Of a stretch of 64,000 nucleotides of DNA, positions 1 through 64,000 are shown piece by piece (position 1 is the first letter of the stretch; every line of letters starts with the position of its first letter). This DNA comes from Tetramitus jugosus (Eukaryota > Protista > Heterolobosea), in the NCBI GenBank assembly GCA_937625935.1, contig OW569393.1:62001-126000 (forward strand). Reading direction: 5' to 3'. The position numbers were made by a program, and so were the translations under genes. Under the pieces are notes generated by a model. The model searched no databases and had not been told where the DNA came from. It saw nothing but the letters and a program-made list of their open reading frames with translations.

Positions 1-1
1 G

Positions 2-418
2 TCTGGTTATCCTTGTATCGTGTTGGGCACAGGCAACAGAGACGAAGATGGTTACTTGTACTATTTTTGTAAGGCGGGAGACGGTGTCGCCGATGTTCAA
101 CTCATTAATGATTTGCACAAATCAGAGGTGTTTTTGATCTCAAAGAAGCTCAATGTGCCAGAGAGCATTATCAATGCACCACCAAGTGCTGATTTGTGGG
201 ATGGACAGACAGATGAGGACGAATTGGGCTTTAGCTATGATTTTGTCGAGTTGTTGACAGAGTATTTGGACTATTCAGAAGAGGAACAACAAAGAATGCT
301 CAATAGCTTTAGTGAAGAAGGATTGAAGCAGTTTAGAGAGCTGGAGAAGATGGCTGTGACTGTTCATAACAGAAATTCACACAAGGCTGACTATCCGTAC
401 AATATCAACATTTTGTAA
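2..418 (+). CDS. nadE: NAD+ synthetase, C-terminal part (5' end outside window)
   Basis: Frame is open from the window edge (SGYPCIVLGTGN...). NAD synthetase motifs GTGN, K-x-GDG, DLHKSEV and PPSADLWDGQTDEDELGFSYD. Confidence 0.9.
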   Translation, partial: SGYPCIVLGTGNRDEDGYLYYFCKAGDGVADVQLINDLHKSEVFLISKKLNVPESIINAPPSADLWDGQTDEDELGFSYDFVELLTEYLDYSEEEQQRMLNSFSEEGLKQFRELEKMAVTVHNRNSHKADYPYNINIL

Positions 419-875
419 AAAGAAGAATGAGAATAGAATTCCATCTATTGATTTTTAATTTGCTAGTAGCACACACTTGTTGTTCCAACCAATGTTGCAG
501 CATACACAGATGACTTGTGAACAACAAGAACACACAGAAGAGCTTCATGCATGGACCACTGTTGTTTGTTATTCAAGAGCTCGAAAGGTGTTTCACAAAG
601 ATTACTTCACCACAATCAACAACCATGAATGGAACTACTCACACAAGATGGTGGACTAGATCATCAAGAGTAAGCACAGAATCAAGGCATGTCAATCATA
701 CCCCTCTCTTGTTTGCACAGATTTGCATTTCTAGCGGAGCATTTTTTGGCATAATTTTTTTTCGTTGAAGGATGCACGGACCGGTTGACAACGATGAAGT
801 CAACCCGAGAGAAAAAACGAAAAATCAAAAAAAACAAACACACATCAAGTCACCAATCACATATAGCCAAAAAAC

Positions 876-1382
876 ATGTCAGCAGTTGAGACACCAAAGA
901 AGACTTCCACCTTCGCACCAAGGTACGCTCCTCACATCACTTGTTCATCAATGAGTATTTGCATTCACCATTGAAACCCGCAAATTTCATTGTCATCCAT
1001 TTCTTTTTTGTCATTATTTTGAATTTTTCGCTTACCGTTCATGCTTTCCATATGATTCAGACTTTACTCAAGAGGTGTTGTTCTTGGATACAAGAGAAAC
1101 TTATCTAGACAATACAGCAACATCGTATTGGTCAGAGTCGAAGGATTGAGAACCAAGGTTGACTCCGAATTCTATTTGGGAAAGAGAGTTGCATATTTGA
1201 CTAGAGCAAAGGGTGGCAACAAGCAAGGACCAAAGTCATACCAAGGAAGAAAGGTTGTTTGGGGAAAGATTGTCAAGTCTCACGGTTCCTCTGGAGCTTT
1301 GAAGGCAAAGTTCAACACCAACTTGCCAGCAACTGCCATTGGTGGATCCATCAGAGTTTTCTTGTACCCATCCCGTGTTTAA
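876..1382 (+). CDS. rpl35a: 60S ribosomal protein L35a (eL33); exons 876-922 and 1061-1382
   Basis: Splicing a 138-nt GTACGC...TTCAG intron (923-1060) gives MSAVETPKKTSTFAPRLYSRGVVLGYKR...FYLGKRVAY...WGKIVKSHGSSGALKAKF...LYPSRV, typical of eL33. Confidence 0.95.
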
Positions 1383-2263
1383 ATCAATATAAACTGCCAC
1401 GTTTGTTATTAGAACTTGATTTTGTCACTTTTATTTTTTTATGCATGTTTGTTTTTTGTTGTTCCATTCAAATTTTCACACTGGGAATGCAAAAACTTGT
1501 CGAGTATCTAGATTTTGTCCAACAGAAACATTAAACTTCACAACTCAGTGCAATGGATAGCTGTGCATTTCGGTGCATCGCATCTTTGGGATAGGATCAG
1601 GTCGGACAACAACTTGCTAGTTTGCCGTAGTTGCTCGCGAGCGAGATCACCCCGTGGAAGCTTCAATTGTGCTTCTCCAATAATCATTTGAAGTTGGATC
1701 TCGCTCGAGATCGTTCCTTTATTTTCCCAGAGGCACCAGGTGTATACACAGTGAAGGAATTGCGGAACTCCAAAAGACACGCCACACCGGCAATGATTCA
1801 ATGTCTCAATGTTCGATGAACAGCAAGCGCGGATTCATAAAACTCCTCGTTTGTTATTCCAGCCTCCGAAAGAGATTTTGCCGACCAATGATCTTGGCTG
1901 TCTCGATACCCAAAATTTATCGTGAGGGATTTCGAAGGTGCATCCCCCCTCATTCTGCGGAAATGTTTTAATCGCCTTGCAGTGTTTGACGTCATTTCGG
2001 ACACCAGAGGTGGGGTGATGGAATTCAACCAAACCACACATGGGAATTTCAGCAGACGATCTTCTTGTTTCGTTCGGTGTGCCAGGTCCCAACTTGATGA
2101 TGTGTGCTGGAACGACCTTGTGTTAAATTCTCTCTTGTTGTTTTCATTCTTCTCCACACACAAAACCAACACAAACCAACTAACTACTGTACCACCACAC
2201 ACCAAACGATTGAAAAAGCTTTTTCAAGACTAGAGCTTTCTCTCAAAACGAACAACAAAAAAC

Positions 2264-3538
2264 ATGTGGTACATTAACGGAAAAACCTATGACCTGAACA
2301 ATTTTAACCATCCTGGAGGTCCAATTGCACTCTCACTCGGTAAGGAACCAAACAAGGATGCCACTGGTCTCTTTCGATCCTATCATCCCTTTTCATTGGA
2401 CAAAGCTGAAGCTGTTTTGAACAAGTATGAAGTCAAGGCAGCAGGCAATGACGCTGAACCAAAGAGCAAGGAACAATTGGAAGAAGAAGCAGTGTTTGAC
2501 TGGAACACAAAATCAGAGTTTTTTGAAGAATTGAAGGGTATTGTTTCGCCTATTCTGAAAAAGAGCGGAACAAAGGCTACTTGGGGCCGTTGGGGCCAAA
2601 TTGTAGCGCTCATGCTGATTACGTGGGCCTCCTCCATTCCATTTTTGCACGGCAATTATTTGGCGCTCATTCTTTTCCCGCTTTTGCTGTGGATGAGCGC
2701 TGTAAATATTTTGCACGATGCAACGCATTTTGCGCTCAGTATGAATTGGCGGGTGAATCACTACTGGAGCTACATGTTCCCATGGTTCACTTCACCATTC
2801 ACGTGGTATCATCAACATGTGATTGGTCATCACATTTATACCAATATTCACAGAAAGGATCCTGATATGCATCATGGAACTTATTTGTGGAAGTATCACG
2901 AGAAGGCTCGTTGGTACAATTGGTACAGGTGGCAAAGATATTATGTTTGGTTCGTTTGGACCAACATGATGATGTCTTTGGCCTTTTTGATTGATTTTGT
3001 CTTCTTTTTGAAGGGAAATTATCACAAGGTGGTCAAAATGATGCCCATTTCAAAGAATAGAAGACGATTGCACCATGCAGTTCGTTTCTTGACGTTTTTC
3101 ACCATTTATGTGTGGCCATTCTTTAATCCACACCTCTCATGGTCCAAAGCTTTTATTTGGTCCGTTATTCCATATGGTATCATTGGTTACTGTTTTGCCT
3201 TCTCTAGTCAGTTGAATCACATTACAGGTGACAATCAAGGTCAATTTAGCAAGGATTGGTACAAGCATCAAGTCATGACCAGTCATACTTTTGCTCCAGA
3301 CAGTCTGTTTTGGTTCTTGTTCACTGGTGGATTGAATCTCCAGATTGAGCATCACTTGTTCCCTGGTGTCAATCATTGGCATTTGAGAACATTGCAACCC
3401 ATTGTGTATCAAATGTGCAAGAAGCACAATGTGAATTACAATTTGAGTGATACGGCTTGGATTGCGCTCAAGAAGCATTTGGATCATTTGGATCAGATGG
3501 CACTTGGACCTGATGCCACTAGCAAGAAATCTCATTAA
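2264..3538 (+). CDS. Front-end fatty acid desaturase (delta-5/delta-6 type) with cytochrome b5 domain
   Basis: HPGG heme motif, His boxes HDATH, HVIGHH and QIEHH, and hydrophobic segments. Confidence 0.92.
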   Translation: MWYINGKTYDLNNFNHPGGPIALSLGKEPNKDATGLFRSYHPFSLDKAEAVLNKYEVKAAGNDAEPKSKEQLEEEAVFDWNTKSEFFEELKGIVSPILKKSGTKATWGRWGQIVALMLITWASSIPFLHGNYLALILFPLLLWMSAVNILHDATHFALSMNWRVNHYWSYMFPWFTSPFTWYHQHVIGHHIYTNIHRKDPDMHHGTYLWKYHEKARWYNWYRWQRYYVWFVWTNMMMSLAFLIDFVFFLKGNYHKVVKMMPISKNRRRLHHAVRFLTFFTIYVWPFFNPHLSWSKAFIWSVIPYGIIGYCFAFSSQLNHITGDNQGQFSKDWYKHQVMTSHTFAPDSLFWFLFTGGLNLQIEHHLFPGVNHWHLRTLQPIVYQMCKKHNVNYNLSDTAWIALKKHLDHLDQMALGPDATSKKSH

Positions 3539-3736
3539 ACAACAATTAGATTCTTTTTTTAACAAATCAAACTTTCGTACTATCAATAATATTCTTCCTC
3601 AAAAGTACTTTTATTGTATTTGAGAGGAAGTTTAAGATACAGTCTAAATTTCGACCTAAACAGATAAATCGATCACTTTAAAGAATATTATTGATACTGT
3701 GACACTTGACACACAGGAAAAAGACCAAAAATTTGT

Positions 3737-6118
3737 TTATTTCGTCATCGTATGATCAGGGGACGATGATGATGATGAGCGAACAATCTTGTCCACTACG
3801 GAAGCAAGCTTCTTCCGAGTGAAACGAGTGTCCAAACAATTGGTAATCATGATACCGTTTGTTCTCGTGTCCTCTCTCATTCTCTCATCTTGGATCCGCA
3901 TTAAAAATTCATGGACAACAAACCTAATATTATGAAGGAAAGTACCTCCTCCAAGCTCAAAATAAAACTTGTACTTGTTCTTGCCGAACGAGCGGTGTTG
4001 TTGTTGTTCCTCATGACAGGAGCAACAACTACTGGTTGTGGCCACATTCATGGAGTTGTCCTTTGATTGTTGAACATATCTCTTCAAGTAGATTTGTTCT
4101 ACTTCTCTCTTGTCCAGTGCTGGTTGAAATGTTTGGCACAAGCGACTCCAAACAATGTCACTTCCCGCAATTTGATAGCACGTATAGTCTACGTAGCTTA
4201 GTTTCACTAATTGTCTCGCATTTAAGAACGAGCAAATGTGATAAATGATATCTCTGTAACCTTCCTCTAGAAGAACTTTAAATGTGCCTGTTTTGCAAAC
4301 GATTCGATCAAACATGTGATCAAAATTGGTTGGAACAGCACCATTGTGGCCATTGTTGCCATTGCTATTGTTATTCAATGATAATAATCGATTGGGGCTT
4401 GGAACGGAATAGGAACTACTGCTACTATAGCTATTGTAGTTATTTTGGATGGGAGATGCTACAGTAGGGGTACTTGATTCCACAGTCATTGGCCGACCCG
4501 CGTTCTGCGAGTAGCGCAAGTGCTTTGGTAAATTGGGAAAAGCTTCCTTGAGATCCGTCCTGAGCAATTGCCGAATGAAGCGATCCTTGTGCGTAAAAAT
4601 GAGCACGATACGCGTGTCTGGTTGAAATTTGGGATGATTGGCAATTTCATTGAAAAGCTCCAATGATTCCGCAATCTTGTCACTGTTGGAGTTATCACCA
4701 CTACCGTTATTGTAAAAGTCATCGTCGGACAAATGCTCATTGAAGCCGGATAGGGATACACAATAGAAAATGGCGCTTGTTTGATCGAATAGATTGGTCC
4801 ATTTGCGCCTTTCGTGCCTAGATCCCCCTACATCGACAAATTGTATCGTTCTTTGCTTGGGTAGCAATGGATGAGTCAGTGAAGACTCAATAATTCCACT
4901 CGTAGGAGAATTGAGAGCCAACTAATGTATTGTTAAAAGTAATTGCAATAATACATCAAAAGCAGCACACAGAACAACAAAAAGCTTAGTGTTAGCTTTG
5001 CACTTTGTTACTCATTCAAAATAATATGAATGCCAAAAAAGACATTCACACAACAATAAAAAAAAATAAATACAACAATAAAAAAATTCTTACAAAACGA
5101 CACATACAAATGCCTTTAGCTTCATATTAGAGCTAACCTTGTGCTGTTGATCATAATACAGCTCACTAATGTGAGACAACAAAAATGGTGCAGTATAAGG
5201 TCGTATCAAATGACACTCTGACACTGCATTCAAACAATTTTCCCTAAACGCATCTTCCTTCATCCAAAGCTTTTGTAAATCTTGAACAAACGATGGACTA
5301 TTGTGCAAGAGACTTGAAATCTCTGAAAAGGTAACTACACTTGACAATTGTTTCAACATTTGCCACAATAGTTCACTGCTCTCATGCTCAAAATGTTGTA
5401 TAGGATACACTAGGAGAATACCCTTCAAGAACTGAACACAGTTCATGACTAGTTTTAGCTTTGTCCACGAGTCCATCACTGTTATACCTACATCAATGTT
5501 GTCTTCATCAGTTAGCTTTTGATGATTACAATTGTTATTTGTATGACTACTACTACTACCATTATTGGTCGTAAAGCTTTCATTTTTTGTTGTTATGCTA
5601 TTATTTTTGTTGCTATAGCTATTGCTATTGCTATTGTTGGTTGTGGCTGTTGATGGATAAATGACATGGGAGAGATACTTAAAAATGGTTGATTTTCCCG
5701 ACTCTGTCGTGCCCAATAGTAAAATTTTGATGGGTCGCATGTCCTCAGCAGCAGCAGATCGAGGTGATGATCTCTTCATTCGCATAGGCAACGATAACGT
5801 AAGTGTTCGTTGTTGCGAATCACCGCCGCCATTTTCTCCGTCATTTTCCATGGCTGAAAAACAACAAGAGTCAAAAGAGGGACACCGCCGACTACTACGT
5901 TTGACAGTTCCTGTCGTCACAGAAATAACATTTTTTCTGTCTCGTATTTTTCCCATGGTTTCCAAGTCGTTTGTGTCGAGTGCTGTACTTGTTTGAGAGC
6001 CATAATAAAATGAACGAGCACCTCTGTGTCGTTGTTTTTGTCGTCGTTGTTGTGGTTGGTGGTGCATGTCGTCGTTGTCGACATCCAAAAAATCAGTGCT
6101 TGCAAAATTGTTGCCCAT
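3737..6118 (-). CDS. Atypical heterotrimeric G-protein alpha-like protein with an internal F-box; exons 6118-5108 and 4921-3737
   Basis: MG start; G1 ILLLGTTESGKSTIFK. A phase-0 intron GTATGT...ATTAG (5107-4922) joins KAF to LALNSPTSGIIE. Then DVGGSRHERRKW, IFTHKD and TNCLDT. F-box-like DIIYHICSFLNARQLVKLSYVDYTCYQIAGSDIVWSRLC lies at about 4262-4135. Confidence 0.85.
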
Positions 6119-7058
6119 GTTGATGATTTTTTTTTTCGTTGAAAGAAATAATGGAAACAAAAGTGAAATTTTGGTTTTGTCTGTTGCTGGTGTTTTTTTT
6201 TGGTGGTGTGGAGGAGAAATCTGTTGTTCGAATGAGCCGTTGGAACGTTATGTTGTGGTGACACAAAGGATAATGGAGATGACGATGATCAATAGCACAC
6301 GAGAGTTTGTTTGTTTTTTTGGTCGGATTTGGGGTTGGTGACCGAAAGGTGTGTGACCACAGTGAAGTGTTATGTGGTTTGGCAAGAGAGTGAGTGGTTG
6401 GGGGTTGCGACTTTTGCTGCTTTGCTCCACAATGGAAAACGTTGGGATGTCGAACACCCAAAAAAAACCATGGATGTCGCTCGTGCAACAGGGATTTTTC
6501 TGTTTAAAATCTAATTAACTGTCCCCATCATCGTCACTCTTTCAAGCTTCTCCTTATGACACAAGCTTGAAAGGAATTTGTCCACATCGATGTATTGAAA
6601 CTACAACTTGAACAGTGAGGATCATTGTTCAATGATGCAAAATCCCTGATTCGGCATCGACAATGACGGTCATCTTGCGACGTAAAAGGGAACTCCAACT
6701 GTCAATGTGTTTGTGAGCAAATCATTACTTTATTTATTTTTACAACAAAAGCTTAAAGTCCTGGAAAGGATTGTCTCCATGTGTGCATTGTGTTGTTCCA
6801 GCGTGGAAAAAAGAGACATCCGATTGGTGCATTTCAATTCGATGTGGCAAAAAAAAAACAAGAATGTCATCCGAGCCATATTGGGTGGATTCCATCGATG
6901 TCGCCCCATTACGGAGAGAATCACTTTTTTCTCCTCCCTGCTCATTTCTCCGAATGTGAAGCTTTTCGTTGAAGTTGACGTGACGCTTGCATTTTTGCTT
7001 TGTTCGTCAGAGAGCAGCTGAAAAAACAACAAACAAAAAGAACAAAAGGAGACAGAGA

Positions 7059-7991
7059 ATGAGCCCACAACAGAAACCAGTACCACTTACGATTGAAACG
7101 TTGAACAATGGAGAACAAGTGAAACAATTGTTTTATGAATGGGCACACAGAGAAGGTTGGCAACCAGGTACCAAGGATTTGGAGCCGTTTTTTGAGATTG
7201 ATCACAATGGTTTTTTCGTTGGCAAGATTCAAGAGAATGAGCACACGGATCCAAAAATAGTTTCCATTGTAAGCGGAGTATCTTATGACAAGGACTATGG
7301 CTTTATTGGTTTTTATGTTGTTGATCCAGAGGAGAGAGGAAAAAATTATGGGTATCCATTGTTTAGAGCCGCAATGGATTATTTGGGTGAGGAGAGAACA
7401 ATTGGATTGGAAGCGGTGTCCGCTCAGGCGCACAATTATGAAAAGTGCGGTTTTGTAACGTTGTACACGACGCGACGATATTGGGTGCCTGCGTCTGATA
7501 TTGTGAAGCACAAGACTGAAGAGAATACTGGAGATATTCGTTTTGTTCAAGCTCAGGGTGTTCCTATTGAACAATTGGTCAAGTATGATTCTGAGATTTT
7601 TGGTCACGAGAGAGCTCGTTATTTGACAAAGTTGTTTCAAATTGCAAGTTCCTCTGCTGTGGTGATGAAGGAAGACAAGATTGTGGGTTATGGAGCTGTG
7701 AGACCTGCTGATGGTGTTTACAAGGTTGGTCCACTGTTTGCCGATTCAGTTGAGATTGCTGAGCAGTTGTTGATTGAGTTGAGCTCTTCGTTGGAGAACC
7801 GTGAATGGAATGTGTGTTTAGATATTCATGTGCCTAATCACGAAGCGATTCAATTGGCTGAGGAAAAGCTCAAGGCGACTGTCTTGTTCGAGACTGGAAG
7901 AATGTACAGAAGGGGAAAGAATCAACCAGAACCATCCGATGCTCAATCCATTCCGAGGATGTTTATGAGTACTTCTCTGGAGATTGGTTAA
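7059..7991 (+). CDS. GNAT acetyltransferase (YitH-like, two GNAT folds)
   Basis: WAHREGWQPG, FIGFYVVDPEERGKNYG (acetyl-CoA loop), YEKCGF and KVGPLFADS motifs. ATG at 7059 follows an A-rich leader. Confidence 0.85.
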   Translation: MSPQQKPVPLTIETLNNGEQVKQLFYEWAHREGWQPGTKDLEPFFEIDHNGFFVGKIQENEHTDPKIVSIVSGVSYDKDYGFIGFYVVDPEERGKNYGYPLFRAAMDYLGEERTIGLEAVSAQAHNYEKCGFVTLYTTRRYWVPASDIVKHKTEENTGDIRFVQAQGVPIEQLVKYDSEIFGHERARYLTKLFQIASSSAVVMKEDKIVGYGAVRPADGVYKVGPLFADSVEIAEQLLIELSSSLENREWNVCLDIHVPNHEAIQLAEEKLKATVLFETGRMYRRGKNQPEPSDAQSIPRMFMSTSLEIG

Positions 7992-8164
7992 GAACTGGGA
8001 GAAATCATTCATTCTAAAGTAAAAAAACTTGTTGTTTGACTGCCGATATTCCTGCTTACTAATTGCGACTCTGGTCGTTGCATACTCTACGCCTTAACTG
8101 CATCGATATCTTTACAGATCTATTGTGGGCCCAAAGTTCGAAATCCACGAAAAAGCTGGAACAA

Positions 8165-8190
8165 CATGTCGGGAATTTTTTCCCGTCATG
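8165..8190. promoter_or_regulatory. Palindromic element upstream of the F-box/ankyrin gene
   Basis: CATGTCGGGAA-TTTT-TTCCCGTCATG: 11-bp arms with one mismatch, about 70 bp upstream of the ATG at 8258. Function is inferred only. Confidence 0.3.
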
Positions 8191-8257
8191 ATCCAGAAAG
8201 AAAAAGGGTATGTGTCACAAGGACAAGCCATTCAGAAAAAAAAACAAAGACTGAGTC

Positions 8258-11200
8258 ATGTTGAGTAAAGCTGCTGTGCTAGGCAAGAACTTCAAGCAAG
8301 ATTTCACTGAAAATGAAGACGATTCCGATGTACCCATGACAACTGAAACTCAAGTTGTGGGTACTACTGCTGTTGTTGATGGTGATGCTTCTGGGAACGT
8401 GGTCCAGGACAACACGAGTGTCACTGTTGAGGGAGGAAATGATGAAGAAGGTGCAAATTTTCATGTTTTTTGGCAGAGGGATCCAGAGCGAGAGCGGGAT
8501 AAAATCCTTGGATTTTTTGTAATGGATGGTCAACCGATTCCAAGAGAGTTGTTTCATTTGATTATGCAGTTCGTTCCTGCTTTTCCCTTTTATTTCATGT
8601 TGAGGTCAGTGTGCTCTCAGTGGCTCTATGAATTCCAAGAGCAAATCTATGGCAATGTTACTTTTTTGAGTCTGGTGGATGATGGCAGACCAAAGTATTA
8701 TTTCAGAGACAATGGTCAGACATTGGTGCAATTTAAGCCCATTGGTGCCAGTGGAAAGAAATTTAGTTTGGACCAAGCTGGTCAAGCTCAATATTATAAC
8801 AGGACTCCTGTGTTTAAATTTTTGGCCAACGTGTTTCCCAATGTGAAGCATCTAAAGTTGGGGTTAGGTTCATTTACCAATAGGTATGACTTAACTGCTT
8901 GTTTTCAGTCTCTGGTGGCAAAGTTGACGCAGATTGAAACGTTGGATATTTTGGGTGCCACTCTCACTCGTTCACCAACGTTAAATAGGCGTCATTGGAA
9001 ATATGGTTCCCCGTTAAGCGTGAGTGAATTGGAAGTTATTGCACGTTCATTGTCAAGTTCACTCAAGAGTCTTAACTTTGTTGGTGTTAGTTTGAGTACT
9101 CGTTCCATTGATGCGTTAAAATTATTTTCTGAAAAGGGACGAACAGGGACATCTGTTTCAAACTCTCAATTCAGTACCGCACTAATCACAGTGGATATCC
9201 AGCGTCTTACTTTACACTCGATATTTTTATTGCAACATTCTCCCTATATGAACTCGAGCTCATTTGAGTGGGATCGCATTAAGGAAGTGTATACTGACTT
9301 TGAACTGACTGTAGTAGAGTCAGATGATAATACACTCATTCAACAGGCCACTACCGTATCATATGTCGATTACTTGAATTACATGTCAAAGAAAGAAGGA
9401 ATTTTCTTAGCATGTATCGGAACCCATTTGCGAACAGACACTGATGAAGCAGTGGAGGCCATTATTGATACTGCTGTCCGAGAATATCCCTCCTTCCAAC
9501 CACTCCTCTCTCTGCCAGGCAAAGTATTTCAACTCGTCTCGCAAGTCAAATTGAACGGACCTTTTATTGCAAGTCATGTGCATACAGCTATGAAGGCCTT
9601 GGAATTGCTAACTGATCCAATCAGAATGAAGTATCCGGAATTGGTAATGGACATTAACAGTAAGTTCAATTGGTATGCAAACTCTCCACCAACCACTCTC
9701 CTGGGTATTCTGATTCCAATCGAAGGAGCTGTGGAGTTGCTTCCGGCTATCATTGAGACTTACAAGCCTTCATTAACTGTGAATGGTACTCGCAATTATC
9801 TTGTGGAGATATTTACGAATGCATCCCATCTTAGACGACACTTGATGGATTACTTCTTGTCTTTGGAGCCCGAGTTAATTGTCCTTGGAGATACAGATGG
9901 CACTATTAACAATGAAGAAAAGAAGCTACCCCTAATTCAGTTGTTCCTGTCTCGAGATGGTCTAGACTACACTCTGGACGATATCAAATATTTGGTGAGA
10001 GTAGGGGCTTCACTTACACATGTTGACAAATTTGGCAACAATGTACTCCACTCTGCCTGTCTTACATTGGACGTAGATTTAGTGCAATACCTTCTCTCGG
10101 TATGTCCCGAGAGTATGTTCTTCGAAAGAAATACTGAAGGCCAGACTCCTCTTGAGCTCATTTTCTCACCCAACAAGAAGGGCATTTTGTTACATACATT
10201 CCTTGAAGCAGCTTCTAAGTGGCCTATCTTCCAGGATCGAAAGCTGTCAAGTTATAAAACATCATGTGGCAACTTACTTCATTCTGCATTAGTGAATCCC
10301 AGTGTAGCCACAATCCAATGGTTACTAGCACATGATTTTGAGGCGAATGCGTTGAATGATCGAGAGGAAAACGCATTATTCTATTCTAGAACTGAATCAA
10401 AGAAGCAGATACATTCCTATCGTAGCCAATATCGTACGTACGATACCATGGTCAGTCTAGATCATTATATTGATCCTTATGCAGAAGAATTAATCAAAGC
10501 TGGAGCAAAAGTGGATCTGGAAAACATTGACGGAAGAACGATAGTTACATCAGCTCTTCGTAACAGCAATTACCAGTTGATCAATTACATTATCCGAAAC
10601 CCAGATATCTCTTCTAAACCTTTGGCAGTACTGTTGGGCCCCAGAATGCAACACGGCTTCAATGCTTTACATTTTGTGTTCAAAACCATGGTGGATATTG
10701 CAGATCCTATGAAGGGAATGAACAAAAAGCAAAAAGCATTCACAGTAGGCAATTATCCTATCGCCAGACACTGTGCGCTACTTTGCCTGGAACATTACCC
10801 TGAAATGCTGTACGAAAGATCTGAACTATCAGATGAGGAGGATCTAAAAGGTATTTGTGGTTTAAGTCCCCTTCAAATTTTACTCGAAGCATCCAAAGGC
10901 TTACCATTGTTGAATGATTTATCAATCAACCTGAGAGATATCGCCAATAAGCCAGTGTTCGCGAGCAAAGATCCGAATGTGATTGCTCCCATTCCTGTCT
11001 TGTATCTTGCATTGGAGGTGGCATTGGACATTCCAATGTTTGACAGATTGATGACTTATACTGATAATGTTCTGATCAGAGATGAGACACAAGAAACCAA
11101 ACCCAATCTTTTGCACATTGCTGCTGAGAGAGATGCATCTCTCTGTCAATGTATCATCAGGCATTGGAAGAAAAAATTTAAGGTGAAGGAAGAGTTGTTG

Positions 11201-12247
11201 AAGTTGATTAATCAACCACTGGAGAATGATGCTGTTGATGGACGAAAACCAAGAAATGCTGCTATGATTGCGTGTCATCTCGGCATCTATGAAAGATTTG
11301 CAATTCTTTGGCCATATACTCAAGCTGTTGCAGAACAGTTTGATTGTCCAGCACAAATTGCTCTAGATAACAATGATCACCAATTCGCATTGTATTCTGT
11401 CCTCCATCATGCGATACTTCCAACCAAGGATCAATTACATAGGATAATTCGGAAGTGTTTGTCTCAACGGAGCTTGACTCCAGAAGTGTATGAGACTAAG
11501 TTTGTGACTTTGATGATGCAGACTGAAGAGAAACAAACAAAGCCATCGTGGCTTGAGATGTTGACACAAACACCATCAGACGCAGTTGATTCTGAAGAAC
11601 ACTACAGACTAAAGGGTTTGAGCACATTGCAATTAATGGTATTAGAGCTAGCTAATTACATGTTCGGTTGGCTTGTTCGTCACTACCGTGATGATCCATT
11701 GTTGAATCGTGCTGTGAGGACTATTGATATCAGAACAGGAGATACTCTCTTGCACATATTAACAAGCTCCACAAAATCAAGGGCTAGCATTGAGTTGTCT
11801 TCTATTCTATCCTCGATTGTAAACCAATTTACGTCGGATGGCGCCCCAATTGACAAAGCACAAAAATTCTCCAAACGAACAAAGGTTAAGCTCCCCTCTA
11901 TTGAGCACTTAAACACGAAAGAATTGACAGAATTCGTGAATATCCAGAACAAGTTTGGTCGAACTTGTCTCCATAATGTCTCGGCGAACTCTTTGTCACC
12001 TATTCTGCAGGATCTGCTCGTGCTTGGAGCCAACACTGAACTCAGGGACTCCCAGGGCAAAACACCTCAAGAGCTCATCACCAAGGAATCATTGACCGAC
12101 ATTATTACAAAATTTTTGAACAAGCGAGATGGTAAGAAGCCACAAAAGAGAAAGCAGGAGTACACAGTATATGACACTGAGGACGACGAAGAACATTCTT
12201 CGTCAACCAAGAAACCAAGAAAAAAAAGAAAGACAACCAAGAAATAA
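8258..12247 (+). CDS. F-box / LRR-like / ankyrin-repeat protein (dispersed member of the family at 50872-57692)
   Basis: F-box-like IPRELFHLIMQFVPAFPFYFMLRSVCSQW. LRR-like FPNVKHLKL and LTQIETLDI. Ankyrin motifs GNNVLHSAC, GQTPLEL, GRTCLH and GKTPQEL. Basic C-terminus resembling a nuclear localisation signal. Confidence 0.85.
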   Translation: MLSKAAVLGKNFKQDFTENEDDSDVPMTTETQVVGTTAVVDGDASGNVVQDNTSVTVEGGNDEEGANFHVFWQRDPERERDKILGFFVMDGQPIPRELFHLIMQFVPAFPFYFMLRSVCSQWLYEFQEQIYGNVTFLSLVDDGRPKYYFRDNGQTLVQFKPIGASGKKFSLDQAGQAQYYNRTPVFKFLANVFPNVKHLKLGLGSFTNRYDLTACFQSLVAKLTQIETLDILGATLTRSPTLNRRHWKYGSPLSVSELEVIARSLSSSLKSLNFVGVSLSTRSIDALKLFSEKGRTGTSVSNSQFSTALITVDIQRLTLHSIFLLQHSPYMNSSSFEWDRIKEVYTDFELTVVESDDNTLIQQATTVSYVDYLNYMSKKEGIFLACIGTHLRTDTDEAVEAIIDTAVREYPSFQPLLSLPGKVFQLVSQVKLNGPFIASHVHTAMKALELLTDPIRMKYPELVMDINSKFNWYANSPPTTLLGILIPIEGAVELLPAIIETYKPSLTVNGTRNYLVEIFTNASHLRRHLMDYFLSLEPELIVLGDTDGTINNEEKKLPLIQLFLSRDGLDYTLDDIKYLVRVGASLTHVDKFGNNVLHSACLTLDVDLVQYLLSVCPESMFFERNTEGQTPLELIFSPNKKGILLHTFLEAASKWPIFQDRKLSSYKTSCGNLLHSALVNPSVATIQWLLAHDFEANALNDREENALFYSRTESKKQIHSYRSQYRTYDTMVSLDHYIDPYAEELIKAGAKVDLENIDGRTIVTSALRNSNYQLINYIIRNPDISSKPLAVLLGPRMQHGFNALHFVFKTMVDIADPMKGMNKKQKAFTVGNYPIARHCALLCLEHYPEMLYERSELSDEEDLKGICGLSPLQILLEASKGLPLLNDLSINLRDIANKPVFASKDPNVIAPIPVLYLALEVALDIPMFDRLMTYTDNVLIRDETQETKPNLLHIAAERDASLCQCIIRHWKKKFKVKEELLKLINQPLENDAVDGRKPRNAAMIACHLGIYERFAILWPYTQAVAEQFDCPAQIALDNNDHQFALYSVLHHAILPTKDQLHRIIRKCLSQRSLTPEVYETKFVTLMMQTEEKQTKPSWLEMLTQTPSDAVDSEEHYRLKGLSTLQLMVLELANYMFGWLVRHYRDDPLLNRAVRTIDIRTGDTLLHILTSSTKSRASIELSSILSSIVNQFTSDGAPIDKAQKFSKRTKVKLPSIEHLNTKELTEFVNIQNKFGRTCLHNVSANSLSPILQDLLVLGANTELRDSQGKTPQELITKESLTDIITKFLNKRDGKKPQKRKQEYTVYDTEDDEEHSSSTKKPRKKRKTTKK

Positions 12248-12396
12248 AGGACTTCGCAGGTCAGGGAGATTTTTTGAGGGCATGATCTATTTCAATCAAC
12301 GATCCACAACAGGTTCTAATTTTACATTGACATTCAAATACCTGAATCCCTTCAAACCAAAGAAAGAAAAAGTCAAGACACGGACAGTTTTGTAAA

Positions 12397-14247
12397 ATGA
12401 CTTCTCAGGACCAAAGACGTAACATTCTGATCTACAACACAGGAGGTACTCTCTCATGCGACTATGATGATGACGGTGAAAAGCTTGTTGTGAAACAAGG
12501 AGTGATAGAGAAATGGATACAGGATCACAAACTGCTTGCTCAGTTCACAAATGAATTCAATTTTGATTTCATTGAGAGTGAACCTTCGTTTGACTCTTCG
12601 CAATCATGTGTGCTCACTTGGAATCGATTGATCACTGAGATACAGAATCAACTATTGAACAAGATTCTATTAGCAGAGGAGAATGTAATCAAACAAAAGG
12701 AGGCTCCTATTAATCATTCTTCAATTGAGCAAGTTGGACTAGCAAGAAAACTTGCAACGAGTATTGAGCAATTCATTACCACTCAATCACAAAAAACTGA
12801 AATGGTTGAGAATGAAGAAGATTATGAGAGAAAAGCAGATATGATTGAAGATTTACAACAATTGGATCAAGATATTCGAAGCAGGTTGTTAGAATTGAAA
12901 GAGATTCTGAGAAGCATTGCAGATGAGTTCAATTTAGAAGAGATTGAAGAGTTGAGGAGACAATCATACTCTGCTTGTGTAATTATTCATGGTACTGACA
13001 CGTTGGCATACTCTGGAAGTGTTTTGAGCTTTGGTATCGTTCATGCTGATATCCCGTTTGTTCTTACAGGTTCCCAGTTCCCTATGGTATTTCCAAATTC
13101 TGACGCACCTGGTAATCTCTATGGATCTGTACTTTCTTCTGTAGAGATGGTGAAAAGAGGTGTGGAAGGCAAATTTGTGTTCTTTGATAAGTATCTGATG
13201 AGAGCTACCAGAGTTAGAAAGGTGCACACCAACAGTGTAGATGCATTCGAGTCGGTTAATTGCCCACCTGTGGGGCAGGTTCAAGGAAATCAAGTCCAAC
13301 TGCTTGAGAACTATTTCAGAGGCCTTCAAGTGAAGAATTTGAGATACTTTCCTGTTCCCCACATCATGAAATTCTCTCCATCTGCCCAATTACTCAGAAT
13401 TCACCCATTATTCGATATCCAAGATTTTAGATCGATCACACGAAGAGAGTTGTCAAGAGTCATCATCTTGCAGACTTATGGGGCAGGGAATGTTCATAGA
13501 GACATTGCCAAAGAGATTGACTCTGATCGCAACAACATTTACTTTTCTTGCAGTGAGTGCTACAATGGAAGATGTGAAGATAAGTACGCATCCGCAGTTG
13601 ACAGTTCGAATTGTATCTCACTTCATGACATGACACCAGAAGCTGCGTTGGTGAAAGCTTCCTTCTTGATGGCAAAACCACTGGCCAGTCCATGTCACAG
13701 CTGGAATGATGATACAACACATGAACAACTGAGGATCATTCTCAAGGAGAAAATTCCATACTTAATGGAATCAACCTTGCGAGCTCAAATATTTATTGGT
13801 GATAATGGATCGATAAATACCCAGTTAGTTGAAGCAATTGAAAAAGTGATTAGTGAAGTTCGTCATATTCAGCATGACGAAGTGGAACACTTGATCGATC
13901 GCGCAGACACTTGCAGTGAATTTGTGAAGACTGCTTTGTACAGACTGAGCAAACAACAGACAGAAACATTCAAAGAGAGTGTGCTTGGGAAAGTAGTAAC
14001 AGCTGCTGCAGAGGTGGACGATTTTATGATGCACTGCGCACCACTCCCAAAAGCACTGAAAGAATTTCTCGAGCCATCTGTGACAAAATCCCTGATGGAA
14101 ATGTATCAGAATGACCACTCGGAACACTTGAAGAAGATTACAAAGAGACATATTTATCAGATTGAAATGGGAGTCTCAGTGGTTGGTGAAATTATCAATT
14201 TGGAGAGTAGAAAATCTTTGGATGGACATTTACATGCAAACTTTTGA
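12397..14247 (+). CDS. Type I L-asparaginase-like protein with helical insertion and C-terminal extension
   Basis: IYNTGGTLS, DSSQ, HGTDT, LTGSQ, RVRKVHT...DAFES, YGAGN and DMTPEAALVK motifs. Confidence 0.88.
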   Translation: MTSQDQRRNILIYNTGGTLSCDYDDDGEKLVVKQGVIEKWIQDHKLLAQFTNEFNFDFIESEPSFDSSQSCVLTWNRLITEIQNQLLNKILLAEENVIKQKEAPINHSSIEQVGLARKLATSIEQFITTQSQKTEMVENEEDYERKADMIEDLQQLDQDIRSRLLELKEILRSIADEFNLEEIEELRRQSYSACVIIHGTDTLAYSGSVLSFGIVHADIPFVLTGSQFPMVFPNSDAPGNLYGSVLSSVEMVKRGVEGKFVFFDKYLMRATRVRKVHTNSVDAFESVNCPPVGQVQGNQVQLLENYFRGLQVKNLRYFPVPHIMKFSPSAQLLRIHPLFDIQDFRSITRRELSRVIILQTYGAGNVHRDIAKEIDSDRNNIYFSCSECYNGRCEDKYASAVDSSNCISLHDMTPEAALVKASFLMAKPLASPCHSWNDDTTHEQLRIILKEKIPYLMESTLRAQIFIGDNGSINTQLVEAIEKVISEVRHIQHDEVEHLIDRADTCSEFVKTALYRLSKQQTETFKESVLGKVVTAAAEVDDFMMHCAPLPKALKEFLEPSVTKSLMEMYQNDHSEHLKKITKRHIYQIEMGVSVVGEIINLESRKSLDGHLHANF

Positions 14248-14374
14248 TTCACACATTCTTTATTGGCTCTACACAATGAAACAATCGCTCAAACGATCTA
14301 ATTGTGAACGGGAAAGGACAGCAACAGACAACATTACAAAAATATAATTACAAAACATTTTTATTTCATGGTGG

Positions 14375-14641
14375 TTAATCTTGTTCTTCCTCTTGCTGTT
14401 CCTTGGCATGCTTTTGTTCATTATAAACAAAGTAACCAATCACCCCAACAAACAACCCTGTGCCCACAAACGTAAACACTTTCATCACAGGATTCTGATG
14501 AGAAGCAAACAGTTCAAAGTTCATCATTCGAAAGAACGTAGTGGACCTTCTTGGCTCAAAAACTTGCTGCTGCGAGACTTGTGCAGAGGAGGATGACGAC
14601 GTCGTCTTCATCATGTTTACAGGTGGTTGTTCTTGGCTCAT
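14375..14641 (-). CDS. Small integral membrane protein, SMIM8 (DUF4500)-like
   Basis: FRMMNFELF...NPVM followed by one TM helix ending IGY, resembling SMIM8 (FRAVNPELFIKPNKPVM...YIGY, recalled from memory). Start taken at MSQEQ. Confidence 0.65.
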   Translation of the reverse strand: MSQEQPPVNMMKTTSSSSSAQVSQQQVFEPRRSTTFFRMMNFELFASHQNPVMKVFTFVGTGLFVGVIGYFVYNEQKHAKEQQEEEQD

Positions 14642-14823
14642 TTCAAATGAAAGCTTCAAATATGCTTTTTGTTCAATCGGACTTTCTGGAACGGAAAAGT
14701 TTTAGCAGGAAGAATATCCAGAAATCCACGATTGAGGGGCAGAGTTCTTTGTGATTGAATACAACATAATCCACTTCTAGTTAATATAGAGGATTTGGAA
14801 TTGAGGTGGGATAACATGAATAT

Positions 14824-15510
14824 TTATTGTGCACGTTTTTGCCAGATGGCAGTGTATTCAACTCTCTGCTCTGGCGATTTCAGCGGATGTCCTTGGTAGA
14901 CACACTCGAATCCAACCTTTTCCAACAGTTCCTTTGCCAAATCAAAAGAAATGAGGAACGGTGGACCCAATAGCTCTTGTCCTGCCTGTTTCTTAAGCGG
15001 GAAAATAAAAGTAACCAGTTTGCCGCCAGGCTGAATGAGTCTTGCGTACGATTGAGCCCACTGTTCTCTGTCTGTCGGATTCATCGCACACAAGAACGTA
15101 TAATCAAAACAAAGGTCATACAATCCATCGGCAGGACTGTAGTCAAAGAAATTTCCGACCACAAATTCCGAGATGGAACGGTAAGGTTCACCTTGTTGCT
15201 CCGCCAATTGTTCCGCACGCTTCATCGCTGTAGGCGCCATGTCCAAACCGGTCACTTTTTCGATACCGGGGACCTCACACAGCGTGAACACATCGTAGCC
15301 GCTGCCGCAACCAGCGACGAGCGCTCGCTTGAAATTTGAGCCTCCACCAGTGCCGCCAGACTTGTACAGCTCACTAGAATGATCGGAAACGAGTCTATTG
15401 AGCTCTGGATGTCTCTCACCTAGATCCCAAAATGTAGCTCCTGTTTGCCAATTCTTCTCCCATCGATCCATGTAATTTTCAAAGTGTTCTTGTGGTTGTT
15501 GTGTTGCCAT
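14824..15510 (-). CDS. SAM-dependent thiol/halide methyltransferase (TPMT/HOL family)
   Basis: WDLG, ALVAGCGSGYDV, DYTFLCAM, GGKLVTFIFPL and GPPF motifs. Confidence 0.9.
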   Translation of the reverse strand: MATQQPQEHFENYMDRWEKNWQTGATFWDLGERHPELNRLVSDHSSELYKSGGTGGGSNFKRALVAGCGSGYDVFTLCEVPGIEKVTGLDMAPTAMKRAEQLAEQQGEPYRSISEFVVGNFFDYSPADGLYDLCFDYTFLCAMNPTDREQWAQSYARLIQPGGKLVTFIFPLKKQAGQELLGPPFLISFDLAKELLEKVGFECVYQGHPLKSPEQRVEYTAIWQKRAQ

Positions 15511-15780
15511 GTTGGTGTTGTTCCTTCTTGAGCTTGTTGTTTTTTGTGGTTGGGTGGATCAGATGATTCTTTGGTTTTAAATGGAATCACCTGCGGGCAA
15601 TCGGATCATCAATGAGTGCGCAGTTCGAATTTGTGCTGCGGAGTGCAATTGACCAAGTTGATTGTTGAAAAAAATTTGAAGGAGTTAGTGTAGGCCATAT
15701 TTAATTGGGTCCCACGTGAAGAGTGACATCGCTGTGTTATCAAGAAATTTCTCTTTATTGTCACATTTATAATAAAGAGA

Positions 15781-16101
15781 TCAATGCTCCTCAATGAAAA
15801 CAAATTCCCCGAGTTTCTCCTCAATGTTGTAAACCTTTTTGATTGCACTGTCAGTGGAAGTATCCGACATCATGAGGGTTGCTCTCATTGGATAAGAGAG
15901 AACTTGAATCTGTGTGATCGGTGCAGTGTTATAAGAGTCACCAATGTATTCATAACCCAATATTCCCACAGTGTCTTCTTCTCCCTGGGGCCCGATCGAT
16001 AGGGATCGAAGTCTTCCTGCAGAGGAACGATCGTCATACTTGACTAGAATGGTGGCTTCTCTATCCGTGTGGTTGTGGAATTCTATGCTTGAAAATGGCA
16101 T
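15781..16101 (-). CDS. Hypothetical small protein (106 aa)
   Basis: Globular-looking ORF MPFSSIEFHNHTDRE...FVFIEEH, filling the gap between two minus-strand genes. No motif recognised. Confidence 0.5.
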   Translation of the reverse strand: MPFSSIEFHNHTDREATILVKYDDRSSAGRLRSLSIGPQGEEDTVGILGYEYIGDSYNTAPITQIQVLSYPMRATLMMSDTSTDSAIKKVYNIEEKLGEFVFIEEH

Positions 16102-16342
16102 CTTTGGGATCCAATCAAGTTGTTTTTCCTTGGTTGAGTGTGAAAGGTTTGTGAGGAACTGCGATCTGATCGTTCTGAAAAGAAAAACTATTTCAATCCT
16201 CATCAGTGGTATTCCTGGGTTGGAATGGAGGACGAACAACGCTTGTCTACACAGCCAAACTTCTACATGTCTTTCCAATTGGAGATGTCCAAAAATTGTG
16301 TTGTAAAATTGAGCCCACCTTTCAAGAGTTAATGTATTTTAT

Positions 16343-19300
16343 TTACCTAATTTGAGGAATGTGAATTCGATCAGGGTTGTAAAAATTCTCTTGGTGGTCG
16401 CTCCACTGGCTGTCGGATGGTGTTTCTAGGTCGATAGGAAGAATGCCGACAAAGTCACGCAGATGGACAGCTGTTGGTTCAAGTACAGTCACACTCTTTG
16501 CCTTCCTTCTCTTGAACGCCAGTATGAGCACAATTAGGACCAACACGCAACAAATGGCTGCAATAGAACCAAATAGTACGGCTAAAATTGTGATAACTTT
16601 CGATTCTCTGCTCATGTTCATTGTAGACTCCTCTTTCTCAAAGTGAATCAGATTGTAAGAGTGAAGGGTTCTCTCTTTTGTTGCGGCATGGATTCGTCGG
16701 GCTGCTGTTTGAGCTACCTTGGATTGGATGTGGACGTAGCACAAGAGAGGCACACCTTGCACAACAAAATTACCGAGAGGTGAAGCACTAAAGGATATAC
16801 CTGCTCTCTCATTGTCATTAAAATTGAGAACCTGTGGAGCAAATGCGCTCTGAGACATCTCAGAATTGATCACTAATTGTTCCCATACTATCATTGAGGT
16901 GTTGCGCACTGTGCAACCTAGTAGACCAAGAGCTGGATCATATTGTGGCATTGGAGCATTGCTGTCATTCATACAACAAAGGAAAGCATTATTGATTGTA
17001 ATGTGAAGTGTTTCAGGCAGACCCACTCCACTTTGCGATTCCAAAGAAACAACAAGGTTTGGTTTCTCACTTGTGGCAAATACGGAATTCTCAGTCATTC
17101 CCTTCTTGTAGAATGTTGTCTTCGTAAATAGTGTTTCAATGATCGTGGGAGGAGGTATAGGTAGCTTATATCTTAACTTCAGAGGTATTTGAACTGGTAT
17201 TGCTTCAGATCCATGATCAGAAACTCTCAATCGGAACAAGTAAGTTGCTGTGTAATCGTCAGATTCAAAAGTGGAGAGAACCTCTACAGAAAACTCGTTC
17301 TTTGCAGATGGGAGCTTGGTGATTGTGAACGAGGGATTTTCGATAGGAAGTGAAGTGATCTCTTCTATCATCATGCCTTCCTCCAATAGAAGACTGAATT
17401 TCACATATAATCGACTATTTCTAATGGAGATAACTTCTTGTCTTAAGATAATTGCTAAATCAGAGCTATCAATAGTAATGAGAGAGGAACTTCCGCCATC
17501 TAGCATTAGTTGCACAGTTTGGACAAGCTGATAGTTTTCAATTCTACAGACTCCATAGTTCAAGGACGAGCTGAGAACATACGCTATATTCACTGGGAAC
17601 TTAGCAGTCCAGAATAATCCGCTCGGATCAAGGATAGTTTCTGTGGACGGATCTAATAGAATCTCTGTCACATTTCTCTTGATCGTTAAGCTCGTTGAAC
17701 ATAAATCGGTCATCGAATCAAACATCAAGTGATGGTCATTAAGTGCATTACAATTGGTAAGCTCAGCAGTTCCAACATAAACTGAGATGTTAGATGCGGA
17801 GATTGCATTGGGAATTACAACCACCATACCTAAAATTTCATTATCGTAGAATATTTCGCTCAGTTCAGGTGATTCTGACAACAACTGATAACCACATTCG
17901 CTCTTCTCTCTTGCTTGACAAGTTGTACCTGTCCAACCCGGCGCGCACATGTCACATTGATCAGAAGCAGAACATGATTCACAATTTTCAAGGCAGGAAT
18001 TCTCGCATTGAGAACCATATCGACCAGCCACACAAACCGAACAGTTTGTGAGGTATTCACAGCTCGAGCAATTAGGCATACAAATAGGAACGGAGCAAGA
18101 AGGTCCAGACCAACCTTCATTGCACTTCGAGCATAGATCTGGACCCAAACACTTTTGGCACCCAGAAGGACACACTGAATCACATGAATCACCATATAAC
18201 CCTGCCTCACATTCTAAACAGCGATCAGGTGAATTACATGATAGACAACCGATGGGGCAGTTTTGAGCAGTACAATTAGAACCTGACCAACCCAAAGCGC
18301 ATACCTCACACACTCCAGTGTCAGAGCATTTTTCACAGTTCAAAGGACAAGGCACAGCACAATTTAAATCAACTCCATAGTACCCATCGGAGCACTTGGT
18401 ACATAAAAAGGGTGTTGTGCAGCTAGAACAATTTGATGGACATATTGGATCACACTTGGGACCTGCATAACCCTCCTGACAAACGCACGTATCAAAATCA
18501 ACACATGCTCCATTTCTGGAGCAAACGGATACGTTGCCACTTCGAACACCAAAGCAAGTGAATTCGTCACAGTTCGCTCCCACCCACGGCTGCTCACAGG
18601 TGCACTTACCAACCTCTGTACAGTTTCCACGACCAGAGCAAACTCGGGGATCGATATCCATCATATTAGAGCAAACTCTCCTTTCTATCATGAACATTGC
18701 TTTAGGAGTCATGAAAAACTCCATTGGCTGGGTGTATGTCGTAACAGCGCCCGTGAATCTAGAATAAGAGGTACTACCGAAAGTTAATCCTCTTCCTGAG
18801 TGCGTTGTGAAAACCACAGCGCCATTAGAGTAAGACATTCTCAAAATTCTTTCGTTGTTCCATACGCCGGAATTGAAAAGTCGAGGATATAAACCAGTTC
18901 CAGAAAAAGCAGGCCCAGACGCTCCACTCACATAGACTAATCCTTCACTATCTAAGAACAGAGAAAATGATACCGAAGTAAGGACCTGTACGAGTTTGGC
19001 ATTGGCCATATATGGTCCTTTGTCCAATTTCACAGGAGTATACTGATACCCTGAAGAACTATATCCGTAATATCCCCGTTGTATATCTCCAAAACCATAA
19101 ATGTCATTATTTAACATTATGCAAATCACATGTGCCGTACCTTGAGGATCACAACTACAGGTAAGGACGTTGGATAAAATTGGCCTGTAGTCATTTATAA
19201 TGGCGTTCAAATTCCCCAAACTAAGGACTCCAAGCCTATCAAATCCAAGACCGTAGAGAGTATGATTACTGATAATAAAAGAGTACTCATTTCCAATAAT

Positions 19301-28686: not shown

Positions 28687-30111
28687 ATGAACCAATCCCT
28701 GTCTCCCAGTATTTCAGTGGCACCAAAGAGCCTCACATCTTTTCTACCGTCTGTAGATCAAGACAATGTTCTGGTCATAGGTGGTAAAGGTCTGACTTGT
28801 CAAGAACTGTGGACTGAGCAAACCAGTGAACGACGTTTACAAGATTTGAGACCGCTGGCCAAGTTGCAAGATCCAACTAAACCTAATAATCAATTGGCTA
28901 ACCTGGAAGATATTGAAACATACTGTCCTGACTTCTCAAAACTGCAAATACCCTATGTCCTGGACGACCAGAAACTATTATCTCAAATTCGGCTGAAGAA
29001 GATTGCAATTGGCAGTATTCATTGCTTGTTTTTGACCGAGGATGGTTTTGTTTATGGTCTCGGTCAAAACGTATATGGGCAATTGTTGAACTATAATCAA
29101 AATCACTTGCTGTGTCAAGATGATGTGACTCTGCCTACATTGTTGTTATGGTTTGTGGAGCGCAACATTCGCATCAGAGATATTGCTTGTGCTGGTTGGT
29201 TCTCTGCTTTTGTGACAACAGATGGTCAATTGTACACAGTGGGGCGTTTCGGAGCGTCCTCTAGTTCGGCAACCGAACCTGTTCTCCAATCAAGCAAGGG
29301 ATGCATTTCCACTTTTGGTCTAGGTAATGAACAACTTGTGTTTCAGTGTGACTCGACGCATGGAGATGATCAAGTGTACTCTTTGGGCTCGAACAGTCAT
29401 GGACAATTGGGAGTTGAACCTCGAGTTGTTGCGTATGCTGACGAAGCAGTGGAAGCACAAATCGTCAATCCATCGTCGAGTGACAACTCTCGAAAGCCAT
29501 TCAATTTCTGTCGTTTGACAAAGATTCGGGGTGGAGAACATTTTATGACTGTGCTGACGTCGCATGGTGATGTATATGTAGCAGGACATATCGATAGTCT
29601 CAATAATATCCATGGTGTGAATGGATCGAATGGTTTTGTAAAGTTGGATTTGAGACTTCTTGGCACTGCACTCGTCCAGGACTTTTCATGCTCGTGGCAC
29701 GACATTATCTTCGTGGACTCAATGAAGCGTGTCTTTACTTCGTCAAGTTTGTTGAAGACGAATCAAACACTGCGGTACTTTGATGCTTCAACAATAGAGA
29801 TCCCAAAGATCACTGCAAGGGCGAGAGATTTTCATGTTGTTGATGCTCGTACTGGGCGCTTGTTCAATCCTCGGCAAACTCAACTGGACTCTTCACTCAA
29901 GCTCGAAGAATTACAGGCAAGCTCACATTGTAGCCAACTATTGGGTCATCCAAATTATCAAGTGGCCAGTTATGCCTCTGGGTACTATGTCCACATGGTG
30001 TTGTTGAGGCGTGTATCATCAACAACGAGTCTGCTGTTCTTTATGACCAATCTCAAAGATTTCTCCATATCTCGTTCACAATTCAGTGATGTCACATTTG
30101 TTTTCCAATGA
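28687..30111 (+). CDS. RCC1-repeat protein with a BTB-like C-terminal tail
   Basis: IAIGSIHCLFLTEDGFVYGLGQNVYGQL, IACAGWFSAFVTTDGQLYTVG and GSNSHGQLG repeats. Ends FSDVTFVFQ*. Confidence 0.85.
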   Translation: MNQSLSPSISVAPKSLTSFLPSVDQDNVLVIGGKGLTCQELWTEQTSERRLQDLRPLAKLQDPTKPNNQLANLEDIETYCPDFSKLQIPYVLDDQKLLSQIRLKKIAIGSIHCLFLTEDGFVYGLGQNVYGQLLNYNQNHLLCQDDVTLPTLLLWFVERNIRIRDIACAGWFSAFVTTDGQLYTVGRFGASSSSATEPVLQSSKGCISTFGLGNEQLVFQCDSTHGDDQVYSLGSNSHGQLGVEPRVVAYADEAVEAQIVNPSSSDNSRKPFNFCRLTKIRGGEHFMTVLTSHGDVYVAGHIDSLNNIHGVNGSNGFVKLDLRLLGTALVQDFSCSWHDIIFVDSMKRVFTSSSLLKTNQTLRYFDASTIEIPKITARARDFHVVDARTGRLFNPRQTQLDSSLKLEELQASSHCSQLLGHPNYQVASYASGYYVHMVLLRRVSSTTSLLFFMTNLKDFSISRSQFSDVTFVFQ

Positions 30112-30407
30112 ACTACTACTTTGAGCCATAAAAGGATAGTCAGCCTGGTCACTCGATCTTTTGTTTTGTTCCAAATCATAAATTCGCGGGCGAAAATGAT
30201 TCCGAAGCCAGCAAAGAACCTTCCATTTCCGTGCTATCCTCTTTTCTTTTTCTGTTCCTGGTGTGAGAGAGCCAAACCTTCAAGAACTTCACACACACGT
30301 CGAAACACGACAGCTCACTCCTGCTGCTCACAAACAAACAACCAACCAAACAAACAAACAAAAAAAAAAGCACTCCTTATCTGAACACTGGAAAAAAAAC
30401 GAAACAG

Positions 30408-30986
30408 ATGCACCTCCAAAATCTGAACACTGGAAACTACCTCATTGTAAACAAGGCCACCAAACAAGCTCTGGACCACAATACCTCTGGTGCCCAACAA
30501 GTATCACACCAACACCCCAGAGTGTTCACCTGGCCAGTGAGTGCCAACAGTCCAAACCACCAATGGTACGTTGAAAAGCAATGGAATGGAAACTATGTCA
30601 TTACTGCACTCAACACTGGAATGTCCATGGACGGTAATACTCAAGTGCCTAATCATCGATCCTCCCATCCTAGTCCATTCCTCTATCAGACGACTCCATC
30701 TGCTCCGAATCATCGATGGAAGCTCGTTCCAACAGGTGAGTTCAATGCATTCATGATTGTGAATGAGAGTAATGGATTGGCGTTGGATGGGAATGTGAAT
30801 GGTGTGGAGCAGTATGATCGAAATCATCCTTCACCCTTCTTGTACACTCCTGTGAAAAGTGCTCCGAATCATGTATGGATTTTTCAACCTGTGGGTCAAT
30901 ACTATCCTAATAATCATTATCAATCAGGTGGTGGTTATCAGAATATGGACGGTTCAGTCGAAGTGGCCTGCTGTACCATTCTTTAA
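30408..30986 (+). CDS. Ricin-B-type beta-trefoil lectin-like protein with CaaX box
   Basis: Three repeats of about 48 aa ((Y/F)xI...(L/M)DxN...HPxxF...PNHxW). C-terminus CCTIL*. No signal peptide. Confidence 0.8.
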   Translation: MHLQNLNTGNYLIVNKATKQALDHNTSGAQQVSHQHPRVFTWPVSANSPNHQWYVEKQWNGNYVITALNTGMSMDGNTQVPNHRSSHPSPFLYQTTPSAPNHRWKLVPTGEFNAFMIVNESNGLALDGNVNGVEQYDRNHPSPFLYTPVKSAPNHVWIFQPVGQYYPNNHYQSGGGYQNMDGSVEVACCTIL

Positions 30987-31760
30987 GTACTTTACCATTT
31001 GTTATTACAATCCATAAAAAGTGATATACAGTTTTCGCAATAATATTCTACACTTGTAACTACTATGACTCTTTATCGGGTAAATGTGATTTGCCGCCTC
31101 TCTCTTTCCTTCATGAAATTTCTCCCTTTGTCTTGTTTGAGAAGGATCAGGATCGTTGTGGCAAACATTTGTCCATCCATGGACAAAATTCTGGCTTCTA
31201 CAACTGCAACATCTGAATCTGACTCTGACAGAATCCAAAGTTTCCAGACAGTGCAGTCGGGCGGCGCCAACTTCTCTTTTCACTTGGTGGATAGTACTCA
31301 GGCATCGTTCTGTTGTTCACACATTGGAGCTGATGGTGATGATATGTATGGCACTGCACAGCGAATTGATAGATTTAACAACATGAGAGACTCAGTATCT
31401 GGCGTGGATTTGCTGAACAACACGAGCGCTCAGAACACAACTGACAACTTCATGGTGAGTATTACTAATTCTTACGGTTTAGTTAATTGGGCAAAGAGTT
31501 TTGGAGTTTAGATGGCAAGGATTGTTCCATCACTCATTGCCTTACCCATTTAGGGAAATATGAGTGCAATCCAGGTTGGGCAGGTCACAAGTGTCACAAG
31601 ATGTACGAACAAGATTCAAAACCATGATAGTTTCCCAACATCACAAACCAGACCAGACAAGAACTACTCCGAAGGGTTTTACGATCTTCAGTTCTTCTCC
31701 GATAGGGTCGATTACCAAAGAACAAAACAATAAAAAACACAGGAACAACACACACGGATC

Positions 31761-33134
31761 ATGGGCAGCACAGCTTCGGCCGAAGTCAAGCAACAACGAA
31801 GATTCTTGCACAATTATGACCAATACTTGAGTCAGTATGGCAAGAACCAACCTACCAAGATTTTGGACAACAATTTCTCCAGTGACACGATATTCGGGTT
31901 CGGTAACAATGCCAAGGGTCAACTCGGTCTGGGAGATGCCTTTGTTCAATCAAAGCTCCGTGGTGTACACTCGGCCCAGTTTCAATTTGTGGCCAGTGCG
32001 GATCAAGAGGTCAATTTGGTGGCCACAGGTGGTTACTTTACCATTCTTACAACAGGTTCAAGGAATCAACAGGTGTTTGTCTGCGGAGAGAACAGTTATG
32101 GCCAATTGTTCATGAACCCCGAAACGGTCAAAAAATTGACAACATTTACAGAATTGGACCCGGAGGATCATCCTTGGTTGAACCGGGGAATTCGGGCCAT
32201 TGGTTGTGGTCGAAATTTTACAATTGTCATCACCAGGGACAATCGTATTGTAAGTGTTGGTTCGAATTATGAGGGTCAACTCGGTAGGGATCCACAAGCG
32301 ATTCGTTCGGCTTTCCAGTGCAGTGAACCAATCGGAGATGGATCTCTGGACTTTGTAAAGGTAGCTTGTGGCAGTGAGCATTCACTGTTGTTGACGAGTG
32401 ATGGAAGAGTGCTGTGTGCTGGAGCAGAGAGACATGGTGCGATTGCACCGTTGAATCACGAAGTGCCTGGTTATGGAGATGAATGGAAGTTCTTTAGTGG
32501 TTTTGCCAATCGTTCAAAGGACACCACAGTGACAGACATTGCCTGTGGATTGTATTTTTCTGCCTTTTTGGTCAACAATCGACAAGTGTACGTGTGTGGC
32601 TACAATCGTTCCTCTGGACAAAAGTACACTCAGCCTACGCTAGTGTTTGATGCATCAACTGTTGGCTCCCAAGGAATCAAGAGCATTGCTTGTGCCGGTA
32701 GAAGTCTAGTGGTTCTCACAGCAGAAGCCGAACTGTACATGCAAGGTGAGGCCCTTGCGTTCCGTCACGATTATGAAACAATGACTCATGTGCCCTATGC
32801 TTCACTCGGTATTCCACCCATTGACATTAGTTTGATTGCAGGTGGTGAAGAACATATGATTTTTGTCACATCGAACAACCATATGTATGTATGTGGTTCG
32901 GACTCGTTTGGTCAATTGGGAGAAGATATCAAGCAGACATCGAATCAATTGTCCATTGGTCCGCTGCGCAATTTCAATAGTGAGCTAGAACACAAGAAGA
33001 GGGAAGTGCACCATGTGTGCTGTGGTGCCTACTTTAGTGTCGTAGTGCTGAAACGTCAGGTCACATTTGGCAGAATGTGGTCCTATCAACAAAAACAACA
33101 ACTAACCGATATTGAAATCATTACACAGCACTAA
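31761..33134 (+). CDS. RCC1-repeat protein with N-myristoylation motif and BTB-like C-terminal tail
   Basis: MGSTAS start. GNNAKGQLGLG, GENSYGQL, GSNYEGQLG and VACGSEHSLLL repeats. Ends LTDIEIITQH*, followed by AATAAA. Confidence 0.9.
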   Translation: MGSTASAEVKQQRRFLHNYDQYLSQYGKNQPTKILDNNFSSDTIFGFGNNAKGQLGLGDAFVQSKLRGVHSAQFQFVASADQEVNLVATGGYFTILTTGSRNQQVFVCGENSYGQLFMNPETVKKLTTFTELDPEDHPWLNRGIRAIGCGRNFTIVITRDNRIVSVGSNYEGQLGRDPQAIRSAFQCSEPIGDGSLDFVKVACGSEHSLLLTSDGRVLCAGAERHGAIAPLNHEVPGYGDEWKFFSGFANRSKDTTVTDIACGLYFSAFLVNNRQVYVCGYNRSSGQKYTQPTLVFDASTVGSQGIKSIACAGRSLVVLTAEAELYMQGEALAFRHDYETMTHVPYASLGIPPIDISLIAGGEEHMIFVTSNNHMYVCGSDSFGQLGEDIKQTSNQLSIGPLRNFNSELEHKKREVHHVCCGAYFSVVVLKRQVTFGRMWSYQQKQQLTDIEIITQH

Positions 33135-34047
33135 AAATCAGCATGAATAAATGATACTGACATGAGGAAATTCCAATAAGCTGTATTTTTGCTGGTAACG
33201 TCAAAGTATTCGCGTACGGTGGTGTCATAGAAAACATATTCCGCTTATCTAGGTTAAGAATCGAAGCTTCAAACTTGTCGGGATCTTTTTTGCCCTTTTT
33301 GGTTCAGTTTTGGTATGCGGCTTTCGCTTCGCTTTGGCGAGTTGTCCGACAAACCGTGCACAGATGGTCATAAAATGCACCTCCTCAACCAAGATTCGAT
33401 TCTCTCATCACTCATTGCTGCTCGTATTGTCTCTACATAACCACTGCAATTCTTCGTGCTCTCCTTTTCCGTCCCAATGTCGCTATCGGTCCTTGTACCC
33501 AATTCTCTTTTCGCACAGAAAAGGTTTGCCCACCGATGAAAGTGATTTCTCCGTCCCTCAAATCATTTCCGTCATGCTCGCTGGTTCATCCCTATTGGCT
33601 GCCGTTCACAAGTGCGCTGCGAGCAGCATTATTCGCACGAACATCCCTCACACGAAGCTCTGCCCAACACCAAGTCAATCTCAAAGCAAAACGCCACCCT
33701 CCTCCAATTCAAAAAAAAAGCAAGCGTTCATTCCACTTTGAAGCTTCACAGATTGAGTTATCTTTTTTGAGGATACTACCCCACCTACATACACATTACC
33801 TATACTACCCAGCAACCCAGCAACCAACAACTGCTCACCCTAACAACAGCAAGCAACAGCAACAACCTCCCTCCCTGCAGAGAGAAAAACCGAAAAACAG
33901 CATCCAACTACAAAAAAAAGCTTTGCCTGACGAAAAAAAAACGCTCATTTTTTCAGCTCAGAATTGGAACAGCAGCAGACAACAACTTGACCCAACACAC
34001 AACGAACAACACCCAAATATTTTTATTTTTTTTCGATTTAGAATACG

Positions 34048-37000
34048 ATGGGTCACTATCATCCGAACATTCATCTCGAAAATAATCTCAACACGAGCAT
34101 GTCTACTGCTGACAACAGCGGAGGCGGAGAAACAAATCACGCCGCCAAAAATTCAAAAAATACAAAAAACGCAAAAAAAAAGAACAATCAAAATAACGAC
34201 ATCAACAACCATGACAACAACAACAACAATCCATCATCAGCATGTGAATTAACAATGATGAATCAACCATCAGACAACATTTTATCTAGCCGAGTGTTTA
34301 TCGAAAAAATCAATGAGTCTCACAAACCATTTTTGAAGCTCTTGTTGAGTGATGAAGCAGTCATGAGAGAGATTTCTACGCGCAGTGTCATTCGAATGGA
34401 TCAGTTTGAAGCAGTGTTTGGTCCCACATTCAAACACCTCGTTCAGCACAATGAACAAGAACGCTTTAATTTCTCCGACTCTGATAATAATACTCCGACT
34501 CCCGCCGACAGTCAGAAGAAGAAACATCCAATGACAATGACATGGTGGATATTGAGAACAAGAGGAACCAAGGGTCTAGGTGCCATTGGTCTCCACCGTG
34601 ATATTGAAAATCGTTGTATTACCGTTGAACAATTAGTCCGACCGGAGATTCAAAATACTACGATTGCCGCCGAAGCACTATACACATTGACCAAAGTATA
34701 TGAAGATTTGAATCGATTGAATGGTACATTGCGTGATTTTTATGATTACAAGTTGATTGTGACGAGCAGTGTAGGTCGTTCCATGACTGATTTGATGCAA
34801 GCATTTCAATTTGAAAAAAAAATGATTCCATCATCCAATGGAGGAGAGCAAGAAAAGTTGCAGTACGAGACAAAAACGGGCCATTTCTTTAGTAATGTAG
34901 TCTATAGAGCCAAATCTCAATTGATTCAACAAGTGGAATACATTTCTCTTCCACGATGTACTACCACTGTTACTACTACTATTGATAACGGTGAAAAAAA
35001 ACATTATAGTGAAAATGATGATGATGAAATGAGTGATGATGATGAAAATGGTGAAAATGATGAAAAAGGAGAGATGATGATTGCACCAGATCGAATTGAT
35101 TTGATTCGATATACACAGGTTCAAGGACGTCGATTGAATCCGTTTCCCTACAGAGGACTCATTCAATTCGAGTTTGACAATACTTGGAAACGTGAAAAAA
35201 TGGTTCATCAGTTGCCTGCACTCGGCTGTAACAAGCAACATTCCATTGGTCATGTCACTCTTCGTATTCCTACCACTACTTCTCATACAAGTGAAAGAAA
35301 TAATAATAATGGTGATGATGGTGGTGATGACGATGAGTATCATTCAAAGATTCAAAATTGGTTGGATTGTTACTTGTGTGTCTATTTGGTCAAGGAAGCA
35401 TCTTCTTCTTCTGCGCAGTCAGTGGTGAACAACAAACCAAGTATCATTTATCAGGCAAAGAGAAATAAGCGCGATGGTTATCCTCTTGTTTTTTCTCAAT
35501 TTGGTTTCAAGAGAAGCTCCAATAACAGCAACAAGAATGATTTGATATCGGAAATCAAGTTGCAACCAAAGTCACAGTCATTGGATGAAAATGGAAAACA
35601 TGCTCGAGTGTTTTGTTTGATTGAGTTGTGGCATCATTTGACAAAGTTGGATCAGTTTGAAACGGATCATTTCTATACTCATTCTGAAGACAGAAGAAAG
35701 AAATCCATGAATAGTGGTAGTAGTAGTTGTAATACTACTACTTCTTCTTCTGCTGCAGCTGTCAATAGTAGTGGTGGTAGTTCACCACCAAGAGCTGCTT
35801 CATCGATTAGTACCAGTTATGCACACAATACAAACAGTCATTATGGCATGAAGAAGAATGCTAGTTCTAAGAGCAAGAATCGTTCCATGGATGCCTCCAA
35901 TATGATGAATGTTGGAAATAACAGTGGTGGTGGTGCAAATCATGCTTTGAGTGCTCCAATTGCAATTGTTCAACCGCCTGGTTTGAATATCAAGAATATG
36001 AGTATTCCGTCAGTGAATGTGAGTGGTGTTGGTGCTAATAATCATAATCCAATGGTTATTGTTGGTGGTACGAGTGCTGCACATGGACATCAAGCAGCCA
36101 ATAGTACTAGTGGCAGTCCACCAAAACAACAACAACATTCACCTCGTTCACCTGTACTCTCCAACAACAATCACTCTCATTTGTTTAATCATTTTGGTTA
36201 TGATACAAATGATGGTATTTCATTGGACATTCATCACAATAATGGCAGTGGCAATCACTCGAATTATGGTTATCATCATTCCAATCATGGGAATAACAAT
36301 GGAGGTAATGGTAGTAATTATCTCCGTCCTTATCAACAACCATCTCATCGAGTGAATAATGGTGGTCATTATTCTGGCGGACCTGTTGCTGCATCTGCTC
36401 AACGTGATTACAACAATCATCATCAGCATTTGCATCCAAATCATGCTCATGCTGCCCCACATATGCATGTCCATACTCATCATGCACACCAGCATCAGCA
36501 TCAACACAATGGTAGTGTTGTTGATAATGCACATCATCACGTGCATCATCACCATCATCATAACAATTATCAGAATCAATCCTATTGCTCAAGTCGTCAT
36601 CATCATCACCATTTCCAATGGTCCGATATGACATCTGAATTGACTTGCAGTCATCATGATCATTGTCAAGTACCAATGAACAACCATGAGCAAGACAATT
36701 GTTCCATGATGAAGGACGATAATGATTCATCTTCATCAAGATCTTCATTCTCATCTGCTTCCTTCTCATCCAACAAGGCACCACTCCATTTGATACTGGG
36801 ACTGGCGAATGAGAACGAAATGGAGAGTAACTCTGGTAGAAATTTCAAATGTCCTTGCCCATGGAACACTCGTAACAATCCACCCTACCACGTCTTACTC
36901 AACGCCCTCCCACCCCCTTCCATTTGTTCCAGTAACTCCTGTTGTCCATCCATCATCACTCCTTCTTCTTCCTCCACTTGCCTAGCTCCTTCCTCCTGCT

Positions 37001-37623
37001 CTTCTTCTACTACGACCACTACTTCTCCTCCTGCGCTCTCTTCTCCATCATCTCCACCAACTTCTGCTACGACTGGTGTTGATGCCTTCCATGCCCATCA
37101 CTCTCATCCTCAAGCTCACCATCGCAGTGATCCATTGTGCTGTCCTATTCCTGCACCTACACCTACTCTTGCTGTCAATTGTTCTTCCATTGCTGCGCCA
37201 CATGGGCTGCAGCAACAACAACCACAATTGATCAACACAGAGAAGGTAACAAGTCCTTCAACAGGTATTTTGCCTTCGATCCAATCCTTGTTGCACATGG
37301 TTGATCATCATTCTACTGCACCTGTCTCTGTCACTAATGTTGCATCTCAATCACAAATGTCTCCTCCGACAGGTGATCCATCGACTCCATTGACACCATT
37401 TGCATCCTTGAGAATCTCTTGTGCACCAACAAATGCACCAAGTGCTCACTATCAGAGTGAACCATTTGTACCTCATTCACATGCGATTGCTCATCATCAC
37501 ATGGACAAGAATCATCATCCAATGATGCATCATCCGCAGCCATATGGCCAACAGAATGTTCACCATGGTGCTCCTCACAACCACTTTCCTCAGCAGAATC
37601 ATTACAAGTACATGAAGCAATGA
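34048..37623 (+). CDS. Protein with RimJ/RimL-like GNAT domain, a central globular domain and a long His/Asn/Ser/Pro-rich tail
   Basis: 1191-aa ORF. WWILRTRGTKGLGAIGL...VRPEIQNTTIAAEAL resembles a RimJ/L GNAT. A beta-rich domain ends FETDHFYTHSEDRRKK. The C-terminal half is low complexity. Confidence 0.7.
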   Translation: MGHYHPNIHLENNLNTSMSTADNSGGGETNHAAKNSKNTKNAKKKNNQNNDINNHDNNNNNPSSACELTMMNQPSDNILSSRVFIEKINESHKPFLKLLLSDEAVMREISTRSVIRMDQFEAVFGPTFKHLVQHNEQERFNFSDSDNNTPTPADSQKKKHPMTMTWWILRTRGTKGLGAIGLHRDIENRCITVEQLVRPEIQNTTIAAEALYTLTKVYEDLNRLNGTLRDFYDYKLIVTSSVGRSMTDLMQAFQFEKKMIPSSNGGEQEKLQYETKTGHFFSNVVYRAKSQLIQQVEYISLPRCTTTVTTTIDNGEKKHYSENDDDEMSDDDENGENDEKGEMMIAPDRIDLIRYTQVQGRRLNPFPYRGLIQFEFDNTWKREKMVHQLPALGCNKQHSIGHVTLRIPTTTSHTSERNNNNGDDGGDDDEYHSKIQNWLDCYLCVYLVKEASSSSAQSVVNNKPSIIYQAKRNKRDGYPLVFSQFGFKRSSNNSNKNDLISEIKLQPKSQSLDENGKHARVFCLIELWHHLTKLDQFETDHFYTHSEDRRKKSMNSGSSSCNTTTSSSAAAVNSSGGSSPPRAASSISTSYAHNTNSHYGMKKNASSKSKNRSMDASNMMNVGNNSGGGANHALSAPIAIVQPPGLNIKNMSIPSVNVSGVGANNHNPMVIVGGTSAAHGHQAANSTSGSPPKQQQHSPRSPVLSNNNHSHLFNHFGYDTNDGISLDIHHNNGSGNHSNYGYHHSNHGNNNGGNGSNYLRPYQQPSHRVNNGGHYSGGPVAASAQRDYNNHHQHLHPNHAHAAPHMHVHTHHAHQHQHQHNGSVVDNAHHHVHHHHHHNNYQNQSYCSSRHHHHHFQWSDMTSELTCSHHDHCQVPMNNHEQDNCSMMKDDNDSSSSRSSFSSASFSSNKAPLHLILGLANENEMESNSGRNFKCPCPWNTRNNPPYHVLLNALPPPSICSSNSCCPSIITPSSSSTCLAPSSCSSSTTTTTSPPALSSPSSPPTSATTGVDAFHAHHSHPQAHHRSDPLCCPIPAPTPTLAVNCSSIAAPHGLQQQQPQLINTEKVTSPSTGILPSIQSLLHMVDHHSTAPVSVTNVASQSQMSPPTGDPSTPLTPFASLRISCAPTNAPSAHYQSEPFVPHSHAIAHHHMDKNHHPMMHHPQPYGQQNVHHGAPHNHFPQQNHYKYMKQ

Positions 37624-37793
37624 TCATCTGCTCAGATGATTCCACGATATATATTTTATACTGTTAGATTGATAAGATTGATAGATTTTAACCAAGATTG
37701 ATACTCGATAAAGAAACTTTTATTCCATAGTTTTTTTTCAGTAGCATAACTTCGTCATTGACTACACACTGAAGCATCTGAATTCTGGAGCAA

Positions 37794-39455
37794 TCATGAA
37801 AGCAATTGGTTTTTCTTTTTGAGTAGTTCGACCGATACATTTCTGTTCTCCTTAACCGCAGAAGAAACAAATGCTTTGTCATTTCTTAGTTCAACGGAGG
37901 CATACCCGAATGCAGATCCAGTTCTCTTCACAGCAGAAAGAACAACTTCCTTGTCATTCTTTAGTTCATTTGTCGCATATTTCAATGCATTTCCATTCTC
38001 CTTCACGGCTGAAGTAACAAATGTTTTGTCTTTTCTTAGTTCCTTGGATGCGTGCTTGAATGAAGAACCATTTTTCTTCACAGCAGCAAGAACAATTTCC
38101 TCGTCATTCTTTAGTTCATTTGACGCATACATCAATGAATCTCCATTGTTCCTCACAGCAGCAAGAACAATTTCTTTATCATTCTTTAATTCACTTGAGG
38201 CGTAGGCCAACCCATTTCCATTCTCTGTCATCACAACAAGAATAAAATCCTTATCTTTCTTTAATTGGTCCGATGCATATCCTAAAGCCTTTATATTCTC
38301 CTTCACGGCATCAAGAATGAACCTTTTGTTATTCTTTAATTCGCTAGATGCATGCTTCATTGCACATACATTCTTCTTCATTGCGGCGAGCAGAATTTTT
38401 TTGTCATTATCTAAACGAACTACTGACCAAGAAGTTAAATGATTCAGCATCACTTGCACATCAACCTTTGATTCAAAGAAGGTGTTAGCATATGTGTTTA
38501 CAAGTTTGTTCATCTCCTTTTGCATTTCGTAATGTTGTTGACTAATCTCTCGTTCCATTTCGATTAATCGAGCATCACCATATGATTCAATTATACTACT
38601 ATTGGAACAACGCCCAGTATCTAATAGAATAGATAGCTTCTGTCTCTCTGTCTGCAAAGCGGCGATTCTATCAGAACGCAATGAATCCAACTCCTTGTCC
38701 AAGTCATTCTTCTTCTTCTGGATCGCATTCACCAGAGTCTCACAACATTGTTTGTTCTTTTCAATCTCTTCTTCATGCTTCTCCTGGATCTCCTTAATCA
38801 TCTGATCAACGATTGCAATATCATTTTCTAATTTTGGTGCGAGTGAAATCGTTTTGTCAACTAGAACCTTCAAGTTGTTTCTCCTTCCTTCGATGATGTC
38901 ACAAATAAACTTGTATTCATGAGTTTTATGGGGGACAATTGCACAGTCCCTACAAATGAGCATGTCATCACAAGTTAAGCAAATCATGGACAATTTCTCT
39001 CCCTTATGTTTTTGACAACCTATTACCTCATATGTTGCATCTTGTGTCAAAGGTTTTAGTTGATGCTCCTTTGTCAATTTTCCCTTCTTGTGAGCTTTAG
39101 TGTGAAACTTACATAAATTTTCTTTGCATAAATCACAGTAGTGAGTGGATATCTCTTGTTCGTGACAATGGTCACACAAAGTAGGTTCTTCTATTGGTTT
39201 GGTTTGGGCAATTGTGTCTAACATTCCTTGTAAAATATAGTTGTTGGGCAATCCTTGTACTCCCTTACTTGAGAGAGGTGTGGATGTCCTACATGTTGGG
39301 CATTTCAATACTTGTGCTTGGTTGGAAGATTTTACAACATTGGTGAGGCACTTGAGACAAAAAGTGTGGTAGCAAGTTAAAATTTTTGGTGCGTTCAACG
39401 TATCATAACAAATGGGACACTCCACTTGTTGTAGTAGCTGTGATTTGAGGGACAT
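37794..39455 (-). CDS. TRIM/RBCC E3 ligase-like protein with C-terminal DUF4116 repeats
   Basis: C3HC4 RING (CPIC...CYHTFCLKC...CPTC), B-box1 (CDHC...CDLC...CKFH..AH), B-box2 (CQKH...CLTC...CRDC..PH..H), coiled coil, then about 8 LKNDKEIVLAAVKxNGxALxYAS repeats. Confidence 0.9.
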   Translation of the reverse strand: MSLKSQLLQQVECPICYDTLNAPKILTCYHTFCLKCLTNVVKSSNQAQVLKCPTCRTSTPLSSKGVQGLPNNYILQGMLDTIAQTKPIEEPTLCDHCHEQEISTHYCDLCKENLCKFHTKAHKKGKLTKEHQLKPLTQDATYEVIGCQKHKGEKLSMICLTCDDMLICRDCAIVPHKTHEYKFICDIIEGRRNNLKVLVDKTISLAPKLENDIAIVDQMIKEIQEKHEEEIEKNKQCCETLVNAIQKKKNDLDKELDSLRSDRIAALQTERQKLSILLDTGRCSNSSIIESYGDARLIEMEREISQQHYEMQKEMNKLVNTYANTFFESKVDVQVMLNHLTSWSVVRLDNDKKILLAAMKKNVCAMKHASSELKNNKRFILDAVKENIKALGYASDQLKKDKDFILVVMTENGNGLAYASSELKNDKEIVLAAVRNNGDSLMYASNELKNDEEIVLAAVKKNGSSFKHASKELRKDKTFVTSAVKENGNALKYATNELKNDKEVVLSAVKRTGSAFGYASVELRNDKAFVSSAVKENRNVSVELLKKKNQLLS

Positions 39456-40550
39456 GTTTTGTTTTTATGAGTTTTTCTTCGTTGACGATGTTTGAGGTGT
39501 CAAAAGTTACCATCTTTGGGATCCATATATGGACAACATGAGGGATTTTTATTCCTCCAGATCTGATGGGGTTTTCGGGTTATCTGGAGAGACCCTACTT
39601 GACTCGATTGCAGCCAGAACAACATGGTCATTCTTTAATTCATCGGACGCGAATCTCAGTGCACATTCATTCTTCTTCACCGCAGCAAGTACAACGTCCA
39701 TGTCATTTTTCAGTTCGGCTGATGCATACTGCAAAGCAGATCCAAACTTGAACTCTTGAATGGCCGATAGAATAAACACCTTGTCATTTTTTAGGTTGTC
39801 CGACGCGTACCCCAATGCATATCCATTCTTCTTTACTGCTTCAAGAACAACATCTTTATCATTCTTTAACTTATCCGATACATAGGCCAACGCATATCCA
39901 CACTCCTTCATTGTATCAAGCATAAAGTCTTTGTCGTTCTTTAATTCTTCGGAAGCGAATTGCAAGGCATATCCATCGTACTTCGCTGCTGAAAGGACAA
40001 CATCTTTATCGTTCTGTAATTCGGCGGAAACAAACTTCAATGCATTACCATAGTCGTACTCGTACATTGCATAGAGAACGAACTCTTTGTCATTCTTTAA
40101 CTCATCTGAGGCATACTCTAATGCAGACTTATTTCCCTTCATAGCAGCGAGAATAAAATAACAGTTATGCCTTAGTTCAGACGACGCGTGAGACAAACAA
40201 GAGATATTTTCCTCTGCTGCAGTGAGAACAACTTCTGGGTCGTTCTTTAAAGTATCTGGTACATATTCCAATGCACTTCCATAGGCTTTCACGACAGAAA
40301 GAACAAACAATTTATCGTTCTTCAAATCTTCTGAGGCATACTCCAGTGCCTTCCTATTCACTTTCATTGCAGCGAAAATAAACTCGGGGTCGTTCCTCAA
40401 TTCTTTTGATGAATATTTCAGTGAAGATACACGCTCCATCACTGCAGCAAGAACTAATTCTTCATCATTCTTTAATTCATCCGACGCATACTTCAATGCA
40501 CATCCATTCTTCTTCACTTCAGCCATCATCGCTGCTTTATTGTTCGCAAA
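37810..40550 (-). repeat. Two blocks of degenerate ~75-bp coding repeats (DUF4116 units), about 37810-38410 and 39610-40550
   Basis: TCATTCTTTA(A/G)TTC-like motif recurs with ~75-bp periodicity on the plus strand. Confidence 0.8.
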
Positions 40551-41126
40551 GCGCACAATGGACCACGATTGTATCTGACCCACCATTTCTTTCTCATCAA
40601 CATTCGATTCAAAGAGAGTATCAGCATATGTGTTTATGGGCTTGCTCATCTCTTTCTGCATCTCAACATGCTGTCGACTAATCTCCTGTTCCTTTTCAAT
40701 CAATTGAGTGTCATCATACGAATCAATTGCACCACTGTTGAAACAATTGGCCGTATTATCAAGTAGAGCGGACAATTTAACCTTCTTTCTCTTCAAGGCT
40801 TCGATTCTAGAAGAACACAATTCATTCAATTCTGCTTCCAAGTCATTTGCCTTCTCCTTGATGGCATTTATGAGAGCATCAAATGATCGCTTGTTCTTAT
40901 TCACTTCTTTTTCATGCTTCTCCTGAATCTTCTTAATCATAACATCCACACTTTCCATATCTTTCTCTAATTTTGTTGTAAAGGAAAAAGTTTTGTCAAC
41001 CAGGGCCTTTAGATTTTTTTTCGTTTCATCAACATTGACAACTGTATCAGTTGGATTCTCAATTGGCAATTCATGTTCTTCCTGACTCTTTTCCAGAGAC
41101 GAATGTAGTGATTGGGAAGAAGACAT
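39549..41126 (-). CDS. Coiled-coil + DUF4116-repeat protein; RING/B-box-less tandem paralog of the TRIM gene
   Basis: NLKALVDKT...MIKKIQEKHEKE aligns with NLKVLVDKT...MIKEIQEKHEEE of the neighbour. About 13 repeats of roughly 25 aa follow. Confidence 0.85.
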   Translation of the reverse strand: MSSSQSLHSSLEKSQEEHELPIENPTDTVVNVDETKKNLKALVDKTFSFTTKLEKDMESVDVMIKKIQEKHEKEVNKNKRSFDALINAIKEKANDLEAELNELCSSRIEALKRKKVKLSALLDNTANCFNSGAIDSYDDTQLIEKEQEISRQHVEMQKEMSKPINTYADTLFESNVDEKEMVGQIQSWSIVRFANNKAAMMAEVKKNGCALKYASDELKNDEELVLAAVMERVSSLKYSSKELRNDPEFIFAAMKVNRKALEYASEDLKNDKLFVLSVVKAYGSALEYVPDTLKNDPEVVLTAAEENISCLSHASSELRHNCYFILAAMKGNKSALEYASDELKNDKEFVLYAMYEYDYGNALKFVSAELQNDKDVVLSAAKYDGYALQFASEELKNDKDFMLDTMKECGYALAYVSDKLKNDKDVVLEAVKKNGYALGYASDNLKNDKVFILSAIQEFKFGSALQYASAELKNDMDVVLAAVKKNECALRFASDELKNDHVVLAAIESSRVSPDNPKTPSDLEE

Positions 41127-41789
41127 TGTTGTTGTTTTGTGTTGGATCTCTTTTCGAGAACGAAGCCAGTCGGAAAATTAATTACATTTTTACAATTTTT
41201 TGGTAGATTAGGAGAGACAAAGTTTCTTGGCCTGAAACCAACTATAGCCTGCACCACAAACATTTCATGTGATCACCATCGTCCTTTGATGGCGACACTT
41301 TGAAAAAGGAATCCAAACATACACTCTTTCAGTCTTTTTCTTGTTTCTTCACAATTTGGGAGACTTAGCTACTTCTGGTCCTTTTAAGCATGATGGTAAA
41401 CTCTATAATTTGGTAAAACTCGTTCATTTCTGTCCAAGTACAAATGTTACGTCTTTCATTCAAACTGTAGAACCAAGTATTTTGGCTTATGTTTCAAAGA
41501 GTGTCTCCAAGATCTACTGCTCCTCGCCAGATCAGGTTTCTTTAGGTGAATTTGAACTTGTTTCATAAAACACAAAATTTCGGATAACACCACAACGAGC
41601 TGGTGTTGGAACAGGAAAGAAAGTGCTTTACACCAACTTAGAAGCAACTTAGGGCCAAACCAAAACATTATACTTTGGGATACCAATTCGAAAGTGATTT
41701 TCAATTTGGATATGCGCCTTTTGCCTTGGAAGGCGGAACGGAAAGTTCACACCGCAAAGGCAAAAACAAAACCATAAAATTGGAAAATA

Positions 41790-43034
41790 ATGTCACGGTG
41801 TGTGTATTTTTCAGGAGACAGCGACTATGGTTTTGTAAGTGACATTACAGACACTCGCGATAACTTTGAGATCTTTGAAATTTATGAAAGACACTTGATG
41901 AAGCCACTTAGAGGTCAATCTATCAAACAGATGGAGTGCACAGAAGACGGGTGCTTCCTTTTGACAACTGAGATGTCCCAGGTGTTCTTTATCGGCATTT
42001 CTGACCCATATGAACTGAAGAATGTCGTGTCGCCAAACACCGGCCAGTATATCAGAAATGGAAGAAGAGGGAAGATTAATCATTTGGTTGCATTGGATTC
42101 TTGTTGTATCAGTTTGATTGGAATAGGAGGAGAAAGTACTTTCTACTACTCGCAAACATTGAATCAAATGTGGTTCACGGGTGCCAATCTGATTGACAAC
42201 TCTCCCAAGGTTCCTAATCTAACTCAGGTGGAACTGCCAATAGAACTTCACGGCAAGGAAATCGTAAAAATGAATGGTACTACTCACTCTATGCTATTCT
42301 TGACTGCTGACGGTCTTTTGTTTGCACTGGGACAATTCAGTAGTACACCAAAGACCATATCTAGAATGGTCATACCAGGGATTATGGATGATGTTAATTT
42401 CAGAGTGTGTGTCACAGATGTGCAGTCAGGTAGGGATCACACATTAATACTGTTGAGTAACGGTGAATGCTATGGTATTGGCTCGACCCGATATGGTCAA
42501 TTGGCATCAAGATGTTTCAGAGGTACCAGAGAAAAACTCACATTGTGTAGCATTCCAGGAAAGGTAACTTGGATACGAGCTTGTTTACTTCACTCATTTT
42601 TTGGAAGTGATGATGGATGTGTTTATTCATGTGGAGCTAACCTCAAGTACAGACTGGCATTACACTGTAGCCGAGATTTTGTCCCCACCGCACGACCTCT
42701 AAATTTTCCCAAAGGACAAGTGAAGCAAGTGTTTGGATGTCATGACAGCATGATTGTGGATAAACTGAACACTCTATACATAACTGGAGACTCCATGGGT
42801 GACATAAGCTCCTCCCTGGCGAAGAAAATCTCAATAATAACAAAACCAACCGATCTGATCCAACAAGTAACAAGTGGTAAGTTTCATATTGATTGGGTTT
42901 CGAGCTATTATACTAAGTTTCTTATCCTGAAGCCAGACCGAAGGAACAATGGCTACATAGCAAAGAAGTTGTGGTTAGCTCATAGAAACCAACACCTGTC
43001 AGATATCGACATCAAAACATATGCTGATGAATAG
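41790..43034 (+). CDS. Divergent RCC1-repeat protein with BTB-like C-terminal tail
   Basis: HSMLFLTADGLLFALG and VQSGRDHTLILLSNGECYGIGSTRYGQL repeats. Ends LSDIDIKTYADE*. Confidence 0.8.
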   Translation: MSRCVYFSGDSDYGFVSDITDTRDNFEIFEIYERHLMKPLRGQSIKQMECTEDGCFLLTTEMSQVFFIGISDPYELKNVVSPNTGQYIRNGRRGKINHLVALDSCCISLIGIGGESTFYYSQTLNQMWFTGANLIDNSPKVPNLTQVELPIELHGKEIVKMNGTTHSMLFLTADGLLFALGQFSSTPKTISRMVIPGIMDDVNFRVCVTDVQSGRDHTLILLSNGECYGIGSTRYGQLASRCFRGTREKLTLCSIPGKVTWIRACLLHSFFGSDDGCVYSCGANLKYRLALHCSRDFVPTARPLNFPKGQVKQVFGCHDSMIVDKLNTLYITGDSMGDISSSLAKKISIITKPTDLIQQVTSGKFHIDWVSSYYTKFLILKPDRRNNGYIAKKLWLAHRNQHLSDIDIKTYADE

Positions 43035-43378
43035 TAGACACATATTTTGGCTATGGGATGATCATTATGAAAGAACCATTTGACAAATGTTGAGCAAAAA
43101 CTCTTTATCATAAAACATTTAGTGAACTAGCAGCTGTTGAATTGATCCTAGGTTTCTTTGAGAATGGCTTTGGTTCCATTCTTTCAAAGAGAGACAGCTG
43201 GTGTTGATTCCGTATCATCGGACTCATACGTGTGCTTTTTGCAAATATTCTTTGTACAATTTTCTTTGCTTCTCTCATGTAGATTCCGTATGCAATAGAG
43301 TTATCATACAAGCTTCATTTACCTGTACAATACCAACGCATAGAGAGAATGATGAGATTCGTTGTTGCAAATTAAATC

Positions 43379-44527
43379 TTAGTTAGGTGGTTGTGGTTTC
43401 GATAGGAAAATATCACAGGCAAGCGTAGCATTTTGTTGGTTGATGACTGCCTGGATCACCTTATCCATCTTGTTCACATCCTTGATTGGATGATAGATCA
43501 ATGCACGAGGTGTGCAATACGAACCAAATGAATGAATTCCACCTAGATGATGCTTGACATGTTCGAAAGAGGAGACCCAGTGACCAAATGTAGCATCCTC
43601 GTTACCCCACTTGCTCAAGTTTGCTGCCTGCGATGTCAAGTAAATGGTTCTGCCAAGGGCACTGGAGAATGCATAACCAGCTCCTGCTGCATACTTGACA
43701 TATGATCTGAGACCAGTCTCTTCCAAAAACTTGTCATCGCCTCTACCACCACCGGTATGTACCTTTGATCCAGTTAGAAACACACCAGAGTAAGCAAATA
43801 GTGATCGAGTGAGAAATTTCTGTTTCGTAGAAAGATCGAGATTGCTTGCTGGAGCACCATTTTGAGTCTGAGCCAAGACAAACGGTGTGTCTACTTGATC
43901 CTGAAGCGAGTTTCTGTACATGTCGTACCGCACCAGAGCATCATCATCCGTCTTCAAAATGTATCGATACTTGTCAAACAACAAATGATCACCCAAAAGT
44001 TGAATCAGCTTTTCCACCTTGTAAATAATCTTGGTCCATCCAGTCTCCTCCTTTTCCAATCTCATGAATATCAAGTCTCCATACGTTTGTTGTTCTTGAT
44101 GCAACTTTTCCACACAACTAAATGGTTCCATTGTCTTTGTTCCATAATGGTAGTGGTCCAACAAGAAGGCATGATCAACGAGATTGACGAGTGAAGAGAA
44201 CTGGGACATCCAAGTTCGAATCAAATTTCTTCTCTGAGCTCCAATGTCATCACACGTGCTCAATATAGCTGTAAAGAAGTACTTGTTGTTGCTTGATTGG
44301 CTGGATGGTGCCACTCTTAGTTGAAACTTTGCTTCTCTACTTACAGCAGGTGATTTTTTGGATGACTTGTCAGTGAGTGATGAATCACTGCCTAGATCGG
44401 ATTCAATACTCACTGGAGAGGATTTACTGCTACTGAGAAATTCAACCTTTAGGAATAAGGCAAAGAGGCAGATGATCATGAGGACGATAAAAATCTTTGT
44501 GAATTTCGGGTTCATCATTAGCATCAT
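43379..44527 (-). CDS. GT31-family (galactosyltransferase/fringe-like) glycosyltransferase, type II membrane
   Basis: N-terminal TM helix. RRNLIRTW, EQQTYGDLI, YILKTDDD, YAAGAGY and EDATFGHW motifs. Confidence 0.88.
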   Translation of the reverse strand: MMLMMNPKFTKIFIVLMIICLFALFLKVEFLSSSKSSPVSIESDLGSDSSLTDKSSKKSPAVSREAKFQLRVAPSSQSSNNKYFFTAILSTCDDIGAQRRNLIRTWMSQFSSLVNLVDHAFLLDHYHYGTKTMEPFSCVEKLHQEQQTYGDLIFMRLEKEETGWTKIIYKVEKLIQLLGDHLLFDKYRYILKTDDDALVRYDMYRNSLQDQVDTPFVLAQTQNGAPASNLDLSTKQKFLTRSLFAYSGVFLTGSKVHTGGGRGDDKFLEETGLRSYVKYAAGAGYAFSSALGRTIYLTSQAANLSKWGNEDATFGHWVSSFEHVKHHLGGIHSFGSYCTPRALIYHPIKDVNKMDKVIQAVINQQNATLACDIFLSKPQPPN

Positions 44528-45226
44528 CTTTAATTATTTTTGTTATTTGTTTTTGTTGTTATTTGCTTGGTTGTGTTCAGAACTCTGAAAAAGCTAATTT
44601 ATTTTGCAACGAATTTATGTGTGGCAACAACACATCATTCGCTCCCTACGGTGGGTGGTGGTGCTTGGTCTCTTTGTCAATGGATTCCGCTAATTCGTGG
44701 GAGATATCTTGAAGAACAGTCAGGAAACCTCCACTACAAATATCCGAGTAGTATGCCCCTTGTCGATACGTCAACAATTGACCGGTCGAGCGCCAATCTT
44801 TTTAGTAATAGAATGTTCCTCTTTTGGATTGGGTCGCTCAATTCATTGGATGGGATTTATCTTGCCGGTTTACGATTACGGTCCTCCAATTTATAGAGGA
44901 GGATTATGCTCCGGATCAGATAGAACTGGCAATCGAATCCAACATGTAATTCTTGGTTGACTGTTGAATTTCCATGATGGAAGCATTGAATGCAAAAAGC
45001 AAAGTGGAAATCGAATTGGATGGTGCTACTTCGAAAAAAGATAAAAAAACTGTTTGGTGATAGTGGGGCATAAGATTTTCCAAACCGTCAAAGTATTGAA
45101 TACCACCTAAATCCATAGCTTTTGAGAAACACGAATCTGTTCCGGTACTTGTTGCAAGTTTCCTTGTTGAATAAATTCCGCGACTACTTAGATTCTTAGA
45201 TTTTTATTTATGTTCAAGAGCAAAGT

Positions 45227-46249
45227 TCATCTCATGAGAAGCATGGCCATTCTTGCCACATGTTGCTTCCCCATTCCAACACCAATGACCGACCGAATAC
45301 TAGCAATCAAACGGGCACTCAAATGCTGTAGCTTCTTTGACCGGACAGGAGACTCCGACATGTAGTCAACCAACTTTGCGCCCAACATCTTACTCAATAT
45401 AAGCATATCTGAAGTGTGATTCCGATCATTGTAAGTGTCCTGTGGTGTGATTTGATAATTGGCCATGTGCTTAATGACACGATCATATTCTGCTCCTGTG
45501 CCATACACCATGGAAGGAACAGCACCATCATAGCAAGCAAATCTCTCTGGCAATGGACTTGTCATCTCATTAGGCATAAAATTCATATTAATGACATCAT
45601 TGTCCACCATGATACCTCCACCGACCACTGACATTGCTAGATACCGAGTGTAACACGATAGCTCATACTGCTTTGGATTAATGGTCGGAAGTTGTTTCAA
45701 CTTTTCCATCAATGGAGTAAATTCCTTGTGAAGCATTGCGTGAGTCTCATTGAGAATCATTGGTTCCCAACAGTTTGCTCTCCAACTCAAGTCCCACAAT
45801 TGAAGTAATTCTGAATCGTTTCTGAATCCTGGAATCACTTGATGATAAGTGTACACTCTCCGGGATTCGATCGGTCCATACCTACTTGAACAATCGTTTG
45901 GTATCGGAAGGGAAAACTCTGGAAGGATCGCAGGTGGTTCGATCCTTGGTGTTGGACAAGCAGGGCACGTGGGAACAGGAGGACAGCTCGAACAGCTTGG
46001 ACAGCTTGGACAAATGGTAGGTGGAGGCATCTGAACTGTAAAGCTACAATTACAAATGGTGGGAGGGATAATGGGAGGTTCACACACCAGAGTGGGAGAT
46101 GGCTTTGGAGGATCTTCCAAATTTCTTGTGGCTTGGTTACTTGTTGTCGATATGGTGACACCGTATTGTTGAAGTGTTACATAGGACACACACAAGAGTA
46201 TCCATACGACAAATAAGATCAATAAAAGCTTTGGGTTAGGTGAATTCAT
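45227..46249 (-). CDS. Type II membrane DxD glycosyltransferase-like protein with Pro/Cys-rich stem
   Basis: N-terminal TM helix, CPSCPSC/CPACP stem, and RYLAMSVVGGGIMVDNDV, which resembles the GT32-like R-x-GG-x-D-x-D motif. Confidence 0.65.
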   Translation of the reverse strand: MNSPNPKLLLILFVVWILLCVSYVTLQQYGVTISTTSNQATRNLEDPPKPSPTLVCEPPIIPPTICNCSFTVQMPPPTICPSCPSCSSCPPVPTCPACPTPRIEPPAILPEFSLPIPNDCSSRYGPIESRRVYTYHQVIPGFRNDSELLQLWDLSWRANCWEPMILNETHAMLHKEFTPLMEKLKQLPTINPKQYELSCYTRYLAMSVVGGGIMVDNDVINMNFMPNEMTSPLPERFACYDGAVPSMVYGTGAEYDRVIKHMANYQITPQDTYNDRNHTSDMLILSKMLGAKLVDYMSESPVRSKKLQHLSARLIASIRSVIGVGMGKQHVARMAMLLMR

Positions 46250-46716
46250 ATGTGAGTGCTATATTGTGTTTGAAATTTTTGGGGGGGGCAACTGTTGCTG
46301 TAACTGTGATCGAAGAGTCCAACCTCATTCACTACAGGGTGATTTTCTTATCAAATACCGTCAAACACTGGGGCTACTGCGGACACTTCAACGATCGATT
46401 TATTTGGTTTCGACGCTTCGATCTTCATTGGGTATTGTAATTCCGGTCGAGCTCAACACATGCCGACAAGCATTTTTCGCAATTTGTTCTGTCCGTGGGC
46501 TCACCATGTTTGTTTGACGTCTTCGTCCAAAGCCCATTGTTTTTTGCTAGAAGCAAGCTCTTTTTTCAACATGGCATTGATCGTGTGGAGAAGGCTGTCA
46601 GAAGCTTCGTTAATGTCTTAGATGATCACCTCGTTTCACACCATATTTTTTAGCAGACAGTTTTATTTTTACAAGCGAGTTTGTTTGAGGAATTACACTG
46701 CCATCTCCCTATGTCT

Positions 46717-47610
46717 TTAACTCCAATTGACTTGTTTCACTCCCATTTTCTCAATCATGTATCTCAGATTGTTTTCGAGATTTGGTCGAGGTGAAAGAGA
46801 TCCATGATACTCGCACAACAACATATCCACATACTTCATTGCTCCTGAAGTAATCATGTCCACCAAAACATCAAATTCAGCACCTTCAATGTCCATCTTG
46901 ACCACAATATAGTCATCCTTGTTATAGTTCTTCAAAATCAAGTCACTCACAGAGTAACCATCAACTGAAACACTCTTCTTGCCGCTCTTGACAACGTCAC
47001 CATGATTAGACAACAGAGATGAACCCCAGAAGCTATTTCCCTCATTCACAGTGTCCAAATAAAATGTAATCTTGCCATCTTGAGTCGTAGCAGCAGCCTC
47101 TGTCTTCATAAACACCTTGTACTGCTTTTGTCCATTTGGAAGAGTTTGTGCATTCAACTTTTGCTCCAATTCCTTTAGCTTTGGAGTGAAGAAGGGATTG
47201 GCTTCAAATCCCCATAGCTCCCACTTGTCATTAGCTCCCAGTCCAGTCAAACCAGCACCTCCCATGGCACTCTCACCAGTCTTGGTCGTAAACGATTGCA
47301 ACGAATCACCCTTGTTCGCGCCAAAATCAAAAAACACCTTTTTGCTTGGTCTTGAATGCACAGCCACACCGTCGCTGTTCAATAGAGCTGGAAAAACAGA
47401 GTTAGAGCTTGAAGAACATTCAGAGGCACCTTGTTTAACTCTATTCATATAGAGACAAACAAGCAAAATGGCAGACAACAGAGAAGTTTGAATGTAAAAT
47501 TGGATTTTCTTGGAGAGGAATGGAGCACTCAGTTTCTTGTCCTTGTCCTTGTATGAATGAGTCGTTGGAAGCATAATTCTTGTGAGAGCTTTTAACCTTG
47601 GCTTGTGCAA
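46717..47610 (-). CDS. FkbM-family SAM methyltransferase, type II membrane
   Basis: TM helix near the N-terminus. FFDFGANKGDS, GFEANP, VVKMDIEGAEFDVL and CEYH motifs. Confidence 0.88.
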   Translation of the reverse strand: MHKPRLKALTRIMLPTTHSYKDKDKKLSAPFLSKKIQFYIQTSLLSAILLVCLYMNRVKQGASECSSSSNSVFPALLNSDGVAVHSRPSKKVFFDFGANKGDSLQSFTTKTGESAMGGAGLTGLGANDKWELWGFEANPFFTPKLKELEQKLNAQTLPNGQKQYKVFMKTEAAATTQDGKITFYLDTVNEGNSFWGSSLLSNHGDVVKSGKKSVSVDGYSVSDLILKNYNKDDYIVVKMDIEGAEFDVLVDMITSGAMKYVDMLLCEYHGSLSPRPNLENNLRYMIEKMGVKQVNWS

Positions 47611-48243
47611 ATGGTGTGTGGGTCGGTTTTTCTTGTGTTTTTCAGAGAAGGAACAAACAATGATAGGATTGGAACCTGCGAATGTGGAGAGGATTTCTCA
47701 GAACGGTCGCGAAATGATCAAATACTGTGAAGTTCCGAAAGCAATTGGCACCCTCCAGCTCGTGGGTAACGATTCAAAGTGGGAAAAATTCGAATCAGCT
47801 GTCCCGAAATCAACTGTCATACGTATGAGAATCGATCCTTCCAAATGACACCCCTTGCAAACCAGGCAAGAAACTTACGACTAATACAAGCCGTCTTCAG
47901 ATCATCCTTGGTCAGGCCACAGACAGAATTCCAACATTTTTTGTTTCACTAAAATGGCAGCCCTGTGACCATCTGAATTCGTTTACCAGTATACTTTGCT
48001 CCGTAATACCTATCCCTGATTATCTTCACCTTTAGCATATGAAATGCCTGACCGGGCTCCTGTGCTCTTGCTTCCTGTATGCAGAAGAGGAATCCAAGGG
48101 AGGTAAGTCATACTCGTTTACGAAAACAAAACATATTTAGATGAGCAGGCAGTAATTGATTGACCTGATCATCGGATAATGGGAAAAACTTGCAAAACAA
48201 ACAGGTCAAAGAAAAACGATCAAAAAAATCAAACAACATTATC

Positions 48244-50798
48244 ATGGGCAAAAAAAAACATCAACAACAAGTAGACACTACCACCACCACCACCACTACT
48301 ACTACTACTCTTCAAAAGAAGAAATCCTCATCATCAACATGTAGTCACTTCCCACCCAAATCCTTCAACATTGGAAAAATTCAAAAAAAATTTCCCGCCC
48401 AAATGCAATGCGGTAATTGTCCCGCCTCCGCCTCCACCTCCGCCACCCATAAGAAAAAATCATCAGCAACAACATTATACTATCATTTATCACATGATGA
48501 ATTTCAATGTGAATATCACATGAATGAAACCATGGGTCATTTCGATGATTTTCATGATGATTCCAAGAAGCAAAAAAAACAACAACAAAAAAAACAGCAA
48601 CAAAAAAAACTACAAAAAAATAGTAGTAATGGACTTGATTTGTTCTTGTCCATGAAAACACTTGATTTCACATGTAGTTTATGCACTACCACCACCAATA
48701 ACAACAATAGTAGTAGTGGTTTACAAATGGAACAATTGAAAAATGAAAAATCATATCAATTATTGATTCGAGCACTAGTGAAAAAGTATCATAATGATGA
48801 TTCAGTGTGGACATGCCTATCAAAGTCACATTCATCTTCTGTTTCCACTTTTCTCTCTTCTCTTGTGGATGATATTACTCCTACTGTGAATGTCGGACAA
48901 ATTATGAACAAGGATGAAAATAATAGTCAACAACAACAAACAGTAAATATGATAACAACAACAACAATAGAAGAAGAAGAGGGTAAACAGGTAGTCAGAG
49001 GATTAATGAACCTTGGTAATTCATGTTTTTTCAATTCTGTCATGCAATGCATGGCTCACACACGTCCACTACTCGCTCATTTCTTGCCTACGACTTTATT
49101 CGCAAGATGGACTGAAAAACAAAGTAATGACAATACGAAAAATACGAAAAAAATGAATGATGATGAAAAAAAGGAAGATGGCAATGATGGAACATCAACA
49201 ACAACAAGAGAGGTAGCAGCTGCAGTATGGTGTGGACCATTGTCTCTCTCACTCAAACTCTTTTATGAAGATTATTATTCCAACAACAACAATATTAACA
49301 ATAATAATAATAGTCATGATTCGAATGCGACAATGAAAAAAGTGCAAAAAAAAATCATTTTTCATCGACAACAACAACAACAGCTGTTGTGAATCCAGTG
49401 AGATTATTTAAACAAGTCATCAAAATTGTACCCACCTTTCGAGGCTATCAACAACAAGACGCACAGGAATTTCTCCGGTTTTTCACTTCTTTTCTGTGCG
49501 ATGAATTCTCGAGTCGGAGTAATAACAACAACAACAAGGATGAGGAGAAGATGATGATGAAAAATGTGATTCAAGAATTGTTTCAGTGTGAGCAATCGTC
49601 GTGCATCACATGCATGAACTGTAAGAAATCATCTCGCATCACGGAACCCATTTTTGATGTTTCTATTCCGATTCCTAATTCTCCTACTGGCGCATCGGAG
49701 AATGATAATGGCAGCGAGGAAGAAATGAAGCGAGAGATTGAGTTGATTCAAAAATTGAAAAACGAGTATCATGTGGAGCACTTGTTGGACCCTGTTCCCA
49801 TTCAACAATACTTGTTAAATAGAAATGGTCGGAGTAATAATAATAACAACTACAATAGCAGTGGTAAAAGGACGTCGATAGCAAGTGGTAGTGGAACGAC
49901 GACGACAATTGAACAATGTTTGTGGAATTATATCAAGAGTGAAGTATTGATGGGTGATAATGGATATTTGTGTGATTATTGCAGTAGTGATGATCATAGT
50001 ACTACTATAATTGAACAGACAACGACAAGTAGTAGTACTAGTAGTAGTGTTACGAGTGATGATGATGATGTGAGTGGTGAGATGATGGATGAGTCAAAGA
50101 CGACAACTGGTAGTGAGAAGGGTAGTACTGTTGTTGTTGTTGGTGATGATGATGATCAAAATCAAGTGAGTGATACAGCAGATGATGACGATGATGATGA
50201 TGAAAAGAAGGAAACAACTGCACAAGATGATGAAACATCTTCCAACAACAAAAAGAAGGAGGAGAATGAAACATCGGTCAATAGTGAAAAAACCAAACAA
50301 ACGAGAATCAAGAGAACCGCACTCAAACAATTGTCATTTCATTCGTGTCCAAGAATCCTTACGATTCATTTAAAGAGATTTGTAGAAGACAAACAAAAAA
50401 GAGATGATTCGTCAATGTTGTCAATGGGAAAAAAGAATCGTCTTCGTCATTCATCGTACATGAGTGGTGGTTTCAGAAAAGATGATACACGAGTGGAGAT
50501 GAGCAGAAGAATCATGTTGCGTCCATTTTTGAGCAATGATTCAATTGAAAGACAAAAAACATCACCGGATGATGAAATTTGTTATCGATTGTATGGTATT
50601 GTAGAGCATTCCGGTTCAATGAACTCGGGTCACTATGTCGCGTATGTGAGAAGACAAACAACGTCAAGAGATGATACAAATGATGACGACGACGATGATG
50701 AATGGTGTTACATGAGTGATAGTAAGATAGTGCCTGGATTAAAATGGGATCAAGTACGGAAAGCACAGGCCTACATTGCCTTTTATGAAAGAATATAA
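48244..50798 (+). CDS. Ubiquitin-specific protease (USP16/45-like) with an apparent -1 frameshift at about 49336-49354
   Basis: ORF1 has a degenerate ZnF-UBP and the Cys box GLMNLGNSCFFNSVMQ. The overlapping ORF2 has QQQDAQEFL, LTIHLKRF and the His box YGIVEHSGSMNSGHYVAYV. One extra A in either A-run joins them. Confidence 0.85.
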
Positions 50799-50871
50799 GT
50801 AGTTCAGTCTTATCAGATTTTGATTATTCGGAGACACGTGAATTCGATATAAAGTTTATTTGACTCGTTTT

Positions 50872-52713
50872 TCACAACGTTTTTCCTCTCATGCTGAAAC
50901 CCTTGTCGAGCAACCATCGTAGCGTGAGTATTTCCGGCCTTAGCAATGCAGCGTGGAGTAAGTTGCCACACGATGTTGGATAATCTTTGAATAGTCGATC
51001 CTTGAAGCAAGGTAAAGTGATTGCTTCTCCAAGAAACGGGACAAGAATATCGATTCCGCGAGAATTGTGGAAAATTTGTTCCATGGCAGTTTGTCCCTTC
51101 TTGTTTCGTACATACAGTAAACTCTCTGGACAAACTGAAAGCAAGTACTTCACTAAATTGATGTCAACCATTCGACAGGCTGAGTGAAGAACAGTATTTC
51201 CATCATTGTCCACTCGCGTGAGTGAAGCTCCTGCTGATACCAAGAACTTGACATCCTCCAAGCATTGTTCAGAGTATTGTCGAGAGAGGAATATCTGGAT
51301 GAGTGGGACATCTTTGCGATCATTACTGATGATTCCATTCAAATCTCCCAGCGTGATCAACTCAGGCTCCAAAGACAACAGGTGTTCCATCAACTCAGTT
51401 CTGATTGGAGAGTATGGGAGATTGGATGCTTCCACGAGATAATTTTGCACACCATTGACAGCCATGGAAGGCTTGTACGTCTCTATGATTGTCTTGATCA
51501 TGGATAAATCATGGTCATTTGAGCATTGTGCGATCAAGAAACTCATGAGGGATCTAGAAGTCGAATCACCTTCTCTAACAACGGTACTGTCAACGTTAAA
51601 CACCAATTCGGGATACTTCACTCTTCTTACATCTGTTAGTAGCTCCAAGACTCTAAGCACTGGGAGCCCGCATTTGACAACAAATCCTGCATCCAATTTA
51701 GTCTGTGGAGCTAGAAGCACATTCTTTTTTCCACGTACAGAGTGAATTGGTTGAAAAGAATTATATTCTCGCACACTCAGATCAATAGTTGCTTCCAGTA
51801 TTTCATGAGTATCTATTCTCATATTGTGACGCATATGCGACAAGACAATTCCCTCCTTATCAGACATGTAATTCAAGTAATCGATATACGATACGACAGG
51901 CACTTGTAAATTTTGGGGATTATGTAGCGATTCCACCACTGACACCTCAAAATGAGAGAACAATTGTTTGACATGTTCCAAATGGGCATTCAATTCATCA
52001 TGATAATCATCTTCGAGTAAAAATAAGTAAGGCAGAGTTAAGCGCTCGATATCCACTAAAATGTCTTTCTGAGCAACCCAATAGCGATCTCCTTTCTTTG
52101 CCGAAAAAATGTCCAGGAACTGCACGTCACAATACAGAGCCGCTCCAATAACATTTAAATTCTTGGTAGAAATTGGTAATGAACAAGCAAGCATCTCCAA
52201 TTCATATTCTCCCAACACGGAGTGATCTGGATTGTCAAAGTGTGCCTGGTTCGTGCCCATCAGGTCCAATATTTCCAGTTGAGTCAATTTCGGCAACATG
52301 ATATTCACCCAGTGATAGAATTGACTAGGACTAAGTGAACCGAAACCCAATCGAAGATGTTTCACGTTGGGAAACGATTTGGTCAAGATTTCAAACAGAC
52401 GAGTGTCACAACCATCTGGATCGTTTCTTCCGATTAAACCAATAGGTTGATAGCGCACTAATGTTTCTTGGTAATGATCCGGTCGGACGTAGTACTTTGG
52501 CTTGCCATCGTCCACCAGACTCAAATATTCAACCTTGGCATAAATATGGTCATGAAATTCACTTTGCCACTGTCGACAAACAGATCTCAACATGAAATAA
52601 AAGGGAAATGCAGGAATGAATGACATGGTCAAATGAAAGATTTCTCTCGGAAACAATTGACCTTCACTGCTCACGACAAAAAGGTTCGTATGGTTGTTGC
52701 TGGCATCACACAT
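50872..52713 (-). CDS. F-box/LRR/ankyrin family member, C-terminally truncated (short form or pseudogene)
   Basis: Collinear with 52808-56245 from the F-box to WLLDKGF, then homology is lost and the ORF stops (SMRGKTL*). Confidence 0.75.
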   Translation of the reverse strand: MCDASNNHTNLFVVSSEGQLFPREIFHLTMSFIPAFPFYFMLRSVCRQWQSEFHDHIYAKVEYLSLVDDGKPKYYVRPDHYQETLVRYQPIGLIGRNDPDGCDTRLFEILTKSFPNVKHLRLGFGSLSPSQFYHWVNIMLPKLTQLEILDLMGTNQAHFDNPDHSVLGEYELEMLACSLPISTKNLNVIGAALYCDVQFLDIFSAKKGDRYWVAQKDILVDIERLTLPYLFLLEDDYHDELNAHLEHVKQLFSHFEVSVVESLHNPQNLQVPVVSYIDYLNYMSDKEGIVLSHMRHNMRIDTHEILEATIDLSVREYNSFQPIHSVRGKKNVLLAPQTKLDAGFVVKCGLPVLRVLELLTDVRRVKYPELVFNVDSTVVREGDSTSRSLMSFLIAQCSNDHDLSMIKTIIETYKPSMAVNGVQNYLVEASNLPYSPIRTELMEHLLSLEPELITLGDLNGIISNDRKDVPLIQIFLSRQYSEQCLEDVKFLVSAGASLTRVDNDGNTVLHSACRMVDINLVKYLLSVCPESLLYVRNKKGQTAMEQIFHNSRGIDILVPFLGEAITLPCFKDRLFKDYPTSCGNLLHAALLRPEILTLRWLLDKGFSMRGKTL

Positions 52714-52807
52714 TTTTCTTGTTTGTTCTTATTTGTAAGGAACTTCAATTTGTTTTCGGATTCCGGAAGTTTAAACTAAAAACAAGGAGTTGATTATGCA
52801 AGAGTTA

Positions 52808-55800
52808 CTATTCGCTTGTTTTGATTCTTTTTCTTTGTCTGCTGGGGTTGCCATTATCATTCTCATAAGCTTCTTCGTTCTTCTTCGTCAACATGCTGAT
52901 TACCTTCCGCTTCTTTTCTGATGGCTTACTAGTGAACCCTTCGAGCAAGTTCAACATGGCGTTTCCTGTTCCTGAGTCAGCAGATTTCAACGAATGATCC
53001 AACAGTGGATCATCACTGTACTGATGAACGAGCCAATTGAATATGGCTGAAGCCTCCTCTGAAACAATGAGTTGCAATGTGCTCAACGACTTAACATTGA
53101 GTCGTTCTGCTGTCTCAGACGAAGTTTGCACAAACAATTCAAGCCATGATGGCGTAGATTGCTTTTTCTCAACATGATTCAGCACTGAAATAATCCCACT
53201 CTGATTGAATGTATTTACACGTTGTTCTACCAACATCTTTCGAATGGTCTCGTGCAAACGAACCTTGGATGGAGTGATACCAAGTTTTGTGACGGCAGCC
53301 AATGCAAATTCAAAATGATTATTTTCGAAAGCAACCTGAACTGGACAGTCAAACTGCTCTGCAACAGCTTTCATGAATGGCCAGAGCAATAAAAAGATTG
53401 CATATTGATTAAAACGACAGGCAATCAGAGCAGCGTTCCTTGGTCTTTGGCCATCAACACAATTTTCGAGTGGTTGATTGACGAATTGAGAAAAGTCCTT
53501 CTTAAATCGATTCTTCCAGTGCTTGATGATGCACTTACACATAGAAATATCCCTTTCTGCGGCAATATGCAAAAGATTAGGTTTCGTTTGTTGTGTTTCA
53601 TCTCGTGCTAGGATATTGCGAGTAGATTTCATCAAATTGTTGAAGAGTGCGTTTTCTGATGCCATTTCATGTGATTCGCCCAATGCGAGGAATATGACAG
53701 GAATAGGAGCAATCACCTCGGGATCCTTGCTTATAAAAACTGGCTGATTGGCAATATCATTCAACTTGATCGATAACTCCCTCAATATGTGTAAACCATT
53801 ACGTGCCTTGAGCAAGATTTGAAGGGGACTAACACAAGAGAAGTTTTGTTGAATTGATTCGTCAGATTTTTCATAGAGCATTCCAGGGTGATGCTTAAGA
53901 CAAAGTTTTGCGCAGCTTCTCACAACAGAGTAAACAGCAGCTGTTCCCTTTTCATCTCTATCCGGCTCATCGACAATTTCGATCATCTTCTGGATGATAT
54001 AATGCAAAGCATTCAATCCATGTTTCATTCTTGGAGCCAAGAGTTTTGACAATGGCGTGGAGCATATCGATGGAGTTTGGATAATGTTATTAATCAGCGA
54101 ATAGTTCTGATGAAGAAGCGCTGATGTAACAACAGTTTCTCCTTCAGTGTTCTCAAGATCAACTTTTGCTCCTGCTTTGATCAATTCCAAAGCACATTCA
54201 TCAACAAATTCAGCTTGGTTTTCACATGAAATTTCAAAACTATACTGACTTCCTTCCGAGAAACAATAGAACAATGCATTTTCTCCTTTCTCATTCAATG
54301 CATTGGCATCAAAACCATTATTTAGAAGCCACTGGATGGCTTCGAGATGAGGACTACCAGAGGCAACATGCAATAAAGTACCACGCGATGTTTGATAATC
54401 TTTAAGCGGTTGATCCTTGAAGAGAGGTAGATTGGCAACTTCTTGAAGGAACAATAGCCGGAGACCAATGTCTCCATGAGGAGAGTGTGGTGAGAATATC
54501 AACTCGATTGGAGTTTCACCCTTACTATTTCTGTCAAATATTAAACTCTCTGGACAAACTGAAAGCAAGTACTTCACTAAATTGATGTCAACCATTCGAC
54601 AGGCTGAGTGAAGAACATTGTTTCCATCATTGTCCACTTGTGTGAGTGAAGCTCCTGATGACACCAAGAGCTTGATATCCTCCAAACACTCTACTGAGTA
54701 ATGTCGAGAGAGCAGTATTTGAATGATTGGACAATCTTTTTGATCATCATTGATGATTCCATTCAAATCTCCGAGAGTGATTAACTCAGGCTTCTCTGAC
54801 AACAAGTATTTAATCAAGTCAGTTCGGACAGGAGAGTATGGGAGAGAGGTAATGGCCGACGCAAGATAATTTTGCACGCCATTGATGGCCATGGAAGGTT
54901 TGTAAGTCTCTATGGTTGTCTTGAGCATATGAAACATTTGAACATTAGAACATTGTGAGATTAATTCCTGAAGAGGAGATAGCTTCGTGTATCCTCTGTC
55001 AAAGGTACTGTCAATGTTGAACACCAATTCAGGATACTTCATTCGACTCGGGTCTGTGAGCAACCTAAGTGTACTGGGATAGAATATGTGCTGGAATACA
55101 AACATTGAGTCCAAAATGGTTTGTGGCTCGAGTTGAAACACCTTCTCAGTTGCTGTTGAAAGAGCGCGAAGTGGTTGGAAATGAGAATACTCTCGCACCA
55201 CTATCTCAATCACTGCTTCAATTATTTCGTCAGAGTTTCTTCGATTAATGTGTTCCATGTACGATAATACAACTCCCTCTTTCCTTGACATGTAATTCAA
55301 AAAATCGACATAGGATTTCACTGGTAGATCCGATGCATGTTGATTATGTAAAGACTCGACCACTGACACGTCAAAATGTGAATAATTTTCCTTGAGAGAC
55401 TCCCAATCATTGATCGCCAATGGAATACTCATTTGATCCAAGAACAGGTAAGACAAATATAAGTTTTGAATGTTCACACATGGTGCATTGTTTTGCAAGG
55501 TTGAAAACCATGGTGGGAGAGACGGCGATTCTGTCATTGATCTTCGTCCCTTGTCCGAAAACATCTTTAACCCTGCTAACATATCGTTACTGTCATTAAA
55601 AGCAACACCAATAATTCTAAGGGTCTTGGTCGAACTTGGCAACGAGGAAACAATCATTTCCAGTTTAAGTCGAGCCATTACTGGATACAAATATCGAGAG
55701 TTATGATTCGCTGTTCCTAGAATATCCAATGATTGCAGTTGAGTCATCTTTGGCAGCATTGTCTTCACACATTGTTCGAAGTGAATGAATTCCAGAGCGT

Positions 55801-56245
55801 TCAAGCCTAATCGAAGGTGCTTCACATTGGGAAACAGATGGGCCAACTTCTCAAACAGATACACTTTATCATAAGTTCGAGAATCATTATCGCTCAATCG
55901 AACTTTTGTCCCAATTCGACCAATGGGTTTAAATTGAACCAACGATGGTTGACCGTCATCATCATTATCTTTTCTGAAATAATATTTTGGCTTTCCATCA
56001 TCCACCAGATTCAAATGTTCAACCTTGGCATAAAGATGGTCTTGAAATTCACTGAGCCACTGTCGACAAACAGATCTCAACATGAAATAAAAGGGAAATG
56101 CAGGAATGAACTGCATAATCGAATGAAACATGTCTCTGGGAATGAGTTGGTGATGAACGACAAAAAAATCAGGGTCCTTTGGTCCAAAGTCATTGTTCTT
56201 GAAATTGCTCTCAGTCAGCAGGTGCTGACCGTCATACTCTTCCAT
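52808..56245 (-). CDS. F-box/LRR/ankyrin family member, near full length
   Basis: Collinear with 8258-12247 over most of its length. F-box IPRDMFHSIMQFIPAFPFYFMLRSVCRQW, ankyrin motifs and a basic RQRKRIK tail. Confidence 0.85.
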   Translation of the reverse strand: MEEYDGQHLLTESNFKNNDFGPKDPDFFVVHHQLIPRDMFHSIMQFIPAFPFYFMLRSVCRQWLSEFQDHLYAKVEHLNLVDDGKPKYYFRKDNDDDGQPSLVQFKPIGRIGTKVRLSDNDSRTYDKVYLFEKLAHLFPNVKHLRLGLNALEFIHFEQCVKTMLPKMTQLQSLDILGTANHNSRYLYPVMARLKLEMIVSSLPSSTKTLRIIGVAFNDSNDMLAGLKMFSDKGRRSMTESPSLPPWFSTLQNNAPCVNIQNLYLSYLFLDQMSIPLAINDWESLKENYSHFDVSVVESLHNQHASDLPVKSYVDFLNYMSRKEGVVLSYMEHINRRNSDEIIEAVIEIVVREYSHFQPLRALSTATEKVFQLEPQTILDSMFVFQHIFYPSTLRLLTDPSRMKYPELVFNIDSTFDRGYTKLSPLQELISQCSNVQMFHMLKTTIETYKPSMAINGVQNYLASAITSLPYSPVRTDLIKYLLSEKPELITLGDLNGIINDDQKDCPIIQILLSRHYSVECLEDIKLLVSSGASLTQVDNDGNNVLHSACRMVDINLVKYLLSVCPESLIFDRNSKGETPIELIFSPHSPHGDIGLRLLFLQEVANLPLFKDQPLKDYQTSRGTLLHVASGSPHLEAIQWLLNNGFDANALNEKGENALFYCFSEGSQYSFEISCENQAEFVDECALELIKAGAKVDLENTEGETVVTSALLHQNYSLINNIIQTPSICSTPLSKLLAPRMKHGLNALHYIIQKMIEIVDEPDRDEKGTAAVYSVVRSCAKLCLKHHPGMLYEKSDESIQQNFSCVSPLQILLKARNGLHILRELSIKLNDIANQPVFISKDPEVIAPIPVIFLALGESHEMASENALFNNLMKSTRNILARDETQQTKPNLLHIAAERDISMCKCIIKHWKNRFKKDFSQFVNQPLENCVDGQRPRNAALIACRFNQYAIFLLLWPFMKAVAEQFDCPVQVAFENNHFEFALAAVTKLGITPSKVRLHETIRKMLVEQRVNTFNQSGIISVLNHVEKKQSTPSWLELFVQTSSETAERLNVKSLSTLQLIVSEEASAIFNWLVHQYSDDPLLDHSLKSADSGTGNAMLNLLEGFTSKPSEKKRKVISMLTKKNEEAYENDNGNPSRQRKRIKTSE

Positions 56246-56498
56246 GATCACTGGCAATCTTCTTCAATAAACTTGTTGGGGAAAAGAATCGAATACAGAA
56301 AACCGGAGTGTTCCATGTGGAAGGAGCTATTGCGGAAACAGAACCGGAGTTTGTTTTTTGGCGCCAACAGCGGAGATTTTCGGCAATGTTTTGTACTCAC
56401 TATCTATGTTTACACTGGTACATGCTGAGTGAAGAATATTGTCTTAACCAACAATCTTTTGTATTTGAACACTTGTTTATTGGTAGATTAGGGCATCA

Positions 56499-57692
56499 TC
56501 AATCTCGTTGTCTTAGGGAAACTGTTGAACGGAATGGTGTCAACTGCACATAACTTTGAACATCATTGACATCCATGAAAGGACTGTAGGTCTCTACAAT
56601 TGTTTTGATCACAATAAAGAGTTTATCGCGTAATTCTTGTTCCTTTTCACATTGTGCAATCAAGTGGTTGAGAAGAGTGCTCCTAGTCGCCCTATTTTCT
56701 CTACTACAACTCTCTTCGACAAGTGTAGTAGTAGTACTACTGTTAATGTTAAACACCAATTCGGGATACTTCATTCTACAAACAAGCAGCTCAAGTGTCC
56801 TGAGTAACACCTCGGTACAAGTCGTGACAACAAATTGCGTGTCCAATTTTGTCTGTGGAGCAATCAGTCTAGCCAAAGTTGGATATTCTTCTGTCGATTG
56901 AGATAACAGTGGTTGGAAATAAGGATATTCCCGTACAGCAATATCAATCACTGCTTCCATAATTTCGGGAGAGTCTCTTCTCATGTTGATCATTCGAGAC
57001 AACACAATTCCTTCCCTCCTTGACATGTAATTCAAATAGTCAACTGGAGAAACGAGCACTGGTAGAGTCGATGGTGAACGATTGTGTGATACTGAGTGCA
57101 CTGCTGATATCTCACATTGTGAGTAAAATTCCTTGAGAGAATCCCAGGCGTTGTCATTCAAATGATTTTGATGTAATAACAAGTAAGACAGAGATAAACA
57201 CTGAAGATCTACTTCTGGCGGTGTGGAACTGTTGATTTGTGGCATTGGTTGTCGTCCCTTGTTCGAAAACATCTTTAACCACCTAAAAGTGTACCAATTG
57301 TGCATATCAACACCAATAAACTTCAGGTTCTTGGTAGAGGGTGGTAACGAACAAGCAATCAGCTCCAGGGCATTCATCTCACTTTGTGAGTGATGATCAA
57401 CAGTGCCCACAATAACCAAAGTTTCCAGTTGAATCAACTTTGGCAACATTGCCTTCACACATTGAATGAAATAAAGAGATCCCAAGCCCAATCGAAGGTG
57501 TTTCACATCGGGAAAAGATTGAGCCAAGAACTCAAACAGATGAGTCTTGTCATAACTTGGAAAAGTCAATTCGTTGTTTGTTCCAATGAAACCAATAGGT
57601 TTAAACTGGACCAATGTGGCTTGGGCGCCTTCATCATGATTGTCCCTGCTTCTGAAATAGTACTTTGGCTTGCCATCATGAAAAACAAACAA
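56499..57692 (-). pseudogene. Fragment of the F-box/LRR/ankyrin family lacking the F-box and ankyrins
   Basis: Homology starts at DGKPKYYFR and ends after IKTIVETY. No in-frame ATG before the homologous part and no F-box upstream. Confidence 0.7.
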
Positions 57693-58525
57693 TCCTCAGT
57701 TTTCTTCTTTCATTTCTGCCTTATTTTGTTGTACAAATAATGAGTTCGTTCCAACAGAGTTGTTCCATCAAGAAAATATCACAGATTATTTTAGTCGTGT
57801 TTCAATCCGAGCTGTGTGGCGAAGTTTTGTACATCATCTCACAGTGAACAAAACTGTAGATGCTGAGCCGAAGAAAATTCCCGGGTGGCATCACATAAGG
57901 GATAAATCTAGCCATGATTTCAAAATCAACTAAATATATTAAGAAAACTTCATTTTACCAATCTCCATCTCTTACTTGATTCTTATCATGGTACAATGAT
58001 TTCACTTGTGATGCTGAGAGCTGAATAGATGAATCATCTTGTTGTGGCCATGCGTACTTGTCCTTATCGATTTGGCTCACTGATTTCACTTGATTCAGCA
58101 CGTTGGATTGGTCAATACTGTTTTGAGGCGATTCATTGTACACGTCAAACCATGGATATCCATATGAGGAGTAGGTTTGAGCTGTAATGGGTGTAGGAGG
58201 GGCCTTCATTCCTGTAATTTGCTCATACATTTCACTATTGACTATTCGGACGTAGATACGAGCCGAACAGGTTTGATCCCAGAACTCCAATCCGAAATCA
58301 TCCTTGGTAATCTCTTGTTTCATGCTGCCACCGGCTGAGAGAGACATTTCCTTTGCTTCTTGTTTAGGAACAATCATTTGACTGGCAATCTTTCTCTGTG
58401 GTTGTTCATGTATCATGCTTGCTTGTTGTTGTTGCATAGGTGCACTAAACAAGTCGGCAGATGGAAGTGGGGCGGCAGAAAAGCTGAAACATTCAGCTGA
58501 AGTTGGTGCTGAATAGCTTGGTGCA

Positions 58526-58606
58526 GGCGGAAATCTTAAAAGCAGGAAGGGAAACCTTATGCGCAGTAAACCTGAGAAGCAGTAACTTTACTGCCGGGAA
58601 AGCAGT
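58526..58606 (+). repeat. Left terminal inverted repeat
   Basis: GGCGG start, repeated GCAG motifs, and core AAGCAGTAACTTTACTG at 58577-58593. Confidence 0.85.
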
Positions 58607-58677
58607 AAAAATAGTTATCGTATCTGCAATCAACAGATACGAAAGCTAAAAACAATATCAAGATCGTTTCTAATAAA

Positions 58678-59550
58678 ATGAATAAACAACAGCTTCTCTC
58701 CTACATATCCAACAATTTCAACCGTATACGCTTCATTACTCTTCAGTATGATGATGAAGAATTAGAAAGAATTAGAGTACGACATTCCCCAACACAGCTC
58801 TCTGATATGCGTAGTAGAAGCATGACTCAACCTCAAAACACAACCACTACTGACTCACATACGGTCCAATCATCAACAAATCCACAAAATTCATACATTG
58901 AGTTACTAAGACTTATTCACACCGAGAGGAATTTTCAAATCAGGATATTTTTGATGGGTTCCATATCAACAGTCATTGAAATGATTGCTCTTTCGCGTCA
59001 GTATGCAAACACCCTAAAATCTTTGAACGCATTGTTCAACTATCAACTTCGACGCAGATGCAATCATGGTCTAGGAAATCAGTACCATAGTCGTTGTGAA
59101 GTGTGTTCCAATGCAATTTACATTATAAACATGTACCCAGAAACTCATATTTACTGGAGAAGTATTTTTTCGCTACTGGAGCATGAGCTGACATATCCTG
59201 CCAGAAACATAACAACAACCATGGAACAGAACAATCTCTATTCGTGGATGTTTAACAAAAATCTATCAAAGCTGAGTGACTTAATCGTAACAGACAAGAC
59301 ATGTCTATCTAACAGCATTAAGGTGGGAAAATTGATACAAGCCATTTATGAGAGAATAGATGTCTTGATACACTTTAAAACCAGTATCAACCACGTGGCT
59401 CGATATATACCTTCAGATGACATAGCATTTGAGAATATATGCACACAACTGGTTAAGTATATAACACCACGTGACACTAATACACATACCATAGAGCATA
59501 CGCTGAACAATGAAACTTATGAAGACATTACAATAAACTTTCACCATTAA
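58678..59550 (+). CDS. Transposon accessory ORF of unknown function (290 aa)
   Basis: Intact ORF inside the TIRs, co-oriented with and ending 37 bp before the transposase. Possible Zn-binding motif CNH...HSRCEVC. Confidence 0.75.
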   Translation: MNKQQLLSYISNNFNRIRFITLQYDDEELERIRVRHSPTQLSDMRSRSMTQPQNTTTTDSHTVQSSTNPQNSYIELLRLIHTERNFQIRIFLMGSISTVIEMIALSRQYANTLKSLNALFNYQLRRRCNHGLGNQYHSRCEVCSNAIYIINMYPETHIYWRSIFSLLEHELTYPARNITTTMEQNNLYSWMFNKNLSKLSDLIVTDKTCLSNSIKVGKLIQAIYERIDVLIHFKTSINHVARYIPSDDIAFENICTQLVKYITPRDTNTHTIEHTLNNETYEDITINFHH

Positions 59551-59587
59551 TTTTCCGATCCCAATTTTTTCAAAACACACATAAAAC

Positions 59588-62500
59588 ATGAACACAAAAA
59601 ACAATCACACACACACCTACAATAGAAGAAGACGTAGAAGAAATGCTACTAACAAAGAAGCAAATACACAAACAGCTTCGCCTATCAACTTGAATAATAT
59701 CATTCATCAATCTCTGTGTGACTTGGAAAGGTATGGCATGGCAGAATTGAGGACTATGTGTAGACAACGAGGGCTCAACGATGTATCCAACAATAAGTCA
59801 AAACTAATTACAAGACTACTACCGTATATTGAGAATTTATCATTCGATAAATCAGAGCATCATGAGATTGTACAATTTCTGAGCGAATTGGGTCTCAGTA
59901 CATTGGGAAGCCTTGAGGAGAAGAGAAGTCGTCTTGAACACCATTTTCATTTAAGGGAAGATAAAAGAGAGTATTCACAACAAGAAGAGAAGGAAACTGA
60001 TGGAAAGAATTGTCATGAATACATTGAGAATTCTCTTGAGGAACCCCGAACCCCACCTAAGCGCAAGAGGGAATTAATTACTCCGACTACTACTCCTGAA
60101 CACAAAATGAGAGCAACAGACGTTCACGAAGGATCAGGATATTTCAATATATCTATAAGTCACAGAGATGTCGACATACTTAAAGAAAAGAAGGAACTGA
60201 ATGACAATATTATTGATTACTGGTTGAAATATTTGGAAGATAACCAGGGAAAAGAAAACGTTCTGATACTGAATTCTCAAGAGACCAAGTTAATGACGTA
60301 TGATACCAAGAGATGTGCAATGAAAATCAGAAAACACATCCAAGTGTTCAGCAACAAAGTCGTATTGTTGCCTTTTTGTATTTCCAACCATTGGGTATTA
60401 TATGCAATTTGCAATTTAGACATGGGAGATCCAATCCTACTAATGCTGAACAGTTTGACGCAATCAGTTAGAAACGACGTTCTGGGATATATTCAGAACT
60501 TTCTATCAGAAAGAGCACAATTAGAAAAAGATGATGAACGTTCTTTAGAAGTGATCATAGCCGATACCTCCAAGCAGAGAAATAGCTATGACTGTGGTCT
60601 TTATATACTCAAGTACGCCGAACTTCTCATTCATACTTTTGGGGAACACGGCAGAATTGCGAGAGATTTCTCATGCTTCTTTCCTGAATCATCTATCGAA
60701 AAACTAAGATGCGATATACTTCGGTCTATGCCCCAAGATACGGTATCAACCTTGAATGAGAGCCCTCATGATACTAAGCCAGTTCCATGTACCAACATTT
60801 TTCAAAAAGAGATTTCAAACTTCGAGAAATCCCTGTCTGTTCTTTTGAAAGAAGAGAGTTCTGTTTCTGTTGACGACTATAATTATGGTGAATGGACAGT
60901 AGTTCATTCATGTTCGGTTACTGATGTTGATTCGTTTCGAAGATCATTTCCGTTTTTACAAGGATCATTTAAAAGTCAAGGATGGAAAAGAAACAAATTT
61001 TTGGAAGGATTTGAACCAAACCAGAAGGTATTTCACCAACATAATTCTTGGCCAAATCCTGTGACATCAGGCAGATGGATATACAAATGTCCAGAGAGCT
61101 ATGGAAAATCTGTTTATGCCATGTATGAATACTTTAATTGCACTAATCTTCTTTGTCAGGAGTCTGAATGCAACGCAATGTGGATGTGGCAGATGTCCTA
61201 TAAAGACGTCCCGGTTGTTTCGGTTAAGTGTTTTGGTAGGCACGGGAGCAAATGGAGACCGACACCTAACTTAATGCGCGGAGTCTCAGTTGAACAAAAG
61301 CTCATTGCCAAAGAGCAAAAACAGAAGTACAGAAACACCACCAGTTGTATAGCTAATTCTCTAGATGCATCTAAAAAAAAGCTGCAGAATTTTTTTGACC
61401 ATGAGTATCGTAAGAGGTTGCTTCATCCCAATCATTTCGAGGCGTTCAAGCTAATGTTGATTCAAATTATGGAAAAGGAGGACAGAGATCTGGAAATAAT
61501 AGTCCCGAATGACGATCTAGAATCATGCACAATTACCAATTTCTCAGTTTTGCTACTATCGAAGAACTTAATTGAGTACGCACGTCAAAACGGAAGATTA
61601 TTTGAAATTATTGGTCACGATGGAGTGTACAAACTGACAGATCAAAAGGTTCCTATCAACCTGTATACTACTGTTACCAAAAAAGATTTTAGAGGGATAG
61701 TTCTTGGTTATTCGATCGCAAGCGACAATACCCAGAAGAAACTGGAACCATTGATCAAGAGCTTTCTTCTTTACCTGAGAAGAACATATCCTACAGAGTA
61801 CAAACAACCACATTTCTCTGTCGACGAAGAAAAGAGTCAGATCAATGCTTTAAAATCACTACATCTCAGATTTAATATATGTCGTTTTCATTTGGTTAGA
61901 TCTTGGAAGAAACATGTGGTCAAAAAAGTAGATGTAGATCACAGAGGAACAGTGGCTGAATGTTTACTGCGATTGTTGGCTACTAAGAATAATGATGAAT
62001 ATAAGGAGGAGTATGATCATTTTACTGAGATATGTTCGGAAAGAGCTCCTCAATTTCTACAGTACTATAATACAGAGCATCATGATTGGGCTGAATACTG
62101 GAATTTGAGTGATCGATGTCTAAGAAACAATAGCTTGGGTTCGACAAATAATGTAACAGAAAGTGCAATAAGACTGCTTCAAAAAGATGTTTCTTCGAGA
62201 TTCAAACGATTTGATTCTTTATTAGAACATATAATGAAATTCACTCATGACCAGTTAGGAAAGCATAAGTTCAATCCTTCTCATATGAACGAGACCAAGA
62301 AGCAATTACAAGATCGTTTGGAGAAGGCGCAAGATTTATATGAACAAGGAAAAGTGATAGAAATGCTTGAAAGTCCGTTTATGTTTAACGTCGCTTCATA
62401 TGGAGTAGATATTCAGTATTGTTTCTGTACTTGTGGAGATTATAGTACTAAAATGAGAATATGCAAGCATATTAATGCTGGATTTATATATTTTGCTGTG

Positions 62501-63049
62501 AAATTAGGAATGAAAAATCTACCTAAAGACGCTTATGACTTCCATCAGGAAATATTAGACACTCTCCAGAGATATCAGCAAACTAATTTTCTCGATAAAG
62601 AGTTGGAAGAGAGAGGTATCGCGGGTAGATCTAAGAAGGTTGCCAATCCAACAAGAAGATCTGGGAGAAAAGTAACAAATAAGAGTCTCAAAGCAGTTGC
62701 AGCTCTTTCTCAATACGAACCATCGGAAATAGAGAGAATTATAGGTGTTGCGAAAGATGCCATGGGGAGAGTCTTCTATCGTGTTGTTTGGGTGGACGAT
62801 CAAAAAGAGAAATGGATAGATGTATTGCTTATAGAAGGAGTCAAGTATATGGTCAAACAATTTCTTTGTGATCTAAATGATACTATTAACTCTACATCTG
62901 CTGGAGAATTAAACGACAAAGAGGTCTATTCGATCATTAAGGAGAAAGGAAAATATCAGATAGAATTATTTGATAGTGCCGATTTGTCAGATATTGATTT
63001 CACTAATGTTGTAGCCTGCAAAATATTCATGAGTAGTTTTGCTTTATAA
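59588..63049 (+). CDS. Multidomain MULE transposase (SAP-like x2, Ulp1/C48 protease, Zn finger, DDE, SWIM, chromo-like)
   Basis: MULE core HDGVYK...SVDEE...ICRFH...TNNVTES. SWIM CTC...CKH. Ulp1 motifs LNDNIIDYW, NHW and QRNSYDCGLY. SAP-like ELRTMCRQRGL..NKSKLITRL. Chromo-like IERIIG...YRVVW...KWI. Confidence 0.9.
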   Translation: MNTKNNHTHTYNRRRRRRNATNKEANTQTASPINLNNIIHQSLCDLERYGMAELRTMCRQRGLNDVSNNKSKLITRLLPYIENLSFDKSEHHEIVQFLSELGLSTLGSLEEKRSRLEHHFHLREDKREYSQQEEKETDGKNCHEYIENSLEEPRTPPKRKRELITPTTTPEHKMRATDVHEGSGYFNISISHRDVDILKEKKELNDNIIDYWLKYLEDNQGKENVLILNSQETKLMTYDTKRCAMKIRKHIQVFSNKVVLLPFCISNHWVLYAICNLDMGDPILLMLNSLTQSVRNDVLGYIQNFLSERAQLEKDDERSLEVIIADTSKQRNSYDCGLYILKYAELLIHTFGEHGRIARDFSCFFPESSIEKLRCDILRSMPQDTVSTLNESPHDTKPVPCTNIFQKEISNFEKSLSVLLKEESSVSVDDYNYGEWTVVHSCSVTDVDSFRRSFPFLQGSFKSQGWKRNKFLEGFEPNQKVFHQHNSWPNPVTSGRWIYKCPESYGKSVYAMYEYFNCTNLLCQESECNAMWMWQMSYKDVPVVSVKCFGRHGSKWRPTPNLMRGVSVEQKLIAKEQKQKYRNTTSCIANSLDASKKKLQNFFDHEYRKRLLHPNHFEAFKLMLIQIMEKEDRDLEIIVPNDDLESCTITNFSVLLLSKNLIEYARQNGRLFEIIGHDGVYKLTDQKVPINLYTTVTKKDFRGIVLGYSIASDNTQKKLEPLIKSFLLYLRRTYPTEYKQPHFSVDEEKSQINALKSLHLRFNICRFHLVRSWKKHVVKKVDVDHRGTVAECLLRLLATKNNDEYKEEYDHFTEICSERAPQFLQYYNTEHHDWAEYWNLSDRCLRNNSLGSTNNVTESAIRLLQKDVSSRFKRFDSLLEHIMKFTHDQLGKHKFNPSHMNETKKQLQDRLEKAQDLYEQGKVIEMLESPFMFNVASYGVDIQYCFCTCGDYSTKMRICKHINAGFIYFAVKLGMKNLPKDAYDFHQEILDTLQRYQQTNFLDKELEERGIAGRSKKVANPTRRSGRKVTNKSLKAVAALSQYEPSEIERIIGVAKDAMGRVFYRVVWVDDQKEKWIDVLLIEGVKYMVKQFLCDLNDTINSTSAGELNDKEVYSIIKEKGKYQIELFDSADLSDIDFTNVVACKIFMSSFAL

Positions 63050-63073
63050 AATTTCTGCTTTTCATCTTTTATG

Positions 63074-63153
63074 ACTGCCTTTTAGTCAGTAAAGTTACTG
63101 CTTTTCAAAATTCCTGCTTTTCCGTTTCCGTTTCTGCCTTTCATCTCCCTGCC
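63074..63153 (-). repeat. Right terminal inverted repeat
   Basis: Reverse complement starts GGCAG with GCAG motifs in register with the left end (one indel). Core CAGTAAAGTTACTGCTT at 63087-63103. Confidence 0.85.
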
Positions 63154-64000
63154 TTGGTGCAGAGGGTGGAGGTGGACATGGCATATCACAGCAGGAGGAG
63201 AAACAATCGTCAAGCATTGAAAAGGATTCTTCTCCTCCGCTAACCCACTCAGAGGACACTGGTAGTGTTGGTGCTCGCTGAGGGAATTTAAGAACTCTGT
63301 CACTTTCCTTGCTGTCAAACACAATCATTTGAATTCCACCAAATTTCTCTTCGCCAGTCACTTGAGCTTCTACACTGTATCCAGATCCCAGTGGCATGGC
63401 CACAAATTGCTTGATGGTGCCTTCGCCACCAGCATTGATACCATCGAGCCAAGGCTGCTTTGGAATCGTAATGTAATCATCCTTTTCCAGTGAATTGCTC
63501 CACGGTTTTCCATTGATGGCATTCACCTTTCCCACTGCAATTTTCATTGCCTTTGGTCGTTCATTGGGGCACTGGAACTGCATCCACATGGCTTCTCTCT
63601 GATGCATGGGAAAGAAGACACCGCCAGTCTTTCTCCATTCAGCAGGAACTTTGTCAAGGTAGTCATCTACTTTGCACAGTGGGAATTGACCGAGAGAGGG
63701 AGGTAGTGGATAAACTTTACCGTCATCTGGGATCCTAAGTGTTCTATGGAATAGGATAGAACAAGAGTTTTGAAGTGGGTTTCCAATCTCGTTAATCCTG
63801 AGATAATTTCCTTCAATTTCAATCGTCAATTGTTTATTGTTGTTCATCATTTAGCGGTGCAGCTGTTGTTGGTCTGTGTTGTTGATTGTTCCTTGTCGTT
63901 CTCGCGAGCTTTTGAGTTATAACCAGATCGCGGCTCTTCGATCAAGTTCCAAGAACTTTGGTGTTTGTTCCAAGGAGAAGGAGAGTTGAAATGTCGTTAA

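Follow-up and report, generated by a model that had tools for sequence, protein, structure and literature searches.

The open reading frame at 59588-63049 in the 64,000-nt stretch of Tetramitus jugosus contig OW569393.1 analyzed here (the window) is best explained, with a probability of about 0.8, as the transposase of an autonomous, recently active MULE spanning positions 58527-63152. Judging from relatives, profiles and predicted structures, its catalytic core is of the Mutator/IS256 type. The protein is a new domain combination, in which a Ulp1 domain joined a protist MULE clade that already had a C-terminal chromodomain. A single chain carries, in this order, basic NLS-like clusters, two SAP motifs, a Ulp1/SENP-type protease, a CCCH finger, the DDE core, a SWIM finger, a chromodomain fold and a similar unit. 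The six modules of the original prediction (SAP-like, Ulp1, Cys/His finger, MULE triad, SWIM and chromo-like) are all real and lie where it had placed them, and the residue-to-position mapping is exact (D678 at 61619, D746 at 61823, C765xxH768 at 61880 and E858 at 62159). The features of the element are:

58517..58526, no strand: left copy of the target-site duplication, (C)TTGGTGCAG; its 10 letters recur after the right end.
58527..63152, + strand: whole transposon, 4626 bp, ends GCGG...CTGC; termini set by four deletion derivatives.
58678..59550, + strand: ORF1, 290 aa, the second gene of the element, no Pfam family; position and sequence conserved relative to the P0001 locus.
59588..63049, + strand: transposase ORF, 1153 aa, intact, no stops; basic N-terminal start conserved in relatives.
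59717..59947, + strand: pair of SAP/helix-extended-helix motifs (aa 44-82 and aa 88-120) following an RRRRRR cluster; Pfam via relatives.
60143..60712, + strand: Ulp1/SENP-type C48 domain (aa 186-375) with H268, W269, N288, Q330 and C336, and E203 at a clamp position; Pfam and PDB.
60878..61267, + strand: beta-rich region with a CCCH finger (C518, C523, C528, H552), putatively DNA-binding; WRKY/FAR1-like by position.
61508..62197, + strand: MULE/IS256-type RNase-H-fold DDE core (D678, D746, C765xxH768, and E858 in TNNvTE); motifs, profiles and structure model.
62378..62512, + strand: SWIM zinc finger (C947, C949, C959, H961); motif, and Pfam via relatives.
62705..62899, + strand: chromodomain fold (aa 1040-1104), cage positions S1046/W1068/D1071; model, structure searches and relatives.
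62900..63046, + strand: second three-strand-plus-helix unit (aa 1105-1153), chromo/chromoshadow-like by topology only.
63153..63162, no strand: right copy of the target-site duplication, the same 10 letters as the left copy.

A DNA search of the assembly yielded a single full-length copy and four deletion derivatives of about 420 bp, 97-98% identical to the element, in which its left 296 bp are joined to its right 121 bp. The exact ends of the element are fixed by these derivatives, because they start and stop at precisely the same bases; their flanks differ from one another, and each has its own 9-10-bp duplication. Over the five insertions, the target duplication was of 9 bp in three cases and of 10 matching letters in two, and a 9-bp duplication is distinctive of MULEs (10.1101/2023.01.02.522487); all five lie within the 8-11 bp expected for the superfamily. 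The ends of the element read GCGG... and ...CTGC, and the GCAG-rich subterminal parts are only loosely complementary, linked by an inverted repeat of 52 nt at 75%. ORF1 is 39% identical (E = 2e-73) to the equivalently placed ORF upstream of the relative P0001, in contig L009, and a Pfam scan matched it to no family.

The element interrupts a host coding gene, whose flanks form one open frame when 4636 nt are skipped, and an uninterrupted allele of this split gene exists in public runs. Empty-site contigs in runs X1 and X4 join position 58516 to 63153, with 10 shared letters, and hold the duplication letters once. These contigs have in-frame indels of their own in the flanks, which fits an allele better than a spliced RNA from which the element would have been removed as an intron. 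Together, the 9-10-bp duplications, the second gene, the derivatives and the uninterrupted allele indicate a recently active autonomous MULE, and not a Zisupton.

Residues D678, D746, C765xxH768 and E858 stand in the signature context of MULEs (GxDxxxK; D and then CxxH; TNNxxE) and match, column for column, lancelet proteins that are positive for Pfam MULE. With the Pfam model itself (PF10551, cut-off 27.6 bits), the transposase gave no match at E ≤ 1; its paralogs L004 and L007 scored 14.9-17.1 bits and the clade relative P0012 26.6 bits, and only the lancelet relatives, at 72 bits, exceeded the cut-off. The link to MULEs is transitive, via a profile search that matched 5371 proteins, the DDE-bearing ones including Branchiostoma P0074 (E = 1.7e-18) and P0072, with Pfam MULE at 4e-20. 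Among 29 aligned relatives, Pfam MULE was matched in 10 and SWIM in seven. The model of aa 420-1153 (pLDDT 87.8) had as its best PDB match the transposase of ISCth4, an IS256 element (PDB 6xgx, 6xg8; E = 8.9e-7, probability 1.00, 12-16% identity); the top five PDB matches in Foldseek were all ISCth4 chains (E from 9e-7 to 1e-4), followed by P element and Hermes at 1e-3. IS256 elements are well established as the prokaryotic relatives of Mutator, although ISCth4 is a bacterial copy-out/paste-in element without SAP, Ulp1, SWIM or chromo domains. The DDE motifs, the profile links and this structural match bear out the predicted MULE lineage of the transposase, whose predicted single-chain architecture is supported as well.

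The SAP and SWIM modules were recognized through relatives. For SAP (PF02037, cut-off 23.9 bits), the transposase scored 17.4 bits at full length and 20.6 bits when the segment was excised; SAP was matched in eight of nine family members (best E = 2.6e-8), and the top PDB match was the SAP domain of Hcc-1. Conservation extends to the second helix-extended-helix motif (aa 88-120), whose assignment has a single source, a second SAP_new25 stretch. The four residues of the CCCH finger, C518, C523, C528 and H552, are invariant in a five-sequence alignment, and in lancelet MULEs the finger has its aligned counterpart in the Pfam FAR1/ZSWIM3_N region. The SWIM motif, C947-x-C949-x9-C959-x-H961, is nearly invariant across 29 sequences; with PF04434 (cut-off 19.6) the transposase reached 11.1 bits (E = 0.3), and the relative P0008 27.5 bits.

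The protease domain was matched directly by Peptidase_C48 (PF02902; E = 7.7e-16, 59 bits versus a cut-off of 20.7, aa 203-353), and its sequence matches in the PDB were SENP7, SENP1, Ulp1 and SENP2 (6e-9 to 1e-6). H268, Q330 and C336 are present, and Asn288 occupies the position of the catalytic Asp, which is kept by SENP7, P0001, the C9 fragment, the degraded C50 copy and the SENP-like genes of the genome. As for the clamps, W269 is kept, whereas Glu203 stands where SENP7 has Phe and P0002 and P0003 have Trp; we take the catalytic and clamp roles of these positions to be those in Ulp1/SENP structures. From these residues, the protease activity of this copy appears uncertain. A SUMO-like gene is present in the genome.

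For the C-terminus, Pfam Chromo (PF00385, cut-off 25.1 bits) gave no match in the transposase at E ≤ 1, and was found at the homologous position in four of 20 aligned C-termini of relatives (best E = 6.6e-7; P0040, 9.3e-6 and 25.9 bits). When the family profile was compared with PDB sequences, 20 of 22 matches were chromodomain entries (best E = 0.0017). The AlphaFold model of the C-terminal 118 residues (pLDDT 89.6) shows a three-stranded sheet packed on a C-terminal helix, and its top matches in three structure libraries were chromo or chromoshadow domains only. Rhino, MPP8 and SUV39H1 match the chromodomain fold with Z of 6.1-6.4 and rmsd of 1.5-2.1 Å over 57-61 residues, and nearly all of the top 37 hits of an exhaustive search of 48,161 chains were chromo or chromoshadow. 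The Foldseek E-values are weak (0.02-0.2) because the domain is small; the fold call rests on target-normalized TM-scores of 0.7-0.8, VIA Z-scores and the exhaustive search. Only one of the three cage aromatics is kept (S1046/W1068/D1071 versus Y/W/Y in P0079), and the whole Ulp1-bearing sub-branch lacks two of them, the first being replaced by S/T and the third by D/G. It is therefore doubtful that the protein reads chromatin, as first proposed, since methyl-lysine readers carry three aromatics at these positions.

A base architecture of SAP, finger, DDE, SWIM and C-terminal chromodomain characterizes a wider MULE clade, known only from protist-type metagenome contigs, and Ulp1 was inserted between SAP and finger in one sub-branch. 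The chromodomain MULEs P0008, P0011, P0012, P0022, P0023, P0026, P0040, P0056 and P0079, and L004 of this genome, have the finger-DDE-SWIM core and the two-unit C-terminus likewise placed, but all are without Ulp1; a canonical aromatic cage and a passing Pfam Chromo score are found in some of them (e.g. P0040), and L004 has the SAP motifs in common with the Ulp1-bearing transposase. The DDE tree unites the three Ulp1-bearing proteins (99/98) and places L004, which lacks the domain, as their sister (100/100), with the lancelet MULEs in a distant clade. In the Ulp1 tree, the domains of the element group in a starred clade (98/92) with the three SENP-like genes of the genome, and the lancelet MULE Ulp1 lies elsewhere, so that the source of the domain was apparently a host-type SENP gene. 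P0001 (52% identity) and P0002 (42%) span 95-96% of the transposase, with each module kept at 33-75% identity; as the nearest full-length relative is only 52% identical, synonymous sites are saturated. A word-indexed homolog search found only three relatives, all from a single run.

Ulp1-Mutator transposase fusions are already catalogued for hydra, lancelet (Repbase MuDR) and plants (PMC2836005), and we confirmed single-chain MULE-Ulp1 fusions in lancelet proteins, and also in a diatom cluster of the ESM Atlas. The full architecture was found only in this genome and in one public run. Like our transposase, Branchiostoma XP_035667341.1 and XP_078703251.1 and the hydra/lancelet MuDR proteins combine a FAR1/WRKY finger, MULE DDE, SWIM and Peptidase_C48 in one chain. 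In these animal fusions, however, Ulp1 is C-terminal to SWIM instead of N-terminal to the finger, no SAP was detected, and the chromatin-associated module is a PHD or a PWWP3A/B C-terminal domain, the reader being PHD and not chromo. Animal and protist fusions are independent, since both their DDE cores and their Ulp1 domains fall in separate, well-supported clades. According to the original prediction, the protease of plant MULEs is mostly a separate ORF, and we know of no chromo or SAP modules in plant Ulp1-carrying MULEs; no plant member was among the best 150 of the 5371 profile matches. KI-MULEs and CUMULE-type elements, which carry Ulp1-like genes according to PMC2836005 (citing Hoen 2006 and van Leeuwen 2007), share with our element the Mutator superfamily and a C48 protease domain. 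Our literature search found no published description of a MULE with a chromodomain.

According to the original prediction, SWIM, SAP and Ulp1 recur as accessory modules in Zisupton elements. The defining features of Zisupton are the KDZ transposase domain (PF18758) and duplications of 8 bp (PMC9297572, PMC12730594, the latter for the duplication figure). We discarded the comparison: PF18758 was not matched in the transposase (E ≤ 1) or in the 29 relatives (E ≤ 0.01), the DDE core is that of a MULE, and the duplications are of 9-10 bp rather than 8. Chromovirus (Ty3/Gypsy) integrases and GEN1 also carry the chromodomain fold C-terminal to a DNA-processing enzyme, although of different catalytic families; among the matches of our chromodomain model, Atlas rows 3-5 and 10 are integrase-chromo clusters, and GEN1 was found at Z 4.4. 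The chromo units of the element have an incomplete cage, and a targeting role as in chromovirus integrases is putative.

We infer accessory roles for the SAP, Ulp1 and chromo units as follows. The DDE core would carry out cut-and-paste transposition, with the SAP motifs and the CCCH finger binding the GCAG-rich ends of the element. The protease would act on, or at least dock to, SUMO-modified host proteins of repair or chromatin at the donor and the target site, and the cage-poor chromo pair may be a DNA or protein tether, or an oligomerization module, rather than a methyl-lysine reader. That the chromodomain pair of this cut-and-paste transposase picks or holds chromatin sites while the SUMO protease disarms SUMO-dependent repair or silencing seems to us doubtful. 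We regard as equally doubtful a built-in anti-silencing device, whose chromodomain reads repressive histone methylation and whose Ulp1 clears the element's own sites of SUMO-dependent silencing marks. The Ulp1 domain, SENP1/2/7-like by score rather than NEDD8-specific, the retained His, Gln and Cys, the SUMO-like gene and the canonical Y/W/Y chromodomain passing Pfam in the more distant relatives P0040 and P0079 are consistent with such a device; so is the precedent of fungal transposons that carry TET/JBP genes, whose products have been proposed to counteract silencing (PMC12730594). The loss of two of three cage aromatics throughout the Ulp1-bearing sub-branch argues against it, as do the changes D288N and W/F203E in the protease of this copy.

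Those same changes favor an alternative that we find unlikely but not far-fetched, namely that Ulp1 is dead or decaying here, being a SUMO-binding or structural spacer, or a captured passenger that adds nothing to transposition. The sister paralog L004 is an intact transposase of 993 aa without Ulp1, the Ulp1 tree puts the domain among host-type SENPs, and MULEs are known to capture host gene fragments (PMC6446971). Yet three proteins with an overall identity of only 42-54% all hold the domain in frame, at 34-48% identity, against 11-23% for the linkers; of the copies examined, only one, a degraded fragment, does not retain His, Gln and Cys. Asn can also serve as the third catalytic residue in other cysteine proteases, papain among them. 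Self-processing, by which Ulp1 would cut the ORF as a polyprotein into a SAP/protease part and a transposase, had also been suggested; only the modular layout, in which the linkers flanking Ulp1 show poor conservation, speaks for it, and we judge it very improbable. The cleavage site of Ulp1/SENP proteases follows the Gly-Gly of a folded ubiquitin-like domain, but the Gly-Gly dipeptide is absent from the entire protein and the Pfam matches show no ubiquitin-like module. Even more improbable is a domesticated, immobile MULE-derived host gene, comparable to FAR1/FHY3 and ZSWIM genes: the single full-length copy and the long, intact, intron-less ORF would fit it, but the element has defined ends with a target duplication, near-identical derivatives at four other sites, each with a duplication of its own, and an empty allele, and it lies inside the coding frame of another gene.

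Transposases fused to proteases of ubiquitin-like proteins have arisen repeatedly, in Mutator, Ginger and other superfamilies; to our knowledge their role was never settled. The element described here is a compact natural test case, with one intact autonomous copy, a still-segregating empty site, four near-identical short derivatives usable as reporters, and a protease-less sister transposase in the same genome. If its accessory modules are inert, it would be an ordinary, well-preserved MULE. With the chromodomain MULE clade, the pairing of chromodomain and integrase seen in chromoviruses finds a parallel among cut-and-paste transposases, and, should the transposase indeed hold chromatin sites and disarm SUMO-dependent responses, the element would be the founding example of a widespread, undescribed protist 'chromo-MULE' clade.

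The transposase ORF is unbroken and encodes a single chain of 1153 residues, lying in an assembly (26.35 Mb, 56 contigs) whose ORFs are tightly packed and mostly without introns. The window spans C50:62001-126000 of this assembly. The six-module organization of the original prediction was confirmed by Pfam, family profiles, relatives and predicted structures, and all of its coordinates fit the corresponding residues, namely D678, D746, C765xxH768 and E858, as well as the cysteines of SWIM and the chromo-like segment. The features of the element and its surroundings are as follows:

57955-58526 and 63153-63850, minus strand: split host ORF of about 420 codons, interrupted by the element
58678-59550: ORF1, 290 aa, upstream of the transposase, no Pfam family
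59588-63049, plus strand: transposase ORF
aa 203-353 of the transposase, plus strand: Ulp1 protease, Pfam Peptidase_C48, E 7.7e-16
G000:C50:15948-19086, minus strand: L015, which belongs to the Ulp1-bearing family but is older and degraded
G000:C23:492390-492808; C50:32812-33230; C23:27870-28288; C13:139509-139927: deletion derivatives of about 420 bp

ORF1 carries a Cys/His-rich stretch (RRRCNH...HSRCEVC) and is 39% identical to an ORF at the same position on the contig of a relative. The degraded copy L015, 43 kb upstream on the same contig, shows a protein identity of about 30-48% and contains several stop codons, with Asp kept at the protease triad. Another paralogue in the genome, L004 (993 aa), possesses the SAP, finger, DDE, SWIM and C-terminal pair, and is without Ulp1.

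Pfam MULE gave no direct match in the query. A family profile built from five sequences and run against 1.84 billion representatives matched 5371 proteins, the DDE-bearing matches including Branchiostoma proteins with Pfam MULE at 4e-20; among 29 aligned relatives, Pfam detected MULE in 10 and SWIM in seven, and the SWIM motif CxCx9CxH was close to invariant throughout the family. When aa 420-1153 were modelled with AlphaFold (pLDDT 87.8), the five top PDB matches were chains of the IS256-family transposase ISCth4 (E 9e-7 to 1e-4), with the P element and Hermes ranking behind them.

The SAP module scored under the Pfam gathering score in the query alone, but was matched by eight of nine family N-termini (best 2.6e-8), and its family profile found the SAP domain of Hcc-1 as top PDB match. 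The finger residues C518, C523, C528 and H552, unchanged across the five-sequence alignment, lie inside a beta-rich region of the confidently predicted model, and in a 37-sequence alignment the finger shares columns with the one that Pfam assigns to FAR1/ZSWIM3_N in lancelet MULEs. The Ulp1 domain matched the PDB sequences of SENP7, SENP1, yeast Ulp1 and SENP2 at 6e-9 to 1e-6, and the NEDD8 protease SENP8 at just 6e-3; it retains H268, W269, Q330 and C336, and a SUMO-like gene was found in the genome. Residue 288 is Asn in the query and Asp in relative P0001, a fragment on contig C9, L015, the SENP-like genes of the genome and SENP7, and residue 203 is Glu in the query, Phe in SENP7 and Trp in relatives P0002 and P0003. 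Since the transposase contains no Gly-Gly dipeptide and its Pfam matches include no ubiquitin-like module, the proposed self-processing as a polyprotein is unsupported.

At the C-terminus, 20 of the 22 PDB sequences matched by the family profile were chromodomains, and in four of 20 aligned relatives the corresponding region passed or approached Pfam Chromo. Modelled separately, aa 1036-1153 (pLDDT 89.6) superposed 57-61 residues on the chromodomains of Rhino, MPP8 and SUV39H1 (Z 6.1-6.4, rmsd 1.5-2.1 Å). When this model was compared exhaustively with 48,161 chains, nearly all of the top 37 hits were chromo or chromoshadow domains, and the nine annotated rows of ten in an ESM Atlas structure search were all chromodomain clusters. 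The chromodomain fold is followed by a second predicted three-strand-plus-helix unit (aa 1105-1153). The cage positions of the chromodomain are S1046/W1068/D1071, as against Tyr/Trp/Tyr in methyl-lysine readers and relative P0079, and the loss is common to the entire Ulp1-bearing branch. Judged by these residues, cage loss and the protease Asn288 and Glu203 weaken the functional reading in terms of chromatin and SUMO.

A broad set of MULE transposases from metagenome and Logan contigs (P0008, P0011, P0012, P0022, P0023, P0026, P0040, P0056 and P0079) has a C-terminal chromodomain module after SWIM, with a full aromatic cage in some members; we found no published description of this set, nor any MULE with a chromodomain, in the literature searched.

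The entire architecture is present in two proteins of one public run (52% and 42% identity). Among full-architecture proteins, the domains are 33-75% identical, with identity dropping to 11-38% in two of the three linkers between them. The DDE-core tree unites the three proteins that have Ulp1 in one clade (99/98), sister to L004 (100/100), and this group is nested among metagenomic proteins, most with the same C-terminal module, with lancelet MULEs in a distant clade. In the Ulp1 tree, the element's domains and the three SENP-like genes of the genome form a supported clade (98/92), and the lancelet MULE Ulp1 is placed elsewhere. This separate placement in both trees indicates that the Ulp1 fusion here is an independent capture, whose source would most simply be a host-type SENP gene.

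The original interpretation was partly supported: the MULE single-chain architecture stands, but fusion to Ulp1 was already known. Ulp1 domains are recorded in Mutator transposons from hydra, lancelet and plants (Bao, Kapitonov, Jurka; PMC2836005), where 'Mutator TPases' are aligned with Ulp1. In lancelet MULEs, Ulp1 follows SWIM and adjoins a PHD finger, whereas in the query it precedes the Cys/His finger. Two ESM Atlas clusters, one from diatoms (MULE plus Peptidase_C48) and one bearing the name of the FB-NOF protein (C48 plus PHD), both scoring 0.83, are leads only. One MULE of a diatom includes an E3 ligase gene, and a large MULE survey (PMC6446971) makes no mention of Ulp1, SAP or chromo. 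Zisupton, defined by a KDZ domain and an 8-bp duplication (PMC9297572, PMC12730594), was ruled out as an identity, the query and 29 aligned relatives being without a Pfam KDZ match and the duplications measuring 9-10 bp.

Elsewhere in the window, two adjoining ORFs of 400 and 469 aa (48190-50798, 4-nt overlap) share a UCH ubiquitin hydrolase domain, its N-terminal half encoded by one and its C-terminal half by the other; this division may stem from a frameshift or an intron, or the gene itself may be split. A 1675-aa protein (16343-21373, minus strand) has a class-3 lipase domain together with an RCC1-like propeller and EGF repeats of the teneurin type, near several large ankyrin-repeat proteins (8258-12247, 50872-56257).

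The element is a mobile one. Its four derivatives, at other genomic sites, retain the left 296 bp and right 121 bp (97-98% identity), with AGT as filler between the two parts; because they begin and end there, the element ends are 58527 and 63152. Each has its own flanks and its own direct duplication of 9 bp (10 bp in one case), and the window copy is bordered by the duplication (C)TTGGTGCAG. A diverged piece (80%) lies at C52:303227-303457. Contigs from public runs X1 and X4 connect 58516 to 63153, with ten letters in common, and show in-frame indels of their own on either side (+9, +9, -6, +12), indicating that an uninterrupted target allele exists; removal of 4636 nt leaves the flanks as one open minus-strand frame. 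Heterozygosity or polymorphism at the insertion site seems likely. In the same reads, the joint typical of the deletion derivatives (58822 to 63032) is present at greater depth.

In X4, a run from another sample, a contig of 2629 nt that matches the left part of the element (58527-61155) with full identity has about tenfold the flank depth and borders flanking sequence different from that of the window, which suggests more element copies, or expression, in that sample.

Within the known kind of MULEs with fused modules of Ubl-protease and chromatin type, the transposase represents a new domain arrangement, and the element that carries it, which looks active, is well suited to experiment.
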